Virus record (IMG/VR): IMGVR_UViG_2563366978_000001 | Length of the DNA: 47,048 bases | Source: a virus | Lineage: Duplodnaviria > Heunggongvirae > Uroviricota > Caudoviricetes | Reading direction: 5' to 3' (one strand) | Made by a program: the position numbers and the translations under genes | Notes under the pieces: model-generated | What the model was told of the DNA's origin: nothing | The model's database searches: none | The model's input: only the letters and a program-made list of their open reading frames with translations | Shown here: positions 1 to 47,048 of the stretch, in pieces | Numbering within the stretch: the stretch's first letter is position 1 | How the letters are laid out: every line of letters starts with the position of its first letter

Positions 1-24
1 AGGAACAAATTTTAACGTTCCGAT

Positions 25-114
25 ATTGTGTTTTTATTTATTATCCGTTATTGTGTTCTGTTAGTTTGTGGCTAAGTTAACGCGTTATTAGTTATCTTAT
101 TCTCAAATTGTGTT
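25..114. repeat. Left telomere-proximal repeat cluster (ATTGTGTT at 25-32 and 107-114, GTGTTCT at 53-59); also the telN upstream region
   Basis: Direct reading; GTGTTCT is the reverse complement of the AGAACAC repeats at the right end. Confidence 0.6.
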
Positions 115-148
115 ACGATAATCCGAGCGGATAATCAGGAGAGGAAAG

Positions 149-2050
149 ATGAGCAAAGTAAAAATCGGTGAATTAATAAACTCACTTGTTAGCGATGTTG
201 AGTCAATAGATAACTCTGACCGTCCTCAAGGGGAGAAAACAAAAAAAATAAAGGCTGTTGCATTAAAATTTAAAAATGCATTATTTAATGACAAGCGAAA
301 GTTTAGGGGGAAAGGATTAGAAAAAAGAATTACAGCCAACACATTCAATGCCTATATGAGCAGGGCCAGAAAACGGTTTGATGATAAACTTCATCATAGC
401 TTTGAAAAAAATATACATCGCCTATCTGAAAAGTATCCTTTATATAATGAGGAGCTATTGTCATGGCTTTCTCTACCTGCTGCCGATATTCGCCAGAGAA
501 TGTCAGCTTTACAGGCAAAATTAAAATTAATTCTCCCTCTATCAGAAGATTTATCTAATATCAGAATTGGCGATAACAAAAGTCATAATAAGTTATTGAA
601 ATTATCAAATAAATATAAAGAGTGGCAATTCGCCATTTCTGATTTAACTAGCGATAACTGGAAAGATAAGCGCGATTATTTATATAAATTACTACAGCAA
701 GGATCTGCCTTACTTGAGGAGTTGAATCAGCTAAAAGTTAACCATGAGATTCTCTATCATCTTCAACTAAGCCCTGCCGAACGTGCATCTATCCAGCAAC
801 GATGGGCGGACGTTCTGCACAATAAGAAACGTAACGTGGTGGTCATTGATTACCCTAAATATATGCAAGCTATTTACGATATTATAAATAGCCCTGCTAC
901 ATTAAATAATCTAAACACTCGTTCAGGTATGGCTCCTTTGGCATTTGCACTTGCTGCATTGTCAGGAAGACGAATGATTGAGATTATGTATCAAGGTACA
1001 TTTACTGTTTCTGGTAAGTATACCGTTGATTTTTTAGGCCAAGCTAAAAAAAGAACTTCTGATAATATAACCAGAAAAATATATACATTATGCGAAGCAA
1101 AAACATTTGTTTATTTAATAAATGTACTTCGCTCATGCCCAGCAGCATCTGATTTTGATGATGTCGTTAAAGGTTATGGAGATAACGACACACGCTCTGA
1201 AAACGGACGTATTAATGCCATATTAGCAAAGGCTTTTAACCCGTGGGTTAAATCATTTTTCAAAGATGACCGCCGTGTTTATAAAGATAGTCGTGCTATT
1301 TATGCCCGTATTGCGTATGAAATGTTTTTCCGCGTAGATCCTCGTTGGAAAAACGTAGATGAAGATGTTTTCTTTATGGAAATTTTAGGCCATGACGATG
1401 AAAACACTCAATTACACTATAAGCAATTCAAGCTGGCCAACTTCTCAAAGACATGGAGGCCAAATACTGGAAACGAAAATACCAGGCTGGAAGCATTGCA
1501 GCAGCTTGATGACGAAATGCCTGGATTCGCCAGAGGAGATGCCGGGGTTCGTCTGCATAACACAGTTAAGCAGCTGGTAGAGCAGGACCCCTCTATAAAA
1601 ATCACGAACAGCACTCTAAGAGCGTTCAAATTTAGCCCAACAATGATTAGTCGATACCTGGAATTTGCTGCTGATGCTCTGGGGCAATTTGTTGGCGAAA
1701 ACGGACAATGGCAACTGAAAATAGATACTCCAGAAATCGTTATGCCTGACGAAGAAGAACTGGAAGCAATACCTGAACTGGCGGATGAATTATCAGAGGA
1801 TGACGATCTGGATGACGACGAAATTGAGATAGAGGAAGAGGAAGAGGAAGAGGAAGATAGCGTAGAAGAACAGCAACCGCCTGCACCTTCTTCGCCTGTA
1901 TCTAAGCCGGTATTTAAGCCGGTGAGAAATATTGGTGATGGCTCATACGTTGTTGAGTTTCATTATAATGGCCAGAATTATGCGTGGTCCGGCAGTGCAA
2001 ACAGCCCCATGTCAGCAATGCAGTTAGCATGGCTGACATATTTCGGTTAA
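149..2050 (+). CDS. telN: Protelomerase (telomere resolvase), N15 TelN-like, 633 aa
   Basis: 633-aa ORF with RBS AGGAGAGG upstream; length, N-terminus and acidic C-terminal tract match my memory of N15 TelN; sits next to the telomere end as in N15. Confidence 0.9.
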   Translation: MSKVKIGELINSLVSDVESIDNSDRPQGEKTKKIKAVALKFKNALFNDKRKFRGKGLEKRITANTFNAYMSRARKRFDDKLHHSFEKNIHRLSEKYPLYNEELLSWLSLPAADIRQRMSALQAKLKLILPLSEDLSNIRIGDNKSHNKLLKLSNKYKEWQFAISDLTSDNWKDKRDYLYKLLQQGSALLEELNQLKVNHEILYHLQLSPAERASIQQRWADVLHNKKRNVVVIDYPKYMQAIYDIINSPATLNNLNTRSGMAPLAFALAALSGRRMIEIMYQGTFTVSGKYTVDFLGQAKKRTSDNITRKIYTLCEAKTFVYLINVLRSCPAASDFDDVVKGYGDNDTRSENGRINAILAKAFNPWVKSFFKDDRRVYKDSRAIYARIAYEMFFRVDPRWKNVDEDVFFMEILGHDDENTQLHYKQFKLANFSKTWRPNTGNENTRLEALQQLDDEMPGFARGDAGVRLHNTVKQLVEQDPSIKITNSTLRAFKFSPTMISRYLEFAADALGQFVGENGQWQLKIDTPEIVMPDEEELEAIPELADELSEDDDLDDDEIEIEEEEEEEEDSVEEQQPPAPSSPVSKPVFKPVRNIGDGSYVVEFHYNGQNYAWSGSANSPMSAMQLAWLTYFG

Positions 2051-2062
2051 AGCATACAGTAA

Positions 2063-2090
2063 AGGCACCGAATTAACGGTGCCTTGTTGT
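2063..2090 (+). terminator. Intrinsic terminator after telN (AGGCACCG-loop-CGGTGCCT then T-rich)
   Basis: 8-bp stem, 6-nt loop, T-rich tail 13 nt after the telN stop. Confidence 0.6.
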
Positions 2091-2221
2091 GTGACCTACC
2101 TCGCCTGCCCCCTGCAAAGGGCAGAAGTAACGGAGGAAACGCGGCTGCAACCACAGACATCACCGCCCCGACTGCGAGGCTTCCCTTCTCTAAGAAGGGC
2201 ATAAATTCGGGCTGGTCAACC

Positions 2222-3004
2222 CTATTTATTGGTGATTTCTGCTGGCTTTAGCTGCGCGGATAACTGCTCAAGTTTTTGAACTGCCAGTTCAAAATGCGCG
2301 GGTAACGCCTTTTCCAGATCAGAGTTAATATCGGTGATGGGTAAATCACCACACGACATACTCCGCCTACCCCCACGAACAACATCACGCAACAACTCTC
2401 GTTCATACGTGCGCATGTTCCCCAATGCCGACTCAGCAGCCGTCAAAATCCGGCGCAGTTCTGCCGTAATTGCTGGCAAATCATCAACCGTTATGGGGTT
2501 CGGGGATGGATTACGACACGCCCGACGCAAAGCTAACCATACACCGCTAATCCAGGCATTTCGGTACTGAAAACTTTGTGCTATATCGTTAATCAGCCCT
2601 CGCAGATACTCTTTCTGCCTCCAGTTCAACGGCTCCGCTGCTCGCATTGGCTCAGGCTCGATGTAAACGTACTCTCCATTTTTGCGAATAGAGGGCAAGA
2701 CTTCGTTCGTTACCCATTTGCGAAACCGCCAAGCTGTTGTGCCTTGCTTCACCGCGTCACGGCAGCGGAGGATCAGGGTGTATAGACCTGACTCTGAAAT
2801 AATATTTAGCTTTTGCTCTCCGCCAGGGGTGTAACTTAAAGTTACACCCTTTTCATCCTCATCCAGAGACATTAGCGCCTTCCGGGAATTAACGAGTCTT
2901 AAAGCATCACATACATCCTTAGCCACAAACCACGGCTCACCGTTAATCATCACTACACGAACCTGATGCTCTTCCTGAAAGGAAAAGACTGCTAACGCGC
3001 TCAT
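2222..3004 (-). CDS. Phage antirepressor-like protein (BRO-N type N-terminal domain), 260 aa
   Basis: N-terminus FSFQEEHQVRVVMINGEPWFVAKDVCDALRL resembles the BRO-N/antirepressor fold; last gene of a coupled operon. Confidence 0.7.
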   Translation of the reverse strand: MSALAVFSFQEEHQVRVVMINGEPWFVAKDVCDALRLVNSRKALMSLDEDEKGVTLSYTPGGEQKLNIISESGLYTLILRCRDAVKQGTTAWRFRKWVTNEVLPSIRKNGEYVYIEPEPMRAAEPLNWRQKEYLRGLINDIAQSFQYRNAWISGVWLALRRACRNPSPNPITVDDLPAITAELRRILTAAESALGNMRTYERELLRDVVRGGRRSMSCGDLPITDINSDLEKALPAHFELAVQKLEQLSAQLKPAEITNK

Positions 3005-3234
3005 TCAGCCTCCTTATCGCGCAGCAAGTGCGACGAGAGAGACGCAGAATATCCCTGTGCTTCATGCGTTAACTCACACGCAATCTGCAGAAGTTTTCCA
3101 GCCTCTGAGAGGTAAATCGACGCCTCACAACTGGAGACTGTCCGATGGGCTGATGATACGAGCGCATAGACCTGAGCCAGACGTTCATCCAACGATTCCA
3201 GCAGGCCAACAGTGTTCATTTTTACCTGATTCAT
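3001..3234 (-). CDS. Hypothetical 77-aa protein, translationally coupled (ATGA overlap) to the antirepressor gene
   Basis: ORF stop overlaps the downstream start by ATGA at 3001-3004. Confidence 0.55.
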   Translation of the reverse strand: MNQVKMNTVGLLESLDERLAQVYALVSSAHRTVSSCEASIYLSEAGKLLQIACELTHEAQGYSASLSSHLLRDKEAE

Positions 3235-3395
3235 GCAGCCACCTCGCGCACCGGAATACGGGCAGACAATACCAGGACAAACCGGCTGGCGAACTGGCGA
3301 CGAGCTTCCCGTTCAGATGACGCGATAGTGGAAAGATGATGAATGTGGGACTTTTTGTCTGTGCGAACGACTGCCGCAAATTTGAATTTGAACAT
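3231..3395 (-). CDS. Small 54-aa ORF (MFKFKFAAVVRTDKK...), first gene of the antirepressor operon; icd-like position
   Basis: Hand-translated; not in the ORF track (below 60 aa); GGAG RBS 9 nt upstream; ATGA overlap with the next gene at 3231-3234. Confidence 0.45.
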   Translation of the reverse strand: MFKFKFAAVVRTDKKSHIHHLSTIASSEREARRQFASRFVLVLSARIPVREVAA

Positions 3396-3404
3396 GGTAT
3401 GCAC

Positions 3405-3540
3405 TCCGTTTTATTGGTCGTGCTACCACCAGAGTTGCGAATCTCTTTATTGGTGGTAGCCCAGGCGGGGTTCGCAATACCGGTAAACGAAGAAACCGGC
3501 CCGACCGAAGTCAGCCCCACCTGAGCCACCATAATTCGGA
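3405..3540 (-). ncRNA. Candidate C4-type antisense regulatory RNA / structured leader upstream of the antirepressor operon
   Basis: GC-rich inverted repeats (GCTACCACC...GGTGGTAGC) immediately 5' of the first small ORF; by analogy with P1/N15 c4-icd-ant organisation; no homology check possible. Confidence 0.25.
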
Positions 3541-3694
3541 TATGCGCAGGTCTATACACACAAAAAAACACGCTGGCGCGTGTTGTGCGCTTCGTTTTGC
3601 CAGGATTGCGAAGTCCCGACTGCGGGATTTACCGCAGCGAGGTGACTTTACCTCCAAAACGACGCACACGTCAATAATTTGCAAAGACATTTTA

Positions 3695-3727
3695 CCCCGT
3701 GACCAGTCACGGGGACAGGTGTTTTTA
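3695..3727 (+). terminator. Hairpin CCCCGTGACCAGTCACGGGG followed by GTTTTTAT; intrinsic terminator, possibly bidirectional
   Basis: 8-9 bp GC-rich stem, T-tract on plus strand, A-rich on the other side; lies between the lipoprotein gene end and the antirepressor operon. Confidence 0.5.
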
Positions 3728-3775
3728 TAGTTTGCTTGAACAAACGATCAGAACATGAACAATGTTATTGTTCCG

Positions 3776-4588
3776 TTATAAGAAAGCCTCACGCGAACGG
3801 AACACCCACTCTAGCTGTACTGGATAAATTTCTCCCGTTTTAATATTTATTAGGCGCGCGGCTAATAACTCACCCATAAAAACCTGAGTTTTATGGCTCA
3901 TATCTGACGGGTTAAAAATAGTAGGTGATGTTATATCAATATGATTACTGCTTAACCCATTTATCTTTGCTAAATATTCAATTCTAAGGTCTTTTACATT
4001 AACATCTTTTGGTATTTGTCCTTTTATATCAATATCTGCCCATATTGTTTCAGGGTTCCCTTCATTTATTTGTGTACTACCAAAGATAATTTCGGCACCT
4101 AAAGTATTTAACACTTCTACATCAGCAGATATTCCAAAAGCATTAGCACCAACATAGCTTCCATGCTTTGTTATTTCAGAGGAATCGACATGAAAACCAT
4201 ACCATCCAGACATATCTCGAGATGTTATCACGCTATCACTACCGCTATTCTCAACAAAATCACGGTTAAGATATGTTCCTGAGTATGTGATACTTCTAGG
4301 GATAGACAAACCTTGAGATGTTAAAACGTTGTTGTATGGCGCGTATGTTAATGAGTGAACGACATATCCACGCCATGAACCATCATCTATCTTTGATGCA
4401 ATAATTCTATTAAATTCCTTACCTGTGAGTATTTTGCTGCTAAAATCACCAACAGAGTTGATAGGTACTCTTTTTTCTTTTTCGAATTTATACTCAACGT
4501 CCGTTGATGCCTTATTATCATATTGATAAGTGCATCCAGATAATAACAAGATAGAGAGTAATAAAGCTGTTGTTTTTTTGTTACGCAT
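3776..4588 (-). CDS. Lipoprotein, 270 aa (signal peptide with lipobox LLSGC)
   Basis: N-terminal MRNKKTTALLLSILLLSGC; AT-rich codon usage unlike the flanking backbone. Confidence 0.75.
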   Translation of the reverse strand: MRNKKTTALLLSILLLSGCTYQYDNKASTDVEYKFEKEKRVPINSVGDFSSKILTGKEFNRIIASKIDDGSWRGYVVHSLTYAPYNNVLTSQGLSIPRSITYSGTYLNRDFVENSGSDSVITSRDMSGWYGFHVDSSEITKHGSYVGANAFGISADVEVLNTLGAEIIFGSTQINEGNPETIWADIDIKGQIPKDVNVKDLRIEYLAKINGLSSNHIDITSPTIFNPSDMSHKTQVFMGELLAARLINIKTGEIYPVQLEWVFRSREAFL

Positions 4589-4677
4589 AATATTAACTTA
4601 ACCTATTTGATTAATAATATGTTATTCCATTAAATAAAATATGCCGAGAACGGTTTAACTTGAACAGTCATCACTAT

Positions 4678-5085
4678 TCAATCAACTTTTTTAGCATCAG
4701 CCATACGCTTCAACCAGTAATCAACAATCGGCTGCTCATCCACAGAATGTTTACCTGGTATAACTCGCCAGCTATCTTGCGAAAATCTGCCGTACTTACG
4801 CGGGAATAGGCCTTTCTTTATCTCCCGCCATGTACTAGGAAAACCATCCACAAAAGTACCAATTAACAGGAGAGGGACAAAAATCAGAGCTACAAACCAT
4901 CGTGCAAGAAAGTGTTCAACAACAACATTTTCACCGTTGTAGTAATACGCATACGCATCCAATATGCGAATTTTCCTTACCTTAAAAATAGCCTTATGCT
5001 GAGAACGACTTAACTTGATACGAATGTATCCCTTATCCAAAGGGGATTCGTATTTGTATGATTGAACAGCCATTTTTAACCCCAC
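4678..5085 (-). CDS. Hypothetical membrane protein, 135 aa (one central hydrophobic segment)
   Basis: ORF with hydrophobic stretch WFVALIFVPLLLIGTFV; AT-rich. Confidence 0.55.
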   Translation of the reverse strand: MGLKMAVQSYKYESPLDKGYIRIKLSRSQHKAIFKVRKIRILDAYAYYYNGENVVVEHFLARWFVALIFVPLLLIGTFVDGFPSTWREIKKGLFPRKYGRFSQDSWRVIPGKHSVDEQPIVDYWLKRMADAKKVD

Positions 5086-5402
5086 TCACCATCAGCAAAC
5101 AAAGCGTTATACTCTGACAATGGTAGACGGTTGCCCTCGATGTAGAGATTCAGTTCATACTTCGTCTCCGGGTTTTCCTTGTCGGCTCGTTCCCAACGCT
5201 CAGCAGCCTTACGCGCCAATAATTCCACTGCTTTCAGATAATCCTCCGTACGGAACCAGCCAAAGATAAGGCCACGATCTGTTACAGCCCAGGCGACCTT
5301 TTTTTCTTCCTCCTGGATAGCCCTAATGCGTCGTTCGCATTCATCCCGGCAGAACTGCAGCTGACGGTAATCAAGTTTGTCCAAAAATGCAGTAGTAGAC
5401 AT
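5076..5402 (-). CDS. Hypothetical protein, 108 aa
   Basis: ORF tightly packed with its neighbours in the same AT-rich operon. Confidence 0.55.
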   Translation of the reverse strand: MSTTAFLDKLDYRQLQFCRDECERRIRAIQEEEKKVAWAVTDRGLIFGWFRTEDYLKAVELLARKAAERWERADKENPETKYELNLYIEGNRLPLSEYNALFADGEWG

Positions 5403-5406
5403 ATTT

Positions 5407-5598
5407 TTACTCCCCGTTCACCGAAAATTCACGATAGAAACGTTTCCACATACGATAAGTCTGCGCAAATTGTTCACCACGAAACATCGCCTTCCTGGCC
5501 TTCATGTTTTCCTTGTGAGACTTTCGGTCTATGAACCAAAACCATTGATGGAACACACAAAGCAAGAGACACAAAGATAATATCCAATCATTACCCAT
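5407..5598 (-). CDS. Small hypothetical membrane protein, about 63 aa (MGNDWILSLCLLLCVF...)
   Basis: In-frame ATG at 5596-5598 just beyond the repA stop; the longer track ORF would overlap repA. Confidence 0.4.
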   Translation of the reverse strand: MGNDWILSLCLLLCVFHQWFWFIDRKSHKENMKARKAMFRGEQFAQTYRMWKRFYREFSVNGE

Positions 5599-8500
5599 AG
5601 AAAGCGCCCTGCTCTTCGTAGCTGCATGAGCTATTCCCCGTAATGTATTCACGTAACCGCCGCAGCTCATTGCTGGAAAGGTGATCCATGAACTCTGTGA
5701 GGTACAGGGATGCAAACGTCATAGCTATGCTGGCTGATGACCATGATGACATAGTGGCCAACTCCTCACTGGAAAGCGCACTCATCGCCCAGGACTCAGG
5801 TACAGCCACTGGCAACACGGCCAAAGCCTCAGAAATTACTGAATGAGGGGCGTTTTGAACCTGCTCGTTTGTGGATCGCGTTTTATCATCCATATATATA
5901 TTGAGATCCAAATCGCGATCCATTTCGATGGCTGTCTTCTCGGCTTTACGCGTTTTTAGGGTTAGGCCATCTTTCTGACGCTGAACAAGAATATCCAGCA
6001 TAAATGCCGCTGATTCAGGCTCAACAAAACGCAAGGTTGGACGCTTATCGCCGTCTCTGCCGCGACGTTTACCTGTTTTAAGGCCAAGAGAGTCGCAAAT
6101 GTTTTTAAACAACGCTTCCGGCACTTTAGGCTTCCCTTTTGGCGTCATAAAACCACCAATGTGCAGAACGTTATTCAACAGGTCACGGCGTTCGGCTGTC
6201 ATGAGGTTATCTCGAGCGAATTTGAGACGCTCCTGAGTCGCCTCGCCGGTCATAGTCTCAGGGTTGATACCGCAGTCGATAAAGTACTGCCGGAGAGTTG
6301 CTGATTTAAGCGCATAGAAACCGCGCGCCCCGACTTCAACAGTAGGAGTAGCTTTTACCTTGTGATCGATTATTCCAGGGAATTTAGTTTTAAAGACATC
6401 ATCAGCCTGCTCGCGAGTCATCGCGGTCACTACAAAATATTGCCACTGTCCCGCCTGACGGTATGTGTAGGTAAAATTGATGGCTGCTTCTTCCCGGTCG
6501 TAACGACGAGCTGTTACCTCATCTAAAAGCATTGTTTCATAGCGGCGAACTTTGTCTCGAGCACCATCGAAATAGAATTTCAGCGTGCCTTCTTCAACCG
6601 GTAGTTTCAGTTCGTTTTCAATATCCCAGCGGACAAGTTTTGCCTGTTCTTCAAGCGTCAGCGCGCGTTTTTTTAGCAGTTCTTCACGCTCTGATTCTTG
6701 TGGTGTTTCTGTATTGAGGTGCAGATCCAGTGTCTGTTCCCACACAATATCCCGCGCTTCTTTACGCAGATCTTTACCGATATCATTCGCAGCATAATCG
6801 GTGGCCAGCGGTGATACCTTATAACCGTCGCTGTGCATGATGCAGATCATGTTGCTGGCGTAGTCGTTACGCGCAGTCGCTTCAATTGCGGCTGCTTTAA
6901 TTTTCATCCTGGTAAAGTCGGTATTGGCCACCCCCATTGATATACGGTCGCCATCGAAAACGACATCCGTAAGTTCACCGTTCATACCTGCGGTAGCAAG
7001 CAATGCCTGGGCGAATGCTCGTTCTATTTTTTGCGGGTCAGTTTCACGTTTTGCACGAGCTTTATCAAAGCCGATAATAAATTCTTTTGCTGTACGGTCG
7101 CGGCGTAGCATTTGCACTGCATCACTGGGTACAACTTCACCACAGAACATGCCGAAATGACGGTCAAAATGTTTTTGCTCAATCGACACGCCGGATGAAA
7201 TAGACGGGCTATAAATCAGGCCGTCGTATTTTTTGACCATCTTTTTCGGTTGATTGGTAAATGCTTCAACTTCTGGCTCTGGTTTGTTTTTCTGGTTTAC
7301 ACACAGAAATTTCTTACCAGGAAAATGCATTCTCAGGGTGGCTGTCACATCTTCTGCAAAGGTGGAGCTGTCGGTGGCCAACATGATTTTTTCGCCATCC
7401 GATACAGCTTTCACCACCTCGGTCATGATGCGATCTTTTTCTGTATAAAAAACCCGGATTGGCTCACCTGTTTCGCGGTTGCGAACATCAACAGGTAATT
7501 CAATTACGTGGATCTGCAGCCATGCCGGTAAACCTAGTTCTTCACGGCGTTTCATAGCCAGTTCAGCCAGGTCAACCAGCAGATCGTTCGCATCAGCATC
7601 CACCATGATTGGGTGTTGTTCCGTTCTGGCCAGCGCGTCAATTAGCGTATTGAATACAGCCACCGGGTTTTCCATAGCCCGACCGGAAAGAACGGCACGT
7701 AGCCCTTGTGTGGCCTCGTCAAAGCCAAAATAGTCGTGCTGGCGCATCAACGGTTGCCAGCAGTTTTTAACAATCGAGTTTATGCAGATGGTCAGTTTAC
7801 TGGCGTATGGAGCCATTTCCTGATAGCCAGGGTCCTGATAGTGCAGGATATCGGTTTTTACACCTTTTCCTTCTGTCATCATTTCCCACAGGCCACCAAT
7901 AAGGGAAACACGGTGAGCAACAGAGATACCACGTTCTGAGCTATGCATTAAAGGTCGTAACAATCCAGTAGATTTGCCGGAACCCATACCAGCACGAACG
8001 ATGACTATCCCCTGTAGTGATTGCACATACTTCAGGACGTCATCGGTCATTACCGAAGTTTCAAGACGCTTATAGGTGATATGTTGAGGACGTTTATTGG
8101 GATCAGTTATGCGTTCGCTGAATGAGCGCGGAGCCTGGGCAATACGGCACTTTTTATTCAGGCGACGGGCAATGTGGTCTTTTACCGTAGCGCGATAGAT
8201 ATTTTCCAGCCCCATTTCACGCAGAACGATGCAGAACATGTTAAATAAGTCTGACGGACTGTTAGGAACCGGACAGGTTAGCATGCCAATATCCACCGCT
8301 CTCAGCAGCTCTTTGGCAAAAGTACGACGGTTATCCCGCTTAATTGTCTTCAGGCGGTTGAGCGTCAGAGATAGCAAATCAGTGCCGGTTTTCAGGCGGT
8401 TTGCAGTTGCAAACAGTTGACGTGCTGTTTCACGAAGTCCACGCAGTTTGTGCAGGTCGTTGAAGTCACTGCACTCCATTTGCGGATCGTCTTCAAAAGT

Positions 8501-9586
8501 TGGATAGACGCAGCGGACATCGTTGAATTTCGATAAGATTTCATAGCCAGTCCGCAGGCCGGTATTCCCTTTTCCTTCTGTGGCTGATTTCCGGTCATTA
8601 TCCAGTGCGCAGGTGATTTTTGCCGCCGGGTACATGTTTACCAGTTGTTCCACAACATGAACCATGTTATTAGCGGATACAGCGACAACCACAGCGTCAA
8701 AGCGTTTATCTTTTTTCGTGGCAAGCCAGATGGATGCACCAGTAGCAAAACCTTCTGTAACAGCGATGTTTTGCGCCCCTTTTAGCTCACCGATAACAAA
8801 GCAGGCACCGACGAAATCGCCGCTGGTTACGGCGCTGGTCTGGTATTTTCCACCTTGTTTGTCGATTCGCTGCCAACCCACAATACGACCATCGTAACGA
8901 CCGTCCAGGTGAGCCAGAGGGATAGCCATATACGTGGTTGGCCCCCTGCTCCATTTTGCGCTGTCGTGACTGGTCACGCGACGCACATCACACGAATTAA
9001 AAACGTCACGAATACCTTTTTTAATCGCATATGGCCATGAGCCGTCTTCTGCAGGAGCATGTTCCCACGCGCTGTGGAATGCCAGCCATCCCAGCAAACG
9101 TTCATGGTCCATTTGGTTGTTTTTCAGGTCATTAATTCGTTTTTGTTCTTCACGGCGACGACGTGCTTCGGCCTGACGTTCTATTCTTGCCCGTTCTTCT
9201 TCCGGTTGTGCGACCACGGTCGCATTATTCCGTTGTTGCTCACGGCGATATTCAGAAAACAGGAAGGAGAAACCGCTCCATGAGCCAGCATCGCTGCCTT
9301 TATGGACGAAGTTAATGAACGGGTAATCAATCCCTTTGCTGTGTTCCAGCCGGGAGTAAATTTCTACGCGTCCTTTGAGGCTCTTTTCGAGAGCTTCTGG
9401 AGATGTTTTATTGTATGAAGAGTAACGCTCAACACCCCCGCGAGGGTTGAGTTGGATGTTGTCGGAACAGGCAGACCAGTTGATACCAGCCATCTGTGCC
9501 AGCTCGGTTAGTTCATCCCGTGCTGCTTCAATTAGCGAGAACGGATCGCTGCCAAAGCGATCCGCATAGAAATCGTTTAATGTCAT
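5591..9586 (-). CDS. repA: Replication protein RepA (primase-helicase), 1331 aa
   Basis: Single ORF of N15 RepA size (about 1324 aa from memory) in the N15 position between immunity region and telN side. Confidence 0.9.
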   Translation of the reverse strand: MTLNDFYADRFGSDPFSLIEAARDELTELAQMAGINWSACSDNIQLNPRGGVERYSSYNKTSPEALEKSLKGRVEIYSRLEHSKGIDYPFINFVHKGSDAGSWSGFSFLFSEYRREQQRNNATVVAQPEEERARIERQAEARRRREEQKRINDLKNNQMDHERLLGWLAFHSAWEHAPAEDGSWPYAIKKGIRDVFNSCDVRRVTSHDSAKWSRGPTTYMAIPLAHLDGRYDGRIVGWQRIDKQGGKYQTSAVTSGDFVGACFVIGELKGAQNIAVTEGFATGASIWLATKKDKRFDAVVVAVSANNMVHVVEQLVNMYPAAKITCALDNDRKSATEGKGNTGLRTGYEILSKFNDVRCVYPTFEDDPQMECSDFNDLHKLRGLRETARQLFATANRLKTGTDLLSLTLNRLKTIKRDNRRTFAKELLRAVDIGMLTCPVPNSPSDLFNMFCIVLREMGLENIYRATVKDHIARRLNKKCRIAQAPRSFSERITDPNKRPQHITYKRLETSVMTDDVLKYVQSLQGIVIVRAGMGSGKSTGLLRPLMHSSERGISVAHRVSLIGGLWEMMTEGKGVKTDILHYQDPGYQEMAPYASKLTICINSIVKNCWQPLMRQHDYFGFDEATQGLRAVLSGRAMENPVAVFNTLIDALARTEQHPIMVDADANDLLVDLAELAMKRREELGLPAWLQIHVIELPVDVRNRETGEPIRVFYTEKDRIMTEVVKAVSDGEKIMLATDSSTFAEDVTATLRMHFPGKKFLCVNQKNKPEPEVEAFTNQPKKMVKKYDGLIYSPSISSGVSIEQKHFDRHFGMFCGEVVPSDAVQMLRRDRTAKEFIIGFDKARAKRETDPQKIERAFAQALLATAGMNGELTDVVFDGDRISMGVANTDFTRMKIKAAAIEATARNDYASNMICIMHSDGYKVSPLATDYAANDIGKDLRKEARDIVWEQTLDLHLNTETPQESEREELLKKRALTLEEQAKLVRWDIENELKLPVEEGTLKFYFDGARDKVRRYETMLLDEVTARRYDREEAAINFTYTYRQAGQWQYFVVTAMTREQADDVFKTKFPGIIDHKVKATPTVEVGARGFYALKSATLRQYFIDCGINPETMTGEATQERLKFARDNLMTAERRDLLNNVLHIGGFMTPKGKPKVPEALFKNICDSLGLKTGKRRGRDGDKRPTLRFVEPESAAFMLDILVQRQKDGLTLKTRKAEKTAIEMDRDLDLNIYMDDKTRSTNEQVQNAPHSVISEALAVLPVAVPESWAMSALSSEELATMSSWSSASIAMTFASLYLTEFMDHLSSNELRRLREYITGNSSCSYEEQGAFYG
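5873..5922. other. Candidate replication origin inside the 3' part of repA: 8-bp inverted repeat GGATCGCG/CGCGATCC around an AT-rich core with three GATC sites
   Basis: Direct reading; N15-type origins are reported within the 3' part of repA (from memory). Confidence 0.3.
9209..9224. repeat. sopC-like palindrome TGCGACCACGGTCGCA (inside repA); putative centromere site
   Basis: 16-bp core of the palindrome family repeated five times in the window. Confidence 0.55.
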
Positions 9587-9831
9587 TTTTTAGCCATTCC
9601 ATGCGAATTATGTTTTTTCGGGTTGAAAAAATCCGCAGGAGCAGCCACAATAAACGCATCTTGAATTGACGGAATCCGTCGCGTTACTGTGGCTGCTTCC
9701 TGAAAAGGACCCGAGTTTGCCGACTCGGGTTTTTTTTCGTCTTTTTTCTGCTGCTGTAACCTGAGTCAACCCACAGAACATATGCTCTGCATTAAACCAG
9801 ATTTACAGCAAACAATAAACCCCGTATTAAG

Positions 9832-10428
9832 TCATCTACCCTCAACCATGAATGATTTGATCGTTCCGACTATTTGGTGAACAAATTCAAGATCGCTTTT
9901 CCTGAAGATGGCGCGTTGTGAATTTGTTCCGTCCAGATAGTAATTTTCATCATCAAAACGGGCCAGGCGCTGGATGGTGATATTTCCTGCAGTATCACGA
10001 ACCAGAACATCCTCGCCGGGAACCAGTTCCAGCGCAGAATCGACCAGGAGAAAATCGCCTGGCTGATAGTTTCCCTGCGCCAGATTGCTGATAGTTAACG
10101 CATAAACAGTATTGCGCTGGCTGATGAATGGCAGGAATCGCTCAGTATTTGGAACCTGTCCTGGCTTCCACTCTTCATCAGGTCCACTTTCAGTTGTGCC
10201 AATAACAGGAATGCGATCAGGGTCATATTCTGTCCCATACAGCACCCAATGCACTGGCTTGCGTAAGCACTTAGCCAGGGCAATACCTATCTCCAGTGAC
10301 GGCATTACGTCGCCACGTTCTAAGTTTTGGACGCCTGCAATAGAGATATCGACAGCCTCAGCAACTTCTCGCAACGTCAGCTTCATCTCTAAACGGCGTG
10401 CTTTCAGTCGTTCGCCTCGTGTTTTCAT
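9832..10428 (-). CDS. cB: CI-like prophage repressor (N-terminal HTH, C-terminal domain), N15 CB-like
   Basis: HTH motif LTLREVAEAVDISIAGVQNLERG; divergent from a cro-like gene across palindromic operators. Confidence 0.85.
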   Translation of the reverse strand: MKTRGERLKARRLEMKLTLREVAEAVDISIAGVQNLERGDVMPSLEIGIALAKCLRKPVHWVLYGTEYDPDRIPVIGTTESGPDEEWKPGQVPNTERFLPFISQRNTVYALTISNLAQGNYQPGDFLLVDSALELVPGEDVLVRDTAGNITIQRLARFDDENYYLDGTNSQRAIFRKSDLEFVHQIVGTIKSFMVEGR

Positions 10429-10450
10429 AGCTTAATCATAAATGATCTTC

Positions 10451-10492
10451 TTATAGCTGGCTATAAAATTTATTTATTATAGCTGGCTTTAA
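10451..10492. promoter_or_regulatory. Two operator palindromes, TTATAGCTGGCTATAA (10451-10466) and TTATAGCTGGCTTTAA (10477-10492), between cB and cro
   Basis: 7-bp inverted arms with a 2-bp centre, repeated 26 bp apart in the divergent promoter region. Confidence 0.75.
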
Positions 10493-10741
10493 ATGAGATT
10501 TATTGCTTATAATAACCGCATGAAACCAGAAGAACTTATTCGCCACTTTGGCAGTGTAGAAAAAGCAGCGGCTGGGGTAGGTGTAACACCCGGTGCTGTT
10601 TACCAATGGTTAACCGCTGGAGAGATTCCTTCATTGCGGCAAAGTGATATTGAAGTTCGTACTGCTTACAAGCTGAAGAGTGACTTTACAACTCGGCGGG
10701 TAAAGCAGTCGATTAAGGAGAGCCGTAAGCGTGGAGCTTGA
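10493..10741 (+). CDS. cro: Cro-like small DNA-binding regulator (start may be the second ATG at 10520)
   Basis: Small basic ORF divergent from the repressor; HTH-like GVGVTPGAVYQWL. Confidence 0.75.
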   Translation: MRFIAYNNRMKPEELIRHFGSVEKAAAGVGVTPGAVYQWLTAGEIPSLRQSDIEVRTAYKLKSDFTTRRVKQSIKESRKRGA

Positions 10742-11441
10742 GTATATACGCAGCTGCGTCTCCACGGCATTGGCTGATATTCATTATCGCCAGCGTGGCA
10801 TCCTAGAGGTCCAGCTTGAGCAGATGCGTCTAGGCAGATCAGGACGCTTTAACAATAAACCAGTCCGGTCAATCAGTGTAGGTGATGATAACTCATACGA
10901 AGTGTCCGTTCCTGCTGAGCCGGTTAGATTCCACCAGGGGAAAACATTTAAACAATCATCAATGTTGCTCACTGATATTGATTTTCAGAGCGCCAGCTGG
11001 CGCAGGGCTATTGGTCAGTTGAATAACGAGGAATCAGCTTGGCTTTATTATTGCTACGGATGCAAGCCTGATTACAACAATGATGTGATTGTTTGTCAGT
11101 GGTTATGGCTTGATTTTCTGGTTGCTCATTCGGGGGGCGGCTTTAAAAAAATGAAGGCCTCCACGAAAAAAGCCATGCGGAAATTGATTTATTACGCGGC
11201 ACAGCAGGTTAAATCAGAACTTACGTGTGCTGAGGCAGTTGATGAGAGAGAACAGGACAGGCATCTGAGTTTTCTACTGAATATATCTATTGATAGCTGG
11301 AGACAAGATTATAAAGAACGCTGGCTTTTAATTAAGTCGCGATGTCTGAGCTTAAATCGAACTGCATTATTAAATGCGGCGGAGAAGCGCAGTGAAATCA
11401 TCAAACGCCATCGGGCAGGAAGTGCCATTCTGCCTTTGTAA
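10731..11441 (+). CDS. Hypothetical protein, 236 aa, in the position of the N15 Q-like late regulator
   Basis: ORF directly downstream of cro; function inferred from position only. Confidence 0.5.
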   Translation: MELEYIRSCVSTALADIHYRQRGILEVQLEQMRLGRSGRFNNKPVRSISVGDDNSYEVSVPAEPVRFHQGKTFKQSSMLLTDIDFQSASWRRAIGQLNNEESAWLYYCYGCKPDYNNDVIVCQWLWLDFLVAHSGGGFKKMKASTKKAMRKLIYYAAQQVKSELTCAEAVDEREQDRHLSFLLNISIDSWRQDYKERWLLIKSRCLSLNRTALLNAAEKRSEIIKRHRAGSAILPL

Positions 11442-11445
11442 ACAA

Positions 11446-11694
11446 GTTATGTTCAGGAAACCGTCGAAGCCAGAATTAAGGTATTCGGGGGTAAGAAATG
11501 AATATGTTATCTGGTGTCCAACTTGTGGTTACAGGACACGACCAGATAGTAATAAGCAGTCTGTAATTGCCGATTGGTATTTATCAAATCAGCCAGGTAA
11601 TAAGCATATAGAAAATCTTTGGATTAAGCGTTACTTGGAAATCAGAGAGGGTGCGACCGTGGTCGCACAAGAAAATGAAAATAACGCCATTTAA
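11446..11694 (+). CDS. Small Cys-containing protein (CPTCGY motif), about 82 aa
   Basis: In-frame ATG after the upstream stop; contains one centromere-like palindrome at its 3' end. Confidence 0.45.
   Translation, partial: VMFRKPSKPELRYSGVRNEYVIWCPTCGYRTRPDSNKQSVIADWYLSNQPGNKHIENLWIKRYLEIREGATVVAQENENNAI
11651..11668. repeat. sopC-like palindrome GTGCGACCGTGGTCGCAC; putative centromere site
   Basis: 18-bp palindrome, 8-bp arms with 2-bp centre. Confidence 0.65.
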
Positions 11695-11878
11695 GCAGGG
11701 GCCGATGACGCATGATGAAGCAGAGCGTCTTTCAGATACTTATCGGCGGCGTGGTAAGAAAGTTCTGGTTGTTCGTTCTGATTTTTTAGGTGATGGATAT
11801 TGCGTTTATGTTCATTTACCTGAATCAGAAAGAACGCCAAAACCATCCAGAACATATCAACAGAAAATTTGGGTATAG
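11675..11878 (+). CDS. Small hypothetical protein (start uncertain)
   Basis: ORF track entry 11651-11878; internal Met chosen to reduce overlap. Confidence 0.35.
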   Translation: MKITPFKQGPMTHDEAERLSDTYRRRGKKVLVVRSDFLGDGYCVYVHLPESERTPKPSRTYQQKIWV

Positions 11879-11901
11879 ATAAACGTTGAGGAGAATTATT
11901 C

Positions 11902-12501
11902 GTGACTAATCAGATTATTTACGACAGGAAACGGTCTGATGTAATGATTGACCTTGAAACAATGGGTACTAACACATGTGCTCCAATTGTTTCTATCGGG
12001 GCAGTGTTTTTTTCTCCAGAAAGTGAGGAATTAGGTCCTACTTTTTATGTACCAGTGAATCTCAGAAGCTCGATGTTGAATGGTGGTGTCGCCGATGGTG
12101 ATACCATTTTATGGTGGTTGAAACAGAGCAAGGAAGCCAGAGCCGCAATTTGTACTAATGATGCCCTTGATATTAAGGATGCACTTTTTGAATTATCACA
12201 CTTTATTACTTGCCATGCATGTAATTTAAAAAAATTGAAAGTATGGGGAAATGGAGCAACGTTCGATAATGTAATTTTACGCGGTGCTTATGAGCGCGTT
12301 GGCTTAGCCTGTCCGTGGGAATATTTTAATGATCAGGATGTTCGAACAATCGTTAACCTTGGTCAGTTTATTGGTTTTAATCCTAAAAAAGATATGCCAT
12401 TTGATGGCGAACGACACAATGCCCTGGCTGATGCTATTCATCAGGCTAAATATGTATCAGCAATTTTCTCCCGTCTTGTAAAAGGGCAAGGAGAATCGTA
12501 A
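11902..12501 (+). CDS. DEDDh-type 3'-5' exonuclease, 199 aa
   Basis: Motifs MIDLETMG and HNALADA typical of the DnaQ-like exonuclease fold; RBS GAGGAGAA. Confidence 0.7.
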   Translation: MTNQIIYDRKRSDVMIDLETMGTNTCAPIVSIGAVFFSPESEELGPTFYVPVNLRSSMLNGGVADGDTILWWLKQSKEARAAICTNDALDIKDALFELSHFITCHACNLKKLKVWGNGATFDNVILRGAYERVGLACPWEYFNDQDVRTIVNLGQFIGFNPKKDMPFDGERHNALADAIHQAKYVSAIFSRLVKGQGES

Positions 12502-12920
12502 TGGCAAAGGCTTTTACACCAGAACAGAGGGAAGAACTGAATAAACAAATTGTGGAACTCGTGCGCCTGAATGGACGAGGAACGGTTAGACAACTTGCGG
12601 ATGAAACTGGTATTAGCCGGTGTGCTGTTAGTCGTTTATCAAGAGAGCTTGCTGCCAGTGGTGATTTGTATATCTCTGGCTCCGGGATATTTCTGTCTGC
12701 ACAAGCACGCAAGGACTGGCAAAACGCCCGTAAAAAACTATCAAGAGTAAAGCCGAAGACATCGGTAGTGGTTGATCCAGACCTTATCTGGTCATTACCT
12801 GACGGAGAAATACGTCGTTACGACAGGCGCTTGAACATGATTTGTCACGATTGCCGGAAAAGTGAAGTTATGCAGCGTGTGCTGGCTTTTTATCAGGGAA
12901 ATTTTCAGGAGGTGGCGTAG
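12501..12920 (+). CDS. Putative HTH DNA-binding protein, 139 aa
   Basis: HTH-like GTVRQLADETGISRCAVSRLSREL. Confidence 0.55.
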   Translation: MAKAFTPEQREELNKQIVELVRLNGRGTVRQLADETGISRCAVSRLSRELAASGDLYISGSGIFLSAQARKDWQNARKKLSRVKPKTSVVVDPDLIWSLPDGEIRRYDRRLNMICHDCRKSEVMQRVLAFYQGNFQEVA

Positions 12921-13210
12921 TGAATATCGACACCACGATAACGATCGATACGGCCATAAATATCGGTCTGGCACTTCTCGGTTGGTTTTACATCATGTTC
13001 AGTGCGGGGAAGTGGGCGGCCTCTGTTTTTCTAAAGCAGTGGGGAAAGCACCGCAAACAGGAAAGACGCCAGAAAGTGTTAGAGGCGTTCTATGACGCAT
13101 TTGAACTTAGCCGCATTGAGCCAGGCACAACAGCCAAGATAGCGACAAAAGGCGACCTGATGATAGTGATGTTCCGACAGGAGAGAGCAGAGAAAGGGGA
13201 ATCAGCATGA
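12920..13210 (+). CDS. Small membrane protein, 96 aa
   Basis: Hydrophobic N-terminal segment; overlapping start/stop with neighbours. Confidence 0.5.
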   Translation: MNIDTTITIDTAINIGLALLGWFYIMFSAGKWAASVFLKQWGKHRKQERRQKVLEAFYDAFELSRIEPGTTAKIATKGDLMIVMFRQERAEKGESA

Positions 13211-13920
13211 AATTTTCCAAATTTTCTGAGTTGGTGAATCGTATTTTGTCCAACAACCACAGCCATCGTCGCGATATGGATGTAACAATCGTTATTCATT
13301 CGCCTGGCAGCATTGGTTCAACACCTTCAGTTGAGGTTCAGTCAATTCACGCTGGTTTTGATTGGGATTCCGGGAAAGTGCTTATTTTCCCATCACAGCC
13401 ACTGACCACGCTAACACCAGAACAGATTACTGATATCACTGATAGTGTGCGCAAAGGTCAGTCCTGGCACGCATATCAGGAATACAAGAAGCATAAAGAG
13501 CAGTTGGAAAAATTATCGATTGAACTTGATGCCGCAAAACAGCGCATTGCAGAGCTGGAGGGTAATTTCACGGTGCTGGCAGTGGAGAATGCCTCAATGA
13601 AGCTGTTTATCAGGGGTTGTTGCTACGTGTTTGATGGCCAGCAGGATGAAATATCTGATGCGTATATCTGCGCAACAGACGGAGGGATGCCGCAAATTCC
13701 AGCCACCGATGCTTTCCTGTCTGAAGTGCGGGCGCAGGGGGTGGATGCTGCTATAGAAGCTGCAAAAAATCTGGTGGCCCAAGAATATGAGTATAAGGAT
13801 TTCAAAGCGGCGCAGAGTGATTGCTGTATGCACCCTGGTTCAGACTTGGTAGGGAAGGTTGAAATGACTGAGTGGTTAGTTGACTTTGCTGCCCAGCTTC
13901 GCAAAGGAGGCAACCAGTGA
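13207..13920 (+). CDS. Hypothetical protein, 237 aa
   Basis: ORF coupled to neighbours. Confidence 0.5.
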   Translation: MKFSKFSELVNRILSNNHSHRRDMDVTIVIHSPGSIGSTPSVEVQSIHAGFDWDSGKVLIFPSQPLTTLTPEQITDITDSVRKGQSWHAYQEYKKHKEQLEKLSIELDAAKQRIAELEGNFTVLAVENASMKLFIRGCCYVFDGQQDEISDAYICATDGGMPQIPATDAFLSEVRAQGVDAAIEAAKNLVAQEYEYKDFKAAQSDCCMHPGSDLVGKVEMTEWLVDFAAQLRKGGNQ

Positions 13921-14378
13921 GCGAAATTAATTACCAGGCACTGCGTGAGGCGGCGGAACGTGCAATTCCAGCAATGGAACGCCTGTTAATGTTGCCAGCT
14001 GATGATGATTTGTTAAGTGAACAGGAACTTAAAGATTACGGTGTGGATATTGATGCGCTCAACGCCTTCAAATTTCTGGCCGGACCAGAAACCGTGCTGG
14101 CACTACTGGATGAAAGGGAAAGAAACCAGCAATACATCAAACGCCGTGACCAGGAGAACGAGGATATTGCGCTAACGGTAGGGAAGCTGCGCGTTGAGCT
14201 GGAATCCGCAGAGAAGCGCATAGCAGAACTGGAAGCGCGGGAAATACTGCTCCCGGAACGTAGCAGTATGCTTCATCGAACAGATTTTAACGAGGATTAC
14301 CAAACGGTAATGGCATACAAAGTTTCTGAAGTCATCGCTGCAATCCGCGTCGCTGGCATTCGCATCAAAGGAGAGTGA
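13917..14378 (+). CDS. Ead/Ea22-like early-region protein, 153 aa
   Basis: N-terminus MSEINYQALREAAE resembles the Ead/Ea22 family of enterobacterial prophages (from memory). Confidence 0.55.
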   Translation: MSEINYQALREAAERAIPAMERLLMLPADDDLLSEQELKDYGVDIDALNAFKFLAGPETVLALLDERERNQQYIKRRDQENEDIALTVGKLRVELESAEKRIAELEAREILLPERSSMLHRTDFNEDYQTVMAYKVSEVIAAIRVAGIRIKGE

Positions 14379-14379
14379 T

Positions 14380-14925
14380 ATGACCACTTTCACCGACAAA
14401 GAACTGATTAAAGAAATCAAAGAACGTATCAGCAGCCTGGACGTACGAGACGATATTGAGCGCCGTGCTTATGAAATTGCTCTGGCATCGCTGGAAGAGG
14501 ATCCGGTGGCATGGCTGCATTCAGACAATGGCTTAGGTATTCCGGCAATAACGAGGAGTAAACACATTGCTGACAGTTGGTTATCAAAGGGCTGGTATGT
14601 TCAGCCGCTATATATAGCCAAGCCAGTACCGGTGGTGCCAGATGTTCGTCCGTCTTTAAATAATGGCATAGTCGGTTTTGATGAAGGCTGGAACGCCTGC
14701 CGCGCCGCCATGCTTCAGAGTCAAGGTAATTGCATTAAGGATGGTTGGATAAGCTGTAGTGAGCAAATGCCAGATGATGGTCGTATTCAGTTTTCTGTTT
14801 CACTTCCAGCAGCATGTGGTGGAGATAAATATTTTATTGATGGTGTATTTCAACCTTTGAGATATGAGCGTGACTGTGAAAAAGCGGTTGTGGCCGCTGG
14901 CGGTGTAGTTAATTGGGTTAAGTAA
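14380..14925 (+). CDS. Hypothetical early-region protein, 181 aa (DUF551-like C-terminus)
   Basis: C-terminal WISCSEQMPD... pattern common in lambdoid early regions. Confidence 0.5.
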   Translation: MTTFTDKELIKEIKERISSLDVRDDIERRAYEIALASLEEDPVAWLHSDNGLGIPAITRSKHIADSWLSKGWYVQPLYIAKPVPVVPDVRPSLNNGIVGFDEGWNACRAAMLQSQGNCIKDGWISCSEQMPDDGRIQFSVSLPAACGGDKYFIDGVFQPLRYERDCEKAVVAAGGVVNWVK

Positions 14926-14940
14926 TTTTTAGGAGGATTT

Positions 14941-15267
14941 ATGGCGCTGACACCGGCAGAACGGCAAAGAAGACGCAGGGAACGGTTGAAGAAGGAAGGA
15001 ACATCAAGACGTGACTGGATTCTGGAACCTGACGAGTTACGTATGTTGGGGGAAATTTGTGTATTGCGTAGACCAGGGCGAGTTCCATATTCAGAGAACG
15101 AAGTCATCGGACTGCTGATCAGGAAAAACTATAAGGAGTTGCAGAAACAGCTATCTACTACTTGTCCGCGATGTGGTCAAAAAATGCCTGTTTCAGAATG
15201 CATTTTTGATGGTGAAGGCTCATGCCACCTTACAACCACGAGGCTGAAACTTGCGCTCAAAGTGTGA
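14941..15267 (+). CDS. Hypothetical protein, 108 aa, with a possible Cys4 zinc ribbon
   Basis: CPRCGQ...C..C pattern; RBS AGGAGG. Confidence 0.5.
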   Translation: MALTPAERQRRRRERLKKEGTSRRDWILEPDELRMLGEICVLRRPGRVPYSENEVIGLLIRKNYKELQKQLSTTCPRCGQKMPVSECIFDGEGSCHLTTTRLKLALKV

Positions 15268-15285
15268 CTGGTCACGGAGGGATAA

Positions 15286-15441
15286 ATGGACAAAAAGGCA
15301 TTGCTTTTTGAAATGATACGAAAACGGAGCGAAAAGAGCTTTTCTGATGGTGGTGATGGGCTTTTGAAAGTGGTTGGGCGAGGCGTAGGAAGGGAACATA
15401 AGTATCAGACTACAAAGATATTTAACCAGTTAATCCATTGA
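15286..15441 (+). CDS. Small ORF, 51 aa (MDKKALLFEMIRKR...)
   Basis: Hand-translated; strong RBS GGAGGG 5 nt upstream of the ATG. Confidence 0.35.
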   Translation: MDKKALLFEMIRKRSEKSFSDGGDGLLKVVGRGVGREHKYQTTKIFNQLIH

Positions 15442-15469
15442 AAGTTGGCTATAAAATTTGAGTTTTACC

Positions 15470-15485
15470 CTGTAATTTTATACAG
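15470..15485. promoter_or_regulatory. LexA (SOS) box CTGTAATTTTATACAG
   Basis: Perfect CTGT-N8-ACAG with AT-rich spacer, about 25 bp upstream of the 15510 ORF. Confidence 0.65.
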
Positions 15486-15509
15486 TATCAAATAACCTTT
15501 TTTAATTAA

Positions 15510-15728
15510 ATGGTATTAGATTCAATGACTGAAGCACCTGTATCAACTCTTGAAGAACTCGGATCAAACCTAAAAGACATCGACGCCGTTTTGGATCTGG
15601 TTAGCGTTGCTCTGGCTTCTCCAGAAGCCAGCTTGCATCTTGGCGAGATTTCACGACTTGTTAGTATGTCGCGGGAGATTGCTCAGAATTGCCAACAAGT
15701 TATTGCTGTTGAGTGTTTGCATCATTGA
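15510..15728 (+). CDS. Small acidic protein, 72 aa; candidate SOS-controlled antirepressor (AntC-like role)
   Basis: ORF immediately downstream of the LexA box; role inferred. Confidence 0.45.
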   Translation: MVLDSMTEAPVSTLEELGSNLKDIDAVLDLVSVALASPEASLHLGEISRLVSMSREIAQNCQQVIAVECLHH

Positions 15729-15771
15729 TACACACCCCGCCCTTCTGGACGGGGTAGCGAAAAGGGTCTAA

Positions 15772-16059
15772 TCAATAGACGGCATTAATATTAATCGTTG
15801 CACCGCATGCTTGGGCATATTTTGATAAAGTTTTCATGCTTGCCCCTAAAGGATTGCTTTCCAGGCGGCTGATAGCTGACGGGCGCAATCCCATTCGTTC
15901 AGCCAGAGCTGACTTCGTTAAACCTGCTCTTTCCCTCATTTCGTATAACATTTCGACCATCTCCAGCTCTTTATCGGCCTCTTCATATCCTTTGATGGCT
16001 TCTGGAGTGTTGAGAAGTTTTTCTTTTACTTCGTTAAACGGGATGCCTTTCGCTTTCAT
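15772..16059 (-). CDS. HTH (XRE-family) antitoxin, HigA-like, 95 aa
   Basis: C-terminal HTH; overlaps the upstream toxin gene at 16059. Confidence 0.7.
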   Translation of the reverse strand: MKAKGIPFNEVKEKLLNTPEAIKGYEEADKELEMVEMLYEMRERAGLTKSALAERMGLRPSAISRLESNPLGASMKTLSKYAQACGATININAVY

Positions 16060-16370
16060 CAGTTCATCTCCTTCAGGCGAGTTCTGGCGATTTCGATAGC
16101 CTTCACCGGTGTTTTCTGTGTCTTTTTTACAAATGCATGCAATAGATAAATTTCGTTACCAGTCGCGTAGGCGTACAGCGTTCTTGCGATGTTTTTATCC
16201 CCTACTCGTAGTTCAAAAAGCCCTCCACCTATTACACGGCTATGGGGCATCTTCAGTTTGTTGCCTTCCTTCTCCAGTCGCTCAATTAATCTGGTCATGC
16301 GACCTCGCAAATCATCTGGTAGTTCAAGCAGTTCATCCAGTGCTGCAGGGTGGGTTATCACGTTAAACAT
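16059..16370 (-). CDS. RelE/ParE-superfamily toxin, HigB-like, 103 aa
   Basis: Small basic protein upstream of the HTH antitoxin in toxin-first (HigBA) order. Confidence 0.65.
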   Translation of the reverse strand: MFNVITHPAALDELLELPDDLRGRMTRLIERLEKEGNKLKMPHSRVIGGGLFELRVGDKNIARTLYAYATGNEIYLLHAFVKKTQKTPVKAIEIARTRLKEMN

Positions 16371-16428
16371 ATTATAGCCTCCATAGCCATAAAATACACC
16401 AAAACAAGAAAAAAGCGCAAATTAAAAA

Positions 16429-16446
16429 TTTCACTAAAAAGTGAAA
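16429..16446. promoter_or_regulatory. Palindrome TTTCAC-TAAAAA-GTGAAA in the toxin-antitoxin promoter region; putative antitoxin operator
   Basis: Inverted repeat about 60 bp upstream of the toxin start codon. Confidence 0.45.
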
Positions 16447-16517
16447 AATAACACTGGATGTGTTCGTTTGGCAGAGTTACAGTTCGTGTCATTGAGGGGC
16501 AATAACCCACTAACTAT

Positions 16518-16757
16518 ATGAATTTGGAGGATATTATGAATTATCAAGGTAACGAAAAAATGCGCGACGACGTTGCGGAGATAGCTAACGAACTGTATGA
16601 GTTGTGGCAGAAGGTTGAACGTTTCGAAAAGGAATATGGTTTCAACAGTACCAACCTGGCAGACCGACTGGCTGGTCGCTTAGTTGGGACTATGGGGCCA
16701 AAACTGGCTGAGTTGAACCGCTTTATGGCTGATGTTGATTTCCAGTTTCAAGATTGA
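16518..16757 (+). CDS. Hypothetical protein, 79 aa
   Basis: ORF with RBS GGAGGA. Confidence 0.5.
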   Translation: MNLEDIMNYQGNEKMRDDVAEIANELYELWQKVERFEKEYGFNSTNLADRLAGRLVGTMGPKLAELNRFMADVDFQFQD

Positions 16758-16770
16758 TTAGAGAGGCGTT

Positions 16771-16998
16771 ATGAATATTAATGAAATTCGTGGAAATATG
16801 ACTGAAGCGGCCCTGAGTGTGGAATGTGTTATGCGTGGATACCCACGCATTTCCCTGAAAGAGTTAAGCGAAGCCTGTTTTTTGAGTCAAGCTGCCGTTG
16901 AATTTATCATCGAACAGATGATCTGTTTTGGGGTTGCAAAGCGTAGCGGGTCTGGTCGATATTCTTTGACCGATGAATATAAGCAGGCAACTTTCTAA
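16771..16998 (+). CDS. Hypothetical protein, 75 aa
   Basis: ORF with RBS GAGAGG. Confidence 0.5.
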   Translation: MNINEIRGNMTEAALSVECVMRGYPRISLKELSEACFLSQAAVEFIIEQMICFGVAKRSGSGRYSLTDEYKQATF

Positions 16999-17001
16999 AA
17001 A

Positions 17002-17023
17002 CTGTGCGACCACGGTCGCACAG
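17002..17023. repeat. sopC-like palindrome CTGTGCGACCACGGTCGCACAG; putative centromere site
   Basis: 22-bp palindrome just upstream of the candidate late promoter region. Confidence 0.65.
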
Positions 17024-17107
17024 CACAAAAACGAAAAAGCTTGGCAAAATTACGGTTTTTAGTTATTGTTTTGTTAAGTTGGGTTTTTTGTACCCAACAG
17101 CCAACAA

Positions 17108-17131
17108 GCCGCCTTTATGGCGGTTTTTTTG
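17108..17131 (+). terminator. Intrinsic terminator (GCCGCC-TTTAT-GGCGG then T7); candidate tR'-like terminator of a short leader transcript
   Basis: Stem-loop plus 7-T tract about 60 nt downstream of a putative promoter (TTGGCA-17-TATTGT). Confidence 0.45.
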
Positions 17132-17265
17132 TGCCTGAAAAGTGGGCGCAGGACAAGTTGCAGCTTGTCCTGCGGTCAACCCATGCCAGAGCTATAGGCT
17201 GAACCTAAAGCCCACCCGCGATGCGCATCGCCGGGTTAGCTTACCCAGGCAAAAAAATAATAGCT

Positions 17266-18342
17266 ATGTTCAAAACCACTAATATTCATGGCGCGCAACT
17301 CGTTTGCGCAGATTCTCTGCAATTTATCAAAACCATCCCTGATAACTCGGTCAATTTGATTGCAACAGACCCACCATACTTCGGCGTAAAGGCTAACGCA
17401 TGGGATAACCAGTGGGATAGCGATGCTGACTTTTTGGGGTGGATTGATGAATTTTTGGCAGAATTTTGGCGGATATTGGCCCCTAATGGCAGCCTGTATA
17501 TGTTTACCGGCTCTCGCCTTGCGTCAAAAATTGAATTATTAACTCGCGACCGTTTCAATGTTCTGAACCATATCATTTGGGCTAAACCCAGTGGTATGTG
17601 GCGCGGTTGTCATAAAGAAAGTTTAAGGGCTTATTTTCCTGCCACTGAAAGAATATTATTTGCAGAGCATTACGGCGCGTCAGGTTATGCTAAAGGTCAG
17701 TCAGGTTATGCTTCAAAATGTGCAGATTTAAGAAAAAATATTTTTTCTCCACTAATTGATGCTTTTTCGCTGGCTCGCCGTCAGTTAGATATATCAGCCG
17801 CAGACATTAATTCAGCAACAGGAAAGCAGATGTGTTCGCACTGGTTTTCTTATTCGCAGTGGCGGCTTCCATCATTAAGTGATTTTAATAAACTATGCGA
17901 ATTATTTCGCAGGAAGGCAGATTCACTCGGTGTCCCGTGTCCATATCCTTTTAATGTTGATTATTCAGAACATGAAAAGCGTTATAGCGATCTGAAATTG
18001 CGTTATGAGGAAGTAAAGAAGCAGTATGATGATTTGAAGGCTCAGTATGAAAATTTGCGCCGCCCATTTCATGTTACTGCTGATGTACCTTATACCGATG
18101 TATGGGAGTTTCCTCCTGTGCAATATTATCCTGGCAAGCACCCATGTGAAAAACCTGCAGCGATGATGGAACATATTATAAAAAGTAGTTCCCGCCCCGG
18201 AGATATCGTTGCCGATTTCTTTATGGGATCAGGCTCTACTATTAAAGCCGCGCTGAAGTTAGGTCGTCAGGCAATCGGTATTGAGATTGAGGGTGAACGT
18301 TATCTTCAGACAGTTGATGAAGTGAAAAAGTTATTTGAGTAA
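17266..18342 (+). CDS. DNA methyltransferase (DPPY motif; N6-adenine or N4-cytosine class), about 358 aa, no adjacent restriction enzyme
   Basis: Motif IV ATDPPYFG before motif I FFMGSGST; start taken at the internal ATG 17266, the track ORF starts at 17221. Confidence 0.75.
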   Translation: MFKTTNIHGAQLVCADSLQFIKTIPDNSVNLIATDPPYFGVKANAWDNQWDSDADFLGWIDEFLAEFWRILAPNGSLYMFTGSRLASKIELLTRDRFNVLNHIIWAKPSGMWRGCHKESLRAYFPATERILFAEHYGASGYAKGQSGYASKCADLRKNIFSPLIDAFSLARRQLDISAADINSATGKQMCSHWFSYSQWRLPSLSDFNKLCELFRRKADSLGVPCPYPFNVDYSEHEKRYSDLKLRYEEVKKQYDDLKAQYENLRRPFHVTADVPYTDVWEFPPVQYYPGKHPCEKPAAMMEHIIKSSSRPGDIVADFFMGSGSTIKAALKLGRQAIGIEIEGERYLQTVDEVKKLFE

Positions 18343-18437
18343 CTGAAGAATATATTCCCCTGCCGTTTTTGATGGGGTTATTTCTCGCCGTATAGTTTCC
18401 AAGCCGAAACCTCAGCAACTATTGCGAGGTAAGAGAT

Positions 18438-18710
18438 ATGAAGATGGATGAACGATACAGCAGCGCATCTTATGGTAGTGCTGGTCTTACTGCGTTCTTT
18501 GCCAGCCTGTCATTGCAGGATTGGGGCTTCATTATCGGTGTCGCGTTCAGCATTATCCTCGGTGTACTTACATACCGGCTCAATAAACGCGAGCAGATGA
18601 AGCGCACGAAGATATTGCAGGACATATTGGATAAAACTGATGCCAATAATATTTCCGCCACGGCGATGGTTATTGGTGAATTGGGAAAGAGAGCACCGAA
18701 GGAAATATGA
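18438..18710 (+). CDS. S: Holin (pinholin, S21-like) with dual-start MKM motif
   Basis: Small two-TM protein resembling phage 21 S (from memory); precedes a SAR endolysin. Confidence 0.75.
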
Positions 18711-19207
18711 TGCAGTCATCATTACGCAAAGCTGTCGCAACTGCTATTGGTGGCGGGGCTATTGCCATAGCATCTGTGCTCATCTCTGGTCCGAGCGGCA
18801 ACGATGGTCTGGAAGGTGTGAGACATAACCCCTACAAAGACATCGTTGGTGTATGGACTGTATGTTACGGGCATACAGGAAAAGACATTATGCTCGGTAA
18901 AACGTATACCGAAGCAGAATGCAAAGCTCTCCTGAATAAAGACCTTGCTACTGTCGCCAGACAAATTAACCCGTACATCAAAGTCGATATACCGGAAACA
19001 ACGCGTGGTGCTCTTTACTCGTTCGTTTACAACGTGGGTGCAGGCAATTTCAGAACATCGACACTTCTTCGCAAAATCAACCAGGGCGATATCAAAGGTG
19101 CATGTGATCAACTACGTCGCTGGACATATGCTGGCGGCAAGCAATGGAAAGGGCTGATGACTCGCCGTGAGATTGAGCGTGAAGTCTGTTTGTGGGGGCA
19201 GCAATGA
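18707..19207 (+). CDS. R: SAR endolysin (lysozyme, R21-like)
   Basis: N-terminal Gly/Ala-rich signal-anchor ([19 protein letters not shown]) and near-identity to my memory of phage 21 R. Confidence 0.85.
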
Positions 19208-19671
19208 GCAGAGTAACCGCAATTATCTCCGCACTGGTTATCTGCATCATCGTCTGCCTGTCGTGGGCTGTTAATCATTACCGTGATAACGCCATCGCCT
19301 ACAAAGAACAGCGTGATAAAAAAGTCAGTGAGCTGAAGCAGGCGACCGCCACCATCGCTGACATGCAGCAGCGTCAGCGTGATGTTGCTGCGCTCGATGC
19401 AAAATACACGAAGGAGTTGGCTGATGCGAAAGCTGAAAATGATGCTCTTCGGCGCAAGCTTGATAATGGTGGTCGGGTGCTCGTCAAAGGAAAATGCTCT
19501 GTGCCATCCTCAGCCGAAACCTCCAGCGCCTCCGGCATGGGCAATGATGCCACCGTCGAACTCTCTCCAGTTGCTGGACGAAACGTTCTCGGTATCCGGG
19601 ACGGAATCATCAGAGACCAGACAGCACTGAGAACGCTTCAGGAATACATCAAGACGCAATGCCCGAATTAA
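19204..19671 (+). CDS. Rz: Rz i-spanin
   Basis: N-terminal TM, coiled-coil, position after the endolysin; contains an embedded Rz1 frame. Confidence 0.75.
19424..19630 (+). CDS. Rz1: Rz1 o-spanin lipoprotein embedded in the +1 frame of Rz
   Basis: RBS AAGGAG then ATG; signal peptide with lipobox VVGC; Pro-rich mature part. Confidence 0.7.
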
Positions 19672-19712
19672 TCCCTCTGTATCAAAAACGAACTCAATTT
19701 GTTGGATAGTGA

Positions 19713-20024
19713 ATGAAAATTTATATTGCCGGGCCAATGACTGGATATGAGAACTTTAATCGTGACGCCTTTAATAAAGAGGCAGATCGTTTGTCACGAC
19801 ATGGTCACTCTGTCTTGAATCCAGCCACTTTGCCTAATGGTCTGACACAACGTGAATACATGGATATTTGCTTTGCAATGCTTCGTTGTGCTGATGCTAT
19901 TTTGATGCTTCCTGGCTGGAAAGCGTCTGCTGGAGCAACTGCTGAGTATCATTACGCATACAAGATGGAGATGCCGGTATTCACTACGCTGAATTACCCG
20001 CCAGCTTGTTCCTCTGTAGCATAA
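19713..20024 (+). CDS. Nucleoside 2-deoxyribosyltransferase-like (DUF4406-type) protein, 103 aa
   Basis: MKIYIAGPMTG N-terminus typical of this fold. Confidence 0.55.
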   Translation: MKIYIAGPMTGYENFNRDAFNKEADRLSRHGHSVLNPATLPNGLTQREYMDICFAMLRCADAILMLPGWKASAGATAEYHYAYKMEMPVFTTLNYPPACSSVA

Positions 20025-20042
20025 AAATCTCTTTGTTTCTCG

Positions 20043-20062
20043 TGTGCGACCGTGGTCGCACA
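20043..20062. repeat. sopC-like palindrome TGTGCGACCGTGGTCGCACA; putative centromere site
   Basis: 20-bp palindrome. Confidence 0.65.
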
Positions 20063-20262
20063 TTAAATACCGCGCTGCATCGTCGCCGTATTTCCGCATT
20101 AACCATGACCGTAGCCCGACGGGGAACTCCTCTGCGCGAGTGTGCGGAAATAATCAAAAACGATGCACACCGGGTTTTTACCGCGCTAATGATTCGCGGG
20201 TTTGTCCCTCATGCTCGCCAGTCCTGTGCGAGGGTGGAAGAAACAGGGCATGTATTCAGGAG

Positions 20263-20282
20263 CGTGCGACCGTGGTCGCACG
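20263..20282. repeat. sopC-like palindrome CGTGCGACCGTGGTCGCACG; putative centromere site
   Basis: 20-bp palindrome. Confidence 0.65.
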
Positions 20283-20304
20283 GTATCTTTGTCAGGAGGT
20301 TTTG

Positions 20305-20619
20305 ATGAAAGAGTTGCAAAAAATTAATTCAATAATGGAAAGGTTAAGTGCTCTTGAGCGTAAGCTGGACGATTGTGGAAAGCTGTGTGTTGAAAAGCAA
20401 AATGAGCTTTACCGGGAATTTTTTACAATCGTAAGTGAGCTGATGCCAATTGTTAATAACTGCCTGATGACATCCAGATTTTTTAATGTCGATGCTACTA
20501 CATCCAGAAAATTTTCTGTGAAAATTCAAGAAAGGGTTTCTGGTAGTGTGACAAGAGAGATGGCTGAACAGTTGGTGGCAATGAGCAATAAAACAAAAAG
20601 AAAAAAGCATTGCTTGTAA
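20305..20619 (+). CDS. Hypothetical protein, about 104 aa, AT-rich moron just upstream of cos
   Basis: RBS AGGAGG then ATG at 20305; the upstream part of the track ORF covers the centromere palindromes. Confidence 0.45.
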   Translation: MKELQKINSIMERLSALERKLDDCGKLCVEKQNELYREFFTIVSELMPIVNNCLMTSRFFNVDATTSRKFSVKIQERVSGSVTREMAEQLVAMSNKTKRKKHCL

Positions 20620-20720
20620 CAGCAAATCAGCTTTCAGGGCGCGTTGACTTTCAGGTGTTGCGGCATGCAGATGATAATTATTATCATTGCGGGTCCTTTC
20701 CAGTGATCCGACAGGTTACG

Positions 20721-20732
20721 GGGCGGAAGGCG
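20721..20732. other. cos: cosN cohesive-end site, predicted 12-nt overhang GGGCGGAAGGCG, flanked by lambda-like cosQ/cosB
   Basis: Flanking sequence matches my memory of lambda cos; the 12-mer differs from lambda GGGCGGCGACCT at 5 positions. Confidence 0.7.
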
Positions 20733-20909
20733 CGCGGGTTTTCGCTATTTATGAAAATTTTCCGGTTTAAGGCGTTTCCGTTCTTCTTCTCCGTAACTTA
20801 ATGTTTTTATTTAAAACACCCCCTGAAAAGAAAGGAAACGACAGGTGCTGAAAACAGGCCTTTTGGCCTCTGTCGTTTCCTTTCTCTGTTTTTATCCGTG
20901 GAATGAACA

Positions 20910-21429
20910 ATGGAAGTCAACAAAAAGCAGCTGGCTGAAATTTTCGGTGCGAGTATCCGTACCATTCAGAACTGGCAGGAGCAGGGAATGCCCGTTCTGC
21001 GAGGCGGTGGAAAGGGTAATGAGGTGCTTTATGACTCTGCCGCCGTCATAAAATGGTATGCCGAAAGGGATGCTGAAATTGAGAACGAAAAGCTGCGCCG
21101 GGAGGTTGAAGAATTACGGCTGGCCAGCGAGGCAGATCTTCACCCCGGAACACTTGAATTTGAGCGCCATCGCCTGACTCGTGCTCAGGCGACGGCGCAG
21201 GAACTGAAAAATGCCAGAGAATCGGCTGAAGTGGTGGAAACCGCATTCTGTACTTTCGTGCTGTCGCGTATAGCAAGGGAAATATCCAGTATTCTCGACG
21301 GTATTCCTCTGTCGGTGCAGCGACGTTTTCCTGAGCTGGATAACCGGCATATTGATTTCCTGAAACGGGATATCATCAAAGCCATGAACAAAGCAGCCGC
21401 GCTGGATGAACTGATACCGGGGTTGCTGA

Positions 21430-21455
<26 letters not shown>
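20910..21455 (+). CDS. Nu1: Terminase small subunit
   Basis: Near-identical to lambda Nu1 (MEVNKKQLA...IEQSG), 181 aa. Confidence 0.95.
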
Positions 21456-25136
<3,681 letters not shown>

Positions 25137-25156
<20 letters not shown>

Positions 25157-26456
25157 TCTCCCGCATATTGCCAGCATGGCCTTTAATGAGCCGCTGATGC
25201 TTGAACCCGCCTATGCGCGGGTTTTCTTTTGTGCACTTGCAGGCCAGCTTGGGATCAGCCGCCTGACGGATGCGGTGTCCGGCGACAGCCTGACTGCCGG
25301 AGAGGCACCCGCGACGCTGGCGTTATCCGGTGATGATGACGGACCACGACAGGCCCGCAGTTATCAGGTCATGAACGGCATCGCCGTGCTGCCGGTGTCC
25401 GGCACGCTGGTCAGCCGGACGCGGGCGCTGCAGCCGTATTCGGGGATGACCGGTTACAACGGCATTATCGCCCGTCTGCAACAGGCTGCCAGCGATCCGA
25501 TGGTGGACGGCATTCTGCTCGATATGGACACGCCAGGCGGAATGGTGGCGGGAGCATTTGACTGTGCTGACATCATCGCCCGTGTGCGAGACATAAAACC
25601 GGTATGGGCGCTGGCCAACGACATGAACTGCAGTGCAGGTCAGCTGCTTGCCAGTGCCGCCTCCCGGCGTCTGGTCACGCAGACCGCCCGGACAGGCTCC
25701 ATCGGCGTCATGATGGCTCACAGTAATTACGGTGCTGCGCTGGAGAAACAGGGCGTGGAAATCACGCTGATTTACAGCGGCAGCCATAAGGTGGATGGCA
25801 ACCCCTACAGCCATCTTCCGGATGACGTCCGGGAAACACTGCAGTCCCGGATGGATGCAACCCGCCAGATGTTTGCGCAGAAAGTGTCAGCATATACCGG
25901 CCTGTCCGTGCAGGCTGTGCTGGATACAGAGGCTGCAGTGTACAGCGGTCAGGAGGCCATTGATGCCGGACTGGCTGATGAACTTGTTAACAGCACCGAT
26001 GCGATCACCGTCATGCGTGATGCACTGGATGCACGTAAATCCCGTCTCTCAGGAGGGCGAATGACCAAAGAGACTCAATCAACAACTGTTTCAGCCACTG
26101 CTTCGCAGGCTGACGTTACTGACGTGGTGCCAGTGACGGAGGGCGAAAACGCCAGCGCGGCGCAGCCGGACGTGAACGCGCAGATCACCGCAGCGGTTGC
26201 GGCAGAAAACAGCCGCATTATGGGGATCCTCAACTGTGAGGAGGCTCACGGACGCGAAGAACAGGCACGCGTGCTGGCTGAAACCCCCGGAATGACCGTG
26301 GAAACGGCCCGCCGCATTCTGGCCGCAGCACCGCAGAGTGCACAGGCGCGCAGTGACACTGCGCTGGATCGTCTGATGCAGGGTGCACCGGCACCGCTGG
26401 CTGCAGGTAACCCGGCATCAGATGCCGTTAACGATTTGCTGAACACACCAGTGTAA
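25137..26456 (+). CDS. C: Capsid maturation protease C (with in-frame scaffold Nu3), GTG start
   Basis: Lambda gpC N-terminus TAELRNLPHIASMAF begins at GTG 25137; the track ORF extends upstream. Confidence 0.9.
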
Positions 26457-26465
26457 GGGATGTTT

Positions 26466-26798
26466 ATGACGAGCAAAGAAACCTTTACCCATTACCAGCC
26501 GCTGGGCAACAGTGACCCGGCTCATACCGCAACCGCGCCCGGCGGATTGAGTGCGAAAGCGCCTGCAATGACCCCGCTGATGCTGGACACCTCCACCCGT
26601 AAGCTGGTTGCGTGGGATGGCACCACCGACGGTGCTGCCGTTGGCATTCTTGCGGTTGCTGCTGACCAGACCAGCACCACGCTGACGTTCTACAAGTCCG
26701 GCACGTTCCGTTATGAGGATGTGCTCTGGCCGGAGGCTGCCAGCGACGAGACGAAAAAACGAACCGCGTTTGCCGGAACGGCAATCAGCATCGTTTAA
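26466..26798 (+). CDS. D: Capsid decoration protein D
   Basis: 110 aa, matches lambda gpD. Confidence 0.95.
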
Positions 26799-26818
26799 CC
26801 TGACCCTTCATCACTAAA

Positions 26819-26840
26819 GGCCGCCTGTGCGGCTTTTTTT
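26819..26840 (+). terminator. Intrinsic terminator between D and E (GGCCGC-CTGT-GCGGC then T7)
   Basis: Stem-loop plus T-tract. Confidence 0.6.
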
Positions 26841-26853
26841 ACGGGATTTTTTT

Positions 26854-27879
26854 ATGTCGATGTACACAACCGCCCAGCTGCTGGCGGCAAATGAGCAGAA
26901 ATTTAAGTTTGATCCGCTGTTTCTGCGTCTCTTTTTCCGTGAGAGCTATCCCTTCACCACGGAGAAAGTCTATCTCTCACAAATTCCGGGACTGGTAAAC
27001 ATGGCGCTGTACGTTTCGCCGATTGTTTCCGGTGAGGTTATCCGTTCCCGTGGCGGCTCCACCTCTGAATTTACGCCGGGATATGTCAAGCCCAAGCATG
27101 AGGTGAATCCGCAGATGACCCTGCGTCGCCTGCCGGATGAAGATCCACAGAATCTGGCGGACCCGGCTTACCGCCGCCGTCGCATCATCATGCAGAACAT
27201 GCGTGACGAAGAGCTGGCCATTGCTCAGGTCGAAGAGATGCAGGCCGTTTCTGCCGTGCTTAAGGGCAAATACACCATGACCGGTGAAGCCTTCGATCCG
27301 GTTGAAGTGGATATGGGCCGCAGTGCGGCGAATAACATCACGCAGTCCGGCGGCACGCAGTGGAGCCAGCGTGACAAGTCCACGTATGACCCGACCGACG
27401 ATATCGAAGCCTACGCGCTGAACGCCAGCGGTGTGGTGAATATCATCGTGTTTGATCCGAAAGGCTGGGCGCTGTTCCGTTCCTTCAAGGCCGTCAAGGA
27501 TAAGCTGGATACCCGTCGCGGCTCTCATTCCGAGCTGGAGACAGCGGTGAAAGACCTGGGCAAAGCGGTGTCTTATAAGGGAATGTATGGCGATGTGGCC
27601 ATCGTCGTTTATTCCGGACAGTACGTGGAAAACGGCGTCAAAAAGAACTTCCTGCCGGACAACACGATGGTGCTGGGGAACACTCAGGCACGCGGTCTGC
27701 GCACCTATGGCTGCATTCAGGATGCGGACGCACAGCGCGAAGGCATTAACGCCTCTGCCCGTTACCCGAAAAACTGGGTGACCACCGGCGATCCGGCGCG
27801 TGAGTTCACTATGATTCAGTCAGCACCGCTGATGCTGCTGGCTGACCCTGATGAATTCGTGTCTGTACAACTGGCGTAA
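26854..27879 (+). CDS. E: Major capsid protein E
   Basis: 341 aa from MSMYTTAQLL, lambda gpE-like. Confidence 0.95.
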   Translation: MSMYTTAQLLAANEQKFKFDPLFLRLFFRESYPFTTEKVYLSQIPGLVNMALYVSPIVSGEVIRSRGGSTSEFTPGYVKPKHEVNPQMTLRRLPDEDPQNLADPAYRRRRIIMQNMRDEELAIAQVEEMQAVSAVLKGKYTMTGEAFDPVEVDMGRSAANNITQSGGTQWSQRDKSTYDPTDDIEAYALNASGVVNIIVFDPKGWALFRSFKAVKDKLDTRRGSHSELETAVKDLGKAVSYKGMYGDVAIVVYSGQYVENGVKKNFLPDNTMVLGNTQARGLRTYGCIQDADAQREGINASARYPKNWVTTGDPAREFTMIQSAPLMLLADPDEFVSVQLA

Positions 27880-27920
27880 TCATGGCCCTTCGGGGCCATT
27901 TTCTCTCTGTGGAGGAGTCC

Positions 27921-28319
27921 ATGACGAAAGATGAACTGATTGCCCGTCTTCAGGTGCTGGGTGAGCAACTGAACCGTGATGTCAGCCTGACGGGGACGAA
28001 AGAAGAACTGGCACTCCGTGTGGCAGAGCTGGAAGAGGAGCTTGATGACACGGATGACGCTGCCGGTCAGGACACATCTCTCAGCCCGGAAAATGTGCTG
28101 ACCGGGCATGAAAATGAGGTGGTATCAGCGCAGCCGGATACCGTGATTCATGATACGGCTGAACTGGTCACGGTAGTGGCACTGGTGACGCTGCATACCG
28201 ATGCACTTCACGCCACGCGGGATGAACCTGTGGCATTTGTGCTGCCGGGAACGGCGTTCCGTGTCTCTGCCGGTGTGGCAGCCGAAATGACAGAACGTGG
28301 CCTGGCCAGAATGCAATAA
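27921..28319 (+). CDS. FI: DNA packaging protein FI
   Basis: 132 aa from MTKDELIARL, lambda FI-like. Confidence 0.9.
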   Translation: MTKDELIARLQVLGEQLNRDVSLTGTKEELALRVAELEEELDDTDDAAGQDTSLSPENVLTGHENEVVSAQPDTVIHDTAELVTVVALVTLHTDALHATRDEPVAFVLPGTAFRVSAGVAAEMTERGLARMQ

Positions 28320-28330
28320 CGGGAGGCGCT

Positions 28331-28684
28331 GTGGCTGATTTCGATAACCTGTTCGATGCTGCCATTGCCCGCGCCGATGAAACGATACGCGGGTACATGG
28401 GAACGTCAGCCACCATGACATCCGGTGAGCAGTCCGGTGCGGTGATACGTGGTGTTTTTGATGACCCTGAAAATATCAGCTATGCCGGACAGGGCGTGCG
28501 CGTTGAAGGCTCCAGCCCGTCCCTGTTTGTCCGGACTGATGATGTGCGGCAGCTGCGGCGCGGCGACACGCTGACCATCGGTGAGGAAAACTTCTGGATA
28601 GACCGGATTTCGCCGGATGATGGCGGAAGTTGTCATCTCTGGCTTGGGCGTGGTGTGCCGCCTGCCGTTAACCGTCGTCGCTGA
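28331..28684 (+). CDS. FII: Head-tail connector FII
   Basis: 117 aa, lambda FII-like. Confidence 0.95.
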   Translation: MADFDNLFDAAIARADETIRGYMGTSATMTSGEQSGAVIRGVFDDPENISYAGQGVRVEGSSPSLFVRTDDVRQLRRGDTLTIGEENFWIDRISPDDGGSCHLWLGRGVPPAVNRRR

Positions 28685-28695
28685 AAGGGGGATGT

Positions 28696-29274
28696 ATGGC
28701 CATAAAAGGTCTTGAGCAGGCCGTTGAAAACCTCAGCCGTATCAGCAAAACGGCGGTGCCTGGTGCCACCGCAATGGCCATTAACCGCGTTGCTTCATCC
28801 GCGATATCGCAGTCTGCGTCACAGGTTGCCCGTGAGACAAAGGTACGCCGGAAACTGGTAAAGGAAAGGGCCAGGCTGAAAAGGGCCACGGTCAAAAATC
28901 CGCAGGCCAGAATCAAAGTTAACCGGGGGGATTTGCCCGTAATCAAGCTGGGTAACGCGCGGGTTGTCCTGTCCCGACGCAGGCGTCGTAAAAAGGGGCA
29001 GCGTTCATCCCTGAAAGGTGGCGGCAGCGTGCTTGTGGTGGGAAACCGTCGTATTCCCGGCGCGTTTATTCAGCAACTGAAAAATGGCAGGTGGCATGTT
29101 ATGCAGCGTGTGGCCGGGAAAAACCGTTACCCCATTGATGTGGTGAAAATCCCGATGGCGGTGCCGCTGACCACGGCGTTTAAACAGAATATTGAACGGA
29201 TACGGCGTGAGCGTCTTCCGAAAGAGCTGGGCTATGCGCTGCAGCATCAACTGAGAATGGTAATAAAGCGATGA
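28696..29274 (+). CDS. Z: Tail completion protein Z
   Basis: 192 aa, lambda gpZ-like. Confidence 0.9.
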   Translation: MAIKGLEQAVENLSRISKTAVPGATAMAINRVASSAISQSASQVARETKVRRKLVKERARLKRATVKNPQARIKVNRGDLPVIKLGNARVVLSRRRRRKKGQRSSLKGGGSVLVVGNRRIPGAFIQQLKNGRWHVMQRVAGKNRYPIDVVKIPMAVPLTTAFKQNIERIRRERLPKELGYALQHQLRMVIKR

Positions 29275-29666
29275 AACATACTGAACTCCGTGCAGCCGTA
29301 CTGGATGCACTGGAGAAGCATGACACCGGGGCGACGCTTTTTGATGGTCGCCCCGCTGTTTTTGATGAGGAAGATTTTCCGGCAATTGCCGTTTATCTCA
29401 CCGGCGCTGAATACACGGGCGAAGAGCTGGACAGCGATACCTGGCAGGCGGAGCTGCATATTGAAGTTTTCCTGCCTGCTCAGGTGCCGGATTCAGAGCT
29501 GGATTCGTGGATGGAGTCCCGGATTTATCCGGTGATGAGCGATATCCCGGCACTGTCAGATTTGATCACCAGTATGGTGGCCAGTGGCTATGACTACCGG
29601 CGCGACGATGATGCGGGCCTGTGGAGTTCAGCCGATCTGACGTATGTCATTACCTATGAAATGTGA
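29271..29666 (+). CDS. U: Tail terminator U
   Basis: 131 aa, lambda gpU-like. Confidence 0.9.
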
Positions 29667-29673
29667 GGACGCT

Positions 29674-30414
29674 ATGCCTGTACCAAATCCTGTAATGCCG
29701 GTGAAAGGTGCCGGGACCACCCTGTGGGTTTATAAGGGGAGCGGTGACCCTTATGCGAATCCGCTTTCAGACGTTGACTGGTCGCGTCTGGCAAAAGTTA
29801 AAGACCTGACGCCCGGCGAACTGACCGCTGAGTCCTATGACGACAGCTATCTCGATGATGAGGATGCGGACTGGACTGCGACCGGGCAGGGGCAGAAATC
29901 TGCCGGAGATACCAGCTTCACGCTGGCGTGGATGCCCGGAGAGCAGGGGCAGCAGGCGCTGCTGGCGTGGTTTAATGAAGGTGATACCCGTGCCTATAAA
30001 ATCCGCTTTCCGAACGGCACGGTCGATGTGTTCCGTGGCTGGGTCAGCAGTATCGGTAAGGCGGTGACGGCGAAGGAAGTGATCACCCGCACGGTGAAGG
30101 TCACCAATGTGGGACGCCCGTCGATGGCTGAAGATCGCAGTACGGTGACGGCAGCAACCGGCATGACGGTAACGCCAGCCAGTGCTTCCGTAGTGAAAGG
30201 GCAGAGCACCACGCTGACCGTGGCATTCCAGCCGGAAGGTGTAACCGACAAGAGCTTCCGTGCGGTGTCTGCGGATAAAACAAAAGCCACCGTGTCGGTC
30301 AGTGGTATGACCATCACCGTGAACGGCGTTGCTGCAGGCAAGGTCAACATTCCGGTTGTATCCGGTAATGGTGAGTTTGCTGCGGTTGCAGAAATCACCG
30401 TCACCGCCAGCTAA
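29674..30414 (+). CDS. V: Major tail protein V
   Basis: 246 aa from [12 protein letters not shown], lambda gpV-like. Confidence 0.95.
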
Positions 30415-30429
30415 TCCGGAGAGTCAGCG

Positions 30430-30852
30430 ATGTTCCTGAAAACCGAATCATTTGAATATAACGGCGTGACCGTCACGCTTTCTGAACTGTCAGCCCTGCA
30501 GCGTATTGAGCATCTTGCCTGGTTGAAAGAGCAGGAAAAAAAGGCTGAATCCAGTGGCAACCTGCAGGTGTCTGTAGAGGATCTTATCAGAGGCGGGGCG
30601 TTTCTGGTGGCGATGTCTCTGTGGCATAACCATCCGCAGAAGACAAAGCTGCCGTCCATGAATGAAGCCATTACGCAGATTGAGCAGGAAGTGCTTACCA
30701 CCTGGCCCACGGAGGCAATTGCTCAGGCTGAAAACGTGGTGTTACGTCTGTCCGGAATGTCTGAGTTTGTGGTGAATAATTCCCCTGAACAGGCAGATGA
30801 CGCCGGGCCTGCAGAGCCTGTTTCTGCGGGAAAGTGTTCGACGGTGAGCTGA
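30430..30852 (+). CDS. G: Tail assembly chaperone G
   Basis: 140 aa, lambda gpG-like. Confidence 0.95.
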   Translation: MFLKTESFEYNGVTVTLSELSALQRIEHLAWLKEQEKKAESSGNLQVSVEDLIRGGAFLVAMSLWHNHPQKTKLPSMNEAITQIEQEVLTTWPTEAIAQAENVVLRLSGMSEFVVNNSPEQADDAGPAEPVSAGKCSTVS

Positions 30853-31268
30853 GTTTTGCCCTGAAACTGGCGCGTGAGATGGGGCGACCCGACTGGCGCG
30901 CCATGCTTGCCGGGATGTCATCCACGGAGTATGCCGACTGGCACCGTTTTTACAGTACCCATTATTTTCATGATGTTCTGCTGGATATGCACTTTTCCGG
31001 GCTGACGTACACCGTGCTCAGCCTGTTTTTCAGCGATCCGGAGATGCATCCGCTGGATTTCAGTCTGCTGAATCGGCGCGAGGCTGACGAAGAGCCTGAA
31101 GATGATGTGCTGATGCAGAAAGCGGCAGGGCTTGCCGGAGGCGTTCGTTTTGGCCCGGACGGGAATGAAGTTATCCCCGCTTCCCCGGATGTGGCGGACA
31201 TGACGGAGGATGACGTAATGCTGATGACAGTATCAGAAGGGATCGCAGGAGGAGTCCGGTATGGCTGA
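30430..31268 (+). CDS. T: G-T fusion by -1 programmed ribosomal frameshift at slippery heptamer GGGAAAG (30828-30834)
   Basis: Slippery site read directly; the -1 frame ORF 30834-31268 continues as in lambda G-T. Confidence 0.85.
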
Positions 31269-33822
31269 ACCGGTAGGCGATCTGGTCGTTGATTTAAGTC
31301 TGGATGCGGCCAGATTTGACGAGCAGATGGCCAGAGTCAGGCGTCATTTTTCCGGTACGGAAACTGATGCGAAAAAAACAGCGGCAGTCGTTGAACAGTC
31401 GCTGAGCCGACAGGCGCTGGCTGCACAGAAAGCGGGGATTTCCGTCGGGCAGTATAAAGCAGCCATGCGTATGCTGCCTGCACAGTTCACCGACGTGGCC
31501 ACGCAGCTTGCAGGCGGGCAAAGTCCGTGGCTGATCCTGCTGCAACAGGGTGGTCAGGTGAAGGACTCCTTCGGCGGGATGATCCCCATGTTCAGGGGGC
31601 TTGCCGGTGCGATCACCCTGCCGATGGTCGGGGCCACCTCGCTGGCGGTGGCTACAGGGGCGCTGGCGTATGCCTGGTATCAGGGCAACTCAACCCTGTC
31701 CGATTTCAACAAAACGCTGGTCCTTTCCGGTCATCAGTCAGGTCTGACGGCAGATCGTATGCTGGTCCTGTCCAGAGCCGGGCAGGCGGCAGGGCTGACG
31801 TTTAACCAGACCAGCGAGTCACTCAGCGCACTGGTTAAGGCGGGGGTAAGCGGTGAGGCTCAGATTGCGTCCATCAGTCAGAGTGTGGCGCGTTTCTCCT
31901 CTGCATCCGGTGTGGAGGTGGACAAGGTCGCTGAAGCCTTCGGGAAGCTGACCACAGACCCGACGTCGGGGTTGACGGCGATGGCACGCCAGTTCCATAA
32001 CGTGACGGCGGAACAGATTGCGTATGTTGCTCAGTTGCAGCGTTCCGGCGATGAAGCCGGGGCATTGCAGGCGGCGAACGAGGCCGCAACGAAAGGGTTT
32101 GATGACCAGACCCGACGCCTGAAAGAGAACATGGGCACGCTGGAAACCTGGGCAGACAGGACAGCACGGGCATTCAAATCCATGTGGGATGCGGTGCTGG
32201 ATATTGGTCGTCCTGATACCGCTCAGGAGATGCTGATTAAGGCAGAGGCTGCGTTTAAGAAAGCGGACGACATCTGGAATCTGCGCAAGGATGATTATTT
32301 TGTTAACGATGAAGCGCGGGCGCGTTACTGGGATGATCGTGAAAAGGCCCGTCTTGCGCTTGAAGCCGCCCGAAAGAAGGCTGAACAGCAGAGTCAACAG
32401 GACAAAAATGCGCAGCAGCAGAGCGATACCGAAGCGTCACGGCTGAAATATACCGAAGAGGCGCAGAAGGCTTACGAACGACTGCAGACGCCGCTGGAGA
32501 AATATACCGCCCGTCAGGAAGAACTGAATAAGGCACTGAAGGACGGGAAAATTCTGCAGGCAGATTACAACACACTGATGGCGGCGGCGAAAAAGGACTA
32601 TGAAGCGACGCTGAAAAAGCCGAAACAGTCCGGCGTGAAGGTGTCTGCGGGCGATCGTCAGGAAGACAGTGCTCATGCTGCCCTGCTGACGCTTCAGGCT
32701 GAACTCCGGACGCTGGAGAAGCATGCCGGAGCAAATGAGAAAATCAGCCAGCAGCGCCGGGATTTGTGGAAGGCGGAGAGTCAGTTCGCGGTACTGGAGG
32801 AGGCGGCGCAACGTCGCCAGCTGTCTGCACAGGAGAAATCCCTGCTGGCGCATAAAGATGAGACGCTGGAGTACAAACGCCAGCTGGCTGCACTTGGCGA
32901 CAAGGTTACGTATCAGGAGCGCCTGAACGCGCTGGCGCAGCAGGCGGATAAATTCGCACAGCAGCAACGGGCAAAACGGGCCGCCATTGATGCGAAAAGC
33001 CGGGGGCTGACTGACCGGCAGGCAGAACGGGAAGCCACAGAACAGCGCCTGAAGGAACAGTATGGCGATAATCCTCTGGCGCTGAATAACGTCATGTCAG
33101 AGCAGAAAAAGACCTGGGCGGCTGAAGACCTGCTTCGCGGGAACTGGATGGCTGGCCTCAAGTCCGGCTGGAGCGAGTGGAAAGAGAGTGCCACGGACAG
33201 TATGTCGCAGGTTAAAAGTGCAGCCACGCAGACCTTTGATGGTATTGCGCAGAATATGGCGGCGATGCTGACCGGCAGTGAGCAGAACTGGCGCAGCTTC
33301 ACCCGTTCCGTGCTGTCCATGATGACAGAAATTCTGCTTAAGCAGGCAATGGTGGGGATCGTCGGGAGTGTGGGCAGTGTCATTGGCGGTGCTGTCGGTG
33401 GTGACGCATCAGCGTCAGGCGGTACAGCCATTCAGGCCGCTGCGGCGAAATTCCATTTTGCGACCGGGGGATTTACGGGAACCGGCGGCAAATATGAGCC
33501 TGCGGGGATTGTTCACCGCGGTGAATTTGTCTTCACGAAGGAGGCAACCAGCCGGATTGGCGTGGGGAATCTCTACCGGCTGATGCGCGGCTATGCCACC
33601 GGTGGTTATGTCGGTGGCACCGGAAGTCCGGCGCAAATGCGGCGTTCAGAGGGTATCAGGTTTGAGCAGAACAACAACGTGGTGATTAACAACGACGGCA
33701 CGAACGGTCAGATAGGGCCACAGGCGCTGAAGGCTGTTTATGACGTAGCCCGTAAGGGGGCCAGTGATGTTATGCCGGCGCAGATGCGCGATGGTGGTCT
33801 GTTCTCCGGAGGTGGACGATGA
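31261..33822 (+). CDS. H: Tail tape measure protein H
   Basis: 853 aa, lambda gpH-like. Confidence 0.95.
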   Translation: MAEPVGDLVVDLSLDAARFDEQMARVRRHFSGTETDAKKTAAVVEQSLSRQALAAQKAGISVGQYKAAMRMLPAQFTDVATQLAGGQSPWLILLQQGGQVKDSFGGMIPMFRGLAGAITLPMVGATSLAVATGALAYAWYQGNSTLSDFNKTLVLSGHQSGLTADRMLVLSRAGQAAGLTFNQTSESLSALVKAGVSGEAQIASISQSVARFSSASGVEVDKVAEAFGKLTTDPTSGLTAMARQFHNVTAEQIAYVAQLQRSGDEAGALQAANEAATKGFDDQTRRLKENMGTLETWADRTARAFKSMWDAVLDIGRPDTAQEMLIKAEAAFKKADDIWNLRKDDYFVNDEARARYWDDREKARLALEAARKKAEQQSQQDKNAQQQSDTEASRLKYTEEAQKAYERLQTPLEKYTARQEELNKALKDGKILQADYNTLMAAAKKDYEATLKKPKQSGVKVSAGDRQEDSAHAALLTLQAELRTLEKHAGANEKISQQRRDLWKAESQFAVLEEAAQRRQLSAQEKSLLAHKDETLEYKRQLAALGDKVTYQERLNALAQQADKFAQQQRAKRAAIDAKSRGLTDRQAEREATEQRLKEQYGDNPLALNNVMSEQKKTWAAEDLLRGNWMAGLKSGWSEWKESATDSMSQVKSAATQTFDGIAQNMAAMLTGSEQNWRSFTRSVLSMMTEILLKQAMVGIVGSVGSVIGGAVGGDASASGGTAIQAAAAKFHFATGGFTGTGGKYEPAGIVHRGEFVFTKEATSRIGVGNLYRLMRGYATGGYVGGTGSPAQMRRSEGIRFEQNNNVVINNDGTNGQIGPQALKAVYDVARKGASDVMPAQMRDGGLFSGGGR

Positions 33823-34148
33823 AAACCTTCCGCTGGAAAGTGAAACCCGGTATGGATGTGGCTTCGGCCCCTTCCGTAAGAAAGGTGCGCTTTGGTGATG
33901 GCTATTCCCAGCGAGCGCCTGCCGGGCTGAACACTGACCTGAAAACGTACAGCGTGACGCTTTCTGTTCCCCGTTGGGAGGCCGCGGCGCTGGAGTCGTT
34001 TCTGGCTGAGCACGGGGGCTGGAAGGCCTTTCTGTGGACGCCGCCTTATGGCTACCGGCAGATAAAGGTGACCTGCGCAAAATGGTCGTCGCGGGTCAGT
34101 ATGTTGCGTGTTGAGTTCAGCGCAGAGTTTGAACAGGTGGTGAACTGA
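33819..34148 (+). CDS. M: Tail tip protein M
   Basis: 109 aa, lambda gpM-like. Confidence 0.9.
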   Translation: MKTFRWKVKPGMDVASAPSVRKVRFGDGYSQRAPAGLNTDLKTYSVTLSVPRWEAAALESFLAEHGGWKAFLWTPPYGYRQIKVTCAKWSSRVSMLRVEFSAEFEQVVN

Positions 34149-34846
34149 TGCAGGATATCCAACAGGAAACACTGAATGAATGCACCCGTGCGGAGCAGTC
34201 GGCCAGCGTGGTGCTCTGGGAAATCGATCTGACAGAGGTCGGTGGAGAGCGTTATTTTTTCTGTAATGAGCAGAACGAAAAAGGTGAGCCGGTCACCTGG
34301 CAGGGGCGACAGTATCAGCCGTATCCCATTCAGGGGAGTGGTTTTGAACTGAATGGCAAAGGCGCCAGTACGCGCCCCACGCTGACGGTTTCTAACCTGT
34401 ACGGTATGGTCACCGGGATGGTGGAAGATCTGCAGAGTCTGGTCGGCGGAACGGTGGTCAGGCGTAAGGTTTACGCCCGTTTTCTGGATGCGGTGAATTT
34501 CGTCAACGGAAACAGCGATGCCGATCCGGAGCAGGAGGTGATCAGCCGCTGGCGCGTCGAGCAGTGCAGCGAACTGAGCGCGGTCAGTGCCTCCTTTGTG
34601 TTGTCCACGCCGACGGAAACGGATGGTGCTGTTTTTCCGGGGCGCATCATGCTGGCCAACACCTGCACCTGGACCTATCGCGGTGATGAGTGCGGTTATA
34701 GCGGTCCGGCGGTCGCGGATGAATATGACCAGCCGACGTCCGATATCACGAAGGATAAATGCAGCAAATGCCTGAGCGGCTGTAAGTTTCGCAATAACGT
34801 CGGCAACTTTGGCGGCTTCCTTTCCATTAACAAACTTTCGCAGTAA
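34148..34846 (+). CDS. L: Tail tip protein L
   Basis: 232 aa, lambda gpL-like. Confidence 0.9.
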   Translation: MQDIQQETLNECTRAEQSASVVLWEIDLTEVGGERYFFCNEQNEKGEPVTWQGRQYQPYPIQGSGFELNGKGASTRPTLTVSNLYGMVTGMVEDLQSLVGGTVVRRKVYARFLDAVNFVNGNSDADPEQEVISRWRVEQCSELSAVSASFVLSTPTETDGAVFPGRIMLANTCTWTYRGDECGYSGPAVADEYDQPTSDITKDKCSKCLSGCKFRNNVGNFGGFLSINKLSQ

Positions 34847-34851
34847 ATCCC

Positions 34852-35595
34852 ATGACAGAGACAGAATCAGCGATTCTGGCGCATGCCCGGCGATGTGCGC
34901 CAGCGGAGTCGTGCGGCTTCGTGGTGAGAGCGCCGGAGGGGGAAAGATATTTTCCCTGCGTGAATATTTCCGGTGAGCCGGAGGATTATTTCCGGATGGC
35001 TCCGGAGGACTGGCTGCAGGCAGAGATGCAGGGTGAGATTGTGGCACTGGTCCACAGTCATCCCGGTGGTCTGCCCTGGCTGAGTGAGGCTGACCGGCGG
35101 CTGCAGGTGCAGAGTGATTTGCCGTGGTGGCTGGTCTGCCGGGGGGCGATTCACAAGTTCCGCTGTGTGCCACATCTTACCGGGCGTCGCTTTGAGCACG
35201 GGGTGACGGACTGTTACACGCTGTTCCGGGACGCTTACCATCTGGCGGGGATTGAGATGCCGGACTTTCATCGTGAGGATGACTGGTGGCGTAACGGCCA
35301 GAATCTCTATCTTGATAATCTGGAGGCCACAGGGCTGTATCAGGTGCCGTTGTCAGCGGCGCAGCCGGGCGATGTGCTGCTGTGCTGCTTTGGTTCATCG
35401 GTGCCGAATCATGCCGCTATTTACTGTGGTGACGGCGAGCTGCTGCACCATATTCCTGAACAACTGAGTAAACGAGAGAGGTATACCGACAAATGGCAGC
35501 GACGCACACACTCCCTCTGGCGTCACCGGGAATGGCACGCATCTGCCTTTACGGGGATTTGCAACGATTTGGCCGCCGCATCGACCTTCGTGTGA
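34852..35595 (+). CDS. K: Tail tip assembly protein K (JAMM/NlpC-P60 type); lambda-annotated start would be 34996
   Basis: HSHPGG motif; ORF packed directly after L. Confidence 0.85.
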   Translation: MTETESAILAHARRCAPAESCGFVVRAPEGERYFPCVNISGEPEDYFRMAPEDWLQAEMQGEIVALVHSHPGGLPWLSEADRRLQVQSDLPWWLVCRGAIHKFRCVPHLTGRRFEHGVTDCYTLFRDAYHLAGIEMPDFHREDDWWRNGQNLYLDNLEATGLYQVPLSAAQPGDVLLCCFGSSVPNHAAIYCGDGELLHHIPEQLSKRERYTDKWQRRTHSLWRHREWHASAFTGICNDLAAASTFV

Positions 35596-36164
35596 AAACG
35601 GGGGCTGAAGCCATCCGCGCACTGGCCACACAGCTCCCGGCGTTTCGTCAGAAACTGAGCGACGGCTGGTATCAGGTACGGATTGCCGGGCGGGACGTCA
35701 GCACGTCCGGATTAACGGCGCAGTTACATGAGACTCTGCCTGATGGCGCTGTGATTCATATTGTTCCCAGAGTCGCCGGGGCCAAGTCAGGTGGTGTATT
35801 CCAGATTGTCCTGGGAGCAGCCGCCATTGCCGGATCATTCTTTACCGCCGGAGCCACCCTTGCAGCATGGGGGGCAGCCATTGGTGCCGGTGGTATGACC
35901 GGCATTTTGTTTTCTCTCGGTGCCAGTATGGTGCTCGGTGGTGTGGCTCAGATGCTGGCACCGAAAGCCAGAACTCCCCGCACACAGACAACGGATAACG
36001 GTAAGCAGAACACCTATTTCTCCTCACTGGATAACATGGTTGCCCAGGGGAATGTTCTGCCCGTTCTGTACGGTGAAATGCGCGTGGGGTCACGCGTGAT
36101 TTCTCAGGAGATCAGCACGGCAGACGAAGGGGATGGTGGTCAGGTTGTGGTGATTGGTCGCTGA
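35493..36164 (+). CDS. I: Tail tip assembly protein I
   Basis: 223 aa, lambda gpI-like, overlaps K. Confidence 0.9.
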   Translation: MAATHTLPLASPGMARICLYGDLQRFGRRIDLRVKTGAEAIRALATQLPAFRQKLSDGWYQVRIAGRDVSTSGLTAQLHETLPDGAVIHIVPRVAGAKSGGVFQIVLGAAAIAGSFFTAGATLAAWGAAIGAGGMTGILFSLGASMVLGGVAQMLAPKARTPRTQTTDNGKQNTYFSSLDNMVAQGNVLPVLYGEMRVGSRVISQEISTADEGDGGQVVVIGR

Positions 36165-36224
36165 TGCAAAATGTTTTATGTGAAACCGCCTCCGGGCGGT
36201 TTTATCGTTTATGGATCATGACGA

Positions 36225-39200
36225 ATGGGTAAAGGCAGCAGTAAGGGGCATACCCCGCGCGAAGCGAAGGACAACCTGAAATCATCCCAGATGCTGAGCG
36301 TGATAGACGCCATCAGTGAAGGGCCGGTTGAAGGTCCGGTGGACGGATTAAAAAGTGTGCTGCTGAACAGTACGCCAGTGCTGGACAGTGAGGGGAATAC
36401 CAATATCTCCGGTGTCACGGTGGTGTTCCGGGCAGGTGAGCAGGAGCAGACACCGCCGGAGGGATTTGAATCCTCCGGCTCCGAGACGGTGCTGGGTACG
36501 GAAGTGAAGTACGACACGCCGATTACCCGGACCATCACGTCTGCAAACATCGACCGTCTGCGCTTTACCTTCGGTGTGCAGGCACTGGTGGAAACCACCT
36601 CAAAGGGGGACCGGAATCTGTCGGAAGTTCGCCTGCTGGTTCAGATACAGCGTAATGGTGGCTGGGTGACGGAAAAAGACATCACCATTAAGGGCAAAAC
36701 CACCTCACAGTATCTGGCCTCGGTGGTGGTGGATAACCTGCCGCCGCGCCCGTTTAATATCCGGATGCGCAGAATGACGCCGGACAGCACCACAGACCAG
36801 CTGCAGAACAAAACGCTCTGGTCGTCATACACCGAAATCATCGATGTGAAACAGTGCTACCCGAACACGGCACTGGTCGGCGTGCAGGTGGACTCGGAGC
36901 AGTTCGGCAGCCAGCAGGTGAGCCGTAATTATCATCTTCGCGGGCGCATTCTGCAGGTGCCGTCGAACTATAACCCGCAGACGCGGCAATACAGCGGTAT
37001 CTGGGACGGAACGTTTAAGCCAGCATACAGCAACAACATGGCCTGGTGTCTGTGGGATATGCTGACCCATCCGCGCTACGGCATGGGGAAACGTCTTGGT
37101 GCGGCAGATGTGGATAAATGGGCGCTGTATGTCATCGGCCAGTATTGCGACCAGTCGGTGCCGGATGGCTCTGGCGGCACGGAGCCGCGCATCACCTGTA
37201 ATGCGTACCTGGCCACACAGCGCAAGGCGTGGGATGTGCTCAGTGATTTCTGCTCGGCGATGCGCTGTATGCCGGTATGGAACGGGCAGACGCTGACATT
37301 CGTGCAGGACCGACCGTCGGATAAGGTGTGGACCTATAACCGCAGTAATGTGGTGATGCCGGATGATGGCGCGCCGTTCCGCTACAGCTTCAGCGCCCTG
37401 AAGGACCGCCATAATGCCGTTGAGGTGAACTGGATTGACCCGAACAACGGCTGGGAGACGGCGACAGAGCTTGTGGAGGACACGCAGGCCATTGCCCGTT
37501 ACGGTCGTAACGTCACGAAGATGGATGCCTTTGGCTGTACCAGCCGGGGGCAGGCACACCGCGCCGGGCTGTGGCTGATTAAAACGGAACTGCTGGAGAC
37601 GCAGACCGTGGATTTCAGCGTGGGTGCTGAAGGGCTTCGCCATGTACCGGGCGATGTCATTGAAATCTGCGATGATGACTATGCCGGTATCAGCACCGGT
37701 GGTCGCGTGCTGGCGGTGAACAGCCAGACCCGGACGCTGACGCTCGACCGTGAAATCACGCTGCCATCCTCCGGTACCACGCTGATAAGCCTGGTTGACG
37801 GAAGTGGTAATCCGGTCAGCGTGGAGGTTCAGTCCGTCACCGACGGACTTAAGGTGAAAGTGAATCGGGTTCCTGACGGCGTTGCAGAATACAGTGTGTG
37901 GGGGCTGAAGTTGCCGACGTTGCGTCAGCGCCTGTTCCGCTGTGTGAGTATCCGTGAGAACGATGACGGCACGTATGCCATCACTGCCGTGCAGCATGTA
38001 CCGGAAAAAGAAGCCATCGTGGATAACGGGGCGCACTTTGACGGCGACCAGAGCGGCACGGTGAATGGTGTCACGCCGCCAGCGGTGCAGCACCTGACCG
38101 CCGAAGTCACCGCAGACAGCGGGGAATACCAGGTGCTGGCGCGCTGGGATACGCCGAAGGTGGTGAAGGGCGTGAGCTTTATGCTTCGCCTGACCGTGGC
38201 AGCGGATGACGGCAGTGAGCGGCTGGTCAGCACGGCCCGGACGACGGAAACCACATACCGCTTCAGGCAGCTGGCTCTGGGAAATTACAGTCTGACAGTC
38301 CGGGCGGTAAATGCGTGGGGGCAGCAGGGCGATCCGGCGTCGGTATCGTTCCGGATTGCCGCACCGGCAGCACCATCGCGGATTGAGCTGACGCCGGGCT
38401 ATTTTCAGATAACCGCCACGCCGCATCTTGCGGTTTATGATCCGACTGTACAGTTTGAGTTCTGGTTCTCGGAAAATCGGATTGCGGATATCAGGCAGGT
38501 TGAAACCAGCGCGCGTTATCTTGGCACGGCGCTGTACTGGATAGCCGCCAGTATCAATATCAAACCGGGCCATGATTATTATTTTTACGTTCGCAGTGTG
38601 AACACCGTCGGCAAATCGACATTCGTGGAGGCTGTCGGCCGGGCGAGCGATGATGCGGAAGGTTACCTGGATTTTTTCAAAGGCCAGATAACCGAATCCC
38701 ATCTCGGCAAGGAGCTGCTGGAAAAAGTCGAGCTGACGGAGGATAACGCCAGCAAACTGGAGGAGTTCTCGAAAGAGTGGAAAGACGCCAACGATAAATG
38801 GAATGCCATGTGGGGTGTCAAAATTGAGCAGACCGAAGACGGCAAACATTATGTCGCGGGGCTTGGCCTCAGCATGGAGGATACAGAGGAAGGCAAACTG
38901 AGCCAGTTCCTGGTTGCCGCTAACCGTATCGCGTTTATTGACCCGGCAAACGGGAATGAAACGCCGATGTTTGTGGCGCAGGGCAACCAGATATTCATGA
39001 ACGAAGTGTTCCTGAAGTATCTGACGGCTCCCACCATTACCAGTGGCGGCAATCCTCCGGTATTTTCCCTGACACCGGACGGGCGGCTGACGGCGAAAAA
39101 TGCCGATATCAGCGGTAACGTGAATGCGAACTCCGGGACGCTCAATAATGTCACGATTAACGAGAACTGTCGGGTTCTGGGAAAACTGTCCGCGAACCAG

Positions 39201-39620
39201 ATTGAAGGCGATCTCGTTAAAACAGTGGGCAAAGCTTTCCCCCGGGACTCCCGTGCACCGGAGCGGTGGCCATCAGGGACTATTACCGTCAGGGTTTATG
39301 ACGATCAGTCGTTTGACCGGCAAATTGTTATTCCAGCGGTGGCTTTCTGCGGTGCCAGACATGAGCGGGAGAATAGCGATACTTATTCGTCATGCCGCCT
39401 GATAGTGAAGAAAAACGGGGCTGAAATTTATAACCGAACGGCTCTGGATAATACTCTGATTTACACGGGTGTTATTGATATGCCTGCAGGCAGTGGTGTA
39501 ATGACACTGGAGTTTTCTGTATCAGCATGGTGGGTAAATGGTTGGTATCCCACAGCAAGTATCAGCGATTTGCTGGTTGTTGTGATGAAGAAAGCCACTG
39601 CAGGCATCAGTATCAGCTGA
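36225..39620 (+). CDS. J: Central tail fibre / host specificity protein J
   Basis: 1131 aa, lambda gpJ-like. Confidence 0.95.
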
Positions 39621-39639
39621 ATTTTATAACCCCAATACG

Positions 39640-39663
39640 GGCGTCAGAAATGACGCCTTTTTT
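39640..39663 (+). terminator. Intrinsic terminator after J (GGCGTCA-GAAA-TGACGCC then T6)
   Basis: Stem-loop plus T-tract. Confidence 0.65.
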
Positions 39664-39687
39664 ATTGCAGAAAAGCGAGAGGTAATT

Positions 39688-40287
39688 ATGCGTAAATTAT
39701 GTGCTGTTATTCTGTCCGCAGTAGTCTGGCTGGTTGCCGCTGGTACGCCAGCGAGCGCAGCAGAGCATCAGTCCACACTAAGCGCCGGGTATCTTCAGAC
39801 CCATACTGATATGCCAGGCAGTGATGACCTGAAGGGCATTAACGTGAAATACCGTTATGAATTTACGGACACGCTGGGGCTGGTGACGTCATTCAGTTAT
39901 GCCAATGCCAAAGATGAGCAAAAAACGCATTACAGCGATACCCGCTGGCATGAAGATTCCGTGCGTAACCGCTGGTTCAGCATGATGGCGGGGCCATCTG
40001 TACGCGTGAATGAATGGTTCAGTGCTTATGCGATGGCGGGTATGGCTTACAGCCGTGTGTCGACCTTCTCCGGGGATTATCTCCGCGTAACTGACAACAA
40101 GGGGAAAACGCACGATGTGCTGACCGGAAGTGATGACGGTCGCCACAGCAACACGTCTCTGGCGTGGGGGGCTGGCGTGCAGTTTAACCCGACCGAATCC
40201 GTGGCCATTGACCTTGCTTATGAAGGTTCCGGCAGTGGTGACTGGCGCACTGACGGTTTCATCGTGGGTGTCGGTTATAAATTCTGA
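39688..40287 (+). CDS. lom: Outer membrane protein Lom (Ail/Lom family)
   Basis: Signal peptide; C-terminus AYEGSGSGDWRTDGFIVGVGYKF matches lambda Lom. Confidence 0.9.
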   Translation: MRKLCAVILSAVVWLVAAGTPASAAEHQSTLSAGYLQTHTDMPGSDDLKGINVKYRYEFTDTLGLVTSFSYANAKDEQKTHYSDTRWHEDSVRNRWFSMMAGPSVRVNEWFSAYAMAGMAYSRVSTFSGDYLRVTDNKGKTHDVLTGSDDGRHSNTSLAWGAGVQFNPTESVAIDLAYEGSGSGDWRTDGFIVGVGYKF

Positions 40288-40313
40288 TTAGCCAGGTAAC
40301 ACAGTGTTATGAC

Positions 40314-40341
40314 AGCCCGCCGGTTCAGGCGGGCTTTTTTG
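40314..40341 (+). terminator. Intrinsic terminator after lom (AGCCCGCC-GGTTCA-GGCGGGCT then T6)
   Basis: Stem-loop plus T-tract. Confidence 0.65.
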
Positions 40342-40351
40342 TGGAGTGGAT

Positions 40352-42727
40352 ATGGCAGCAGTAAAAATCTCAGGTGTGCTGAAAGATGGTGCGGGAAAAC
40401 CAATACAGAACTGCACTATTCAACTGAAGGCAAAGCGTAACAGCACCACGGTACTGGTGAACACGGTGGCCTCTGAAAATCCTGATGAAGCCGGGCGTTA
40501 CAGTATGGACGTTGAGTATGGTCAGTACAGCGTCATCCTGTGGATTGAGGGTTCTCAGCCATCACATGTTGGGACCATTACCGTCTATGAAGGTTCCTGT
40601 CCGGGGACGCTGAATGATTTTCTCGGTGCCATGACGGAAGATGATGTCATGCCGGAGGCATTGCGCCGTTTTCAGGAAATGGTGGAAGAAGCGGCACGCA
40701 ACGCCGAAGCCGCCTCTCAGAGCGCAGCGGCGGCAAAGAAATCCGAAACTGCAGCGGCATCATCGAAGAACGCGGCGAAAACCTCAGAAACGAATGCAGC
40801 TAACAGCGCACAGGCGGCAGCGACCTCACAGACTGCATCGGCAAACTCCGCGACAGCAGCCAAAAAATCAGAAACCAACGCGAAAAACAGCGAGACAGCC
40901 GCAAAGACGAGCGAAACCAACGCAAAGTCCAGCCAGACGGCAGCGAAAACCAGCGAAACGAATGCCAAAGCCAGTGAAACTGCGGCGAAAAGCAGTCAGG
41001 ATGCAGCAGCCGAAAGCGAGAGCGCGGCAGCTGGTTCTGCGACTTCAGCTGCTGGATCAGCAACTGCTGCGGCTAACAGTCAGAAAGCAGCGAAGACGAG
41101 TGAAACTAACGCAAAGTCCAGCCAGACGGCAGCGAAGACCAGCGAAACGAATGCCAAAGCCAGCGAAACTGCGGCGAAAAGCAGTCAGGATGCAGCAGCC
41201 GAAAGCGAGAGTGCTGCAGCTGGTTCTGCAAGCGCGGCTGCTGCTTCTGCCACTGCATCAGCTAACAGTCAAAAAGCAGCAAAAACCAGTGAAACCAACG
41301 CAAAGGTGAGCGAAACAGCGGCTGCGAACTCAGCGAAAGCATCGGCAGCAAGCCAGACGGCAGCTAAAGCAAGCGAAGATGCAGCCAGAGAGTACGCAAG
41401 CCAGGCTGCGGAGCCGTATAAATATGTCTTACAGCCGCTGCCTGATGTGTGGATACCATTTAACGATTCGCTGGATATGATTACGGGCTTTTCGCCGTCA
41501 TATAAAAAGATTGTTATTGGTGATGATGAAATAACGATGCCTGGCGACAAGGTTGTTAAGTTTAAACGCGCATCGAAAGCAACCTATATTAATAAATCTG
41601 GTGTGCTGACAGAGGCTGCCATTGACGAGCCACGGTTTGAACGTGATGGCCTGCTTATTGAGGGGCAAAGAACGAACTACATGCTCAATTCGGAAAGCCC
41701 TGCCAGTTGGGGGCGATCGTCAAATATGGATGTTCCCGAAACCGGGACGGATAGTTTTGGTTTTACCTATGGAAAGTTCGTCTGTAACGATTCTCTGATT
41801 GGGCAAACCTCAGCCATTAATATGGCATCAATTGCTGCAACAAAGTCAGTTGATGTCTCAGGCGATAATAAACACGTGACAACCTCATGTCGTTTTAAAA
41901 CAGAACTGCAGGTAAGGTTGCGTATCCGGTTTGATAAATATGACGGTAGCGCAACAACTTTTCTTGGTGATGCGTATATTGATACACAAACGCTTGAAAT
42001 TAATATGACAGGCGGTGCTGCCTCAAGGATTACAGCGAGAGTCAGAAAGGACGAAGCTACCGGATGGATTTTTGCAGAGGCAACAATTCAGGCAATTGAT
42101 GGGGAGTTAAAAATAGGCTCTCAGATACAGTATTCTCCTAAGCAGAGCGGGGCAACCGTATCTGGTGACTATATTTATCTGGCCACCCCACAAGTAGAAG
42201 ATGGGCCTTGTGTATCATCTTTTATTATATCAGGAGCGACGGCGGCGACCCGCGCAAGCGATATAGTTACAGTTCCAATTAAGAATAATCTTTATAAGAT
42301 TCCTTTTACGGTTCTTTGTGAGGTACATAAGAACTGGTATAAAACGCCAAATGCAGCGCCACGTGTTTTTGATACCGGCGGTCATCAAACCGGAGCGGCT
42401 ATTATTCTTGGCTTCGGTCGTTCAACAGATTACGACGGATTTCCTTATTGCGATATTGGAGGAGCTAACAGACGGGTAAACGAAAACGCATCGCTTGAAA
42501 AAATGGTTATGGGGATGCGTGTAAAGTCAGAGCAGTCTACGTGCTCAGTAAGTAACGGGCATATATCCAGCGAAACAAAAACCACATGGTCCTGTATTCA
42601 GAACACCGCAATTATCCGTATTGGAGGCCAGACTACAGCCGGGTTACGTCATTTATTTGGTCATGTCAGGAATTTCAGAATATGGCACAAGGCATTGACT
42701 GATGCTCAGGTGGGGGAGTCAATCTAA
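40352..42727 (+). CDS. stf: Side tail fibre: lambda Stf-like N-terminus, repetitive Ala/Ser/Thr-rich shaft, different C-terminal receptor-binding domain (LamG-like motif NFRIWHKALTDAQV)
   Basis: N-terminal about 120 aa match lambda Stf; internal 189-bp tandem repeat; C-terminus unlike lambda. Confidence 0.8.
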   Translation: MAAVKISGVLKDGAGKPIQNCTIQLKAKRNSTTVLVNTVASENPDEAGRYSMDVEYGQYSVILWIEGSQPSHVGTITVYEGSCPGTLNDFLGAMTEDDVMPEALRRFQEMVEEAARNAEAASQSAAAAKKSETAAASSKNAAKTSETNAANSAQAAATSQTASANSATAAKKSETNAKNSETAAKTSETNAKSSQTAAKTSETNAKASETAAKSSQDAAAESESAAAGSATSAAGSATAAANSQKAAKTSETNAKSSQTAAKTSETNAKASETAAKSSQDAAAESESAAAGSASAAAASATASANSQKAAKTSETNAKVSETAAANSAKASAASQTAAKASEDAAREYASQAAEPYKYVLQPLPDVWIPFNDSLDMITGFSPSYKKIVIGDDEITMPGDKVVKFKRASKATYINKSGVLTEAAIDEPRFERDGLLIEGQRTNYMLNSESPASWGRSSNMDVPETGTDSFGFTYGKFVCNDSLIGQTSAINMASIAATKSVDVSGDNKHVTTSCRFKTELQVRLRIRFDKYDGSATTFLGDAYIDTQTLEINMTGGAASRITARVRKDEATGWIFAEATIQAIDGELKIGSQIQYSPKQSGATVSGDYIYLATPQVEDGPCVSSFIISGATAATRASDIVTVPIKNNLYKIPFTVLCEVHKNWYKTPNAAPRVFDTGGHQTGAAIILGFGRSTDYDGFPYCDIGGANRRVNENASLEKMVMGMRVKSEQSTCSVSNGHISSETKTTWSCIQNTAIIRIGGQTTAGLRHLFGHVRNFRIWHKALTDAQVGESI

Positions 42728-43008
42728 TGAAAGATTTAACACTCAAATTTGCCGACAGGGCCGACTTTTCGGCCTTTATGGATAGCACTGGCTATTATGA
42801 TGACGAGTCGATGCAGGATGATATTCTTATTGACGTGATAGGTAACGTGTACAAAGAAACCGGAGAACTGACTGAAGATGGCGAACCGGTATGTGTTAAG
42901 GAAGACGGATATTTTGTAAACGTGCGCATCATTAATGATTCGCAAATATCGTCATTATTCGATGAATACGTGGTTGCTGTTGAGCATCAACTTCGTGGCT
43001 GGATGTGA
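42727..43008 (+). CDS. Hypothetical acidic protein, 93 aa, between the two fibre genes
   Basis: ORF coupled to the stf stop. Confidence 0.45.
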   Translation: MKDLTLKFADRADFSAFMDSTGYYDDESMQDDILIDVIGNVYKETGELTEDGEPVCVKEDGYFVNVRIINDSQISSLFDEYVVAVEHQLRGWM

Positions 43009-43017
43009 GGAAGAATA

Positions 43018-44058
43018 ATGGCTACATCGACAGTAATTCCTGATGACATCAAAACGCTAAAATCCGATGTTAGCAAATTAAAAAACGATCAAGGAAGCTA
43101 CGTAACAAAATCATATGTAGACAGCAAAAATGAAACCGTTAATGACTGGTCTGCTGCATGGTATCAGCAGGTACTGCCAACTAGCGGAGCTATATTTGGG
43201 CGAAAACTTCGCTCAACTCACAGGACGGCAGGTGTTGAGGATGCGTATTGCGAACTATACCTTAAAAAATGGATAGACAGCCCAGGGAACGCAATGGCGC
43301 GCCTTAACCTGAACGATAACGGTGAAAATATTTGCTGGGATTTTACCAACCTTTACGGCGGAACAATGATCTTCCCTGGTACTTCAGGCTATCTGAAAAT
43401 GGGGAACTGTCTCATGTCGTATAGTGTGCGGGGAAGTAACGCGCTTATTAAGTTTGATTACACCGACACATTACAGATCAAATATGCTAATCATGGGTCA
43501 ACCATGACATTAACCACACAGGGATCCGCTCACGCTGGCGTAACAACTAGACTATGGGGTAATTCTAGCCGTCCGGTTGTTTATGAAGTTGGCGTAGATG
43601 AGGCTCTGTATATGTTCTACGCACAGAAAACTACCAGCAATACCTACGAATTAACGGTTAACGGCGCGTGCAATGCAAGTGCATTTAATCAAGGCTCTGA
43701 CCGGGATCTGAAAGACAATATTCAGGTGATCGATAATGCAACCGACCGCATTCGTAAAATGAACGGCTATACATACACGCTTAAAGAAAACGGTATGCCT
43801 TACGCTGGTGTTATTGCACAAGAAACCCTGGAAGCCATCCCCGAAGCCGTAGGGTCTATGATGAAATATCCAGACGGCGGGAGTGGATTAGATGGAGAAG
43901 AAGGTGAACGGTATTACACTGTAGATTATTCTGGTGTTACTGGCTTGCTTGTTCAGGTAGCCAGAGAGTCAGACGACAGAATAACAGCACTGGAAGAAGA
44001 AAACGCAGAATTAAAACAAAGATTATCTGCAATTGAGGCGGCGCTTGCGTCTAAATAA
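43018..44058 (+). CDS. Tail fibre/spike-like protein with C-terminal intramolecular chaperone (S74-type) domain
   Basis: C-terminal ...SDRDLKDNIQVIDNATDRIRKMNGYTY... and terminal coiled coil typical of self-cleaving fibre chaperone domains. Confidence 0.6.
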   Translation: MATSTVIPDDIKTLKSDVSKLKNDQGSYVTKSYVDSKNETVNDWSAAWYQQVLPTSGAIFGRKLRSTHRTAGVEDAYCELYLKKWIDSPGNAMARLNLNDNGENICWDFTNLYGGTMIFPGTSGYLKMGNCLMSYSVRGSNALIKFDYTDTLQIKYANHGSTMTLTTQGSAHAGVTTRLWGNSSRPVVYEVGVDEALYMFYAQKTTSNTYELTVNGACNASAFNQGSDRDLKDNIQVIDNATDRIRKMNGYTYTLKENGMPYAGVIAQETLEAIPEAVGSMMKYPDGGSGLDGEEGERYYTVDYSGVTGLLVQVARESDDRITALEEENAELKQRLSAIEAALASK

Positions 44059-44085
44059 TATTAAGGGGCCGAGCGCCCCGTTTTA

Positions 44086-44388
44086 TTGGGTGGGATGAAA
44101 ATGGATATAACACCTTTCCTTCATGCACTTTGTGCTGTGGCTGCGCAGGTACTGGTTGGTCTTTTTACCGGAAACTGGGCTTACGGGGCGATAGCCGGTT
44201 GTACATTCTTCATTGCGCGGGAACACACCCAGGCAGAATATCGCTGGATTGAAATGTTCGGGCATGGCAAGCGTATGAATATGCCGTGGTGGGGCGGTTT
44301 TGATCTACGCGCGTGGGATGTAGCAAGCCTGATGGATTTTGCTGTGCCGGTGGTGGCGTGTTTACTTGTATTTATATTTTTTGAATAA
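44086..44388 (+). CDS. Small membrane protein, about 100 aa (possible superinfection-exclusion type cargo)
   Basis: Two hydrophobic segments; AT-rich; function is a guess. Confidence 0.4.
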   Translation: MGGMKMDITPFLHALCAVAAQVLVGLFTGNWAYGAIAGCTFFIAREHTQAEYRWIEMFGHGKRMNMPWWGGFDLRAWDVASLMDFAVPVVACLLVFIFFE

Positions 44389-44393
44389 AATTA

Positions 44394-44428
44394 AGACCCC
44401 ATCTATAACTGATGGGGTCTATTCTATT
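44394..44428. terminator. Hairpin AGACCCCATC-TATAACT-GATGGGGTCT between convergent genes; likely bidirectional terminator
   Basis: 10-bp stem flanked by A/T-rich sequence on both sides. Confidence 0.6.
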
Positions 44429-44436
44429 TTCTGCTA

Positions 44437-45426
44437 TTAGTTATTTTTTACATCGGAAGAATTTCCAAACGCCTCCTCAAGAATAGATTCAATTTTACTC
44501 ATTAGGTGCGATGGTATTTTTCTGTTATCTAATTTTAATGTTGTGAAATTTTTCCCATATTTCGCCACAACACCGTCTCCATATTTCTTTTCCCTTTTCT
44601 CTCCATGTGAATTGTTTTTCTCAACAATAATGAAATCATGAAGAGCCTGTATTATTCTTTGCGCATCTAAACTTTCACCTGATTTTTTCATCCTCAGCAA
44701 CTGAGATGCAGCATTTTTCATGGCTGCTTCCTGTCCCTGATATGCTTTAAAAAGAGCGTCTCCTGCTCTGGCTGATAACTCACCAGGATGGTTAAATATT
44801 GCCAATATATCTTTAGGTAAACCGGCTGTATTAATACATCGGCTGATAATATTTCTATCCACGCCTTCGGCTTCAGCTAAAGATTTTACGTTACCGTCAA
44901 ATTCATGGAGCCTTCGCAGGTATCTTTTCCCCCTTTCATAGGCGCTGATAGGTCTATAGTCGTTGCCTATCTGCGATAACCATTGCATTTGTTCATCATC
45001 TAAATCGCCAATAAGAACACGATAATCGCATCCAGTTATAATGGCTGCTTTACGTCTTCGAGAACCATCAGCTACTTCAACAATACCTGACACTTTTCTT
45101 GCGAAAGCCGGATTTTGTTGCCCAGAAGTTAGAAAAGATGGAATTAAATCAGCTAGAGAAGATTCATTTAATAAATCTTGATCACGCTCATTACCTAGCC
45201 ATACCATTGTTGCCATTTCTACTTTATCTGCGGGGATCGTTTCTAACTTAAAGTTAACATTACGTCCGCATACTGGCAAAGTTATGCTATTACCGGTTAA
45301 TGAACTCAGTTGACGTTTTAAATCACCAACCATAGGTGATACCGGCTGATGTTCAGGTGCATGATGATTATTACTCATAATGCGATTAATATCCGGAGCA
45401 TTTTTTAGAAGAGAGCGTTGTTTCAT
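44437..45426 (-). CDS. sopB: Partition protein SopB (ParB family)
   Basis: 329 aa; conserved block ITLPVCGR...SGNERDQ...DGSRRRKAA...GNDYRP as in F SopB. Confidence 0.95.
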   Translation of the reverse strand: MKQRSLLKNAPDINRIMSNNHHAPEHQPVSPMVGDLKRQLSSLTGNSITLPVCGRNVNFKLETIPADKVEMATMVWLGNERDQDLLNESSLADLIPSFLTSGQQNPAFARKVSGIVEVADGSRRRKAAIITGCDYRVLIGDLDDEQMQWLSQIGNDYRPISAYERGKRYLRRLHEFDGNVKSLAEAEGVDRNIISRCINTAGLPKDILAIFNHPGELSARAGDALFKAYQGQEAAMKNAASQLLRMKKSGESLDAQRIIQALHDFIIVEKNNSHGEKREKKYGDGVVAKYGKNFTTLKLDNRKIPSHLMSKIESILEEAFGNSSDVKNN

Positions 45427-46592
45427 TCTTCGTTCTCCCAGCGAGGTTTTATTAGATCATCAAAAATTTCTCGACAAACAGGGTCCCATATAGAGACGGC
45501 ATTTCTCCATGCATTAAGTGTTGAACGCTGGTTTGCCGCTTGTTCAAATACTGTTCGCATTTTTATCTGACCTTTACCTACTTCATCGGTAACGCGTACA
45601 ACCTGACGTAATACCATTGATCCCCATGTATTTCTTATTTGCTCTTCCATCCATCGTGATTGATTTCCTGTAGTGAGACTATATTTAGTCAGAAGCAAGC
45701 GAACGGTCGGCTCAAATCCGCCTAGGTCAACGCTTTCTAGGAGATCGAGAAGCATTGTGAAAAACTGTAGAACAGAGGCGTAATCAAATAATTCTGCAGG
45801 GGTAGCAACAACGATAACGTCAGCTGCGCAAACAACGTTAATGGTTCCTGTACCGAGGTTTGGAGCACTATCTATAACGATAACATCGTAGTTATCCCAA
45901 ACTGATTCTATAGCTGCGCGTAGCATCAGGTGAGGAGGGTGAGGCAATTTACCCTGAGCATGATATTGCATGAGATCTGTTTCTATACGGTGTAAAGCTA
46001 GGCAGCTAGGAATAATGTCCAGTCCAGGCCAGCATGTTGGTTTTATAGCATATTCAGCGTTATCGCGTTCGCCCAAGTAAAATGGCAGTAAAGTATCCTC
46101 GGCATGTATATGTAAATCAGGTACATAACCGTGATACATGGAGGCTGTTCCCTGAGGATCGTTACCTTCAACTAAAAGAACACGATGACCTTGTAATGCT
46201 AGCCATTGTGCCTGATGTACTGCAGACGATGTTTTATAAACGCCGCCTTTGTGTGACATAACAGCAAGCACAACTGGGTTTTTATCTTGTGGCCGTTGGT
46301 TTGGGTTGCCAAAAACAGCTCGCATACTATTGATTTGATCTATGGTATAACCGGCACGACGTTCAACTCTTCCTCTCATTTCAAAGTCAGGTGCAGGTAA
46401 ACGCCCGTTCTTCTCAGCATCTCTTATTGCTTGAGGAGTTACACCAATTAAATCTGCTACTTCAGTTATCCCCCATCTACGCGTGATACGCCGAGCTTCA
46501 GGACTATCATCACCGAATTGAGCTATAGCAATTGCTTGGGTCATTTCTTGACCGCGCGTAACACAATCTTGTAATAACTTTTTCAAAGACAT
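45423..46592 (-). CDS. sopA: Partition ATPase SopA (ParA family)
   Basis: 389 aa; Walker A KGGVYKTS and long blocks identical to F SopA. Confidence 0.95.
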   Translation of the reverse strand: MSLKKLLQDCVTRGQEMTQAIAIAQFGDDSPEARRITRRWGITEVADLIGVTPQAIRDAEKNGRLPAPDFEMRGRVERRAGYTIDQINSMRAVFGNPNQRPQDKNPVVLAVMSHKGGVYKTSSAVHQAQWLALQGHRVLLVEGNDPQGTASMYHGYVPDLHIHAEDTLLPFYLGERDNAEYAIKPTCWPGLDIIPSCLALHRIETDLMQYHAQGKLPHPPHLMLRAAIESVWDNYDVIVIDSAPNLGTGTINVVCAADVIVVATPAELFDYASVLQFFTMLLDLLESVDLGGFEPTVRLLLTKYSLTTGNQSRWMEEQIRNTWGSMVLRQVVRVTDEVGKGQIKMRTVFEQAANQRSTLNAWRNAVSIWDPVCREIFDDLIKPRWENEE

Positions 46593-46613
46593 ACTGTCAT
46601 CTCCAGCTTATAA

Positions 46614-46691
46614 CTTTGCTTAATAATTATTGCTTTGCATATTTCTAGCAAATTGACATAGAAAAAGCAAAGTAAAACAAAAAAGGCAAAG
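46614..46691. promoter_or_regulatory. sopAB promoter/operator: CTTTGC hexamers at 46614-46619 and 46633-46638, inverted GCAAAG at 46667-46672 and 46686-46691
   Basis: Direct reading; F SopA autoregulates through CTTTGC repeats (from memory). Confidence 0.5.
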
Positions 46692-46882
46692 ACGAAGATT
46701 TGAGCAAAATCATCTTTTGTTTTATCCCTTAAATGCAAAAAAAAACAACGACAGGCTCATAACAAATTGATAATAAAGGATTTTTTAAAAGAAAGGAAAT
46801 CGTATAAAACTAGTGAAACATGATGAAAATCATCAATGAGATACGTTTCCTCTATTTATTCTCCTAATCCTCACCAACAAAA

Positions 46883-47022
46883 GAACACAATCAAAGATCG
46901 TAAAACAACAATAATAATTCACACAAAATAAAGAACACAAATACAGAAAACAACAACACAATAAAAACAAGAGAACACAAGCTATAAATATTACACCAAT
47001 AGAGAACACTAATCAAGAACAT
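46883..47022. repeat. Right telomere-proximal repeat array: AGAACAC at 46883, 46933, 46973, 47003, and AGAACAT at 47016
   Basis: Direct reading; spacing shortens toward the end (50, 40, 30, 13 bp). Confidence 0.65.
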
Positions 47023-47048
47023 ATCAGCACATAATTCCCCATTATACG
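47022..47048. other. Half of the telomere resolution palindrome (telO/telRL-like): TATCAGCACATAATTCCCCATTATACG
   Basis: Matches the N15 telRL half-site TATCAGCACACAATTGCCCATTATACGC as I remember it with 2 mismatches; the window ends one base short of the predicted symmetry centre. Confidence 0.8.

Follow-up and report, generated by a model that had tools for sequence, protein, structure and literature searches.

The repeats at the two ends of the 47,048-nt stretch of viral DNA analyzed here (the window) are, as judged by sequence comparison, this phage's counterpart of the repeats L1/L2 and R1/R2 that flank the tos site of phage N15. Their signal lies in the placement and orientation of the word AACACAA, not in its overall frequency. 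We consider it probable that these tos-type repeats derive from the telomere arm and provide secondary, lower-affinity binding of protelomerase (TelN), which would build an extended end complex and tie telN and sop expression to free TelN. For the window alone, this is an ordinary result: N15-like prophages carry such repeats as standard, and the left end of the record is incomplete. The wider interest is in a layout that is conserved across lineages and that makes the function of the tos flanks directly testable.

The window and its ends

On sequence grounds, the window is an N15-like (Ravinvirus) linear plasmid-prophage in its linear form. This assignment follows from its identities to N15, PhiR46_1 and YDC107_1 and from the positions of telN and sopA, which are the first and the last gene, respectively. 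DNA identity to phage N15 is 73% over telN and 75% over sopAB, with the same gene order, while the E. coli linear prophages PhiR46_1 and YDC107_1 are 96-99.7% identical to the window. The protelomerase gene telN (149..2050, first on the + strand, 633 aa) has its ATG 192 nt from the hairpin tip. At the other end, sopA (45423..46592, - strand), which encodes a parA-type partition ATPase, is the gene nearest to the right-end array on its inner side. The TelN product contains all four Pfam domains of TelK (TelK_N, muzzle, catalytic and stirrup), and it aligned with the TelK structure 2V6E over residues 1-536, stirrup included (E = 1.8e-295). Because that crystal holds the core site only, 2V6E is silent on flank copies. 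An Rfam scan gave no match at either end of the window. Elsewhere, a C4 antisense RNA (82 bits) and isrK (53 bits) exceeded the gathering score at 3449-3536 (-) and 3563-3638 (-), just past a Bro-N/antirepressor-like gene (2222-3004, -), as expected in a secondary immunity region of the P1/N15 type.

The right end of the window stops at ...CCATTATACG, 1 nt before the center of the telRL palindrome, CCATTATACGC/GCGTATAATGG (the slash marks the center). The sop-side telomere half-site, which is half of telRL, thus occupies 47022..47048 (+) without its last base only; it is annotated as 'telR site' in PhiR46_1, and the full palindrome is visible in relatives. The outer-arm motif of the window's own telomere, AGCACATAAT, equivalent to L3/R3 of N15, lies at 47026-47035 (+), 24 nt from the tip.

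The first-pass annotation had described arrays flanking a telomere at each end; the left telomere itself lies outside the window. Relative to its relatives, the window lacks 43 nt before base 1 (GCGTATAATGGGAAATTATGTGCTGATTTTCAGAACAAAGTCA) and 1 nt after base 47048, and the absent 43 nt comprise the whole telN-side half-site and one repeat copy. The telN-side half-site is missing from the window, therefore, because the left end begins 43 nt inside. The missing ends were deduced from PhiR46_1, from hairpin read-through in YDC107_1 and from circularized assemblies; the intact junction in p19KM1803_4, pEC12401-3 and others places exactly 44 nt between the last and first bases of the window. Several RefSeq plasmid records of relatives also begin at or near the window's base 1.

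In CP025712.1, p53EVA-1 and Rouxiella pSP2, a palindrome search that allowed at most 3 mismatches revealed palindromes that are almost perfect over more than 110 nt on each arm, centered on the hairpin tip, in which the telN arm is duplicated and inverted. A duplicated telN arm in YDC107_1 gives rise to a second, fragmented 'protelomerase' annotation. These long palindromes look like hairpin read-through, or a replicated telLL junction, that was caught by assembly. A single-base difference was also seen within the right half-site: 47036-47040 reads AATTCCCCATT, as in pEC12401-3, while PhiR46_1 and p19KM1803_4 have AATTTCCCATT on both arms, which is also found on the telN-side arm read through in YDC107_1. 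If the left arm is as in the relatives, this difference would make telRL an imperfect palindrome here.

Repeat copies on the two arms

The word AGAACAC, as the first-pass annotation had noted, recurs near the right end: four copies lie in the last 170 nt (+ strand starts 46882, 46932, 46972 and 47003), and in the window's right array their spacing does shrink, from 50 to 40 to 31 nt, start to start. The related word AGAACAT begins at 47016 (+), beyond the last AGAACAC. The reverse complements listed for the left end are also present, GTGTTCT once (53-59) and TTGTGTT three times (26, 51 and 108). The claim of one motif at both ends held in that a shared word exists, but that word is AACACAA(T) and not AGAACAC, because GTGTTCT occurs only once at the left end and TTGTGTT three times. 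Seven of the nine copies of AACACAA in the window are found in the terminal ~170 nt on the right (starts 46884, 46934, 46955 and 46974, +) and ~115 nt on the left (26, 51 and 108, -), which make up ~0.7% of the sequence, and all seven point 5'->3' toward the hairpin tip.

Over the whole window and both strands, AACACAA showed no over-representation (9 found, 8.2 expected), and AGAACAC was in mild excess (10 found, 4.6 expected; 2 of 100 shuffles reached 10). The predicted enrichment of the motif over shuffled sequence thus applies to its clustering at the ends and not to the frequency of AACACAA window-wide. For the ends, the right 200 nt and the left 148 nt were each shuffled alone with dinucleotides preserved, and the best k-mer of each shuffle was scored. 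Four copies of some 7-mer arose in 0.85% of right-end shuffles, and three copies of some 8-mer (the observed one being AACACAAT) in 0.05% of left-end shuffles; the counts observed for the named motifs were reached in 0 of 5000 end shuffles.

The window had been described as AT-rich, which is incorrect: it is 50% G+C, and A+T-rich at the ends only. The last 200 nt (46849-47048) show an extreme strand asymmetry, with 51.5% A, 23.5% C, 18.5% T and 6.5% G on the + strand. The left end mirrors this skew (T 40%, C 12%); on each arm, the 5'->3' direction of the A/C-rich strand is toward the tip. Such A+T-rich, strand-asymmetric DNA attracts nucleoid proteins, and the copies could in principle be bound by a host nucleoid protein, or by a phage protein other than TelN, such as SopB or a repressor. 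We regard binding by any of these proteins as very unlikely. Only two copies of AACACAA occur elsewhere in the genome, so this word does not act as the operator or centromere motif of other loci. In addition, the SopA operator hexamers, GCAAAG, cluster apart from the telomere repeat array, at ~46620-46700 upstream of sopA; hexamers of this type are the ParA/SopA-binding motifs of the F, N15 and phiKO2 partition promoters (PMC8465637). Finally, the repeat motif changes in step with the telomere arm, the very target of TelN.

For each 10-mer copy, the distance given is that of its far end from the hairpin tip. Six tip-directed copies lie on the sop side, at 168, 118, 97, 78, 47 and 34 nt. In E. 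coli and E. albertii relatives (46640-47048 compared with the loci L014 and L009), the sop flank is either ~99% or ~83% identical to that of the window, and the telN side is 98-99% identical. Across the 99% and 83% versions found in the E. coli group, four of the six copies persist, with one of the other two degraded and the second lost. The outermost copy, AGAACACAAT (46882..46891, +; 168 nt), has an N15 counterpart at 169 nt and is unchanged in the 83% variants. It is followed by AGAACACAAA (46932..46941, +; 118 nt), retained in the variant flanks apart from a C/T difference at a single position; by ACAACACAAT (46953..46962, +; 97 nt), lost in the 83% variants; and by AGAACACAAG (46972..46981, +; 78 nt), decayed there to GTACGC/GTACAC. 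Closer to the tip are AGAACACTAA (47003..47012, +; 47 nt), which is conserved in the variant flanks, and AGAACATATC (47016..47025, +; 34 nt), which abuts the telomere half-site and is matched in place by GGAACATATC in N15 and MStein-2023a. Motif columns of the sop flank were invariant in 77% of cases, compared with 62% elsewhere, a marginal difference (P = 0.059). The 83% version also has another sop-side outer arm, CGAAACATAAT, which makes telRL asymmetric in that version. This suggests, from the sequences compared, that one telomere arm was exchanged between lineages.

On the telN side, two copies read away from the tip, and three are directed toward it. The away-reading copies are CAGAACAAAG, which lies within the missing 43 nt at 31-40 nt from the tip, and AGGAACAAAT (1..10, +; 44-53 nt); N15 has GAGAACATAAG and CAGAACAATAT at the sites of these two copies. 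The tip-directed copies are all on the - strand. The first, AAAACACAAT (25..34; + strand ATTGTGTTTT), is 77 nt from the tip, and in a gapless stack its block was found in p53EVA-1 and Ecl78_P5 and, as the weaker ATTATGTT, in phiKO2. The second is another AGAACACAAT (50..59; + strand ATTGTGTTCT) at 102 nt. The third, GTAACACAAT (107..116; + strand ATTGTGTTAC) at 159 nt, sits within TTTGTGTTACGAT, the block with the highest conservation apart from the telomere.

The symmetry that had been claimed for the two arrays was not borne out, with six tip-directed copies on the right compared with two away-reading and three tip-directed copies on the telN side. Nor are the two arms true mirror images, as inverted identity stops ~26 nt from the tip. 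Helical phasing relative to the core site was considered and discarded as well: the copy offsets from that site (10, 23, 54, 73, 94 and 144 nt on the sop side; 54, 78 and 135 nt on the telN side) have no common phase. Two ORFs in the right array, 46833-47009 and 46891-47022 (-), were treated as chance ORFs in low-complexity DNA.

A repeat finder detected three copies of a 14-nt unit, TCCGNTATTGTGTT, on the left. On the right, it detected a 50-nt tandem pair (46865-46914 and 46915-46964, 70% identical) and a 34-nt pair (46927-46960 and 46998-47031, 76% identical), the latter of which puts the copy at 46953-46962 in register with the telomere's own arm. The sequence of the array points to growth by duplication of a telomere-proximal segment, in 50-nt and 34-nt units.

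Conservation of the layout and likeness to the telomere arm

Relatives were drawn from plasmid and E. coli collections, where tblastn identified ~230 N15-like plasmids in PLSDB; a TelN search for related loci in genome contigs yielded no confirmed relative. The comparison with N15 tos proposed by the first-pass annotation proved informative, as N15 has GAACA(C/T) copies on both sides of telRL. Conservation in related phages, the second expectation, was found on the telN side, where the copy distances of 77/78, 102 and 159 nt are kept to within 1 nt. In a distance scan, telN-side copies were located at 78, 102 and 159 nt in N15, at 78 and 102 nt in MStein-2023a and at 102 and 159 nt in phiKO2; the PY54 counterpart of the 102-nt copy lies at 101 nt. 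The same telN-side blocks appeared in two Enterobacter plasmids in the gapless stack, and Rouxiella pSP2, whose TelN is 62% identical, clearly retains the 159-nt block. The lineages that keep these distances have TelN proteins 62-78% identical to that of the window (tblastn), and the sequence between their copies has diverged. The distance from the tip to the telN ATG is similarly constant, at 190-192 nt in N15, MStein-2023a, phiKO2, the two Enterobacter plasmids, pSP2 and the window. A column-conservation profile of six lineages peaked at the half-site, at the 102-nt copy and at TTTGTGTTACGAT, which contains the 159-nt copy and is as conserved in this profile as the telomere itself.

The N15 tos site resembles that of the window in several further respects. 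Both lie between sopA and telN, have an identical telO core (CCATTATACGCGCGTATAATGG), carry GAACA(C/T)-type copies that resemble the outer arm, and place two away-reading copies beside telRL. On the sop side, both have a copy directly against the half-site (34 nt), and the copy at 168/169 nt is also common, while the remaining copies differ: the distances are 168, 118, 97, 78, 47 and 34 nt here, compared with 169, 121, 108 and 34 nt, together with more GAACAT copies, in N15. The flank DNA outside the blocks is too diverged to align. The N15 literature names two copies per side, whereas the window has more.

Shrinking spacing was rejected as a design feature. The sop-side GAACA(C/T) spacings of N15 are ~13, 35, 13, 42 and 32 nt, and pEA8_3 shows yet another pattern on its sop side. 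By these comparisons, the shrinking spacing is peculiar to the window's lineage.

The layout extends to phages with other motifs. PY54 has GTAACCCATT at 74, 101 and 149 nt on the tel side, close to the window's 77/78, 102 and 159 nt, and both PY54 and P840 have extra elements beside the palindrome, in the form of a 15-bp or 10-bp inverted repeat (PMC10612081). PY54 differs from the window in its motif, in its 42-bp palindrome and in a tip-to-ATG distance of 140 nt. The ATAACACAAT-type copies in the phiKO2 flanks, 102 and 159 nt from the tip, start with TAACAC, whereas those of the window start with GAACAC.

We next consider how the copies relate to the telomere arm. The flank consensus AGAACACAAT is identical to the window's own arm, AGCACATAAT, at 8 of 10 positions and to the N15 arm, AGCACACAAT, at 9 of 10. 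The window's copies are thus one step further from their own arm, because that arm reads AGCACATAAT and not AGCACACAAT. In a frame-free test, flank near-copies (at most 2 mismatches) of any 10-mer of a phage's own half-site were counted and compared with shuffles. They were enriched in N15, Ecl78_P5, PY54 and pHm21 (0 of 300 shuffles each, P < 0.004) and more weakly in phiKO2 (P = 0.017), and in the lineages with enrichment the matches were nearly all tip-directed. This near-copy test was not significant in the window (P = 0.88) or in Rouxiella. In PY54, the own arm that accompanies GTAACCCATT is GTAACCTATT, and in the Aeromonas plasmid pHm21, the flank copies are ATCATACACC and the own arm is ATCACACACC. 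As far as these sequences indicate, the flank motif changes along with the telomere arm in both. Rouxiella pSP2, by comparison, has kept GAACA-type copies despite a changed arm.

These data also bear on whether the copies are decaying relics of telomere-proximal duplications, produced by slippage or hairpin-templated repair and without present function. The 50-nt and 34-nt internal repeats (70-76% identical), of which the 34-nt pair aligns one copy with the own arm, speak for such decay. The loss or degradation of two of the six sop-side copies in a sister lineage and the variation of sop-side copy number and spacing among lineages are likewise in keeping with it. Decay alone does not account for the conservation of telN-side tip distances among lineages whose TelN proteins are 62-78% identical and whose spacers have diverged, or for the sharing of the layout by independent lineages with other motifs. 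We find it unlikely that the copies are relics only.

Promoters and a putative protelomerase assembly

In the linear prophage, the 192 nt that separate the closed hairpin from the ATG of telN, the first gene, must contain the telN promoter. It had been claimed that the left repeats overlap the telN promoter; this is very likely on geometry, but a consensus scan found no + strand promoter there, and the same scan of both ends gave no match on the relevant strands. Candidates were therefore scored with a position matrix of our own, for which random 192-nt windows of the genome gave a background 90th percentile of 8.2 and a 99th percentile of 10.3. One candidate telN promoter (26..54, +; score 7.8) combines a -35 element, TTGTGT (26-31), with a -10 element, TATTGT (49-54), and both hexamers are inside repeat copies; transcription from it is predicted to start near 61-62. 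Its counterpart scores 9.9 at the same place in N15, MStein-2023a, p53EVA-1 and Ecl78_P5. The other candidate is an extended -10 element, TGtTACGAT (111..119, +; score 7.6), which overlaps the copy at 107-116 and stands at a sensible distance before the telN ribosome-binding site (137-144), with a predicted start near 126-127. This block is kept in position, 35 nt before the ATG, in 11 of 11 stacked sequences and in six lineages. Neither telN candidate is compelling by score, because 7.6-7.8 is below the 90th percentile of the background.

On the other arm, a candidate promoter directed toward sopA (46988..47016, -; score 10.1), with -35 TTGATT (47016-47011) and -10 TAATAT (46993-46988), overlaps the copies 47 and 34 nt from the tip and scores near the 99th percentile; its position is not conserved in N15. 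Dorokhov, Lane and Ravin, of Ravin's group, reportedly described in 2003 a second sop promoter inside tos that is repressed by TelN. Autoregulation of telN through the repeats is plausible from the positions of these elements.

The conserved blocks might instead be mainly telN and sop transcription signals for host RNA polymerase or some ordinary regulator, with an incidental likeness to the arm. The elements in question would be the -35-like TTGTGT, the -10-like TATTGT/TACGAT and UP-like A/T tracts. TTGTGT and TATT(G/A)T are akin to sigma-70 hexamers, the top conserved non-telomere block is the extended -10 TGtTACGAT at its fixed distance from the ATG, and candidate promoters coincide with copies on both arms. 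Promoter scores are unremarkable, though, and transcription signals would leave unexplained the six same-strand copies over 140 nt on the sop side, the strict tip orientation, and the PY54 and Aeromonas arrays, whose quite different motifs correspond to their own arms. We judge transcription signals to be quite unlikely as the main role of the blocks.

The favored reading, that the copies are accessory protelomerase binding sites, was already put forward by the first-pass annotation and is the same as a published hypothesis for N15; our analysis supports it in part. In its favor are the agreement of the copy distances with those of N15 and other N15-like elements, the joint change of flank motif and arm in PY54 and the Aeromonas plasmid, and the four TelK domains of the encoded TelN; against it weigh the non-significant near-copy test in the window, the GAACA-type copies of pSP2 beside a changed arm, and the retention of only four of six sop-side copies in the 83% flanks. 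According to a 2025 study (PMC12624138, which summarizes Deneke et al.), the 56-bp telRL of N15, composed of a core and the L3 and R3 motifs, is enough for recombination, yet the natural TelN target is ~310 bp. The study describes L1, L2, R1 and R2, which flank telRL, as degenerate copies of the outer-arm motifs L3/R3 (Deneke et al. 2000, 2002), calls it 'conceivable' that CTD1 binds the flank repeats and recruits several TelN molecules, which might form a protective structure, and states that CTD1 is not essential for protection of N15 ends against Mre11-Rad50. All copies in the window are at most 168 nt from the tip on either arm, inside a region of the ~310-bp size given there. The tos fragment of pJAZZ extends ~195 nt to the left and ~170 nt to the right of the N15 center, as judged by its primers (PMC2847241), a span that takes in all N15 copies. 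In N15, telRL needs no flanking sequence for processing, either in vivo or in vitro, so some other role must fall to the flanks, while PY54 processing in vivo requires adjacent sequence (PMC3540006). In P840, the flanking inverted repeat is dispensable for processing (Hertwig et al., PMC10612081).

We infer TelN binding, hairpin capping and autoregulation as follows. The copies would be degenerate, mostly tip-directed versions of the outer-arm motif of the telomere, with duplication of the telomere-proximal segment as at least part of their origin. The core half-site would be filled first, and further protelomerase would then occupy the weaker copies, probably through the stirrup/CTD1 domain, to form a protelomerase coat of ~170 nt per arm. 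Such an extended assembly would be dispensable for cutting and rejoining but would help to cap the hairpin. Because it would cover the only DNA able to transcribe telN, together with the candidate sop-directed promoter, expression of telN and of the partition genes would be coupled to the level of free TelN. Our comparison singles out the copies with conserved positions, which on the telN side are those at 77/78, 102 and 159 nt and on the sop side those at 34 and 168 nt, and it also shows copies that are dispensable in nature and sites where promoters could be occluded.

More tentatively, the fixed telN-side layout, consisting of two away-reading copies, tip-directed copies at 77/78, 102 and 159 nt and an ATG at 190-192 nt, kept across enterobacterial telomere phages and mirrored with other motifs in PY54 and Aeromonas, might specify a multi-protelomerase 'telosome' that folds the arm, caps it against SbcCD and sets telN and sop transcription according to free protelomerase. 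We consider this doubtful; if true, the 'telosome' would amount to a minimal viral version of a shelterin-type end complex.

The telN leader has additional features. A palindrome, ATCCGAGCGGAT, is located at 120-131, between the candidate -10 element and the telN ribosome-binding site. A direct repeat of GATAATC occupies 117-123 and 130-136; 128-135 also has an inverted partner, ATTATCCG, at 40-47. N15 has none of these elements. In pEC12401-3, the counterpart of the palindrome is ATCAGAGCTGAT, with both arms altered together, and the palindrome may be a lineage-specific operator or leader hairpin.

Follow-up and report, generated by a model that had tools for sequence, protein, structure and literature searches.

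Copy-number variation of an in-frame GAGGAA microsatellite in the acidic linker of a telN-type protelomerase from an N15-like linear phage-plasmid

The window, by which we mean the whole 47,048-bp stretch of DNA that was analyzed, carries near its left end a telN-type protelomerase gene (149..2050, + strand) encoding 633 amino acids plus a stop codon. The Pfam domains TelK_N, TelK_muzzle, ResT-TelK_cat and TelK_stirrup all match this open reading frame with E values between 1e-50 and 6e-25, far over their gathering scores, and the product shares 77.4% identity with N15 gp29/TelN across residues 1–632 and ∼79% identity with phiKO2 TelK. The core made up of TelK_N, muzzle, catalytic and stirrup domains is thus common to all three proteins (77–79% identity), and a match to PDB 2v6e (TelK; E = 1.8e-295) is restricted to window TelN residues 1–536. 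Among 48 protelomerase homologues, R275, K300, R382, H415, and Y424 are invariant; from work on TelK and TelN, we take these residues to be the candidate active site, including the tyrosine nucleophile. The gene name telN is justified, and judging from its sequence the product appears to be a bona fide protelomerase of the TelN/TelK family.

The right end of the window, read as its reverse complement, is CGTATAATGGGGAATTATGTGCTGATA, which aligns with the telRL half-site of N15 and ends a single base before the annotated cut position (N15 telRL is GCGTATAATGGACTATTGTGTGCTGATA; the annotation places the cut at the dyad). A matching tel half-site was absent from the left end of the window. By the match at the right end, the window contains nearly the whole of a linear phage-plasmid of the N15 kind. 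The element is of the Ravinvirus type and comes from Escherichia.

Beyond the stirrup domain, window TelN continues into an acidic linker that is predicted to be disordered (residues 527–583, 57 residues; 1727..1897, + strand) and that joins the stirrup to a small conserved C-terminal domain, CTD2 (residues ∼587–633; 1907..2047, + strand). An AlphaFold2 model of the protein was built from a 48-sequence alignment. Residues 527–583 have pLDDT values below 50 (∼30) and no secondary structure in this model, suggesting a linker that is intrinsically disordered, and CTD2 is predicted to form two long strands and then a helix (∼590–633), with a pLDDT of ∼90 in the whole-protein model and 88 when modeled alone. 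Residues 534–590 include 28 Asp plus Glu vs. 2 Lys plus Arg, as compared with 65 Asp plus Glu and 83 Lys plus Arg in the core (residues 1–533). In 48 homologues, the most distant of them 55% identical, the linker spans 47–71 amino acids with 20–34 acidic (D+E) and 0–6 basic (K+R) residues, and is otherwise unalignable. Within this hypervariable segment lies a conserved DDDEIE island (1811..1828, + strand); the motif (D/E)DDEI(E/D) is present in all of the listed linkers, with D557 and E558 invariant and I559 at least 90% conserved across the 48 protelomerases. N15 TelN and phiKO2 TelK have the same layout of stirrup, acidic linker with a DDEI island, and small C-terminal domain, and CTD2 is conserved as far as PY54 (43% identical overall). 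Pfam searches of the linker and CTD2 with E values up to 10 returned noise only and no family.

Truncated forms of N15 TelN bear on the role of this region. Both Δ541–631 and Δ583–631 had full resolution activity in vitro and inhibited Mre11-Rad50 (SbcCD) in vitro in the same way as the wild type (PMC12624138, 2025). In vivo, C-terminally truncated N15 TelN required induction to protect linear DNA, whereas the wild type did not (PMC12624138), so the C-terminal region makes some contribution when the protein is expressed at its native level.

The linker of window TelN holds a hexanucleotide microsatellite, a perfect GAGGAA repeated four times (1832..1855, + strand), which can be read directly from the sequence exactly where the original prediction placed it. 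The perfect period-6 run is somewhat longer, covering 27 nt at 1831–1857 (one base further to the left and two further to the right than the four-copy block), and TRF assigned 4.5 copies with 100% matches. Since 1832 minus 149 is divisible by 3, the units are read GAG-GAA in the frame of the gene and, as had been proposed, encode the EEEEEEEE tract, here Glu562–Glu569 in the context ...DDDEIEI-EEEEEEEE-DSVEE..., which begins three codons past the DDEI island. The same proposal had put the tract in an acidic tail of the protein; it lies instead in the internal acidic linker, with the conserved domain of ∼47 residues downstream. Comparison of alleles, described below, adds to the array a degenerate first unit, GAGATA (Glu-Ile; 1826..1831, + strand), and a partial last unit, GAT (1856..1858, + strand), which encodes Asp in the window and is GAG in most alleles.

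No other perfect tandem run of period 1–12 with at least three copies and a length of at least 12 nt was found in the 47,048-bp window. Over 300 dinucleotide-preserving shuffles, the longest perfect run of period 6 was 16 nt at most (mean 13.5 nt), and none of the 300 reached 24 nt. The ratio of GAA to GAG codons in the gene outside the array is 27:13, under which strict alternation of GAG and GAA over eight Glu codons has a probability of 0.0046; because this alternation is so improbable, the DNA periodicity is more than a by-product of the poly-Glu tract.

Relatives at 92–99.6% DNA identity were found in the phage records YDC107_1 (classified Ravinvirus) and PhiR46_1, and 32 plasmid records from E. 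coli, E. albertii, E. fergusonii, Shigella sonnei, and others contain a close telN. Among 5426 complete E. coli genomes, 17 had a close telN, which was plasmid-borne in each case. The protein cluster of this telN, P0001, comprises 682 member sequences. For analysis of the array we compared 50 alleles, namely those of the window, 16 E. coli plasmids, six further plasmids (two from E. albertii, two from E. fergusonii, and one each from S. sonnei and E. coli), phage YDC107_1, 15 metagenome contigs, and 11 IMG/VR contigs. The metagenome and IMG/VR alleles were retrieved using a flank-anchored gapped DNA pattern, which is unable to match arrays of more than ∼8–9 GAGGAA copies. Back-translated whole-protein patterns (one of them EEEEEEEE) gave at least three loci, distant ones, and the gapped DNA pattern was used instead. 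Applied to a genome-contig collection with one genome per species, the flank-anchored pattern gave no match.

Copy number differed widely among the 50 alleles. One allele has no GAGGAA copies (L013, with GAGGTAx3 in their place), two have a single copy (L011 and L024), four have two, ten have three, eight have four (the window among them), 13 have five, five have six, five have seven, one has eight (L052), and one has 12 (L005, in whose record telN is annotated as frameshifted). The distribution is unimodal, with a mode of 5 and its bulk at 3–6 copies. Each of the states from 1 to 7 copies came from at least two independent sources, and the 8- and 12-copy states were each seen once. The original prediction was that slippage could alter repeat length while the frame stayed intact, an idea that an invariant repeat number would have contradicted. 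Repeat number is in fact variable (0–8 and 12 copies), and all 50 array lengths equal 3 mod 6, such that the reading frame is kept throughout. Whole-unit variation is therefore observed directly, and slippage is the mechanism to which the pattern points. The array is an in-frame coding microsatellite (VNTR) with textbook behavior.

The units at the edges of the array, and variant units within it, also differ among alleles. The 3′ partial unit is GAT in the window, L004, L033, L040, L045, and L047, and GAG in every other allele. The first unit, GAGATA, is present twice in L014, L017, L020, L039, L041, and L044, and is swapped for GAGGTA in L013; being duplicated or replaced in this manner, it therefore shares the unit-wise dynamics of the array. 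Variant units have spread contiguously, as GATGAAx3 in L010, GAGGTAx3 in L013, and GAGATAx2 in six alleles, with a single GAGGAG in L051. Contiguous variant units of this sort are what duplication in place, unit by unit, leaves behind. Such spread is compatible with slippage and recombination alike.

Three separate comparisons show indels turning over faster in the array than in its flanks. First, in an alignment of 26 full-length genes (1884–1926 nt) the array was the sole gapped block, and 148 columns contained substitutions. Second, 10 flank haplotypes (identical over ∼490 bp) have two or more members each, and in seven of them two or three different array lengths occur; at least 10 length changes without an accompanying substitution fall inside these identical-flank groups. 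Third, mapping of array length for 49 alleles onto a neighbor-joining tree of the flanks required a Fitch minimum of 29 changes, as compared with a mean of 32.6 and a minimum of 28 for randomized states. With a count this near to the randomized values, array length has almost no phylogenetic signal. A nearby 12-nt repeat (1894–1923, encoding SKPV/FKPV) showed no copy-number variation among the alleles displayed.

Outside the clade of the window the array is missing. N15, phiKO2, and an Enterobacter phage have no hexamer array at the homologous place (TRF, at most two units), nor does PY54. Protein length in these clades is also far more uniform: fifty 90%-identity clusters from the N15/Enterobacter clade (P0002–P0051) are all exactly 631 amino acids long and members of the phiKO2-like clade nearly always have 640 (639–643), whereas genes of the window clade vary over the 1884–1926 nt given above. 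As the N15 and phiKO2 clades, which lack the array, are fixed or nearly fixed in length, length variability therefore tracks the DNA repeat rather than a need of the protein. From these comparisons, the array appears to be specific to the Escherichia clade represented by the window.

Taken as a whole, we consider the array probably to be a near-neutral slippage polymorphism, in which (GAGGAA)n sits in a length-tolerant, disordered acidic linker. The array would grow and shrink by whole 6-nt units, most probably through slipped-strand mispairing as the DNA is replicated; E. coli MutS recognizes loops of six nucleotides poorly. Every step would represent the gain or loss of Glu-Glu in the disordered, strongly acidic linker that tethers CTD2 to the stirrup domain. 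This linker would be constrained in its composition, and not in its length or sequence, and would be dispensable for catalysis; changes in length would therefore be tolerated and accumulate as near-neutral polymorphism. Length tolerance is supported by the low linker pLDDT (∼30), by the family-wide linker range of 47–71 amino acids with constant acidity, by the TelK crystal construct, which ends at ∼536, and by the in vitro activity of the two N15 TelN truncations described above. Both near-neutrality and slippage are what we infer from these patterns, and the unimodal copy distribution (mode 5) could have weak stabilizing selection as an alternative cause. Linker length seems to be of little consequence.

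An adaptive reading, in which array length is a tuning knob under selection that sets the charge or reach of the linker between the DDEI motif and CTD2, strikes us as unlikely. Tuning of this kind would modulate TelN autoinhibition, DNA release, or contact with a host factor, and the repeat would be kept pure because it supplies variation quickly. It would be consistent with the conservation of acidity and of the DDEI island in 48 of 48 homologues despite turnover of the sequence, the position of the array only three codons past that island, the purity of the majority of arrays, and a distribution centered on 3–6 copies, as well as with the finding that N15 TelN truncated at its C-terminus is less potent in vivo when expression is low (PMC12624138). 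However, sister clades work with a fixed-length linker and no repeat, and 1-copy and 7–8-copy alleles occur on otherwise near-identical genes. We are similarly doubtful, and slightly more so, that (GAGGAA)n is a fast-mutating rheostat which, at native expression, sets how firmly TelN grips hairpin telomeres or lets them go, or how it binds a host factor. If it were, the spacer running from the DDEI motif to CTD2, itself possibly dsRBD-like (an alpha-beta-beta-beta-alpha fold that binds duplex nucleic acid), would be varied in length and charge, with particular copy numbers favored by the host or plasmid background.

If co-resident or sister copies underwent unequal homologous recombination or gene conversion, the same polymorphism would result without slippage, and exchange of arrays among phage-plasmids would also erase phylogenetic signal. 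Arrays of 12–48 nt are shorter than efficient RecA-dependent exchange in E. coli usually requires; recombination is accordingly a rather improbable source of the variation when set beside near-neutral slippage.

Assembly or sequencing artefacts, with copy differences arising from read errors or collapse of the repeat, are a very remote prospect even though some of the long-read source assemblies do contain errors (telN is “frameshifted” in L005, L007, and L010, and a 1-nt deletion is present at another place in L007). Length differences among the 50 arrays are always whole multiples of 6 nt, with no 1–2-nt steps; at 15–81 nt, the arrays are far below read length; and states 1–7 recur over independent isolates, countries, and metagenomes. 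Moreover, identical proteins occur across records, with WP_044069044.1 found in three and WP_052985248.1 in both E. coli and E. albertii. It is just as improbable that the tract is a DNA- or RNA-level element (a protein-binding site, an H-DNA tract, or a Shine-Dalgarno-like ribosome pause) with an incidental Glu tract: although 1831–1857 is all-purine on the coding strand with GAGG every 6 nt, a conserved DNA site is ruled out by orthologues without the array (N15, phiKO2, and PY54 lack the tract at the homologous site), H-DNA is ruled out because the tract is not the mirror repeat that this structure requires, intact alleles have one unit (L011 and L024) or GAGGTA units (L013), and no start codon with a ribosome-binding site lies downstream of the array. 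An internal translation start after the array was likewise ruled out, there being neither an ATG nor a ribosome-binding site downstream and the in-frame GTG at 1921 having no Shine-Dalgarno sequence.

In its perfect short units, stepwise change, maintenance of frame, and turnover well above that of flanking substitutions, the polymorphism described here resembles the VNTR/MLVA-type coding repeats of bacteria and phages. Those loci are mostly in surface or host-interaction proteins, whereas the array in the window is in a DNA-processing enzyme of a phage-plasmid. It also resembles phase-variable contingency loci in being a mutable simple-sequence tract within a gene, but unlike them it remains in frame in 50 of 50 alleles. 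With a unit that is a multiple of three, phase variation is ruled out, so the array provides no on/off switching.

Acidic, D/E-rich disordered tails are known from other DNA-binding proteins, including the tail of HMGB1 and the C-termini of SSB and T7 gp2.5. The TelN linker is similar in being a strongly negative, predicted-disordered segment on a DNA-binding enzyme with a net positive core, and differs in being internal rather than terminal. We found no earlier description of telN repeat polymorphism in the searchable literature, and a wider look at coding repeats in phages brought nothing specific to it. The kind of locus, a coding microsatellite, is already familiar.

The array offers a high-resolution length marker for typing and tracking, in Escherichia and Shigella, the N15-like phage-plasmids of this clade, and the resulting variation in telN length calls for care in annotation pipelines and when proteins are clustered. 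It also represents a natural mutagenesis series in which the TelN linker tolerates from 2 to ∼24 extra Glu residues, a tolerance that would be useful for engineering TelN/tos linear vectors and for studying the C-terminal domains. The practical value is modest, and the understanding of telomere resolution is unchanged.

Other repeats occur in the linkers of two further sequences. L001 (72% identical) has a separate linker repeat, a 21-nt unit in 2.7 copies that encodes DLDEDEI, and the linker of L002 contains (GAGGAA)x2.3. The linker repeats of L001 and L002 are independent repeat events.

The right end of the window carries an N15-type telomere half-site (47020-47048; reverse complement CGTATAATGGGGAATTATGTGCTGATA), and the sequence stops one base before the dyad. 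At the left end (1-60), the window begins approximately 36-45 nt into the half-site expected as the counterpart, and the start of the protelomerase gene, telN, is 148 nt from the window end, compared with 192 nt from the dyad in phage N15. The window has the appearance of a linear plasmid-prophage that is almost complete, one of its telomeres having been trimmed. Clusters of ATTGTGTTCT-like decamers, in opposite orientation, adjoin both ends (25-59 and 46882-46981). The whole window contains only eight such decamers against 3.4 expected, but six of the eight are located no more than 170 nt from an end. Judging from N15, these decamers probably correspond to the repeats that flank the TelN occupancy (tos) region.

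The element is also found in many plasmid records of 60-90 kb that are labeled "circular" and in which telN is matched twice, e.g., NZ_CP014491.1 (62,572 bp, "circular") and CP088430.1 (91,525 bp). The IMG/VR contig 3300045988_113976 likewise has two copies of the gene (alleles L040 and L045), with five units of the hexamer repeat in each. Rather than real circular dimers, these two-telN "circular" records probably reflect assembly read-through of hairpin ends.

Within the hypervariable acidic linker of the protelomerase, a DDDEIE island (1811-1828, residues 555-560) was recovered in 48 protelomerases with identities down to 55%, among which D557 and E558 were invariant and I559 was at least 90% conserved; the island has the appearance of a short linear motif. 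A 72% identical protelomerase, encoded by IMGVR_UViG_2916255364_000002, contains a tandem repeat with a 21-nt unit (2665-2720 of that record; 2.7 copies with 97% matches) that specifies DLDEDEI and occupies the position of the conserved motif in the same acidic linker. This repeat is independent of the hexamer array, (GAGGAA)x4. Directly before the C-terminal domain, the window has an imperfect 12-nt repeat of 2.5 copies (1894-1923), encoding SKPV/FKPV, which, unlike the hexamer array, showed no copy-number difference among the alleles compared there.

The C-terminal mini-domain itself appears to be present twice, in tandem, in the Salmonella protelomerases P0087, P0088, P0095, P0096, and P0102, which are 682-713 aa long and whose second copy reads ...MPRPRLQLVDGWWTS.IE.DGKT.VYIEMEGSRD.V..AT..AW..L. 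in the single-letter code. Downstream of telN, between this gene and the convergent Bro-N/antirepressor-like gene, a hairpin rich in GC (GGCACCG..CGGTGCC) precedes a T-rich run (2062-2093); at the matching place in phage phiKO2, a putative bidirectional terminator is annotated.

Other repeats occur elsewhere in the window. A plus-strand ORF of 793 aa (40346-42727) carries nested tandem repeats of 42 and 189 nt at 40852-41385 that encode units rich in Ala, Ser, Thr, and Lys (AAKTSETNAKSSQT...), and from these repeats and its position we would guess that its product may be of the tail-fibre type. A 26-nt unit that includes the near-palindrome TATAGCTGGCTATA is present in two and a bit copies (10443-10504) ahead of an ATG at 10521, and may represent an operator or partition site.

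Follow-up and report, generated by a model that had tools for sequence, protein, structure and literature searches.

A probable immA anti-immunity locus with a C4-type small RNA and an icd-antA-antB operon in an N15-like telomere phage

The DNA analyzed here is a stretch of 47,048 nucleotides from a virus (IMG/VR record IMGVR_UViG_2563366978_000001; hereafter, the window), which is of the N15-like telomere phage type. On its minus strand, three open reading frames (ORFs) of 54, 77, and 260 amino acids (aa) are chained by ATGA stop-start overlaps at both junctions, GCTGCATGAATC and GCTGAATGAGCG. This three-gene, translationally coupled operon had been reported in the initial annotation; both overlaps were found, and both are kept in seven of nine relatives (N15, YDC107_1, NAR688, Kp020009, KpLi5, phiKO2, and PhiR46_1). 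ATGA overlaps alone are frequent in phage operons, and what stands above chance here is the conserved combination of these overlaps with the RNA elements described below. The operon is convergent with the protelomerase gene (positions 149 to 2050, plus strand), as in N15. The window also encodes a homologue of the CB repressor (9835 to 10431, 77% identity), and Cro and Q homologues were likewise found.

The first gene (ORF54; 3231 to 3395, minus strand, ATG start) is an icd-like member of a cell division inhibitor family. It shows 94% identity to N15 gp32 over the C-terminal 54 aa of the latter and matched the NCBIfam model NF033153 (“Icd-like”) with 67 bits (cutoff, 25). Its PGAP product name is “host cell division inhibitor Icd-like protein”; the PHROG labels that match it read “transcriptional repressor.” A match to Pfam LtuB (18 bits; cutoff, 25) was dropped as chance. 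Substitutions relative to the relatives were distributed 33/32/151 over codon positions 1, 2, and 3, and on this sequence evidence ORF54 is a genuine coding gene under purifying selection. It had been expected to be missed by standard annotation, which proved not to be the case: the gene is annotated by PGAP and in phiKO2, KpLi5, and PhiR46_1.

The second gene is antA-like (ORF77; 3001 to 3234, minus strand), and its product is presumed to be the antirepressor that targets the CB repressor. This product is 63% identical to N15 gp31 and matches two PHROG families labeled “anti-repressor” (phrog_6301 and phrog_10889). The third gene is antB-like (ORF260; 2222 to 3004, minus strand), and its product carries a Bro-N domain (Pfam PF02498, E = 1e−21) and is 74% identical to N15 gp30; truncated versions of antB occur in PhiR46_1 and in several plasmids of E. 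coli. The 260-aa BRO-N protein had been taken for the antirepressor. However, phiKO2 Gp28 is labeled “similar to antirepressor N15 AntA” and Gp27 “auxiliary anti-repressor N15 AntB,” and AntA is named as the N15 antirepressor in the literature (PMC2847241), which assigns that role to the 77-aa protein and leaves the BRO-N protein as the auxiliary AntB. A PADLOC scan of the three operon proteins and the neighboring lipoprotein-like ORF returned no matches.

The proposal that a C4-like RNA lies next to this operon was borne out by the Rfam C4 covariance search suggested for positions 3400 to 3600 of the minus strand. A full-length match to RF01695 was detected at 3449 to 3536 (minus strand; model positions 1 to 87 of 87, 82.3 bits against a gathering score of 45, E = 9e−15), placing a C4-type small RNA gene, comparable to N15 CA, P4 CI, and P1 c4, 53 nt upstream of the ORF54 start codon, the first in the operon. 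The RNA consists of a 17-bp acceptor-like outer stem, a UUCG-capped hairpin 1, and a hairpin 2 with a 12-nt loop, and ACCACCA is visible at its 3′ end. Its minimum-free-energy fold (−48.1 kcal/mol, z = −5.6 relative to shuffled sequences) is the structure of the Rfam model. Across 13 phages, 99.7% of the cells in 27 base pairs were paired, with compensatory changes in 13 pairs (slid controls reached 48% at most). The GC-rich inverted repeat pointed out upstream of the operon is real, in the form of the outer stem and two inner hairpins, but it is the same-strand RNA gene itself rather than the target of the RNA. Mature C4-type RNAs are ∼77 to 80 nt long and are cut from the leader transcript, in an RNase P-dependent manner in P1 and P4. 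By analogy with P1, P4, and N15, the RNA of the window would also be processed from its leader.

Annotations of this region raise an alternative in which 3449 to 3571 codes for a protein (cA, an N-terminal extension of N15 gp32, or an “ash family protein”) and not for an RNA. In its favor, record U63086 has a cA CDS, the annotation of N15 gives gp32 a length of 96 aa, PGAP places an “ash family protein” fragment here, and the PHROG labels of ORF54 denote a repressor. However, the frame with this peptide (3185 to 3571) does not match that of ORF54, and extending ORF54 upstream in its own frame reaches a stop after 3 codons, so the gp32 extension lacks conservation at the protein level. PGAP flags its own call as a partial pseudogene, and the variation within 3449 to 3571 is compensatory stem variation. 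The title of Ravin et al. 1999 also points to “a small processed RNA” as the controller. We rejected the protein-coding reading and give it almost no credence.

Two segments of the RNA are unpaired in its fold and constitute its recognition sequences: b′ (CUUCGUUU, 3485 to 3492, minus strand), in the loop of hairpin 2, and a′ (AUUGCGAA, 3471 to 3478, minus strand), in the single-stranded junction that follows hairpin 2. Each has one complementary site upstream and one downstream, all on the minus strand. Upstream, a1 (UUCGCAAU, 3605 to 3612) lies in the loop of leader hairpin 2 and is a perfect 8-bp complement to a′, and b1 (AAACGAAG, 3590 to 3597) is a perfect 8-bp complement to b′ in a single-stranded stretch 5 nt before a terminator stem. 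Cognate a1 sites occur at position 26 to 27 of the leader element in 13 of 13 phages, and the cognate b1 sites of the relatives occur at position 39 to 44. Downstream, a2 (UUCGCAA, 3435 to 3441) is a perfect 7-bp complement to a′ and is displayed by a small hairpin, in which AGAG (3443 to 3446) pairs with CUCU (3431 to 3434) to close a loop of 8 nt; this hairpin was also predicted in the seven closest N15-like relatives. The b2 site (AAACGGAG, 3404 to 3411) is complementary to b′ over 8 bp, one of them G-U, and covers the GGAG Shine-Dalgarno sequence of ORF54 (3404 to 3407), 8 nt before the AUG. Cognate b2 sites abut the Shine-Dalgarno sequence in the relatives, and the P1 record annotates b2 in the same place. 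The complementarity of the b′ loop to the ribosome binding site (RBS) of ORF54 supports the earlier suggestion that the RNA would act next to the first RBS.

The pairing between the RNA and these sites exceeded chance expectation. The composite a..b motif occurred in the 47 kb at those places only (0.02 expected), and none of 5,000 shuffled recognition segments reached the observed pairing. Averaged over 13 phages, RNA-target pairing scored 29.8 for cognate and 18.1 for noncognate combinations. These pairings were scored by an anchored, alignment-free search; column-based counts on the MAFFT alignment were discarded, as a1 was out of register by 1 nt and a2/b2 could not be kept in register in the three most distant phages. 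For the helix between a1b1 and a′b′, for which the RNAalifold register was used, 92% of cells were paired, with 50 compensatory cells versus 20 in shuffles. Covariation of a1/b1 with a′/b′ was as strong as that of a2/b2.

Upstream, the system reaches past the region first described and takes in a promoter-like site as well as an isrK/seqA-like element with a terminator (3563 to 3674). A sigma-70-like promoter with a consensus match (TTGACG, 18-nt spacer, TAAAGT; 3645 to 3674, minus strand) is the sole promoter-like site on the minus strand within 2100 to 3850, and both hexamers are conserved in position in 13 of 13 relatives and in P4. Judged from sequence, this site is the equivalent of N15 Pa and P4 PLE, and the predicted transcription start (∼3638) is the first base of the leader element. 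The element itself (3563 to 3638, minus strand) comprises hairpin 1, hairpin 2 with a1 in its loop, a linker containing b1, and an intrinsic terminator. It matched Rfam RF01394 (isrK) over its full length with 52.8 bits, barely over the gathering score of 50 (relatives, 55 to 76 bits), whereas a match to RF03163 (c4-a1b1) at 3597 to 3651 remained below threshold (24.8 bits, E = 3.8e−4; gathering score, 46.7). The latter model passes in P1 and four Klebsiella relatives. An isrK-like element lies directly upstream of the C4-type RNA in 13 of 13 relatives and also in P4; P1 has the tandem as well, with the scores reversed relative to the window (isrK below threshold at 35 bits, c4-a1b1 passing). 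A mir-1231 match in P1 was set aside as chance. The terminator, identified by a terminator scan (3560 to 3584, minus strand), has a 7-bp G+C-rich stem (AACACGC/GCGUGUU) followed by U7 and is annotated at the equivalent place in the N15 and phiKO2 records.

Comparison with known systems placed the locus closest to N15 immA (Pa, cA/CA RNA, icd, antA, and antB; genes 32 to 30), which is annotated in phiKO2 as well. It lies at the same place in the genome, convergent to the protelomerase gene. N15 has the same three genes with the same 4-nt overlaps (the aa identities of 94%, 63%, and 74% given above), and, as in the window, its C4-type RNA lies 53 to 54 nt before icd and is preceded by an isrK-like terminator element. 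The leader DNA of the window is 79 to 82% identical to that of N15 immA. The recognition segments differ: those of the window, a′ and b′, correspond to GUUGAGAA and CUUCUUGU in N15, and the four targets have changed to match. Because the recognition sequences and all four targets differ, the window and N15 are probably heteroimmune at this locus. The a-type of the window is that of Kpn74 and its b-type that of NAR688, a mosaic combination. Upstream, N15 gene 33 is replaced in the window by a low-GC lipoprotein-like gene.

The analysis directly showed that all RNA parts are present in this order, with their structures and covariation, that the three proteins are orthologous to those of N15, and that the window encodes the CB prophage repressor. 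We consider it very likely that these parts make up the immA (anti-immunity) locus of an N15-like linear plasmid prophage, with RNA control as follows. The constitutive-type promoter at ∼3645 to 3674 would give rise to one leader transcript carrying, in order, the isrK/seqA-like element (a1, b1, and the terminator), the C4/CA-type RNA, a2, b2, icd, antA, and antB. The small RNA would be excised from this leader, exposing b′ in the hairpin 2 loop and a′ in the junction. Acting in trans, it would pair with a1/b1 of nascent leaders and increase termination at the upstream terminator, resulting in less read-through and in autoregulation of the small RNA. Its pairing with a2/b2 would in addition occlude the Shine-Dalgarno sequence of icd. 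All three proteins would then be off in the lysogen because antA and antB depend on icd translation through ATGA coupling. Were this repression to fail, Icd would stop host cell division, and AntA, aided by AntB, would inactivate the CB repressor. In this scheme, we infer the RNA processing, the transcription start, the RNA-dependent termination, the translational repression, and the protein activities. An IsrK-C4 (seqA-CI) immunity system has been described for P4, P1, P7, and N15 (PMC3632133), and the N15 antirepressor operon comprises genes 30 to 32 (PMC2847241, PMC4488713).

The P1/P7 immI locus (c4, icd, ant1/ant2) bears on how much of this control is exerted at the ribosome binding site. 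The curated P1 order, a1-b1-c4-a2-b2-icd-ATGA-ant1, is that of the window, with near-identical spacings (P1 versus window, 7 versus 7, 22 versus 23, and 10 versus 8 nt), and the P1 C4 belongs to the same Rfam family (68.8 bits). The likeness to P1 icd-ant that had been proposed for the operon thus holds for its geometry; the true orthologue, in contrast, is N15 immA (icd-antA-antB). By BLASTP, ORF54 had no match to P1 Icd, and ORF77 and ORF260 matched Ant1 only with E > 0.2; P1 was also absent from the tblastn matches of ORF54. The first gene is Icd-like in both phages by NCBIfam naming, a link between ORF54 and P1 Icd that consists of the shared name “Icd-like protein” only (from NF033153 for ORF54 and from the RefSeq product name for P1 Icd). 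The P1 c4 promoter carries a C1 operator, a P1 feature. In a purely P1-style scheme, the C4-type RNA would block only the icd RBS at a2/b2, antA and antB would be lost via coupling and Rho polarity, and the terminator and a1/b1 would be unregulated or would serve as a cis folding aid or decoy. The overlap of b2 with the Shine-Dalgarno sequence, 8 nt from the AUG, and the conserved ATGA couplings are consistent with this scheme, as is the P1 record, which assigns “repression of icd ant translation” to a2/b2 and calls a1/b1 merely “putative.” P1 c4 has been reported to block translation at the ant RBS (PMC12197685). However, the U7 terminator directly after b1 is kept in 13 of 13 relatives and in P4, and a1/b1 covary with a′/b′ no less strongly than a2/b2 do. 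N15 reportedly also relies on RNA-dependent premature termination, in the accounts attributed to Ravin et al. 1999 (Mol Microbiol 34:980) and Briani et al. 2000. Premature termination by RNA is the mechanism described for P4, in which CI RNA pairs with seqA and seqC (PMC4825925). We regard control at the RBS alone as possible, albeit doubtful. How a1/b1 pairing would boost termination in the scheme with both controls is not evident from the sequence, as the terminator hairpin forms in the minimum-free-energy fold of the leader even without the small RNA; a search within the 76-nt leader for an antiterminator that the small RNA could break returned only a weak GCGC/GCGC alternative.

The immunity region of the satellite phage P4 (PLE, seqA, CI RNA/seqB, and seqC) shares the architecture of the window, with an isrK-like element, a C4-type RNA, and an Icd-like CDS that is 50% identical to ORF54. 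The a1, b1, a2, and b2 sites are at the same relative positions, with b2 over the Shine-Dalgarno sequence. The spacer between the two RNA elements is 107 nt in P4 and 26 nt in the window, and the genes downstream are epsilon, orf151, and the alpha replication gene in P4 but antA and antB in the window. Immunity of P4 depends primarily on this RNA, which controls replication genes there.

The region around the icd start can adopt alternative pairings. A downstream copy of the C4 5′ stem arm (UGGUGGUAGC, 3422 to 3431, minus strand), a 10-nt perfect complement, can pair with either the C4 3′ arm (3451 to 3460) or the start codon region. Across 13 phages, 92.1% of the cells of this copy were paired, and five pairs showed compensatory changes; the copy is also present in P4, at the same relative position, and in P1 by eye. 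RNAfold of the post-C4 leader predicted an RBS hairpin (3394 to 3429, minus strand; −17.5 kcal/mol) in which GGUGGUAGCAC pairs with GUGCAUACCAU. The start codon contributes its A and U to the stem, the apical region holds b2 and the Shine-Dalgarno sequence, and the fold recurs in the seven closest relatives. Covariation backs each of two mutually exclusive conformers of the leader.

Alternative conformers are also known from the isrK-orf45-anrP locus of Salmonella Gifsy-1 (IsrK, STnc1160), which has a terminated isrK-family leader RNA, a processed ∼80-nt RNA, and an AUGA-coupled antirepressor, and in which experiments have shown the short RNA to be an activator (PMC4825925). Were the window to follow this type of positive control, the short leader RNA (3563 to 3638) would act in trans, titrating the C4-type RNA or opening a closed read-through mRNA, and the first ORF and the antirepressor would be translated; the locus would then be an inducing switch rather than an immunity device alone. 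The isrK model match over its gathering score, the complementarity of the short RNA to the C4-type RNA through a1 and b1, and the two exclusive, covarying conformers, which resemble structures A and B of isrK-orf45, are in keeping with this reading, and IsrK activates translation of orf45 and anrP through AUGA coupling (PMC4825925). Against this, Gifsy-1 orf45 overlaps the C4-like RNA and is conserved as nucleotide sequence but not as a protein, whereas in the window 53 nt separate the RNA from the start of ORF54, a gene under purifying selection. The genetics of Ravin et al. 1999 are said to define the N15 cA region as a negative (immunity) function; the cA CDS of U63086 is seen here to carry the label “secondary immunity repressor.” We hold positive control of this type as a tentative possibility. 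An activating role of the short leader RNA may exist alongside repression, the two roles not being exclusive.

A further view treats the leader as a self-contained, multistate RNA switch in which anti-immunity is bistable and the a and b determinants reassort independently between phages. Pairing of the 5′-arm copy with the C4 3′ arm or the icd start codon region, together with pairing of a1/b1 with a′/b′ in cis, would mechanically tie the accessibility of the icd start codon to the way in which the small RNA folds and is processed, and the terminated 76-nt leader RNA would be a sponge for the small RNA, rendering the system bistable. Independent reassortment of a and b, which the Kpn74-type a and NAR688-type b of the window seem to reflect, would generate new heteroimmunity types if true. 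We consider this extended scheme unlikely as a whole; the covarying 5′-arm mimic is nevertheless a candidate conformational switch.

The initial observation is real and correctly interpreted, and the system is already known: experiments in N15, P1, and P4 have characterized the orthologous system, and Rfam has a family for each of the two RNA elements. The practical value of the present analysis is for annotation. The small RNA gene has no RNA annotation in the identical RefSeq plasmid pG749_3 or in N15-family records, where it is instead labeled as a protein fragment (“ash family protein,” “secondary immunity repressor,” or the long form of gp32), including a miscall by PGAP as an “ash family” pseudogene. 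Similarly, the antirepressor label is usually placed on the BRO-N protein and not on the 77-aa AntA. The comparative data provide a clean natural series of compensatory mutations for the a and b recognition sites. Downstream of the operon, a terminator scan of the gap between antB and telN (1950 to 2300) found nothing under the criteria of the tool. A 9-bp hairpin (AAGGCACCG/CGGTGCCTT) was spotted by eye at 2062 to 2085, where phiKO2 annotates a “putative bidirectional terminator.”

On the minus strand of the window, ORFs of 54, 77 and 260 aa (ORF54, 3231-3395; ORF77, 3001-3234; ORF260, 2222-3004) together cover 2222-3395. Each stop codon overlaps the next start as ATGA; both overlaps that the initial annotation had claimed were found in the sequence. 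These 4-nt overlaps are identical in N15, and ATGA is kept at both junctions in 7 of 9 relatives examined. ORF54 is orthologous to the last 54 aa of N15 gp32 (Icd; 94% identity), ORF77 to gp31 (AntA; 63%) and ORF260 to gp30 (AntB; 74%), and the operon as a whole is the orthologue of the N15 anti-immunity operon, immA. Judged from its sequence, ORF54 is a genuine gene: it scored 67 bits against the NCBIfam model NF033153, "host cell division inhibitor Icd-like" (cut-off 25), and its substitutions relative to relatives number 33, 32 and 151 at codon positions 1, 2 and 3. In Kpn74 (L006, about 1782-1980), the icd-like frame extends to 65 aa and no longer has the ATGA junction (CTGCTTGAGTC); the cause is either decay of icd or else a frameshift or sequencing error. 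YDC107_1 (L003) has the icd-like ORF twice: the other copy, 100% identical, lies at record 40012-40173, far from its immA and adjoined by a "gp31"-like gene.

ORF260 does contain the Bro-N domain for which it had been called the antirepressor. In the N15 system, however, the antirepressor is the 77-aa AntA and the Bro-N protein is auxiliary: the curated phiKO2 record labels the homologues Icd, AntA (antirepressor) and AntB (auxiliary antirepressor), and PMC2847241 refers to "the N15 antirepressor operon (genes 30-32)" and "the antirepressor AntA." The function of AntB has not been elucidated (PMC4488713). Truncation of antB is seen in PhiR46_1, where 54 aa remain (L004, 3177-3341), and in six or more complete E. 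coli plasmids (H94-H99; the match, at 99.5% identity, ends at query position 759). As all of these retain the leader, icd and antA, antB is naturally dispensable or exchangeable.

An Rfam scan of the whole window at the gathering threshold returned exactly two matches, both on the minus strand. The C4 antisense RNA (RF01695) was matched over its full length at 3449-3536 (82.3 bits; gathering score, 45), within the 3400-3600 region where such an RNA had been proposed, and isrK (RF01394) was matched at 3563-3638 (52.8 bits; gathering score, 50). The GC-rich inverted repeat noted upstream of the ORFs is real, but it is the RNA gene itself, encoded, like the operon, on the minus strand. At the 3' end of the isrK-like element, U7 follows a 7-bp G+C-rich hairpin (terminator, 3560-3584). 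The first base of the element is the predicted start of the sole sigma-70-like site found on the minus strand around the operon (3645-3674; TTGACG, 18-nt spacer, TAAAGT), the hexamers of which are positionally conserved in P4 and in every relative. The system reaches upstream to 3674, beyond the 2222-3540 originally delimited. Folded alone, the C4-type RNA adopts the model structure (−48.1 kcal/mol, z = −5.6), which it also retains when the whole leader is folded. The isrK-then-C4 tandem was present in 13 of 13 relatives fetched (telomere phages of Escherichia, Klebsiella, Yersinia and Aeromonas, together with Stx, P88-like and mEp460 phages) and also in P4. A perfect palindrome (3695-3714; CCCCGTGAC-TG-GTCACGGGG) precedes the −35 hexamer by about 20 nt; its core (CGTGACTGGTCACG) is kept in all N15-like relatives, and its outer positions vary, uncompensated in N15. 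It could serve the preceding gene as a terminator or the immA promoter as a protein-binding operator.

Two unpaired segments of the C4-type RNA, b' in the hairpin 2 loop (CUUCGUUU, 3485-3492) and a' in the junction (AUUGCGAA, 3471-3478), are each complementary to two places in the same transcript, one on either side of the RNA, all on the minus strand. Upstream, a1 (UUCGCAAU, 3605-3612) occupies the loop of leader hairpin 2, and b1 (AAACGAAG, 3590-3597) lies immediately 5' of the terminator. Downstream, a2 (UUCGCAA, 3435-3441) forms a small-hairpin loop, and b2 (AAACGGAG, 3404-3411) includes the GGAG Shine-Dalgarno (SD) sequence, 8 nt before the ORF54 AUG. With the trivial match to the complement of the C4-type RNA itself set aside, a search of the 47-kb window for the composite motif a-N(5-30)-b returned the a1/b1 and a2/b2 sites alone (0.02 expected by chance), and 0 of 5,000 shuffled a'/b' segments reached the observed pairing. 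Across 13 phages, the a' and b' sequences vary and the four targets vary along with them at fixed positions (mean summed RNA-target pairing, 29.8 for cognate versus 18.1 for non-cognate combinations). On the tool alignment, the C4 cloverleaf was paired in 99.7% of cells, with compensatory changes in 13 pairs (covariation, 0.432 versus 0.224 shuffled), and the a1b1:a'b' helix in 92.2%, with 50 compensatory cells versus 20 shuffled (covariation, 0.568 versus 0.203). The sequences thus establish which leader parts are present, how they are ordered and folded, and that they have co-evolved. The window shares a' with Kpn74 and b' with NAR688 (3471-3492 compared with L006 and L005), a combination unique among the 13 distinct leaders compared (PhiR46_1 is identical to the window), which suggests that the a and b specificity determinants reassort independently.

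A passage of PMC4825925 citing the Deho laboratory describes P4 CI RNA as processed out of its leader and pairing with seqA, upstream, and seqC, downstream, to cause premature termination. IsrK and C4 are structural homologues of seqA and CI, with similar systems in P1, P7 and N15 (PMC3632133), and P1 c4 blocks ant mRNA around the ribosome-binding site (RBS) (PMC12197685). From this published picture we infer a four-step scheme of RNA processing, termination and translational block in the window; the protein activities are likewise inferred. The promoter at 3645-3674 would drive leader transcription, and the C4-type RNA would be cut out of the leader. Its pairing with a1/b1 would increase termination at 3560-3584, reducing read-through and autoregulating the RNA, and its pairing with a2/b2 would occlude the icd RBS and, through the ATGA couplings, also silence antA and antB. 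The P4 terminator t1 is reported (Briani et al., 2000) to lie between PLE and cI, to require CI RNA and seqA and to serve CI autoregulation; this fits the window terminator. No mechanism by which a1/b1 pairing raises termination was derivable from the sequence, because the terminator hairpin is already present in the minimum-free-energy fold of the leader.

In the unprocessed leader, RNAalifold favoured a cis helix of a1/b1 with a'/b' and, in addition, a second helix between the C4 3' arm and a copy of the 5' arm that lies downstream (UGGUGGUAGC, 3422-3431). This second helix, also found in P4, is paired in 92.1% of cells, and 5 of its 10 pairs carry compensatory changes. Alternatively, the 5'-arm copy folds onto the start-codon region, and the predicted RBS hairpin that results presents b2 and the SD. 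These conformers parallel "structure A/B" of Gifsy-1 isrK-orf45; in that system, translation of an antirepressor coupled through AUGA is activated by the short IsrK RNA (PMC4825925). Given this parallel, the terminated 76-nt leader RNA may act as a sponge or activator, a live alternative that is compatible with the four-step scheme.

The feature is real and was correctly observed, its initial interpretation was essentially right, and the system is already known as N15 immA, P4 immunity and P1 immI, with both RNAs in Rfam. The proposed P1 icd-ant layout holds for the RNA architecture: the curated P1 record lists promoters, a1, b1, c4, a2, b2 and icd, then a 4-nt overlap into ant1, with site spacings of 7, 22 and 10 nt versus 7, 23 and 8 nt in the window. 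The P1 proteins, in contrast, had no detectable homology to the window Icd, AntA and AntB. In P4, every leader part occupies the matching relative place. The window contributes instance-level details, namely, its mosaic specificity (Kpn74-type a, NAR688-type b) and the co-varying 5'-arm mimic.

ORF54 had been expected to escape standard annotation, but PGAP and several phage records do annotate it. The mis-annotated element is the C4-type RNA gene, entered as protein in three ways. PGAP calls exactly 3449-3571(−) a partial "ash family protein" pseudogene; U63086 enters the region as a CDS, "cA secondary immunity repressor"; and N15 gp32 and YDC107_5406 are over-extended across it at the N terminus. 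The mis-annotated loci are window 3449-3571(−), L016 1610-1732, L002 2748-3038 and L001 413-715, and none of these records has an ncRNA feature. Both RNAs are already entered as ncRNAs in one GenBank record, LC710660. A protein-coding reading of 3449-3571 was rejected; in the window, the frame concerned is out of register with ORF54.

The window opens with a protelomerase gene (149-2050), convergent with the three ORFs and containing all four TelK/ResT Pfam domains. By megablast, the region groups with N15-like telomere phages (Ravinvirus; YDC107_1, 90% identity; N15, 79% over the leader), and plasmid pG749_3 of E. coli G749 is 100% identical to 2222-3680. Between the convergent antB and protelomerase genes lies a 9-bp hairpin (2062-2085; AAGGCACCG/CGGTGCCTT), at a place equivalent to a "putative bidirectional terminator" annotated in phiKO2; the terminator scan made no call here because there is no T-run. 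The primary immunity region immB (9835-11462) encodes a CB repressor homologue (9835-10431, minus strand; 77% identity to N15 CB), Cro (10520-10702, plus strand; 87%) and a Q-like late activator (10731-11462, plus strand; 67%). The CB homologue is the presumed target of the window antirepressor. Where PhiR46_1 has a "Spackle exclusion protein" and N15 has gp33, in a slot of variable content that separates immA from the replication-side genes, the window contains a 270-aa ORF (3776-4588, minus strand) with a lipoprotein-type signal peptide (MRNKKTTALLLSILLLSGC...) and a GC content of 33-40%, versus about 50% in the ant operon. It had no match in Pfam, PHROG, NCBIfam or PADLOC and may be a moron or superinfection-exclusion gene.

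Follow-up and report, generated by a model that had tools for sequence, protein, structure and literature searches.

The closest described counterpart of the locus analysed here is the telocin locus of the Klebsiella telomere phage NAR688. Its gene order is repA, a small membrane ORF, a homolog of N15 gp35, a colicin-immunity-like gene, a colicin-pore-domain gene and an ant operon; telN is present as well, and the cargo is exchanged between otherwise related phages. The NAR688 cargo ORFs, matching Pfam Colicin and Colicin_im, are the published TelA/ImmA telocin/immunity cassette, which was detected in the lysogen proteome (PMC12042878). This cargo is produced in lysogens and the host benefits from it (Sci Adv 2025, PMC12042878). 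In N15, genes 33-36 fill the same interval downstream of repA, with gp33/gp34 at the cargo position.

Several described lipoproteins of mobile elements are also relevant. TraT is an outer-membrane lipoprotein of F-like plasmids, responsible for surface exclusion and serum resistance. Phages encode the lipoproteins Cor (N15, phi80), Llp (T5) and Rtp45 (Rtp), which have a standard lipobox and are assigned to the outer membrane; known receptor-masking lipoproteins are small, ~6-8 kDa (PMC12685063). Morons, a concept of Hendrix and Juhala exemplified by lambda bor and lom, are genes of atypical composition that are replaced in some relatives and code for envelope proteins (PMC3594210).

The present analysis concerns a window of 47,048 nucleotides (IMG/VR record IMGVR_UViG_2563366978_000001), by which we mean the whole stretch of DNA analysed. 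Its source is an Escherichia N15-like telomere phage-plasmid, i.e. a linear plasmid-prophage. We propose a reading of its repA-to-antirepressor interval which, taken jointly, we hold with slightly better than even confidence: three genes (p63, p108 and p131) are conserved backbone genes forming the tail of the repA unit and were not acquired together with the adjacent lipoprotein gene; only positions 3754-4662 were exchanged, as a single-gene cassette in a variable cargo slot; and the swapped-in lipoprotein would give envelope protection.

Layout of the interval downstream of repA

A preliminary description of this DNA placed four minus-strand ORFs between the antirepressor operon and repA, directly downstream of the latter, and described their products as a lipoprotein, two membrane proteins and a 108-aa protein. 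Both the ORF layout and the location proved correct (Table 1), and the protein types agree as well: a lipobox is present in the first protein, hydrophobic stretches in p131 and p63, while p108 is soluble.

Table 1. Features of the repA-to-antirepressor interval (window coordinates)
Feature	Position	Strand	Description
repA	5591..9586	-	1331 aa, N15 gp37-type primase/replication protein; heads transcription unit trailed by the four ORFs
p63	5407..5598	-	63 aa; N-terminal hydrophobic segment; ATG overlaps repA stop codon (ATGGGTAA)
p108	5076..5402	-	108 aa, soluble; N15 gp35 homolog, phrog_10878
p131	4678..5073	-	131 aa; one central hydrophobic segment; phrog_15458
Spacer between p131 and lipoprotein gene	4589..4677	-	AT-rich, GC 0.25
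Lipoprotein gene	3776..4588	-	270 aa, predicted outer-membrane; lipobox LSGC, Cys19, Thr at +2; matches phrog_13753
Exchanged cassette	3754..4662		909 bp, GC 0.343; lipoprotein gene with 74 bp upstream and 22 bp downstream
GC-rich hairpin CCCCGUGA-CUGG-UCACGGGG	3695..3714	-	3' of lipoprotein stop, within conserved flank; candidate terminator
Antirepressor-operon boundary	3449..3674	-	promoter-like site (3674..3645), c4 a1/b1 targets, isrK-like RNA, C4 antisense RNA

The first three genes are tightly packed: p108 starts 4 nt past the p63 stop codon and ends 2 nt ahead of the p131 ATG. The length of p131 is counted from this ATG; the ORF lister gave 135 aa, starting from an upstream GTG. The hydrophobic stretch of p131 reaches a Kyte-Doolittle 19-residue mean of 2.27 and contains one predicted transmembrane segment, and the corresponding Kyte-Doolittle value for p63 is 1.86. 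The antirepressor operon at the other end of the interval is of the P1 immI type (c4-icd-ant) and includes Icd-like and Bro-N Ant genes. All four ORFs can be regarded as real genes, because even diverged relatives retain p131, p108 and p63, and dN/dS equals 0.17 (purifying selection) for the lipoprotein gene and 0.25 for p131.

The whole group had been described as clearly poorer in GC than the backbone. This holds for the cassette, which has GC3 of 0.26 and belongs to the lowest 0.35% of 909-bp windows, and in a milder form for p131 (GC 0.40-0.41) and p63 (0.41-0.42; GC3 0.50), but not for p108, whose GC of 0.49 is backbone-like (whole window 0.497). Elsewhere in the phage, telN and sopAB are AT-rich.

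Backbone genes and the exchanged cassette

In blastn comparisons with close relatives, the match breaks off sharply at 3753/3754 and 4662/4663. Outside these breakpoints, the sequences flanking the cassette share 98-99.6% identity with the nearest relatives, PhiR46_1 and pEC21Z151-46K, and 83-99% with the other relatives compared. Most relatives carry in this slot a 322-bp segment instead, coding for a 95-aa secreted protein with a Sec signal, and most close relatives, otherwise intact, do not possess the lipoprotein gene: only 3 of the 17 complete E. coli genomes that matched, and 6-7 of the 29 PLSDB plasmids, have the lipoprotein allele. PHROG matches of the 95-aa protein are all annotated as of unknown function, and a PDB sequence search at E <= 10 returned one unrelated enzyme only. 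The depositor of PV340565 labelled this allele "Spackle", a label to which these searches lent no support. T4 Spackle (gp61.3) is a small periplasmic inhibitor of gp5 lysozyme; the window lipoprotein is not a homolog of it, as neither PDB sequences nor PDB folds gave a match. With its atypical GC (0.343 vs 0.497), the alternative insert in relatives and an envelope protein as its product, the cassette resembles morons; no clear promoter of its own was found, and its product is not homologous to Bor or Lom.

Contrary to the cassette, p63, p108 and p131 recur in relatives regardless of the neighbouring content. The preliminary description could name none of the four proteins, yet p108 is a member of the N15 gp35 family, based on full-length homology (63.5% identity over 107 residues, E = 1e-50) and its site downstream of repA. 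It shares 65% identity with the NAR688 homolog, and its match to phrog_10878 has E = 2e-52; this PHROG and that of p131 are both annotated as of unknown function. In N15, the interval of the four ORFs is taken up by genes 33-36, yet BLAST revealed no similarity of p63, p131 and the lipoprotein to gp36, gp34 or gp33. p63 is annotated in the PhiR46_1 record and shares 41% identity with the equivalent ORF of NAR688; it has no match in PHROG or Pfam. A homolog of p131 is ORF32 of the Yersinia telomere phage P840, where it is the final gene after repA and where no such cassette is present. In NZ_LR883007, p131 is replaced or disrupted by an ISKpn26 insertion and the plasmid is still maintained, so p131 is dispensable.

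These observations bear directly on the view, expressed in the preliminary description, that all four genes are one horizontally acquired envelope module acting jointly in superinfection exclusion. The common strand, the close spacing, the absence of a terminator between the genes, a signal peptide or hydrophobic segment in three of the four products and the somewhat low GC of p131 and p63 are compatible with it. However, p131, p108 and p63 occur together with the 95-aa allele, the lipoprotein is found next to gp33, in other prophages or alone on tiny plasmids, p108 is N15 gp35 with backbone-like GC, and p131 trails repA in the cassette-free Yersinia phage and is IS-disrupted in one maintained plasmid. 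The components assort independently among relatives, prophages and plasmids, and we consider the four-gene module very improbable. Horizontal acquisition is supported for the lipoprotein gene by its breakpoints and the alternative insert, and does not extend to p131, p108 and p63, which behave as backbone.

The layout from repA through the small membrane ORF, the gp35 homolog and variable cargo to the antirepressor operon, along with telN, is shared with NAR688. The cargo itself differs: NAR688 encodes a colicin-pore toxin together with an immunity protein of the inner membrane, the cassette described here a single lipoprotein, and none of the four ORFs matches Pfam.

The lipoprotein and its family

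The signal region of the lipoprotein, MRNKKTTALLLSILLLSGC, has the positively charged n-region, the hydrophobic h-region and the lipobox (pattern [LVI][ASTVI][GAS]C) typical of Lgt/LspA substrates. Of the 18 family members, 17 share the lipobox cysteine. The residue at +2 is threonine in the window protein; its relatives have Thr, Ser, Val, Ala, Gly or Ile there, and none has Asp, the signal for retention in the inner membrane. From these sequence rules we infer Sec-dependent export, lipidation of Cys19 and transfer by Lol to the outer membrane, this last step being predicted from the +2 rule alone. Mature protein would have 252 residues (~28 kDa), and no C-terminal membrane segment is present.

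The family of the lipoprotein is rare and uncharacterised, and mobile elements carry it. The preliminary description had suggested remote-homology searches and structure prediction, and both leave the lipoprotein without a characterised relative. Neither the window protein nor any of 18 family members matched a Pfam family at E <= 0.1, and NCBIfam and PADLOC gave no match; defence models of PADLOC-DB 2.0 matched none of the four proteins, nor the 95-aa allele, at E <= 0.1. The sole PHROG match is phrog_13753 (annotated as of unknown function; E = 0.0013), which is matched by 15 of the 18 family members. A tblastn search of 50,697 deposited phage genomes with the lipoprotein and three distant members gave zero matches, and when PDB sequences were searched with a profile of the family, the matches were at the signal-peptide level only. 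The AlphaFold2 model built from 18 sequences has a pLDDT of 84.4 (a run with 5 sequences, pLDDT 49, was discarded), and the fold search with this model revealed no fold relative, including in PDB. Two profile searches of a 5.8-billion-protein set hardly enlarged the family, scans of genome contigs and, using distant members, of viral contigs found no further relatives, and a metagenome scan returned matches of ~25% identity in mixed, uninformative contexts. Our literature search located no paper on PhiR46_1 or on the lipoprotein as small-plasmid cargo.

The family has diverse genomic surroundings, with homologs at cargo sites of other prophages, and an identical lipoprotein sequence is present on 277 contigs. 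In IMG/VR 2791355284_000001 the lipoprotein occupies the same slot, next to N15 gp33 in place of p131. In a lambdoid contig, a homolog lies between tail genes K and I/J, adjoining Lom/Ail-like and arc-ant-ant genes; in another contig it follows the tape-measure gene. Kinship to a 138-aa lipoprotein located beside the latter homolog was considered and rejected on comparison. A distant homolog is found in a prophage of plant-associated Xanthomonas, where it follows an S24 CI-type repressor gene at a distance of 18 nt. Homologs are further carried by plasmids of 2.7-4.4 kb without phage genes, in E. coli, Klebsiella, Enterobacter and Salmonella. On ~4-kb plasmids, the only neighbours encode a Rep-like winged-helix protein and mobilisation proteins, and on pRHEcCUB-4 (complete, 2,724 bp, ColE1-type) the homolog is the only gene besides rop. 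This distribution, above all the last plasmid, shows that the lipoprotein works without partner genes. Carriers come from blood, urine and avian lesions and also from pigs, wild birds and wastewater.

Possible roles and expression of the lipoprotein

A gene that travels alone on tiny plasmids and also in other prophages is a plausible candidate for cell-surface protection. According to the mechanism we propose, the lipoprotein, once exported, lipidated and delivered by Lol, would place a beta-rich domain of ~250 residues at the outer membrane, where this domain may bind or shield an envelope component. The carrier cell would thereby gain protection from phage attack, from the entry of other mobile DNA or from protein toxins, and any mobile element carrying the gene could benefit from such an exclusion or lysogenic-conversion function. 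The role in lysogenic conversion or superinfection exclusion, suggested earlier for the whole group of genes, is a plausible candidate role for the lipoprotein, in view of its slot, which in Klebsiella telomere phages holds a lysogen-expressed cassette, and of the distant homolog just downstream of a CI-type repressor gene. Homology, fold matches and co-variation with receptor-binding proteins gave no pointer to its mechanism. TraT offers a parallel, as a mobile-element-encoded outer-membrane lipoprotein of similar size that acts alone at the carrier surface, as is predicted here; it differs in that sequence similarity is undetectable (no Pfam match, E <= 0.1).

Phage lipoproteins of the Cor, Llp and Rtp45 type share the lipobox and the predicted location with the window protein, and two contigs have homologs of the latter among tail-tip genes, as is the case with cor and llp. 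They differ from it in size (~6-8 kDa against 252 residues), and the family described here occurs also on plasmids without phage genes. The window protein is not a homolog of Cor or Llp. Alignment of the family with N15 Cor by hhalign covered residues 3-22 only, i.e. the signal peptide; one distant family member matched phrog_1119 (Cor) with E = 0.0095, and the window contains no Cor homolog. The lipoprotein-positive plasmids CP117561, LT906558 and CP088738 have only 32-37% of the J-Cterm/lom/fibre region of the window in common, whereas CP088430, which carries the 95-aa allele, has 96%. Across N15-like plasmids, the presence of the lipoprotein therefore does not follow that of the tail-fibre module or the J C-terminus. 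This speaks against a protein that blocks the phage's own receptor in the manner of Cor or Llp, and we rejected this candidate.

The same lack of co-variation with receptor-binding proteins would suit a factor in host fitness or virulence similar in kind to Bor, TraT or Lom, contributing to serum resistance, adhesion or envelope robustness rather than forming a barrier against phages and other mobile elements. A predicted outer-membrane lipoprotein close to TraT in size, the Lom/Ail-like gene adjoining the homolog in the lambdoid contig, lom in the window itself and the blood, urine and avian-lesion isolates all fit such a factor. Against it stand the lack of TraT, Bor or Iss homology (no Pfam match, E <= 0.1), the carriers from pigs, wild birds and wastewater and the distant member in a prophage of a plant-associated bacterium; we regard this role as rather unlikely.

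The position of the cassette would also suit another kind of protection. ColE1-type and small mobilisable plasmids classically bear colicin-related cargo, and here they have the lipoprotein as their sole cargo. It could thus be an orphan protection factor against bacteriocins (telocins, colicins) or contact-dependent toxins, shielding an outer-membrane receptor or translocator. The slot shared with TelA/ImmA of NAR688 agrees with this, but known immunity proteins against pore-formers reside in the inner membrane (PMC12042878). The lipoprotein moreover resembles no colicin immunity or lysis protein and no toxin gene is located nearby in the window, so that we find this explanation improbable. 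A function in the lytic cycle, as a spanin-like lysis component, virion protein or assembly factor, appears least probable of all. Homologs do occur among tail genes in two contigs, and o-spanins are a kind of outer-membrane lipoprotein. The gene is nevertheless present on small plasmids lacking phage genes, absent from most otherwise intact close relatives and far from late genes, and the protein has no membrane segment at its C-terminus.

Within the preferred reading of envelope protection, a more specific version is offered tentatively, as a possibility we hold at well below even. The lipoprotein might be the founder of a new family of stand-alone mobile-element outer-membrane lipoproteins with an unseen fold, excluding phage, foreign DNA or toxins via a conserved envelope component. 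This would explain why unrelated temperate phages retain it in cargo slots and why it persists as the sole accessory gene of otherwise "cryptic" plasmids of 2.7-4.4 kb.

Should the lipoprotein indeed serve in exclusion or protection, the repA-antirepressor interval of telomere phages would be a general exchangeable slot for host-benefit cargo, filled by toxin/immunity pairs in Klebsiella and by a small periplasmic protein or a lipoprotein in Escherichia. Phages and minimal plasmids would then share an unstudied single-gene family for surface protection, with bearing on phage-therapy host range and on the persistence of tiny cryptic plasmids in clinical Enterobacteriaceae. Otherwise, the gene is an ordinary hypothetical cargo gene and the practical result is a corrected anatomy, with one swapped gene instead of a four-gene module.

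Expression of the lipoprotein in lysogens is proposed from gene layout and from the Klebsiella precedent, as its slot is that of the lysogen-expressed telocin/immunity cassette of Klebsiella telomere phages (PMC12042878). The minus strand of the spacer preceding the gene contains neither a consensus sigma-70 promoter nor a terminator; the best sigma-70 match upstream is 8/12 and the promoter scan reported none. Having no clear promoter of its own, the gene may be served by transcripts that read through from the repA unit, by which the lipoprotein would be made in the carrier state. At the opposite end, the GC-rich hairpin may act as a terminator insulating the antirepressor promoter, a role that we can only infer because its T-tract (U-tract in RNA) is poor. 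The 101-nt region containing this hairpin has an MFE of -28.3 kcal/mol (z = -3.7), and the hairpin is located in the flank common to the relatives.

The exchanged cassette and the backbone genes beside it

The window represents a telomere phage-plasmid of Escherichia that resembles N15. DNA near-identical to it is limited to plasmids of E. coli, E. albertii, E. fergusonii and Shigella (about 46 kb, frequently linear) and to phage PhiR46_1. The four minus-strand ORFs of the preliminary description were found as described, and had been regarded as one AT-rich envelope module, probably acquired horizontally. Horizontal acquisition is supported for the lipoprotein gene alone; this uncharacterised gene by itself makes up a cargo cassette, which fills a slot already known to vary and adjoins ordinary backbone genes. 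Comparison of segment 3000-6000 with close relatives (blastn) revealed sharp breakpoints at 3753/3754 and 4662/4663, with flanks that match the nearest relatives, PhiR46_1 and pEC21Z151-46K, at 98-99.6% identity. In these two, in pCAVP367-48 and in others, 322 bp stand in place of the 909-bp segment and code for a protein of 95 aa bearing a Sec signal peptide. This alternative allele contains a cysteine and matches phrog_26765 (function not assigned); it is named "Spackle exclusion protein" in the PhiR46_1 record, a label for which no sequence support was found. The lipoprotein allele is carried by only 3 of the 17 complete E. coli genomes that matched and by 6-7 of 29 PLSDB plasmids.

Features of the lipoprotein locus and its surroundings (window coordinates unless a record is named)
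Feature	Position	Strand	GC	Remarks
telN	149-2050	+		
P1 immI-type antirepressor operon	promoter-like site 3674..3645; C4 antisense RNA 3449-3536	-		
Strong hairpin	3695-3714			after lipoprotein gene, before antirepressor promoter; inside conserved flank
Cassette	3754-4662		0.343	
Lipoprotein gene	3776-4588	-		270 aa, MRNKKTTALLLSILLLSGC
p131	4678-5073	-	0.40-0.41	131 aa from ATG start, as annotated in relatives
p108	5076-5402	-	0.49	
p63	5407-5598	-	0.41-0.42	ATG overlaps repA stop (ATGGGTAA)
repA	5591-9586	-		
CB-like repressor		-		beyond antirepressor operon, as is repA
Whole window			0.497	
95-aa alternative allele	pEC21Z151-46K (L003) 2677-2964; PhiR46_1 (PV340565) 3086-3373			same slot

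The remaining ORFs, p131, p108 and p63, accompany either allele. The p108 product is 63.5% identical to N15 gp35 and 65% to its counterpart in the Klebsiella telomere phage NAR688, p63 shares 41% identity with the equally placed NAR688 ORF, and in Yersinia telomere phage P840 the genes following repA end with a p131 homolog. In NZ_LR883007 (L006) the position of p131 is taken by ISKpn26 (IS5-like; 3205-4185), in a plasmid otherwise intact and still maintained; p131 is therefore dispensable for maintenance. Only 4 nt separate the p63 stop from the p108 start and 2 nt the p108 stop from the p131 start, and the spacer ahead of the lipoprotein gene is 89 nt long with 25% GC. One strongly hydrophobic stretch is present in each of p131 and p63, none in p108. 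Lowered GC content was confirmed for the cassette (lowest 0.35% of 909-bp windows) and somewhat for p131 and p63, but not for p108. Because the telN and sopAB region (1-1400 and 44250-47048, GC 0.30-0.39) is AT-rich too, low GC is not peculiar to the cassette within this genome.

In the interval separating the lipoprotein gene from p131, neither a terminator nor a consensus sigma-70 promoter was found, and the top promoter match was 8/12. Judged from these sequence signals, the simplest reading is that the lipoprotein gene would be co-transcribed with repA and then insulated from the ant operon. The latter is composed of a promoter-like site, c4 target sites, isrK-like RNA and C4 antisense RNA, followed by icd, a gene resembling antB, and a Bro-N ant gene. 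Rfam scores on the minus strand of 3449-3674 are 82 bits for C4 antisense RNA, 53 bits for isrK-like RNA and 24.8 bits, under the gathering score, for the c4 a1/b1 target sites; as these elements lie upstream of icd, antB-like and Bro-N ant genes, the operon represents a P1 immI-type c4-icd-ant unit. The tail-tip module (36225-44388, plus strand; J, Lom and two stf-type fibre genes) is lambda-like, not N15-like, and tblastn found no homolog of N15 Cor, the gp21 C-terminus, gp22, gp23 or gp25.

The lipoprotein family and its carriers

Relatives of the lipoprotein are scarce: five clusters (53-99% identity) among 5.8 billion proteins, and 21 representatives among 1.84 billion. Full-length members have 240-300 aa and common motifs Y-G-NAFG, IEYLAKL, SPT-D-P and LLAARLIN-KTG. 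The lipobox cysteine is present in 17 of 18 members, aspartate at +2 in none of the 18, and 15 of 18 match phrog_13753 (function not assigned); Pfam, NCBIfam and PADLOC gave no match for any member searched. The gene is under purifying selection (dN/dS = 0.17, window versus E. fergusonii copy). An AlphaFold2 model built with 18 sequences is of high confidence (pLDDT 84.4, pTM 0.77) and largely beta, and no fold relative was found for it. In E. albertii NZ_CP126913, 100% identity covers residues 18-270 only, ending at about window position 4559 within the signal-peptide codons; this copy may represent a 5' truncation or rearrangement.

For an unstudied family, the spread across mobile elements is striking. 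Another N15-type backbone carries a 59%-identical homolog in the same slot, preceded by a gp33 homolog in place of p131. A lambdoid contig (L013) has a 53%-identical homolog between tail genes K and I/J, after a Lom-like gene, an Arc-like gene and two Ant genes. On a metagenomic contig (L025) the homolog comes after a tape-measure gene and another lipoprotein gene (3153-3569; 138 aa, phrog_2320), directly upstream of it and unrelated, similarity to the family being confined to the signal peptide (hhalign). A distant member in Xanthomonas hortorum prophages begins 18 nt past a repressor gene of the S24 CI type, which itself diverges from a cro-like gene. Several members of the family directly follow genes expressed in the carrier state. 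Plasmids and contigs about 2.4-4.4 kb long from Salmonella, E. coli, Klebsiella and Enterobacter carry homologs with 60-63% identity, accompanied only by mobilisation genes and a gene for a Rep-like winged-helix protein; the complete ColRNAI plasmid pRHEcCUB-4 (2,724 bp) contains solely rop and a 254-aa family member. This scattered, stand-alone carriage makes the lipoprotein a self-sufficient unit moving between mobile elements.

The cargo slot and a possible protective role

In NAR688 the gene order is repA, p63 homolog, gp35 homolog, a 181-aa Colicin_im-like protein, a 377-aa colicin-pore-domain protein, ant operon and telN. The colicin-pore/Colicin_im-like pair is the TelA/ImmA cassette, located between RepA and protelomerase and detected in the lysogen proteome, together with a protein annotated as gp35 by the authors (PMC12042878), probably the NAR688 gp35 homolog. 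This cargo locus of telomere phages (PMC12042878) has the same position as the window cassette, but the cargo differs. The corresponding position in N15 is occupied by gp34 and gp33.

We propose that the lipoprotein is anchored in the outer membrane and produced in the carrier state, where it would alter what reaches or crosses the envelope; exclusion or protection would then benefit any element carrying it. Exchange of the cassette, its placement in a cargo slot, a lipoprotein signal on the product, purifying selection and carriage by mobile elements as a single gene were demonstrated, whereas the outer-membrane location, production in lysogens and the protective effect are inferred. In kind, the cassette is similar to phage morons and its product to the surface-exclusion lipoproteins Cor, Llp, Rtp45, TraT and Bor, although the homology test was negative for each. 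A block of the phage's own receptor, as by Cor or Llp, is disfavoured, since no co-variation links the cassette to either the tail-fibre module or the C-terminus of J, J of the lambdoid contig is only 30% identical to the window J without a shared C-terminus, the family aligns with Cor over the signal peptide only, and known masking lipoproteins have about 6-8 kDa.

The lipoprotein gene stands beside antirepressor genes in two unrelated phage backbones: it follows arc-ant-ant in the lambdoid contig (5495-8810) and is located upstream of the c4-icd-ant promoter in the window (2222-4588). This proximity recalls the layout of P22, where sieA adjoins immI. Several records of 56-77 kb (IMGVR_UViG_3300045988_113976, NZ_CP014491, NZ_LT906558, CP088738) carry the locus twice, in inverted orientation, which looks like palindromic assembly across the hairpin telomere rather than true duplication.

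Follow-up and report, generated by a model that had tools for sequence, protein, structure and literature searches.

A GATC-bearing quasi-palindrome inside repA as the predicted core of the replication origin of an N15-like linear phage-plasmid

The viral record IMGVR_UViG_2563366978_000001, a stretch of 47,048 nt referred to here as the window, has an N15-like identity. In the region around the element described below it is 97.9% identical to Escherichia phage PhiR46_1, and YDC107_1, several Klebsiella phage-plasmids, phiKO2 and N15 are more distant relatives. The PhiR46_1 annotation includes telL and telR sites, a 633-aa protein at the protelomerase position and a 1331-aa 'primase', along with cI, ParA/ParB and lambda-like structural genes. 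The two genomes are collinear with identical gene order, and by this collinearity the window runs from 54 nt inside telL to a point 12 nt before telR, which indicates that it is essentially the whole of an N15-type linear plasmid prophage (a telomere phage-plasmid). A phage-encoded DNA adenine methylase gene lies at 17221-18339, based on annotation and collinearity with PhiR46_1. GATC is depleted across the window, with 103 sites observed and about 183 expected from base composition. None of the public records examined carries an ori annotation. Cumulative GC skew gives no origin signal in the window, and its minimum at 10-11 kb tracks the divergent cB/cro transcription switch.

The repA gene (5591-9586, minus strand, from the ORF list) encodes a 1331-aa primase-helicase replication initiator that is 99% identical to the PhiR46_1 'primase'. 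Its C-terminal 399 aa are 59% identical to N15 gp37 and 40% identical to PY54. A Pfam Herpes_ori_bp domain is found at residues 521-674 (25.6 bits, above the cut-off of 20 bits), and a Toprim_3 match at residues 274-383 falls below its cut-off (22.4 against 27.2 bits). The predicted architecture, a Toprim primase region joined to an SF2 helicase region of UL9 type, matches that of the published RepA proteins of N15 and PY54, which are experimentally confirmed replicative SF2 helicases with a fused primase domain (PMC4889955).

About 280 bp before the repA stop lies a quasi-palindrome of 51 bp (5872-5922), the predicted origin core, with two inverted arms around an AT-rich centre; it is recognised by its repeat, synonymous constraint, covariation and hairpin potential. 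Arm A (TGGATCGCGTTTT, 5872-5884) holds a GATC at 5874-5877, and arm B (AAATCGCGATCCA, 5910-5922) holds another at 5917-5920, 43 bp from that of arm A; these two outer sites are the invariant ones discussed below. A sequence-only reading of this DNA had noted an 8-bp inverted repeat here (GGATCGCG, 5873-5880, and CGCGATCC, 5914-5921). The repeat is present, but its size was understated: it is exact over 9 bp (TGGATCGCG, 5872-5880, and CGCGATCCA, 5914-5922), extends to 13-nt arms that are 12/13 complementary across a 25-nt spacer, and belongs to a quasi-palindrome of about 50 bp. The same reading described an AT-rich core, three GATC sites in 50 bp and the distance to the end of repA, all of which are borne out by the composition of the core, the GATC starts and the repA coordinates.

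The centre (ATCATCCATATATATATTGA, 5885-5904) is the presumed DNA-unwinding element and contains a TATAnATAT core that is conserved family-wide. Positions 5881-5913 have 21% GC and form the most AT-rich 33-mer within repA, and the 20- and 30-bp duplexes of lowest stability in the gene start inside this core, at 5881 and 5883. GATC sites start at 5874, 5905 and 5917 (three in 47 bp), with spacings of 12, 31 and 43 bp. The inner site (5905-5908) is present in most clades and elsewhere is shifted by 1 nt or adjoins the outer GATC, and the inner-outer distance differs between clades. A second, symmetric inner GATC has been lost in the window, where GATGAT replaces GATCAT. On the plus strand, two tandem 11-nt direct repeats (GATCCAAATCG, 5905-5915, and GATCCATTTCG, 5917-5927) have a 12-bp period. 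Both strands form hairpins as single-stranded DNA, at -11.1 kcal/mol (antisense, z -3.5) and -12.1 kcal/mol (sense, z -3.75), the z-scores being taken against 200 shuffles and each strand folding better than all 200. In the repA sense, the element encodes the acidic peptide EMDRDLDLNIYMDDKTRS (codons 1222-1239), where amino-acid conservation is low (0.39 and 0.21), so that the peptide may be a disordered linker.

Taken singly in this one sequence, the repeat and the GATC cluster are within chance and are not compelling. Shuffled versions of repA contain on average 0.82 inverted repeats of 9 bp with a 10-60 nt spacer, compared with one in the actual gene, and three GATC sites within 47 bp anywhere in the window have a P of about 0.33 under uniform placement. 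The combined pattern GATC-N8-GATC-N27-GATC occurred in 0 of 100 shuffles. The element is judged to be non-random because of the comparative evidence, rather than these single-sequence features.

Two other types of site were considered for this region and rejected. An internal promoter finds no sigma-70 promoter-like site in 5400-6400. Two weak terminator-like matches near 6000 are unrelated to the element. An iteron or DnaA-type origin would carry at least three direct repeats of about 17-22 bp together with a DnaA box; 5400-6400 contains no tandem arrays, only short two-copy direct repeats, and no DnaA box with at most one mismatch occurs within about 200 bp of the element. The nearest boxes are at 5033 and 6160, and their number in the window is at chance level.

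For the comparison, repA 3' ends were gathered from phage records, species-representative genomes and IMG/VR viral contigs. The 68 distinct sequences reduce to 35 representatives (<93% nucleotide identity) in nine clades (65% protein identity), with 35-100% protein identity to the window, and the last 1260 nt of repA were aligned by codon under the guidance of the protein sequences. Every lineage in this alignment has a recognisable copy of the element. Only four invariant 4-mer columns occur in the 1260 nt across the 35 representatives; two of them are the outer GATC sites (5874-5877 and 5917-5920), and the remaining pair fall on an obligatory Trp codon. The outer pair is 43 bp apart, gap-free, in every representative. 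Both sites straddle codons with clade-variable residues, Asp followed by Arg/His/Leu/Pro in one case and Arg/Gly followed by Ser in the other. The GATC sites and the centre draw on codons seldom used in these genes (CGA, GGA and the central ATA). This rare Ile codon is nearly invariant, and the TATA at 5900 is kept in 83% of the representatives. Two GATC sites in each arm, four in all, are found in most lineages, where the window has three, and the inner-outer distance within an arm is 6-7 bp in some clades and 12-13 bp in others.

Synonymous change is suppressed at the same place. Among codon pairs encoding the same amino acid, synonymous differences are 0.171 in 5876-5920 and 0.534 overall, with the next lowest 15-codon window at 0.416. 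A scan of full-length repA from eight phages has its minimum at 5858-5902 (0.10, against a mean of 0.475 and an sd of 0.084), and the adjacent 5906-5947 is at 0.305. Accessory origin sequence may extend over the wider zone of lowered synonymous change, 5858-5947. As a positive control, the scan also flags 9197-9241, which contains the palindrome TGCGACCGTGGTCGCA at 9209-9224 and is orthologous to a phiKO2 repA site annotated as a putative plasmid partition site. Since an annotated partition site is recovered, the method detects embedded cis elements. Further zones of constraint in repA lie at 6536-6580 and 8948-8992. The element is the strongest synonymous-constraint signal of the 4-kb repA gene, with suppression of about threefold relative to the gene.

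The arms change in sequence between lineages and keep their complementarity. The window has the arms TGGATCGCGATTT and AAAACGCGATCCA, and the PY54 clade has GATCTAACTTG and CAAGTTGGATC. A perfect 13-bp repeat is found in the sequence L076 (TGATCCAGCTTTT and AAAAGCTGGATCA), and a perfect 12-bp repeat in L079-L081 (TGATCCAGATCT and AGATCTGGATCA). Over 14 arm pairs in a 31-sequence alignment, 82.7% of cells are paired; sliding the partner column lowers this to 27-46%. With the true partners the covariation score reaches 0.343 and eight arm pairs have changed in both arms, whereas slid partners score no more than 0.081 and show one to four such pairs. Counting only strict Watson-Crick pairs leads to the same result. 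The sequences are phylogenetically structured, and the number of independent covariation events is about the number of clades rather than of sequences. The arm symmetry is maintained through compensatory substitutions. In the N15 clade it spans only 7 bp, which shows that a long palindrome is not needed in every lineage.

The element aligns codon for codon with positions 30142-30194 of N15 (AF064539), 34568-34620 of phiKO2 (AY374448) and 27860-27912 of PY54 (AJ564013). The 1996 GenBank record of N15 repA, U63085, already contains repeat_region features at 1460-1470 and 1472-1482 and an inverted copy at 1421-1431. These are two tandem copies of GATCCAnnTCG and one inverted copy, exactly on the bases orthologous to the element, and the tandem pair is matched in the window by the 11-nt repeats at 5905-5915 and 5917-5927. 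Ziegelin et al. 2005 (J Bacteriol 187:3445) reportedly located a 212-bp origin within the 3' portion of PY54 repA, and are said to have described conserved structural elements that are common to PY54, N15 and KO2 and required for function. N15 origin mapping (Mardanov and Ravin 2006, Res Microbiol 157:176; Ravin 2003) is likewise reported to point to the 3' part of repA. The element probably overlaps both the 212-bp origin mapped in PY54 and the ori fragment of N15, a placement also favoured by the repeat features that the N15 authors set on the orthologous bases of U63085.

Replication is known to start within repA (PMC2847241), and repA alone suffices for circular replication (PMC10612081). 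The title of Ziegelin 2005, as cited in the latter source, describes the repA gene of PY54 as working as a minimal replicon (PMC10612081). With repA alone as the minimal replicon, the origin must lie inside the gene. Within repA, non-coding constraint is strongest at the element, and no other constrained zone falls on the minimum of duplex stability. For these reasons 5872-5922 quite probably forms the core of the origin from which the plasmid prophage replicates, as the orthologue of the origins that N15, phiKO2 and PY54 carry within repA. The earlier sequence-only reading had called the element origin-like, and this gains support from its positional orthology with those three phages, from the strongest nucleotide-level selection in repA and from the literature that places the origin in this gene. 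The type of element is already known from N15, phiKO2 and PY54, and the window represents a further lineage of N15-like phage-plasmids that has it.

The same conservation might be expected of an accessory DNA site, serving Dam, SeqA or host-factor control, incompatibility, enhancer function or the binding of another phage protein, with unwinding located elsewhere in 3' repA. In its favour, sensing of methylation might be the only task of the invariant GATC pair, a DNA adenine methylase gene is carried by the phage itself, and repA has the two other constrained zones mentioned above. However, constraint at the element is much stronger than in those zones, and it is the only one of them with the repA stability minimum and a symmetric layout of arms and AT centre. 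The arm sequence is also unique in the window, which argues against a dispersed regulatory, partition or centromere site. Taken together, an accessory role appears improbable. An RNA hairpin in the repA mRNA, conserved as RNA and acting in mRNA stability or in the expression of the small genes downstream, would account for the fold of the sense strand (-12.1 kcal/mol, z -3.75) and for the covarying pairs, some of which are G-U compatible (11 U-G at one pair). Yet the antisense strand folds equally well, as expected of a DNA palindrome, and Rfam gives no match. An RNA stem also leaves unexplained why GATC is invariant in both arms beside freely covarying pairs, as well as the fixed 43-bp spacing and the TATAnATAT centre, and we regard it as very improbable.

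The element could further be a by-product of coding for an Asp/Ile-rich acidic linker with GAT and ATA codons, with no cis function. The encoded peptide EMDRDLDLNIYMDDKTRS is indeed acidic, GAT codons readily yield GATC, and the single-sequence statistics are unremarkable. Against this, clades that differ in amino acids keep the same nucleotides, synonymous change is lowered roughly threefold, rare codons are fixed and the arms covary, so that coding as the whole explanation is scarcely credible.

If the element is the origin core, RepA would recognise the two inverted arms, each with its invariant GATC, 43 bp or about four helical turns apart, and would melt the AT-rich 20-25 bp between them. 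RepA could then be loaded in both orientations, followed by priming, and bidirectional forks would reach the hairpin telomeres, which protelomerase would resolve. Binding of RepA to the arms and a start of melting in the centre are steps that we infer. Because GATC is invariant while adjacent arm positions covary freely, the pattern points to GATC itself as the recognised feature, with RepA or the Dam/SeqA system as candidate readers.

It is possible, if rather doubtful, that Dam methylation or SeqA acts on these GATC sites to time initiation. As at origins under Dam/SeqA control, a GATC cluster lies in or next to the presumed unwinding element and is conserved beyond coding need. The spacings of 12, 31 and 43 bp in the window would set its three sites on a single face of the helix. 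However, the inner-outer GATC distance varies between clades (6-7 or 12-13 bp), which tends to speak against a fixed SeqA-type geometry. A broader reading would make the N15-family origin a methylation-gated symmetric element, with an invariant 43-bp GATC pair around an unwinding centre in nine or more RepA clades; this seems unlikely to us. As part of it, the arm sequences and the C-terminal RepA linker for which they code may evolve together at the level of single codons. If true, GATC methylation, by host Dam or the phage adenine methylase, would time initiation or set the copy number of linear phage-plasmids. We know of no such methylation control layer established for the N15 family.

These results narrow the likely origin core to about 50 bp for a common class of linear phage-plasmids of E. 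coli and Klebsiella, which is useful in annotation. The location of the origin is also relevant to N15-based linear cloning vectors and to incompatibility prediction. The element is a clear case of one set of bases serving both as a cis-acting DNA element and as part of a coding frame, with synonymous constraint and arm covariation that can be measured. It leaves the current understanding of N15-type replicon function unchanged.

Several known origins resemble the element in part. In E. coli oriC and phage P1 oriR, the unwinding region is rich in GATC, and Dam methylation and SeqA control it. The element is like them in having a GATC cluster at a presumed AT-rich unwinding region, with GATC conserved beyond coding need and Dam-positive Enterobacterales as hosts. 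Unlike them, it has no nearby DnaA box and no tandem arrays of 13-mers or heptamers, and the initiator here is a phage primase-helicase rather than DnaA or an iteron-binding Rep.

Herpes simplex virus oriS is used by UL9, an initiator that is an origin-binding SF2 helicase. RepA has a UL9-like SF2 helicase domain (Herpes_ori_bp), and the element and oriS both have inverted arms around an AT-rich spacer with hairpin potential. The two have no sequence relationship, however, and RepA carries its own primase, so the likeness is an analogy of layout and not homology. In satellite phage P4, the alpha protein is a primase-helicase initiator that binds octamer iterons at ori and crr. The two systems are alike in relying on one multifunctional primase-helicase, and not on host DnaA, to start replication at a specific origin of the phage. 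P4 has multiple direct octamers in two separate sites outside the alpha frame, whereas here a single palindrome lies inside the gene and iteron arrays are absent.

The intragenic origins of N15, phiKO2 and PY54 lie in the same gene and at the same codons in the 3' part of repA, and they share the GATC-bearing arms flanking an ATATA-type centre. The genomes are also alike in type, with protelomerase, telL/telR, ParAB and cB/cro. The arms in the window are longer and more symmetric than those of N15 (12/13 complementary against 7 bp), and the clade of the window has three GATC sites where the Klebsiella and PY54 clades have four.

Most of the window is collinear with the Escherichia phage PhiR46_1 at 93-99% identity, and the segments without alignment to it are 2111-2922, 3753-4663 and 13559-14776. 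These are variable cargo, part of it lying in the interval from the protelomerase gene to repA and part in the early right arm, and among them are ORFs of 260 aa (2222-3004) and 270 aa (3776-4588). At the left end (1-60) the window starts 54 nt inside the PhiR46_1 telL, and at the right end (46990-47048) it stops 12 nt before telR; the hairpin telomere tips themselves fall outside the window.

The ORF at 17221-18339 (plus strand) is 100% identical to the PhiR46_1 protein annotated as a DNA adenine methylase, and has a DPPY motif. GATC is scarce across the whole window, which has 103 sites where its base composition predicts about 183, and the tightest cluster is the triple at the proposed origin in the 3' part of repA (GATC starts at 5874, 5905 and 5917). 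The methylase may be relevant to these origin sites.

Two further exact inverted repeats were found. The long repeat AGAAAGGAAACGACAG at 20829-20885 (16-nt arms, 25-nt spacer) aligns to PhiR46_1 at a position that precedes the terminase small-subunit gene by roughly 80 nt, and may be cos-associated or a terminator. The other, GAACAAATTCA at 9879-9929 (11 bp, 29-nt spacer), is within the cI/cB repressor ORF (9832-10428, minus strand).

The repA gene itself, encoded on the minus strand, contains other zones where synonymous change is lowered (lower scores mean stronger constraint). Zone 6536-6580 scores 0.26 in the full-length scan of eight phages and 0.443 in the scan of 35 RepA representatives, and has no obvious motif. 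Zone 8948-8992 (minus-strand sense), the third strongest in repA with a score of 0.229, contains CGTGAC-CA-GTCACG, a short inverted repeat located around 8965-8978 in the same sense; CGTCGCGTGACCAGTCACGAC in this zone is unchanged from the window to N15, but not in PY54.

In the 5' part of repA, zone 9197-9241 also has suppressed synonymous change (0.239 in the repA scan) and holds the palindrome TGCGACCGTGGTCGCA at 9209-9224 (minus-strand sense). Its ortholog in phiKO2 is annotated as a "putative plasmid partitioning site", and its ortholog in PY54 is GGGACCACGGTCCC. The palindrome probably serves as a centromere site for ParB/SopB within the repA coding sequence.

What the first reader, a model, noticed from the sequence alone, without database searches (positions are those of the whole stretch)
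9209..20282. Five dispersed copies of a sopC-like palindrome (putative centromeres)
GTGCGACC-(GT/AC)-GGTCGCAC occurs at 9209, 11651, 17004, 20044 and 20264, far more often than chance for a 16-18 bp palindrome. It resembles the F sopC core TGGGACCACGGTCCCA, and N15 is known to use dispersed rather than clustered centromeres. One copy abuts the candidate late promoter and two bracket a structured region just upstream of cos, so SopB binding might also silence late genes.
Basis: partly seen in the sequence, partly recalled or inferred. Interest (0 to 1): 0.75.

Follow-up and report, generated by a model that had tools for sequence, protein, structure and literature searches.

The report
N15-type dispersed plasmid centromere sites
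The five palindromes have the same sequence as the known docking sites of the partition protein SopB in the linear plasmid-phage N15, so this relative of N15 very probably uses them as its scattered "centromere"; this is an ordinary, already described arrangement with one extra site.

Summary
GTGCGACC-NN-GGTCGCAC occurs exactly at 11651, 17004, 20044 and 20264. A fifth copy at 9208-9225 has one mismatch in its last base; its 16-bp core at 9209-9224 is exact. Shuffles expect about 0, and no site has 2-4 mismatches.

The window is an N15-like linear plasmid prophage (telN, repA, cB/cro/Q, cos, lambda-like virion genes, sopBA, telR half-site). It is about 98% identical to Escherichia phages PhiR46_1 and YDC107_1. 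The palindrome is not just sopC-like: it has the core of N15 centromere sites IR1-IR4. phiKO2 annotates the same 18-mers as putative partitioning sites.

Sites 1-3 share flanks and positions with IR1-3: inside repA, about 200 bp after Q, and 19 bp upstream of the late-promoter -35. SopB is 74% identical to N15 SopB and keeps its recognition helix (DRN...R; F and PY54 have SRK and use TGGGACC sites).

Sites 4 and 5 bracket a 202-bp lambda-type segment. That module also occurs in integrated lambdoid prophages without sop genes.

The silencing idea is untested; the title of the N15 study says Sop facilitates late expression. Verdict: new member of a known kind, low interest.

The parts
9208..9225 (.). 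Site 1 (N15 IR1 equivalent), GTGCGACCACGGTCGCAT. The 16-bp core 9209-9224 is exact. It lies inside repA, where it encodes ...A-T-V-V-A...
   Evidence: flanks are homologous to N15 IR1 (33479) and phiKO2 37905
11651..11668 (.). Site 2 (N15 IR2 equivalent), 210 bp downstream of Q, in the 3' end of a Lar-like ORF (11374-11694)
   Evidence: flanks conserved in N15, phiKO2, MStein-2023a, 48ST307 and Kpn_R1
17004..17021 (.). Site 3 (N15 IR3 equivalent), ending 19 bp upstream of the -35 hexamer of the late promoter
   Evidence: N15 and phiKO2 annotate -35/-10 signals at the same place
17041..17069 (+). Late promoter candidate (TTGGCA-17-TATTGT), equivalent to the N15 promoter annotated at 41162-41190 upstream of gene 52
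17106..17126 (+). Terminator-like hairpin plus T run downstream of the late promoter. This gives a lambda pR'-tR'-like arrangement, presumably read through by Q.
   Evidence: N15 annotates a stem-loop at 41229-41250 and phiKO2 a putative terminator at 45489-45510
20044..20061 (.). Site 4, 20 bp downstream of the DUF4406 gene (19713-20024). This is the position of IR4 in phiKO2 and PY54.
20062..20263 (+). A 202-bp segment homologous (85-94%) to a conserved segment upstream of cos in lambdoid phages. It contains a hairpin of about 90 nt.
20264..20281 (.). Site 5 (the extra copy), 23 bp upstream of the ATG of ORF 20305-20619. The same palindrome follows the lambda-type segment in some non-N15 lambdoid phages.
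44437..45426 (-). sopB (329 aa), the centromere-binding ParB. It has the SopB_HTH domain, is 74% identical to N15 SopB, and is 100% identical to PhiR46_1 ParB.
45423..46592 (-). sopA (389 aa), the partition ATPase (ParA family), 93% identical to N15 SopA
10731..11441 (+). Q-like antiterminator gene, 5.6 kb upstream of the late promoter
   Evidence: YDC107_1 homologue annotated as antitermination Q family
5591..9586 (-). repA (1331 aa), which contains site 1
20721..20732 (+). cosN cohesive-end sequence (GGGCGGAAGGCG), 440 bp downstream of site 5
   Evidence: Read directly by comparison with the lambda cos sequence, which I recalled from my own knowledge. The cos-type flanks also appear in the lambdoid contigs.

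Best explanation
The five palindromes are the centromere (SopB-binding) sites of a type Ia SopABC partition system. They belong to an N15-like linear plasmid prophage.

Proposed mechanism:
- A SopB dimer recognises each 16-bp core TGCGACC-NN-GGTCGCA through its helix-turn-helix (helix D-R-N-I-I-S-R) plus the conserved arginine of the ELSAR motif.
- The bound sites nucleate partition complexes.
- SopA ATPase positions those complexes on the nucleoid, so each daughter cell inherits the low-copy linear plasmid.

Sites 1-3 are the direct counterparts of N15 IR1-IR3. Sites 4 and 5 occupy the IR4 position (after the DUF4406 gene, before cos). They appear as two copies because a lambda-type 202-bp segment lies between them.

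Site 3 lies at a fixed 19-20 bp from the late-promoter -35. Together with site 2 next to Q, it probably also helps Q-dependent late transcription, as reported for N15.

Shown here: sequence identity, synteny, the cognate genes, and covariation between helix and site. Inferred: binding, partition activity and the effect on late transcription.
For: 1. The motif has the same core as N15 IR1-IR4. N15 carries GTGCGACC-NN-GGTCGCAC at 35930, 41124 and 45561, and a one-mismatch copy in repA at 33479. PMC7205306 Table 4 lists these as IR1-IR4, the N15 centromere sites on which N15 SopB forms foci.
2. The phiKO2 RefSeq record annotates the same 18-mers as 'putative plasmid partitioning site' at the same four genomic positions.
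3. The flanks of window sites 1-3 are homologous to those of IR1-3.
4. sopB and sopA are present, at 74% and 93% identity to N15, and SopB has the SopB_HTH domain. The 22-residue stretch shown by domain swaps to hold all specificity determinants (PMC2910045) is 17/22 identical to N15. It keeps the equivalents of R190, R195 and R219.
5. Helix and site covary. Phages with TGCGACC sites (window, N15, phiKO2) have D-R-N. F and PY54 SpyB have S-R-K, and PY54 carries 11 dispersed TGGGACC sites.
6. The sites are far above chance, and nothing has 2-4 mismatches.
7. The 16-bp core is kept in all N15-like genomes and contigs examined, which carry 4-8 sites per genome. In lambdoid phages without N15-type genes the homologous palindrome is often decayed: 11 of 16 contigs in an anchor-based sample.
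8. The gap from IR3 to the -35 is 19-20 bp in seven phages.
Against: No binding or stability experiment can be run here. The key N15 papers (Ravin & Lane 1999; Grigoriev & Lobocka 2001; Ravin et al. 2008) are not held, so their content is known only through citing papers and my own recollection.

Sites 4 and 5 lie in a module (DUF4406 gene, palindrome, 202 bp, palindrome, ORF) that also occurs at 97-99.8% identity in integrated lambdoid prophages without sop genes nearby. Their presence therefore does not by itself prove selection as centromeres.

Site 5 passes a lenient terminator scan.

Phage 2B8 carries a doubly substituted, still palindromic version (GTGCAACC..GGTTGCAC). That hints the hairpin or palindrome itself can be under selection outside the Sop context.
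Confidence: 0.9

Rival explanations
1. Only sites 1-3 are selected centromeres. Sites 4 and 5 are passengers of a lambda-type late-region cassette that is exchanged between N15-like plasmids and integrative lambdoid prophages. They may have a different, SopB-independent role there (an RNA or DNA hairpin flanking the structured segment) or none.
For: The same cassette with both palindromes occurs in chromosomal prophages that have an integrase, N, cI and Q but no sop genes in the 25-41 kb inspected. Single copies of the exact palindrome lie about 100 bp upstream of cosN in IMG/VR lambdoid contigs that share nothing with the N15-specific part of the window. Phage 2B8 has a compensated variant, and another contig has the one-sided intermediate. 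The flanks of sites 4 and 5 are not homologous to N15 IR4.
Against: The sequence is identical to the other SopB boxes, so SopB should bind it whatever its origin. A site directly after the DUF4406 gene is ancestral in the family (phiKO2 48618; PY54 44409). In every N15-like contig examined both cores are intact. In integrated prophages site 4 is degraded in 2 of 6, and the cos-proximal palindrome is decayed in 11 of 16 lambdoid contigs. That pattern fits selection only where SopB is present.
Confidence: 0.2
2. SopB spreading from the sites silences the late promoter and the genes near cos in the prophage state.
For: ParB/SopB-mediated silencing is used as an assay in PMC7205306. [quoted passage not shown] Site 3 is 19 bp from the -35, and five sites span the lytic genes from repA to cos.
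Against: The one dedicated N15 study is titled as showing that Sop facilitates late gene expression (reference in PMC11652158). The site lies upstream of the promoter rather than over it, at a conserved distance, with its centre about 64 bp before the inferred transcription start. That is an activator-like or architectural position. From my own knowledge, silencing in F and P1 is mainly seen with excess ParB.
Confidence: 0.12
3. The palindromes act as RNA hairpins (intrinsic terminators or attenuators) rather than protein-binding sites.
For: Each forms a 7-10 bp G+C-rich hairpin of -11 to -17 kcal/mol. Site 5 is listed by the terminator scan. The N15 record annotates IR4 as a putative rho-independent terminator.
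Against: Four of the five lack a U tract on the + strand. Sites 1 and 2 lie inside coding sequence. An identical 16-bp sequence at five places is not needed for hairpins. The number of terminator-like hits in the region is not above the shuffles (11 against 11.3).
Confidence: 0.04
4. The sites are operators for another phage regulator (Q, CB repressor, RepA or TelN).
For: Two sites flank late-regulatory elements: one after Q and one before the late promoter.
Against: The CB operators annotated in N15 are different sequences, next to cB. The same palindrome also occurs inside repA and before cos. Its sequence covaries with the SopB recognition helix across N15, phiKO2, F and PY54.
Confidence: 0.02

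Closest known systems
N15 centromere sites IR1-IR4 with N15 SopAB (Ravin & Lane 1999; Grigoriev & Lobocka 2001; used as '4xIR' in PMC7205306)
   Same: Same 16-18 bp palindrome, with a variable central dinucleotide. The same dispersed layout inside lytic-development genes: in repA, after Q, before the late promoter, and before cos. The same partner proteins (SopB 74%, SopA 93% identical) and the same linear plasmid-prophage lifestyle.
   Different: There are five sites instead of four. The IR4-position site is doubled around a lambda-derived 202-bp insert, and its flanks are unrelated to N15 IR4. The host element is only about 75% identical to N15 in the repA-Q region and unrelated in many early genes.
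phiKO2 'putative plasmid partitioning sites' (RefSeq NC_005857 annotation; Casjens et al. 2004)
   Same: Identical 18-mers at the four equivalent positions, including one directly after the DUF4406/gp58 gene and one 19 bp before the putative late promoter.
   Different: Four sites. The virion genes of phiKO2 are not lambda-like, and it has no lambda-type segment.
F plasmid sopC
   Same: Same protein family, and the same palindrome apart from one base per half-site (TGGGACC in F, TGCGACC here). The arginines contacting the conserved guanines (R190, R195, R219) are retained (PMC2910045; PMC3597684).
   Different: sopC is a single cluster of tandem copies next to sopB (10 copies according to PMC7205306; the full repeat is 43 bp according to PMC2910045). 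Here the sites are single, 0.2-5.4 kb apart, and 24-35 kb from sopB. The recognition helix has N where F has K191.
PY54 SpyAB with dispersed F-type sites
   Same: A linear plasmid prophage with dispersed palindromes, including ones in the Lar-like ORF after Q, before the late methylase gene, and after the DUF4406 gene.
   Different: PY54 uses TGGGACC sites (11 copies) and an S-R-K helix. SpyB is only 52-53% identical.
Klebsiella N15-like 'telomere phages' (48ST307, Kpn_R1; the same group includes NAR688, PMC12042878)
   Same: Same palindrome and the same positions.
   Different: Seven to eight sites. There are tandem pairs 47 bp apart at the late promoter and about 155 bp apart at the IR4 position, plus extra site(s) in the head-gene region, downstream of the capsid gene in 48ST307. 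Site number is therefore variable in the family, and the fifth site here is one instance of that.

Membership tests
N15-type dispersed Sop centromere (IR sites) of linear plasmid prophages | Palindrome with the core TGCGACC-NN-GGTCGCA | tested here: met
   Five cores are exact and match N15 IR1-4 (PMC7205306 Table 4).
N15-type dispersed Sop centromere (IR sites) of linear plasmid prophages | Cognate sopA-sopB operon on the same replicon, with SopB carrying the N15-type specificity region | tested here: met
   SopB is 74% and SopA 93% identical to N15. SopB has the SopB_HTH domain. The helix is D-R-N-I-I-S-R against N15 D-R-N-I-V-N-R, and ELSAR is conserved. The specificity region is defined in PMC2910045.
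N15-type dispersed Sop centromere (IR sites) of linear plasmid prophages | Sites are dispersed among phage development genes at the IR1-IR4 positions, not clustered by sopB | tested here: met
   Sites 1-3 have flanks homologous to IR1-3. Sites 4 and 5 are at the IR4 position (after DUF4406, before cos), but their flanks are not homologous to N15 IR4.
N15-type dispersed Sop centromere (IR sites) of linear plasmid prophages | The host element is a protelomerase-dependent linear plasmid prophage | tested here: met
   The 633-aa ORF at 149-2050 corresponds to the ORF annotated as protelomerase in YDC107_1. The right end of the window is a telR half-site. PhiR46_1 is 98% identical and annotates telL and telR.
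N15-type dispersed Sop centromere (IR sites) of linear plasmid prophages | Sites bind SopB, stabilise a plasmid in a sopAB-dependent way, and exert incompatibility | not testable with these tools
   This needs EMSA or ChIP plus stability assays. It is established only for N15 itself (cited in PMC7205306 and PMC2910045).
N15-type dispersed Sop centromere (IR sites) of linear plasmid prophages | Site sequence tracks the specificity of the ParB recognition helix across relatives | tested here: met
   D-R-N goes with TGCGACC (window, N15, phiKO2). S-R-K goes with TGGGACC (F, PY54).
F-type sopC centromere | Tandem array of 43-bp repeats adjacent to sopB | tested here: not met
   There are five single sites, 220-5353 bp apart and at least 24 kb from sopB. 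No further copies exist at up to 4 mismatches.
F-type sopC centromere | Core TGGGACCNNGGTCCCA | tested here: not met
   All five sites differ at two positions, one per arm.
Intrinsic (rho-independent) terminators | G+C-rich hairpin followed by a U tract, placed at the ends of transcription units | tested here: not met
   Only site 5 passes the lenient scan. The tails of the other sites are U-poor on the + strand, and two sites are intragenic.
ParB-mediated silencing of adjacent promoters | Reduced promoter activity that depends on SopB and on the nearby site | not testable with these tools
   Only the geometry could be examined: the site ends 19-20 bp upstream of the -35 in seven phages.

The most novel reading that the evidence does not exclude
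The SopB-box palindrome next to cos is not only a plasmid centromere but part of a small cassette that moves between N15-like plasmid prophages and integrative lambdoid prophages. In the integrative phages it could have a SopB-independent function as a hairpin upstream of cos. Alternatively, as a chromosomal copy of a plasmid centromere, it could act as a decoy or incompatibility determinant that destabilises incoming N15-like plasmid prophages, which would be a form of phage-phage competition.
Probability: 0.08. Interest if true: 0.55.

Novelty: new member of a known kind. Interest (0 to 1): 0.2.

Why it matters
It confirms that this E. coli element, which belongs to a common but unstudied N15-like lineage, carries the full N15-type partition apparatus. 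The shared late-region module is found on 14 plasmids among 5,426 complete E. coli genomes. The result also allows the centromere sites to be annotated precisely.

The comparison adds three small points to the N15 picture:
- Site number varies from 4 to 8 within the family.
- The site before the late promoter keeps a fixed 19-20 bp distance from the -35 in seven phages from three host genera. This fits the reported role of Sop in late transcription.
- The cos-proximal sites travel with a lambda-type cassette into integrated prophages, where they tend to decay.

None of this changes current understanding of ParABS systems.

Tried and rejected
- Papers. I tried to read Ravin & Lane 1999 (PMC94163), Ravin et al. 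2008 (PMC2394991 and by DOI) and Casjens et al. 2004 (under the id PMC355964, recalled from memory). None is held. Statements about them therefore rest on citing papers and, where marked, on my own recollection.
- Rfam. A whole-window search at gathering threshold found nothing at or between the sites. It returned only C4 antisense RNA and isrK near 3.5 kb.
- Fold of 20040-20290. The z-score is -2.77, but the minimum-energy structure pairs the two identical palindromes with each other, which any pair of palindromes would allow. This is not evidence for a bracketing structure. The internal hairpin of about 90 nt is better supported.
- Terminator reading. Rejected as a general explanation.
- Duplication of IR4 with its downstream gene gp59. 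The ORF after site 5 has no similarity to N15 or phiKO2 gp59. It is a truncated copy of a 286-aa ORF of PhiR46_1.
- Degenerate extra sites or half-sites. None exist.
- F-type sites in the window. None are closer than 2 mismatches, and those hits are the same five sites.
- I did not use the large protein-database searches, structure prediction or covariance models, because the identification did not need them.


Full report
**Observation**

The pattern GTGCGACCNNGGTCGCAC has four exact matches in the window, at 11651, 17004, 20044 and 20264. In 100 dinucleotide-preserving shuffles the expectation is 0.00. Allowing three mismatches adds one site, 9208-9225 (GTGCGACCACGGTCGCAT), giving five against 0.14 expected.

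Over the whole window, 4 positions have 0 mismatches, 1 has 1, none has 2-4, and 7 have 5. The half-site GTGCGACC occurs only inside the five sites.

**What the window is**

The ORF map and megablast show an N15-like linear plasmid prophage in prophage orientation:

- protelomerase gene, 149-2050
- repA, 5591-9586 (-)
- cB repressor, cro and Q, 9832-11441
- early genes
- a methylase gene behind a late promoter
- lysis genes, then cos near 20.7 kb
- lambda-like head and tail genes
- sopB, 44437-45426 (-), and sopA, 45423-46592 (-)
- a right end that is exactly a telR half-site

Escherichia phages YDC107_1 and PhiR46_1 are about 98% identical over the finding's region. N15 itself is only about 75% identical, and only over repA-Q.

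**Identity of the palindrome**

N15 carries GTGCGACC-NN-GGTCGCAC at 35930, 41124 and 45561, and a one-mismatch copy inside repA at 33479. PMC7205306 (Table 4 and text) lists these sequences as IR1-IR4, the natural N15 centromere sites. The paper states that N15 SopB forms foci on an array of them, whereas F SopB works only with its own sopC.

PMC2910045 states that the N15 and F sites differ by one nucleotide per half-site. It also reports that swapping residues 177-198 of F SopB with 179-200 of N15 SopB switches specificity.

The phiKO2 RefSeq record annotates the same 18-mers as 'putative plasmid partitioning site' at four positions. So the motif is not merely sopC-like; it is the N15-type SopB box.

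**Synteny**

- Site 1 lies in repA in the same codons as IR1 (A-T-V-V-A), with conserved flanks.
- Site 2 lies 210 bp after Q, in the 3' end of a Lar-like ORF, as IR2 does.
- Site 3 lies just after the gp51 homologue, as IR3 does.

In IR2, IR3 and IR4 alignments across N15, MStein-2023a, phiKO2, 48ST307 and Kpn_R1, the palindrome stays conserved while the flanks vary more. Only the central dinucleotide and the outermost base pair vary.

Site 3 ends 19 bp before TTGGCA-17-TATTGT (17041-17069), which is followed by a terminator-like hairpin at 17106-17126. N15 and phiKO2 annotate -35/-10 signals and a stem-loop or terminator at the same places. The gap between the palindrome and the -35 is 19-20 bp in all seven phages checked.

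**The binding protein**

The window's SopB is 74% identical to N15 SopB, and SopA is 93% identical. SopB has the SopB_HTH Pfam domain and aligns with the solved F SopB DNA-binding domain.

In F, base contacts come from R190, K191, R195 and R219 (PMC3597684; PMC2910045). The recognition helices compare as follows:

| Protein | Recognition helix |
|---|---|
| Window SopB | D-R-N-I-I-S-R |
| N15 SopB | D-R-N-I-V-N-R |
| phiKO2 SopB | D-R-N-I-I-T-R |
| F SopB | S-R-K-I-I-T-R |
| PY54 SpyB | S-R-K-I-I-M-R |

The ELSAR arginine (F R219) is invariant. PY54 carries 11 dispersed TGGGACC-NN-GGTCCCA sites, 8 of them perfect and all of the F type.

**The fifth site**

N15, phiKO2 and MStein-2023a have four sites. 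The window, PhiR46_1 and YDC107_1 have five, 48ST307 has seven and Kpn_R1 eight. The Klebsiella phages have tandem pairs at the late promoter and at the IR4 position.

In the window, sites 4 and 5 lie between the DUF4406 gene (19713-20024) and a small ORF (20305-20619). A site directly after the DUF4406 gene is also found in phiKO2 and PY54.

The 202 bp between them is 85-94% identical to a segment found upstream of cos in 424 lambdoid phage records. In phage 434 that segment lies between bor and a DUF3950 gene. The homology starts 11 bp after site 4 and ends just before site 5.

The ORF after site 5 is unrelated to N15 or phiKO2 gp59. It is a truncated form of a 286-aa ORF of PhiR46_1.

**The cassette outside plasmids**

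Twenty-five of 5,426 complete E. coli genomes hold the DUF4406-site-segment-site-ORF module. It is on 14 plasmids of about 36-75 kb and on 11 chromosomes.

The chromosomal copies I inspected over 25-41 kb are in ordinary integrated lambdoid prophages, with no sop genes in the stretches seen:
- one at sbcB, with an integrase, N, a LexA-family (cI-like) repressor, cro, cII, nin genes and Q;
- others of a dicB/ydfABC type, with a different terminase.

Site 5 is intact in 6 of 6. Site 4 keeps its core in 4 of 6 and is degraded to GTGCGATCGTGGTCGCTC in 2 of 6.

An exact-pattern scan of IMG/VR returned at least 120 stretches. Besides N15-like contigs with IR2/IR3/IR4-type flanks, many contigs have a single palindrome that follows the lambda-type segment. 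It lies about 100 bp upstream of cosN, in loci that share nothing with the N15-specific part of the window.

To reduce ascertainment bias, I sampled lambdoid contigs by an anchor inside the segment. Of 16 contigs with the palindrome-bearing continuation:
- 5 are exact;
- 2 have a single substitution;
- 1 has the compensated GTGCAACC..GGTTGCAC, also seen in phage 2B8;
- 8 share the decayed GTGTGACTGTGGTCGCAA and are identical to each other, so may be one lineage.

In contrast, every N15-like contig examined keeps both cores intact; only the outermost base of site 4 varies. The simplest reading is mosaic exchange of the late region between N15-like and lambdoid phages, with the palindrome maintained where SopB is present and drifting where it is not. 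The samples are small and partly clonal, so this is suggestive only.

**The 'structured region'**

Folding 20040-20290 gives z = -2.77, but largely because the two identical palindromes can pair with each other.

Inside the segment there is a hairpin of about 90 nt (about 20075-20165). In 39 distinct lambdoid versions it shows one clear two-sided change (U-A in 2 sequences, C-G in 32), a C-G/U-G/U-A series, and several C-to-U changes giving G.U on the + strand. Divergence is low, so support is modest.

Nothing in Rfam matches it. It is a lambdoid element, not a feature of the partition system.

**Mechanism and rivals**

The best-supported mechanism is the standard Sop/ParABS one. SopB dimers bind the five cores and nucleate partition complexes, and SopA positions them. 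The steps after sequence recognition are inferred from F and N15.

The terminator reading fails as a general explanation. The hairpins are stable (-11 to -17 kcal/mol), but four of five lack a U tract on the + strand and two are intragenic. Terminator-like hits are no more frequent than in shuffles.

The silencing idea cannot be tested here. [quoted passage not shown] As I recall that paper, mutating IR2 or IR3 delayed lysis and lowered expression from the late promoter; this is my own recollection, not a verified source. The conserved upstream position of site 3 fits an activating or architectural role better than occlusion.

**Novelty and score**

Dispersed SopB boxes in N15-type prophages have been known since 1999-2001 and are annotated in phiKO2. 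This window is an uncharacterised member of that group with one additional site.

The cassette shared with integrative prophages and the fixed promoter spacing are minor additions. Interest is low (0.2). The most novel reading not excluded is a SopB-independent or anti-plasmid decoy role for the cos-proximal palindrome in integrative phages, to which I give a probability of about 0.08.

Noticed in passing
window 3449-3536 (-) and 3563-3638 (-): Rfam gathering-level hits to C4 antisense RNA (RF01695, 82 bits) and isrK (RF01394, 53 bits), upstream of the antirepressor-like genes. This is presumably the N15-type anti-immunity RNA locus.
   Followed up: no
window 20062-20263 (hairpin about 20075-20165): A lambda-type segment conserved in 424 phage records. 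Most of the 3,182 E. coli genomes that match window 19700-20720 probably match through this segment. It contains a hairpin of about 90 nt on the + strand, with one two-sided compensatory pair and several G.U-compatible changes among 39 distinct versions. It is not in Rfam. In phage 434 it lies between bor and a DUF3950 gene.
   Followed up: partly
L009 (phage 2B8, LR595859), L016, L017, L027, L028, L046 and others; L137 and L229: Lambdoid phages with no N15-specific DNA carry the exact N15-type palindrome about 100 bp upstream of cosN. Phage 2B8 and L229 carry GTGCAACC..GGTTGCAC, with both arms changed and the palindrome kept. L137 carries the one-sided intermediate. Eight contigs carry a decayed version.
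   Followed up: partly
L011 (E. coli MS1657 chromosome), L012, L242-L245: Integrated lambdoid prophages of at least two different backbones carry the DUF4406-palindrome-segment-palindrome-ORF cassette at 97-99.8% identity to the plasmid version. Site 4 is degraded in two of the six.
   Followed up: partly
window 20305-20619 and 20620-20720: The 104-aa ORF is a truncated copy of a 286-aa ORF of PhiR46_1 (102 of 104 residues identical). Relative to PhiR46_1, the window lacks about 1.4 kb before cos, including a 150-aa ORF and a second copy of the lambda-type segment.
   Followed up: partly
L002 (CP025712, YDC107_1): The record contains the telN-repA region twice in inverted orientation, with frameshifted copies, around the telomere position. 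It looks like an assembly read-through of a hairpin end rather than the true structure. This explains why site 1 appears twice there.
   Followed up: no
L005 (PY54): PY54 has 11 dispersed F-type sites (TGGGACC-NN-GGTCCCA, 8 of them perfect), including ones next to the terminase gene and inside repA and spyB. This is far more than the four of N15.
   Followed up: partly
L007 (48ST307) 15132/15179, 18426/18580, 27547; L008 (Kpn_R1): Klebsiella N15-like phages have tandem site pairs 47 bp apart at the late promoter and about 155 bp apart at the IR4 position. They also have extra site(s) in the head-gene region, downstream of the capsid gene in 48ST307. The capsid-type site also occurs singly in many other prophage contigs.
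   Followed up: partly
window 9208-9225 and 11651-11668: Sites 1 and 2 are both read in the same frame through the palindrome, so RepA and the Lar-like ORF both contain the peptide A-T-V-V-A-Q. In every relative, a conserved ATG also lies 6 nt after site 2.
   Followed up: no
L001 33479 compared with PMC7205306 Table 4: The N15 RefSeq sequence has GAGCGACC... at IR1, whereas the published IR1 oligonucleotide has GTGCGACC.... This is either a sequence discrepancy or a deliberate idealisation.
   Followed up: no
window 1-60 and 46990-47048: The right end stops exactly at the centre of the telomere palindrome (...CCCATTATACG). The left end starts about 44 bp inside telL relative to PhiR46_1, so the left telomere half-site is missing from the window.
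   Followed up: partly

Follow-up and report, generated by a model that had tools for sequence, protein, structure and literature searches.

How transcription of the replication gene repA is supplied and restrained across the spacer that separates it from the prophage repressor gene cB is the question raised by this locus. The window, by which the whole analyzed stretch of 47,048 nucleotides is meant, is an N15-like linear plasmid-prophage; its segment 9400-10000 is 100% identical to Escherichia phage PhiR46_1 and ~82% identical to N15, phiKO2 and many Klebsiella and Enterobacter phage-plasmids. The cB-repA spacer corresponds to positions 9587-9831, and both flanking open reading frames lie on the minus strand. 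On one side is a cB-like prophage repressor gene (9832..10428), which aligns with N15 gene 38 (cB) and encodes a protein of 198 aa with a Pfam HTH_3 match (3.4e-11) and a weak Peptidase_S24 match. On the other side is repA (5591..9586, minus strand, ATG at 9586..9584), which encodes a primase-helicase-type replication protein of 1331 aa with Toprim and origin-binding-helicase matches; over its first 300 aa, this RepA is 83% identical to that of N15. A Shine-Dalgarno (SD)-like sequence, GGAAUGG, can be read at 9594..9600 on the minus strand, and the N15 record has a ribosome-binding site (RBS) at the homologous place.

A first-pass annotation of the window had read this spacer as an attenuator, in which two tandem terminators on the repA strand precede a promoterless repA that is fed only by read-through from the cB operon, so that copy number would be coupled to transcription of the repressor. 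The record of the N15 immB region (U45242; Lobocka et al., 1996, J Bacteriol 178:2902) describes a different arrangement at the equivalent place. There, PL is labeled "putative promoter of repA gene" and is accompanied by two CB operators; two terminators overlap each other, one being the "putative terminator of repA leader transcript" and the other the "putative terminator of RNA antisense to repA transcript"; and the last feature is "Pinc; promoter of putative antisense RNA". In the phiKO2 record (AY374448), the hairpin is a "putative bidirectional" terminator. The spacer of the window is probably the orthologue of this N15 repA copy-number control region, consisting of a CB-controlled PL, a structured leader and a countertranscript gene.

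For the comparisons described below, an N15-clade set of 43 IMG/VR loci together with N15 and phiKO2 yielded 29 distinct spacers. A distant set was composed of PY54, eight IMG/VR relatives, the Enterobacteriaceae contig LSJC7 and an Erwinia tasmaniensis contig; the RepA proteins of this set are 45-52% identical to that of the window, and their spacers are unalignable with the window's. A genome-collection scan for relatives returned 3 loci only. The spacer of the window is matched by 214 plasmid records and is plasmid-borne in 18 of 5426 complete E. coli genomes, and it is without annotation in RefSeq. No E. coli genome among these was found to contain two such replicons (18 records in 18 genomes).

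Promoter and operators of repA

PL is located at 9791..9819 on the minus strand and consists of a -35 hexamer, TTTATT (9819..9814), a 17-nt spacer and a -10 hexamer, TTTAAT (9796..9791). The hexamers and their spacing are the same as those of PL in U45242 (248-253 and 225-230), and they are invariant or nearly so in 12 sequences. The predicted start of transcription lies near 9784, which would give a repA leader of ~198 nt. The -35 region is overlapped by an OL2-type CB operator, TTATTGTTTGCTGTAA as read on the minus strand (9803..9818), which is the positional homologue of U45242 237-252, and the -10 region by an OL1-type CB operator, TTAATGCAGAGCATAT on the same strand (9780..9795), which is the positional homologue of N15 OL1 (U45242 214-229). 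Both putative operators keep the T-A-N10-T-A signature of N15 and phiKO2 operators (PMC4997575). An operator motif, WTAN6GCNNTAA, was derived from OL1, OL2 and three similar sites located between cB and cro. Over the 47 kb of the window it is found 10 times, compared with 2.7 +/- 1.6 expected, and 0 of 100 shuffles contained as many as 10; among its eight distinct sites, OL1, OL2 and the three OR positions between cB and cro account for five.

In N15, CB binds the two OL sites overlapping the predicted repA promoter, by which repA is repressed and copy number is lowered, and in phiKO2, CB binds its OL sites in electrophoretic mobility shift assays (EMSA) and Cro does not (PMC4997575, PMC4488713). 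From the conserved sites, we infer that CB also binds and represses PL of the window. The conservation of PL and both operators at 9780-9819, together with the binding of OL by CB in N15 and phiKO2, thus contradicts the earlier view that an obvious promoter for repA is lacking. A repA promoter downstream of both hairpins had been named as the arrangement that would speak against attenuation; the promoter found here lies upstream of both.

A consensus scan found no terminator between the cB stop codon and the leader, so that cB transcripts can read into the leader; repA also has a conserved PL of its own. The terminator-free stretch and the position of both hairpins on the path from cB to repA are in keeping with the attenuator reading, and, with PL repressed by CB in a lysogen, cB read-through could supply basal repA, as from PcopB in R1. 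The conservation of PL, OL1 and OL2 and the binding of OL by CB in N15 and phiKO2 nevertheless argue against a repA gene fed only in this way.

Hairpins of the repA leader and their tails

Both hairpins of the cB-repA spacer exist where they had first been noticed, and both exceed their shuffled controls (z -4.0 and -8.0). Hairpin 1 (9710..9729), in the minus-strand reading, has the arms CCCGAGT (9729..9723) and ACTCGGG (9716..9710) and the loop CGGCAA. With its flanks, it has a folding energy of -13.4 kcal/mol (z -4.0), and 0 of 200 dinucleotide-preserving shuffles were as good. The hairpin is flanked by a tail on each side. On the plus strand, the tail is an invariant T8 (9730..9737), the predicted 3' end of an antisense RNA, and the plus-strand match that ends with it (9702..9737) is the only terminator called by the consensus scan in the region. 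On the minus strand, the tail is UCCUUUUC (9702..9709), in which 4 of 8 nucleotides are T. An intrinsic terminator was taken to require a GC-rich stem and, beginning 0-2 nt beyond it, a stretch of 8 nt with 5 T or more; on the minus strand, hairpin 1 falls short of this threshold.

The same asymmetry is seen in relatives. On the antisense side of the GC hairpin, all 16 lineages have a tail with 5-8 T of 8, whereas the sense-side tail has 5-6 T in the N15/phiKO2 clade, 4 in the sub-clade of the window and 2-4 in the PY54 clade, where no sense-strand terminator was called at the GC hairpin. Hairpin 1 would therefore be, as judged from its tails, primarily the terminator of the antisense RNA throughout the family. 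The U45242 and phiKO2 records mark its counterpart as a terminator in both directions; on the repA strand of the window, it would be at most a weak or leaky attenuator, weaker than in N15.

Hairpin 2 (9636..9702, minus strand) is a long imperfect hairpin of the repA leader with ~21 bp at its base and an apical stem-loop. Its core, in which GCAGCCACA (9696..9688) is paired with TGTGGCTGC (9649..9641), is contained in a hairpin longer than the one described in the first-pass annotation; the full structure (9702..9636) runs from CAGGAaGCAGCCACAGUAACGC to GCGUUuAUUGUGGCUGCUCCUG and has GACGG-AUU-CCGUC as its apical stem-loop. The folding energy is -37.3 kcal/mol (z -8.0), with 0 of 200 dinucleotide-preserving shuffles as good, and for the whole leader z is -5.0, again with no shuffle as good. 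The 5' arm and loop (9701..9660) form a variable cassette that is complementary to the 5' half of the predicted antisense RNA, and the 3' arm is invariant and carries the -10 hexamer of Pinc on the other strand. Each of the 29 N15-clade variants forms hairpin 2, with folding energies of -27 to -40 kcal/mol. When the variable part alone was shuffled against the fixed 3' arm in 14 variants, z ranged from -4.0 to -7.6 and 0 of 300 shuffles were as good. Assignment of hairpin 2 to one strand by the asymmetry of G·U and A·C pairs gave no preference, the sense strand being the more stable in 15 of 29 variants.

The T6 (9626..9631, minus strand) that had been taken as the terminator tail of hairpin 2 is separated by 9 nt from the stem originally described, by 4 nt from the extended stem and by 40 nt from the repA ATG, which lies downstream. 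This T-run overlaps the -35 of Pinc (TTGAAAAAA on the plus strand), and a T-run after hairpin 2 is absent from the PY54, LSJC7 and Erwinia relatives. Hairpin 2 with T6 was rejected as a terminator because T6 is not adjacent to the stem, overlaps the Pinc -35 and is not kept in the PY54 clade. Of the proposed leader with two minus-strand terminators, there remains a structured leader with one terminator-type hairpin, whose T8 is on the plus strand.

These observations weigh on the attenuator reading from both directions. In its favor, both hairpins exist, U45242 names the counterpart of hairpin 1 the "putative terminator of repA leader transcript", and in the N15/phiKO2 clade the sense tail has 5-6 T. 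In the window, however, the sense tail with 4 T of 8 fails the scan, and in the PY54 clade it has 2-4 T with no terminator called; T6 is apart from hairpin 2 and is the -35 region of Pinc, and in the PY54 clade hairpin 2 lacks a T-run after its stem. Two tandem repA-strand terminators acting on a promoterless repA are thus very unlikely.

The predicted antisense cassette and its conservation

The orthologue reading includes, on the plus strand within the leader, a promoter directed at hairpin 1. Pinc (9623..9651) has a -35 hexamer, TTGAAA (9623-9628), a 17-nt spacer and a -10 hexamer, CACAAT (9646-9651), and its hexamers and spacing are the same as in N15 (U45242, 56-61 and 79-84). A promoter consensus scan found 2 sites in 1.6 kb compared with 2.2 expected, so that Pinc as a consensus match is not above chance; conservation and position, rather than the consensus match, argue for this putative promoter. 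If its start is placed at the 7th nucleotide after the Pinc -10 and its end at the T8, the predicted antisense RNA would be ~80 nt long (~9658..9737, plus strand). The predicted RNA folds at -30.1 kcal/mol (z -4.0) into a single-stranded 5' tail of 13 nt, an imperfect stem-loop and the terminator hairpin, and it has no overlap with the repA RBS. The first-pass annotation had passed over this cassette of Pinc and a plus-strand terminator. A search of Rfam gave sub-threshold matches only, which were driven by the terminator hairpin, and no CopA homology. In the openly readable literature, which does not extend to the primary papers, no paper discussing the antisense RNA was found, and, as far as could be established, this RNA appears to have been "putative" since 1996.

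Among the 29 N15-clade spacers, two parts of the leader hardly vary. Hairpin 1 with both tails has 33 of 36 columns invariant (mean pairwise identity 0.97), and a 46-nt ultra-conserved block (9614..9659), which contains Pinc on the plus strand and the 3' arm of hairpin 2 and CGGAUUUUUUCAACCCGAAAAA on the minus strand, has 43 of 46 columns invariant (mean pairwise identity 0.989). A conserved A-rich element in the 5' part of the leader, CAGCAGCAGAAAAAAGACG (9738..9756, minus strand), is largely invariant as well; its complementarity to the 3' arm of hairpin 2 makes it a candidate alternative partner of this arm. The 5' arm and loop of hairpin 2 have only 4 of 49 columns invariant and a mean pairwise identity of 0.60. 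When the hairpin-2 cassettes were aligned pairwise, their mean identity was 75%. Because the four-fold degenerate sites of repA codons 1-250 have a mean identity of 53%, and the cassette is below the four-fold value in 9 of 153 pairs, drift of the cassette is at or below the neutral rate. Diversifying selection on the cassette as an incompatibility determinant was rejected as a general claim on the same figures. In a few closely related pairs, the cassette diverges faster. What is truly anomalous is that hairpin 1 and the 46-nt block hardly vary, although neutral sites are almost saturated. Covariation within the N15 clade was uninformative on the structures, as the RNAalifold pairs of hairpin 1, of an alternative pairing considered below and of a hairpin on the RBS side are all invariant and MAFFT was unable to follow the indel-rich 5' arm of hairpin 2.

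Invariance of the 46-nt block extends to the promoter spacer and needs more than a promoter to account for it; a site for a protein at the DNA level could be present. Hairpin 1 might then be a mere bidirectional insulator of cB and PL transcripts and the block a protein site, for RepA autoregulation or for a host factor, with a fortuitous Pinc and no regulatory RNA. The chance-level consensus match of Pinc, the invariance of its spacer and flanks to the same degree as its hexamers, beyond what a promoter needs, and the failure of the folding analyses described below to yield a mechanism for the RNA are compatible with this explanation. It does not account for the distant relatives, in which a promoter-like site of different sequence (TTGCGC-17/18-TACAAT), directed at a terminator of the antisense strand only, is found at the same place and in the same orientation in the clade of PY54, LSJC7 and Erwinia, and in which the PY54-clade T-tail is on the antisense strand only, an arrangement that would be senseless for an insulator of sense transcripts. 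An insulator without a regulatory RNA is therefore unlikely.

Although the spacers of the distant set are unalignable with that of the window, their elements follow one order. A sense promoter, TTGnnA-17/18-TATTAT, is located directly after the repressor gene and is followed by a GC-rich hairpin, a second hairpin and the repA RBS, and the 3' arm of the second hairpin carries an antisense -10-like hexamer (TACAAT or TATCAT). Of 10 PY54-clade loci, 9 have TTGCGC-17/18-TACAAT or TATCAT as the positional counterpart of Pinc; locus L059 has TTGCAC-18-TAAAAT at the Pinc position and a predicted RNA of 72 nt. Throughout the 16 lineages, the antisense -10 ends at a distance of ~60-65 nt from the repA ATG, on its upstream side, and most of the predicted antisense RNAs have a length of ~75-110 nt. 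In the GC hairpin of the PY54 clade, 97% of cells are paired and 3 pairs are changed on both sides, that is, by compensatory exchange. The second hairpin is weak in this clade and clearly beats its shuffles (at most 3 of 300 as good) in 3 of 10 loci. Because the layout of antisense promoter and terminator is shared with the distant relatives, this pair, a promoter aimed at an antisense terminator, is the predicted conserved unit of the whole family; by the same comparison, the large hairpin 2 and a T-tail on the sense side are apparently N15-clade-specific elaborations.

Proposed control of repA and its relation to known systems

In the control scheme proposed for the window, PL lies right after cB and is overlapped by two CB operators, so that the prophage repressor would set transcription of repA. 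The transcript would begin with a structured leader of ~200 nt, inside which Pinc would fire a plus-strand RNA of ~80 nt ending at hairpin 1 and its T8. Within the repA leader, the antisense RNA would have two pairing partners, namely hairpin 1 and the 5' arm and loop of hairpin 2; hairpin 2 would thus be its structured target, and repA expression would be lowered. PL transcripts and cB read-through would be stopped in part at hairpin 1 on the sense strand. As to how the RNA would act, RNase III cleavage or decay of the duplex, convergent interference between PL and Pinc, and refolding of the leader are equally possible.

Refolding was examined in 27 variants by forcing the segment covered by the antisense RNA to be single-stranded. 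The unpaired probability of the SD was 0.18 with the constraint and 0.18 without it, and no consistent new hairpin appeared beside U6, results that belong to a thermodynamic model only. Occlusion of the RBS and a pT181-type switch were rejected, since neither effect was seen in the constrained folding.

A defined switch has nevertheless some features in its favor. By this explanation, the antisense RNA would free the 3' arm of hairpin 2 to pair with 9756..9738, and the RBS side would refold (UGCGGAUU / AAUUCGCA), leading to less translation of repA or to termination at U6 in the manner of pT181 or R1. An alternative pairing of AGCAGC with GCUGCU and of AGACG with CGUUU was picked both by RNAalifold and by constrained folding; it joins two invariant elements by 13 bp, and all of its pairs are invariant. 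The sequence UGCGGAU occurs twice (9637..9631 and 9566..9560), and either copy can pair with AAUUCGCA beside the SD. Such a switch would also explain invariance beyond the promoter hexamers. The invariance of the pairs, however, leaves covariation silent, SD accessibility in the 27 variants is the same with and without the antisense constraint, the details of the pairing differ between the window and N15, and equivalent elements are not evident in the PY54 clade. There is no conserved leader peptide either: small open reading frames end at or near the repA ATG, their frames differ among the variants and they have no consistent SD. An open reading frame of 57 aa at 9608..9781 is peculiar to the window. 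Taken with these points, a switch of this defined kind is highly improbable.

The orthologue reading is based on a close likeness to N15. The spacer shares with N15 its position between cB and repA, ~82% nucleotide identity, the hexamers of PL and Pinc, an identical stem and loop of hairpin 1, and operators at the same offsets. It differs in the operator cores, which match the window phage's own OR sites, in the sense tail of hairpin 1 (T4 compared with T5 in N15), in the sequence of the 5' arm and loop of hairpin 2, and in being 1 nt shorter between the invariant block and the RBS. With phiKO2, it shares the architecture, the invariant blocks and the terminator, whereas phiKO2 has another hairpin-2 cassette and a T6 sense tail. 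At the level of sequence, the window has all the defining features of an N15-type repA control region. The type of element is already known, having been in GenBank since 1996, and the window holds a close relative of it.

In the IncFII plasmid R1, copy number is controlled through the CopB repressor, PrepA and the antisense RNA CopA, which acts against CopT in the repA leader. The window resembles R1 in having a repressor gene upstream on the rep strand, a repressor-controlled rep promoter behind it and possible read-through, and also in a constitutive-looking antisense RNA of ~80-90 nt, predicted in the window, against a stem-loop of the leader that lies well ahead of the RBS. It differs from R1 in the lack of CopA sequence or Rfam similarity and of a conserved tap-like peptide, in a Rep protein that is a primase-helicase unrelated to R1 RepA, and in a repressor that doubles as the phage immunity repressor. 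Membership in the R1 CopA family was ruled out by the absence of CopA homology and of a tap-like peptide.

In pT181 and pIP501, transcription attenuation is driven by an antisense RNA. The likeness of the window to these plasmids consists in a countertranscript in the rep leader and in a hairpin and U-run upstream of the rep RBS. The difference is that, in the folding model, sequestration of the target builds no terminator by the U-run, and that the U-run of the N15 clade coincides with the -35 of the antisense promoter.

N15 mini-replicons without cB reach high copy number, which argues that the antisense RNA alone would not hold copy number low. The unvalidated countertranscript might still constitute a second layer of copy-number and incompatibility control atop CB, in which AGCAGC...AAGACG and the 46-nt block would be an antisense-triggered RNA switch and the hairpin-2 cassette would set the specificity groups; this proposal is possible, albeit doubtful.

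What is added here to the known element type is the role assigned to hairpin 1, the reading of hairpin 2 and T6 as something other than a terminator, the finding that the cassette is kept from N15 to PY54 and Erwinia, and the ultra-conservation of parts of the leader in comparison with neutral sites. The corrected annotation gives repA a CB-controlled promoter, instead of treating the gene as a promoterless passenger of the repressor operon, and a candidate antisense RNA encoded in its leader. N15-like elements occur frequently in clinical Klebsiella and E. coli, and N15 replicons serve as linear cloning vectors, in which copy-number control matters. If the proposed second layer of control is real, the hairpin-2 cassette would decide which N15-like replicons can coexist.

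Possible alternative pairings and a reading frame in the repA leader

Upstream of hairpin 1 on the minus strand, the leader of repA carries a nearly invariant 5′ element, CAGCAGCAGAAAAAAGACG (9738-9756), which does not fall within the predicted antisense RNA. The 3′ arm of hairpin 2, itself invariant, is complementary to this element, which would allow an alternative pairing of 13 bp. A second potential rearrangement involves the heptamer UGCGGAU, which occurs twice on the repA strand, directly after hairpin 2 (9631-9637) and in repA codons 7-9 (9560-9566). The sequence AAUUCGCA (9602-9609, minus strand), immediately 5′ of the Shine-Dalgarno-like sequence (SD) of repA, can pair with either copy, and in minimum free energy folds the SD region is paired with the copy in the early coding sequence. 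Such pairing could possibly act as a translational switch, but the pairs between UGCGGAU and AAUUCGCA are invariant, and in N15 the details are not the same.

The whole leader is also covered by a 57-aa ORF (9608-9781, minus strand) that starts at CATATG near the predicted start of the repA promoter PL. Across the family neither its start codon nor its frame is conserved, because indels in the variable hairpin-2 cassette shift the frame, and this ORF is probably not a gene.

Divergence of the hairpin-2 cassette and a small hairpin of the PY54 clade

Between the related loci L040 and L041, and between L038 and L040, the cassette (homologous to 9660-9709) has diverged more than the synonymous sites of the adjacent repA. 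Such an excess is seen in a few closely related pairs, one example having a four-fold identity of 0.93 versus a cassette identity of 0.78, and was not found in the family-wide average. The excess in these few pairs hints at local recombination or at episodic selection on the antisense target.

In the distantly related PY54 clade, a small conserved hairpin, CUGCGCAACUGUGCAG (1465-1500 in locus L052, and its homologues; columns 295-325 of alignment A3), is 90% paired, with one-sided changes from G·U to G-C, and is followed after 3-5 nt by a U5-U8 run lying directly before the repA SD. The terminator scan scored the hairpin of PY54 as terminator-like on the sense strand, and the antisense -35 sequence (TTGCGC) sits inside the hairpin. 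This structure could be a sense attenuator restricted to the PY54 clade.

Operator-like matches, inverted duplicates and spacer-less variants

Beyond the OL and OR sites, the CB-operator motif WTAN6GCNNTAA has three more matches (2047-2062, 10713-10728 and 46627-46642), about the number expected by chance (2.7). The match at 10713-10728 is located within the cro/Q region, near immB.

Two copies of the repA region, inverted relative to each other, are present in many contigs (the locus pairs L009/L010, L019/L021, L023/L027, L029/L030 and L055/L056) and in plasmid records with two places, such as CP088430 and NZ_CP126957. This arrangement would be expected if a linear plasmid with hairpin ends, or a replicative dimer, had been assembled head to head, and these records are no evidence of two co-resident replicons.

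The entire control spacer is missing from two natural variants, L049 (1330-1540; NZ_BMZO01000013, labelled Limoniibacter endophyticus, an assignment that looks like contamination) and L047 (1090-1230; Klebsiella phage Kpn_R1, PQ800144, a record with the status UNVERIFIED). In both, PL and the OL operators, hairpin 1, the antisense promoter Pinc, the ribosome-binding site and the repA ATG are all missing, and the C-terminal part of cB (...LARFDDERYYLDG) is fused in frame to repA at about codon 7; the Kpn_R1 junction retains 36 nt of the hairpin-2 cassette. A small divergent HTH gene lies upstream in each variant. These loci could be deletion derivatives, or could bear another immunity module.
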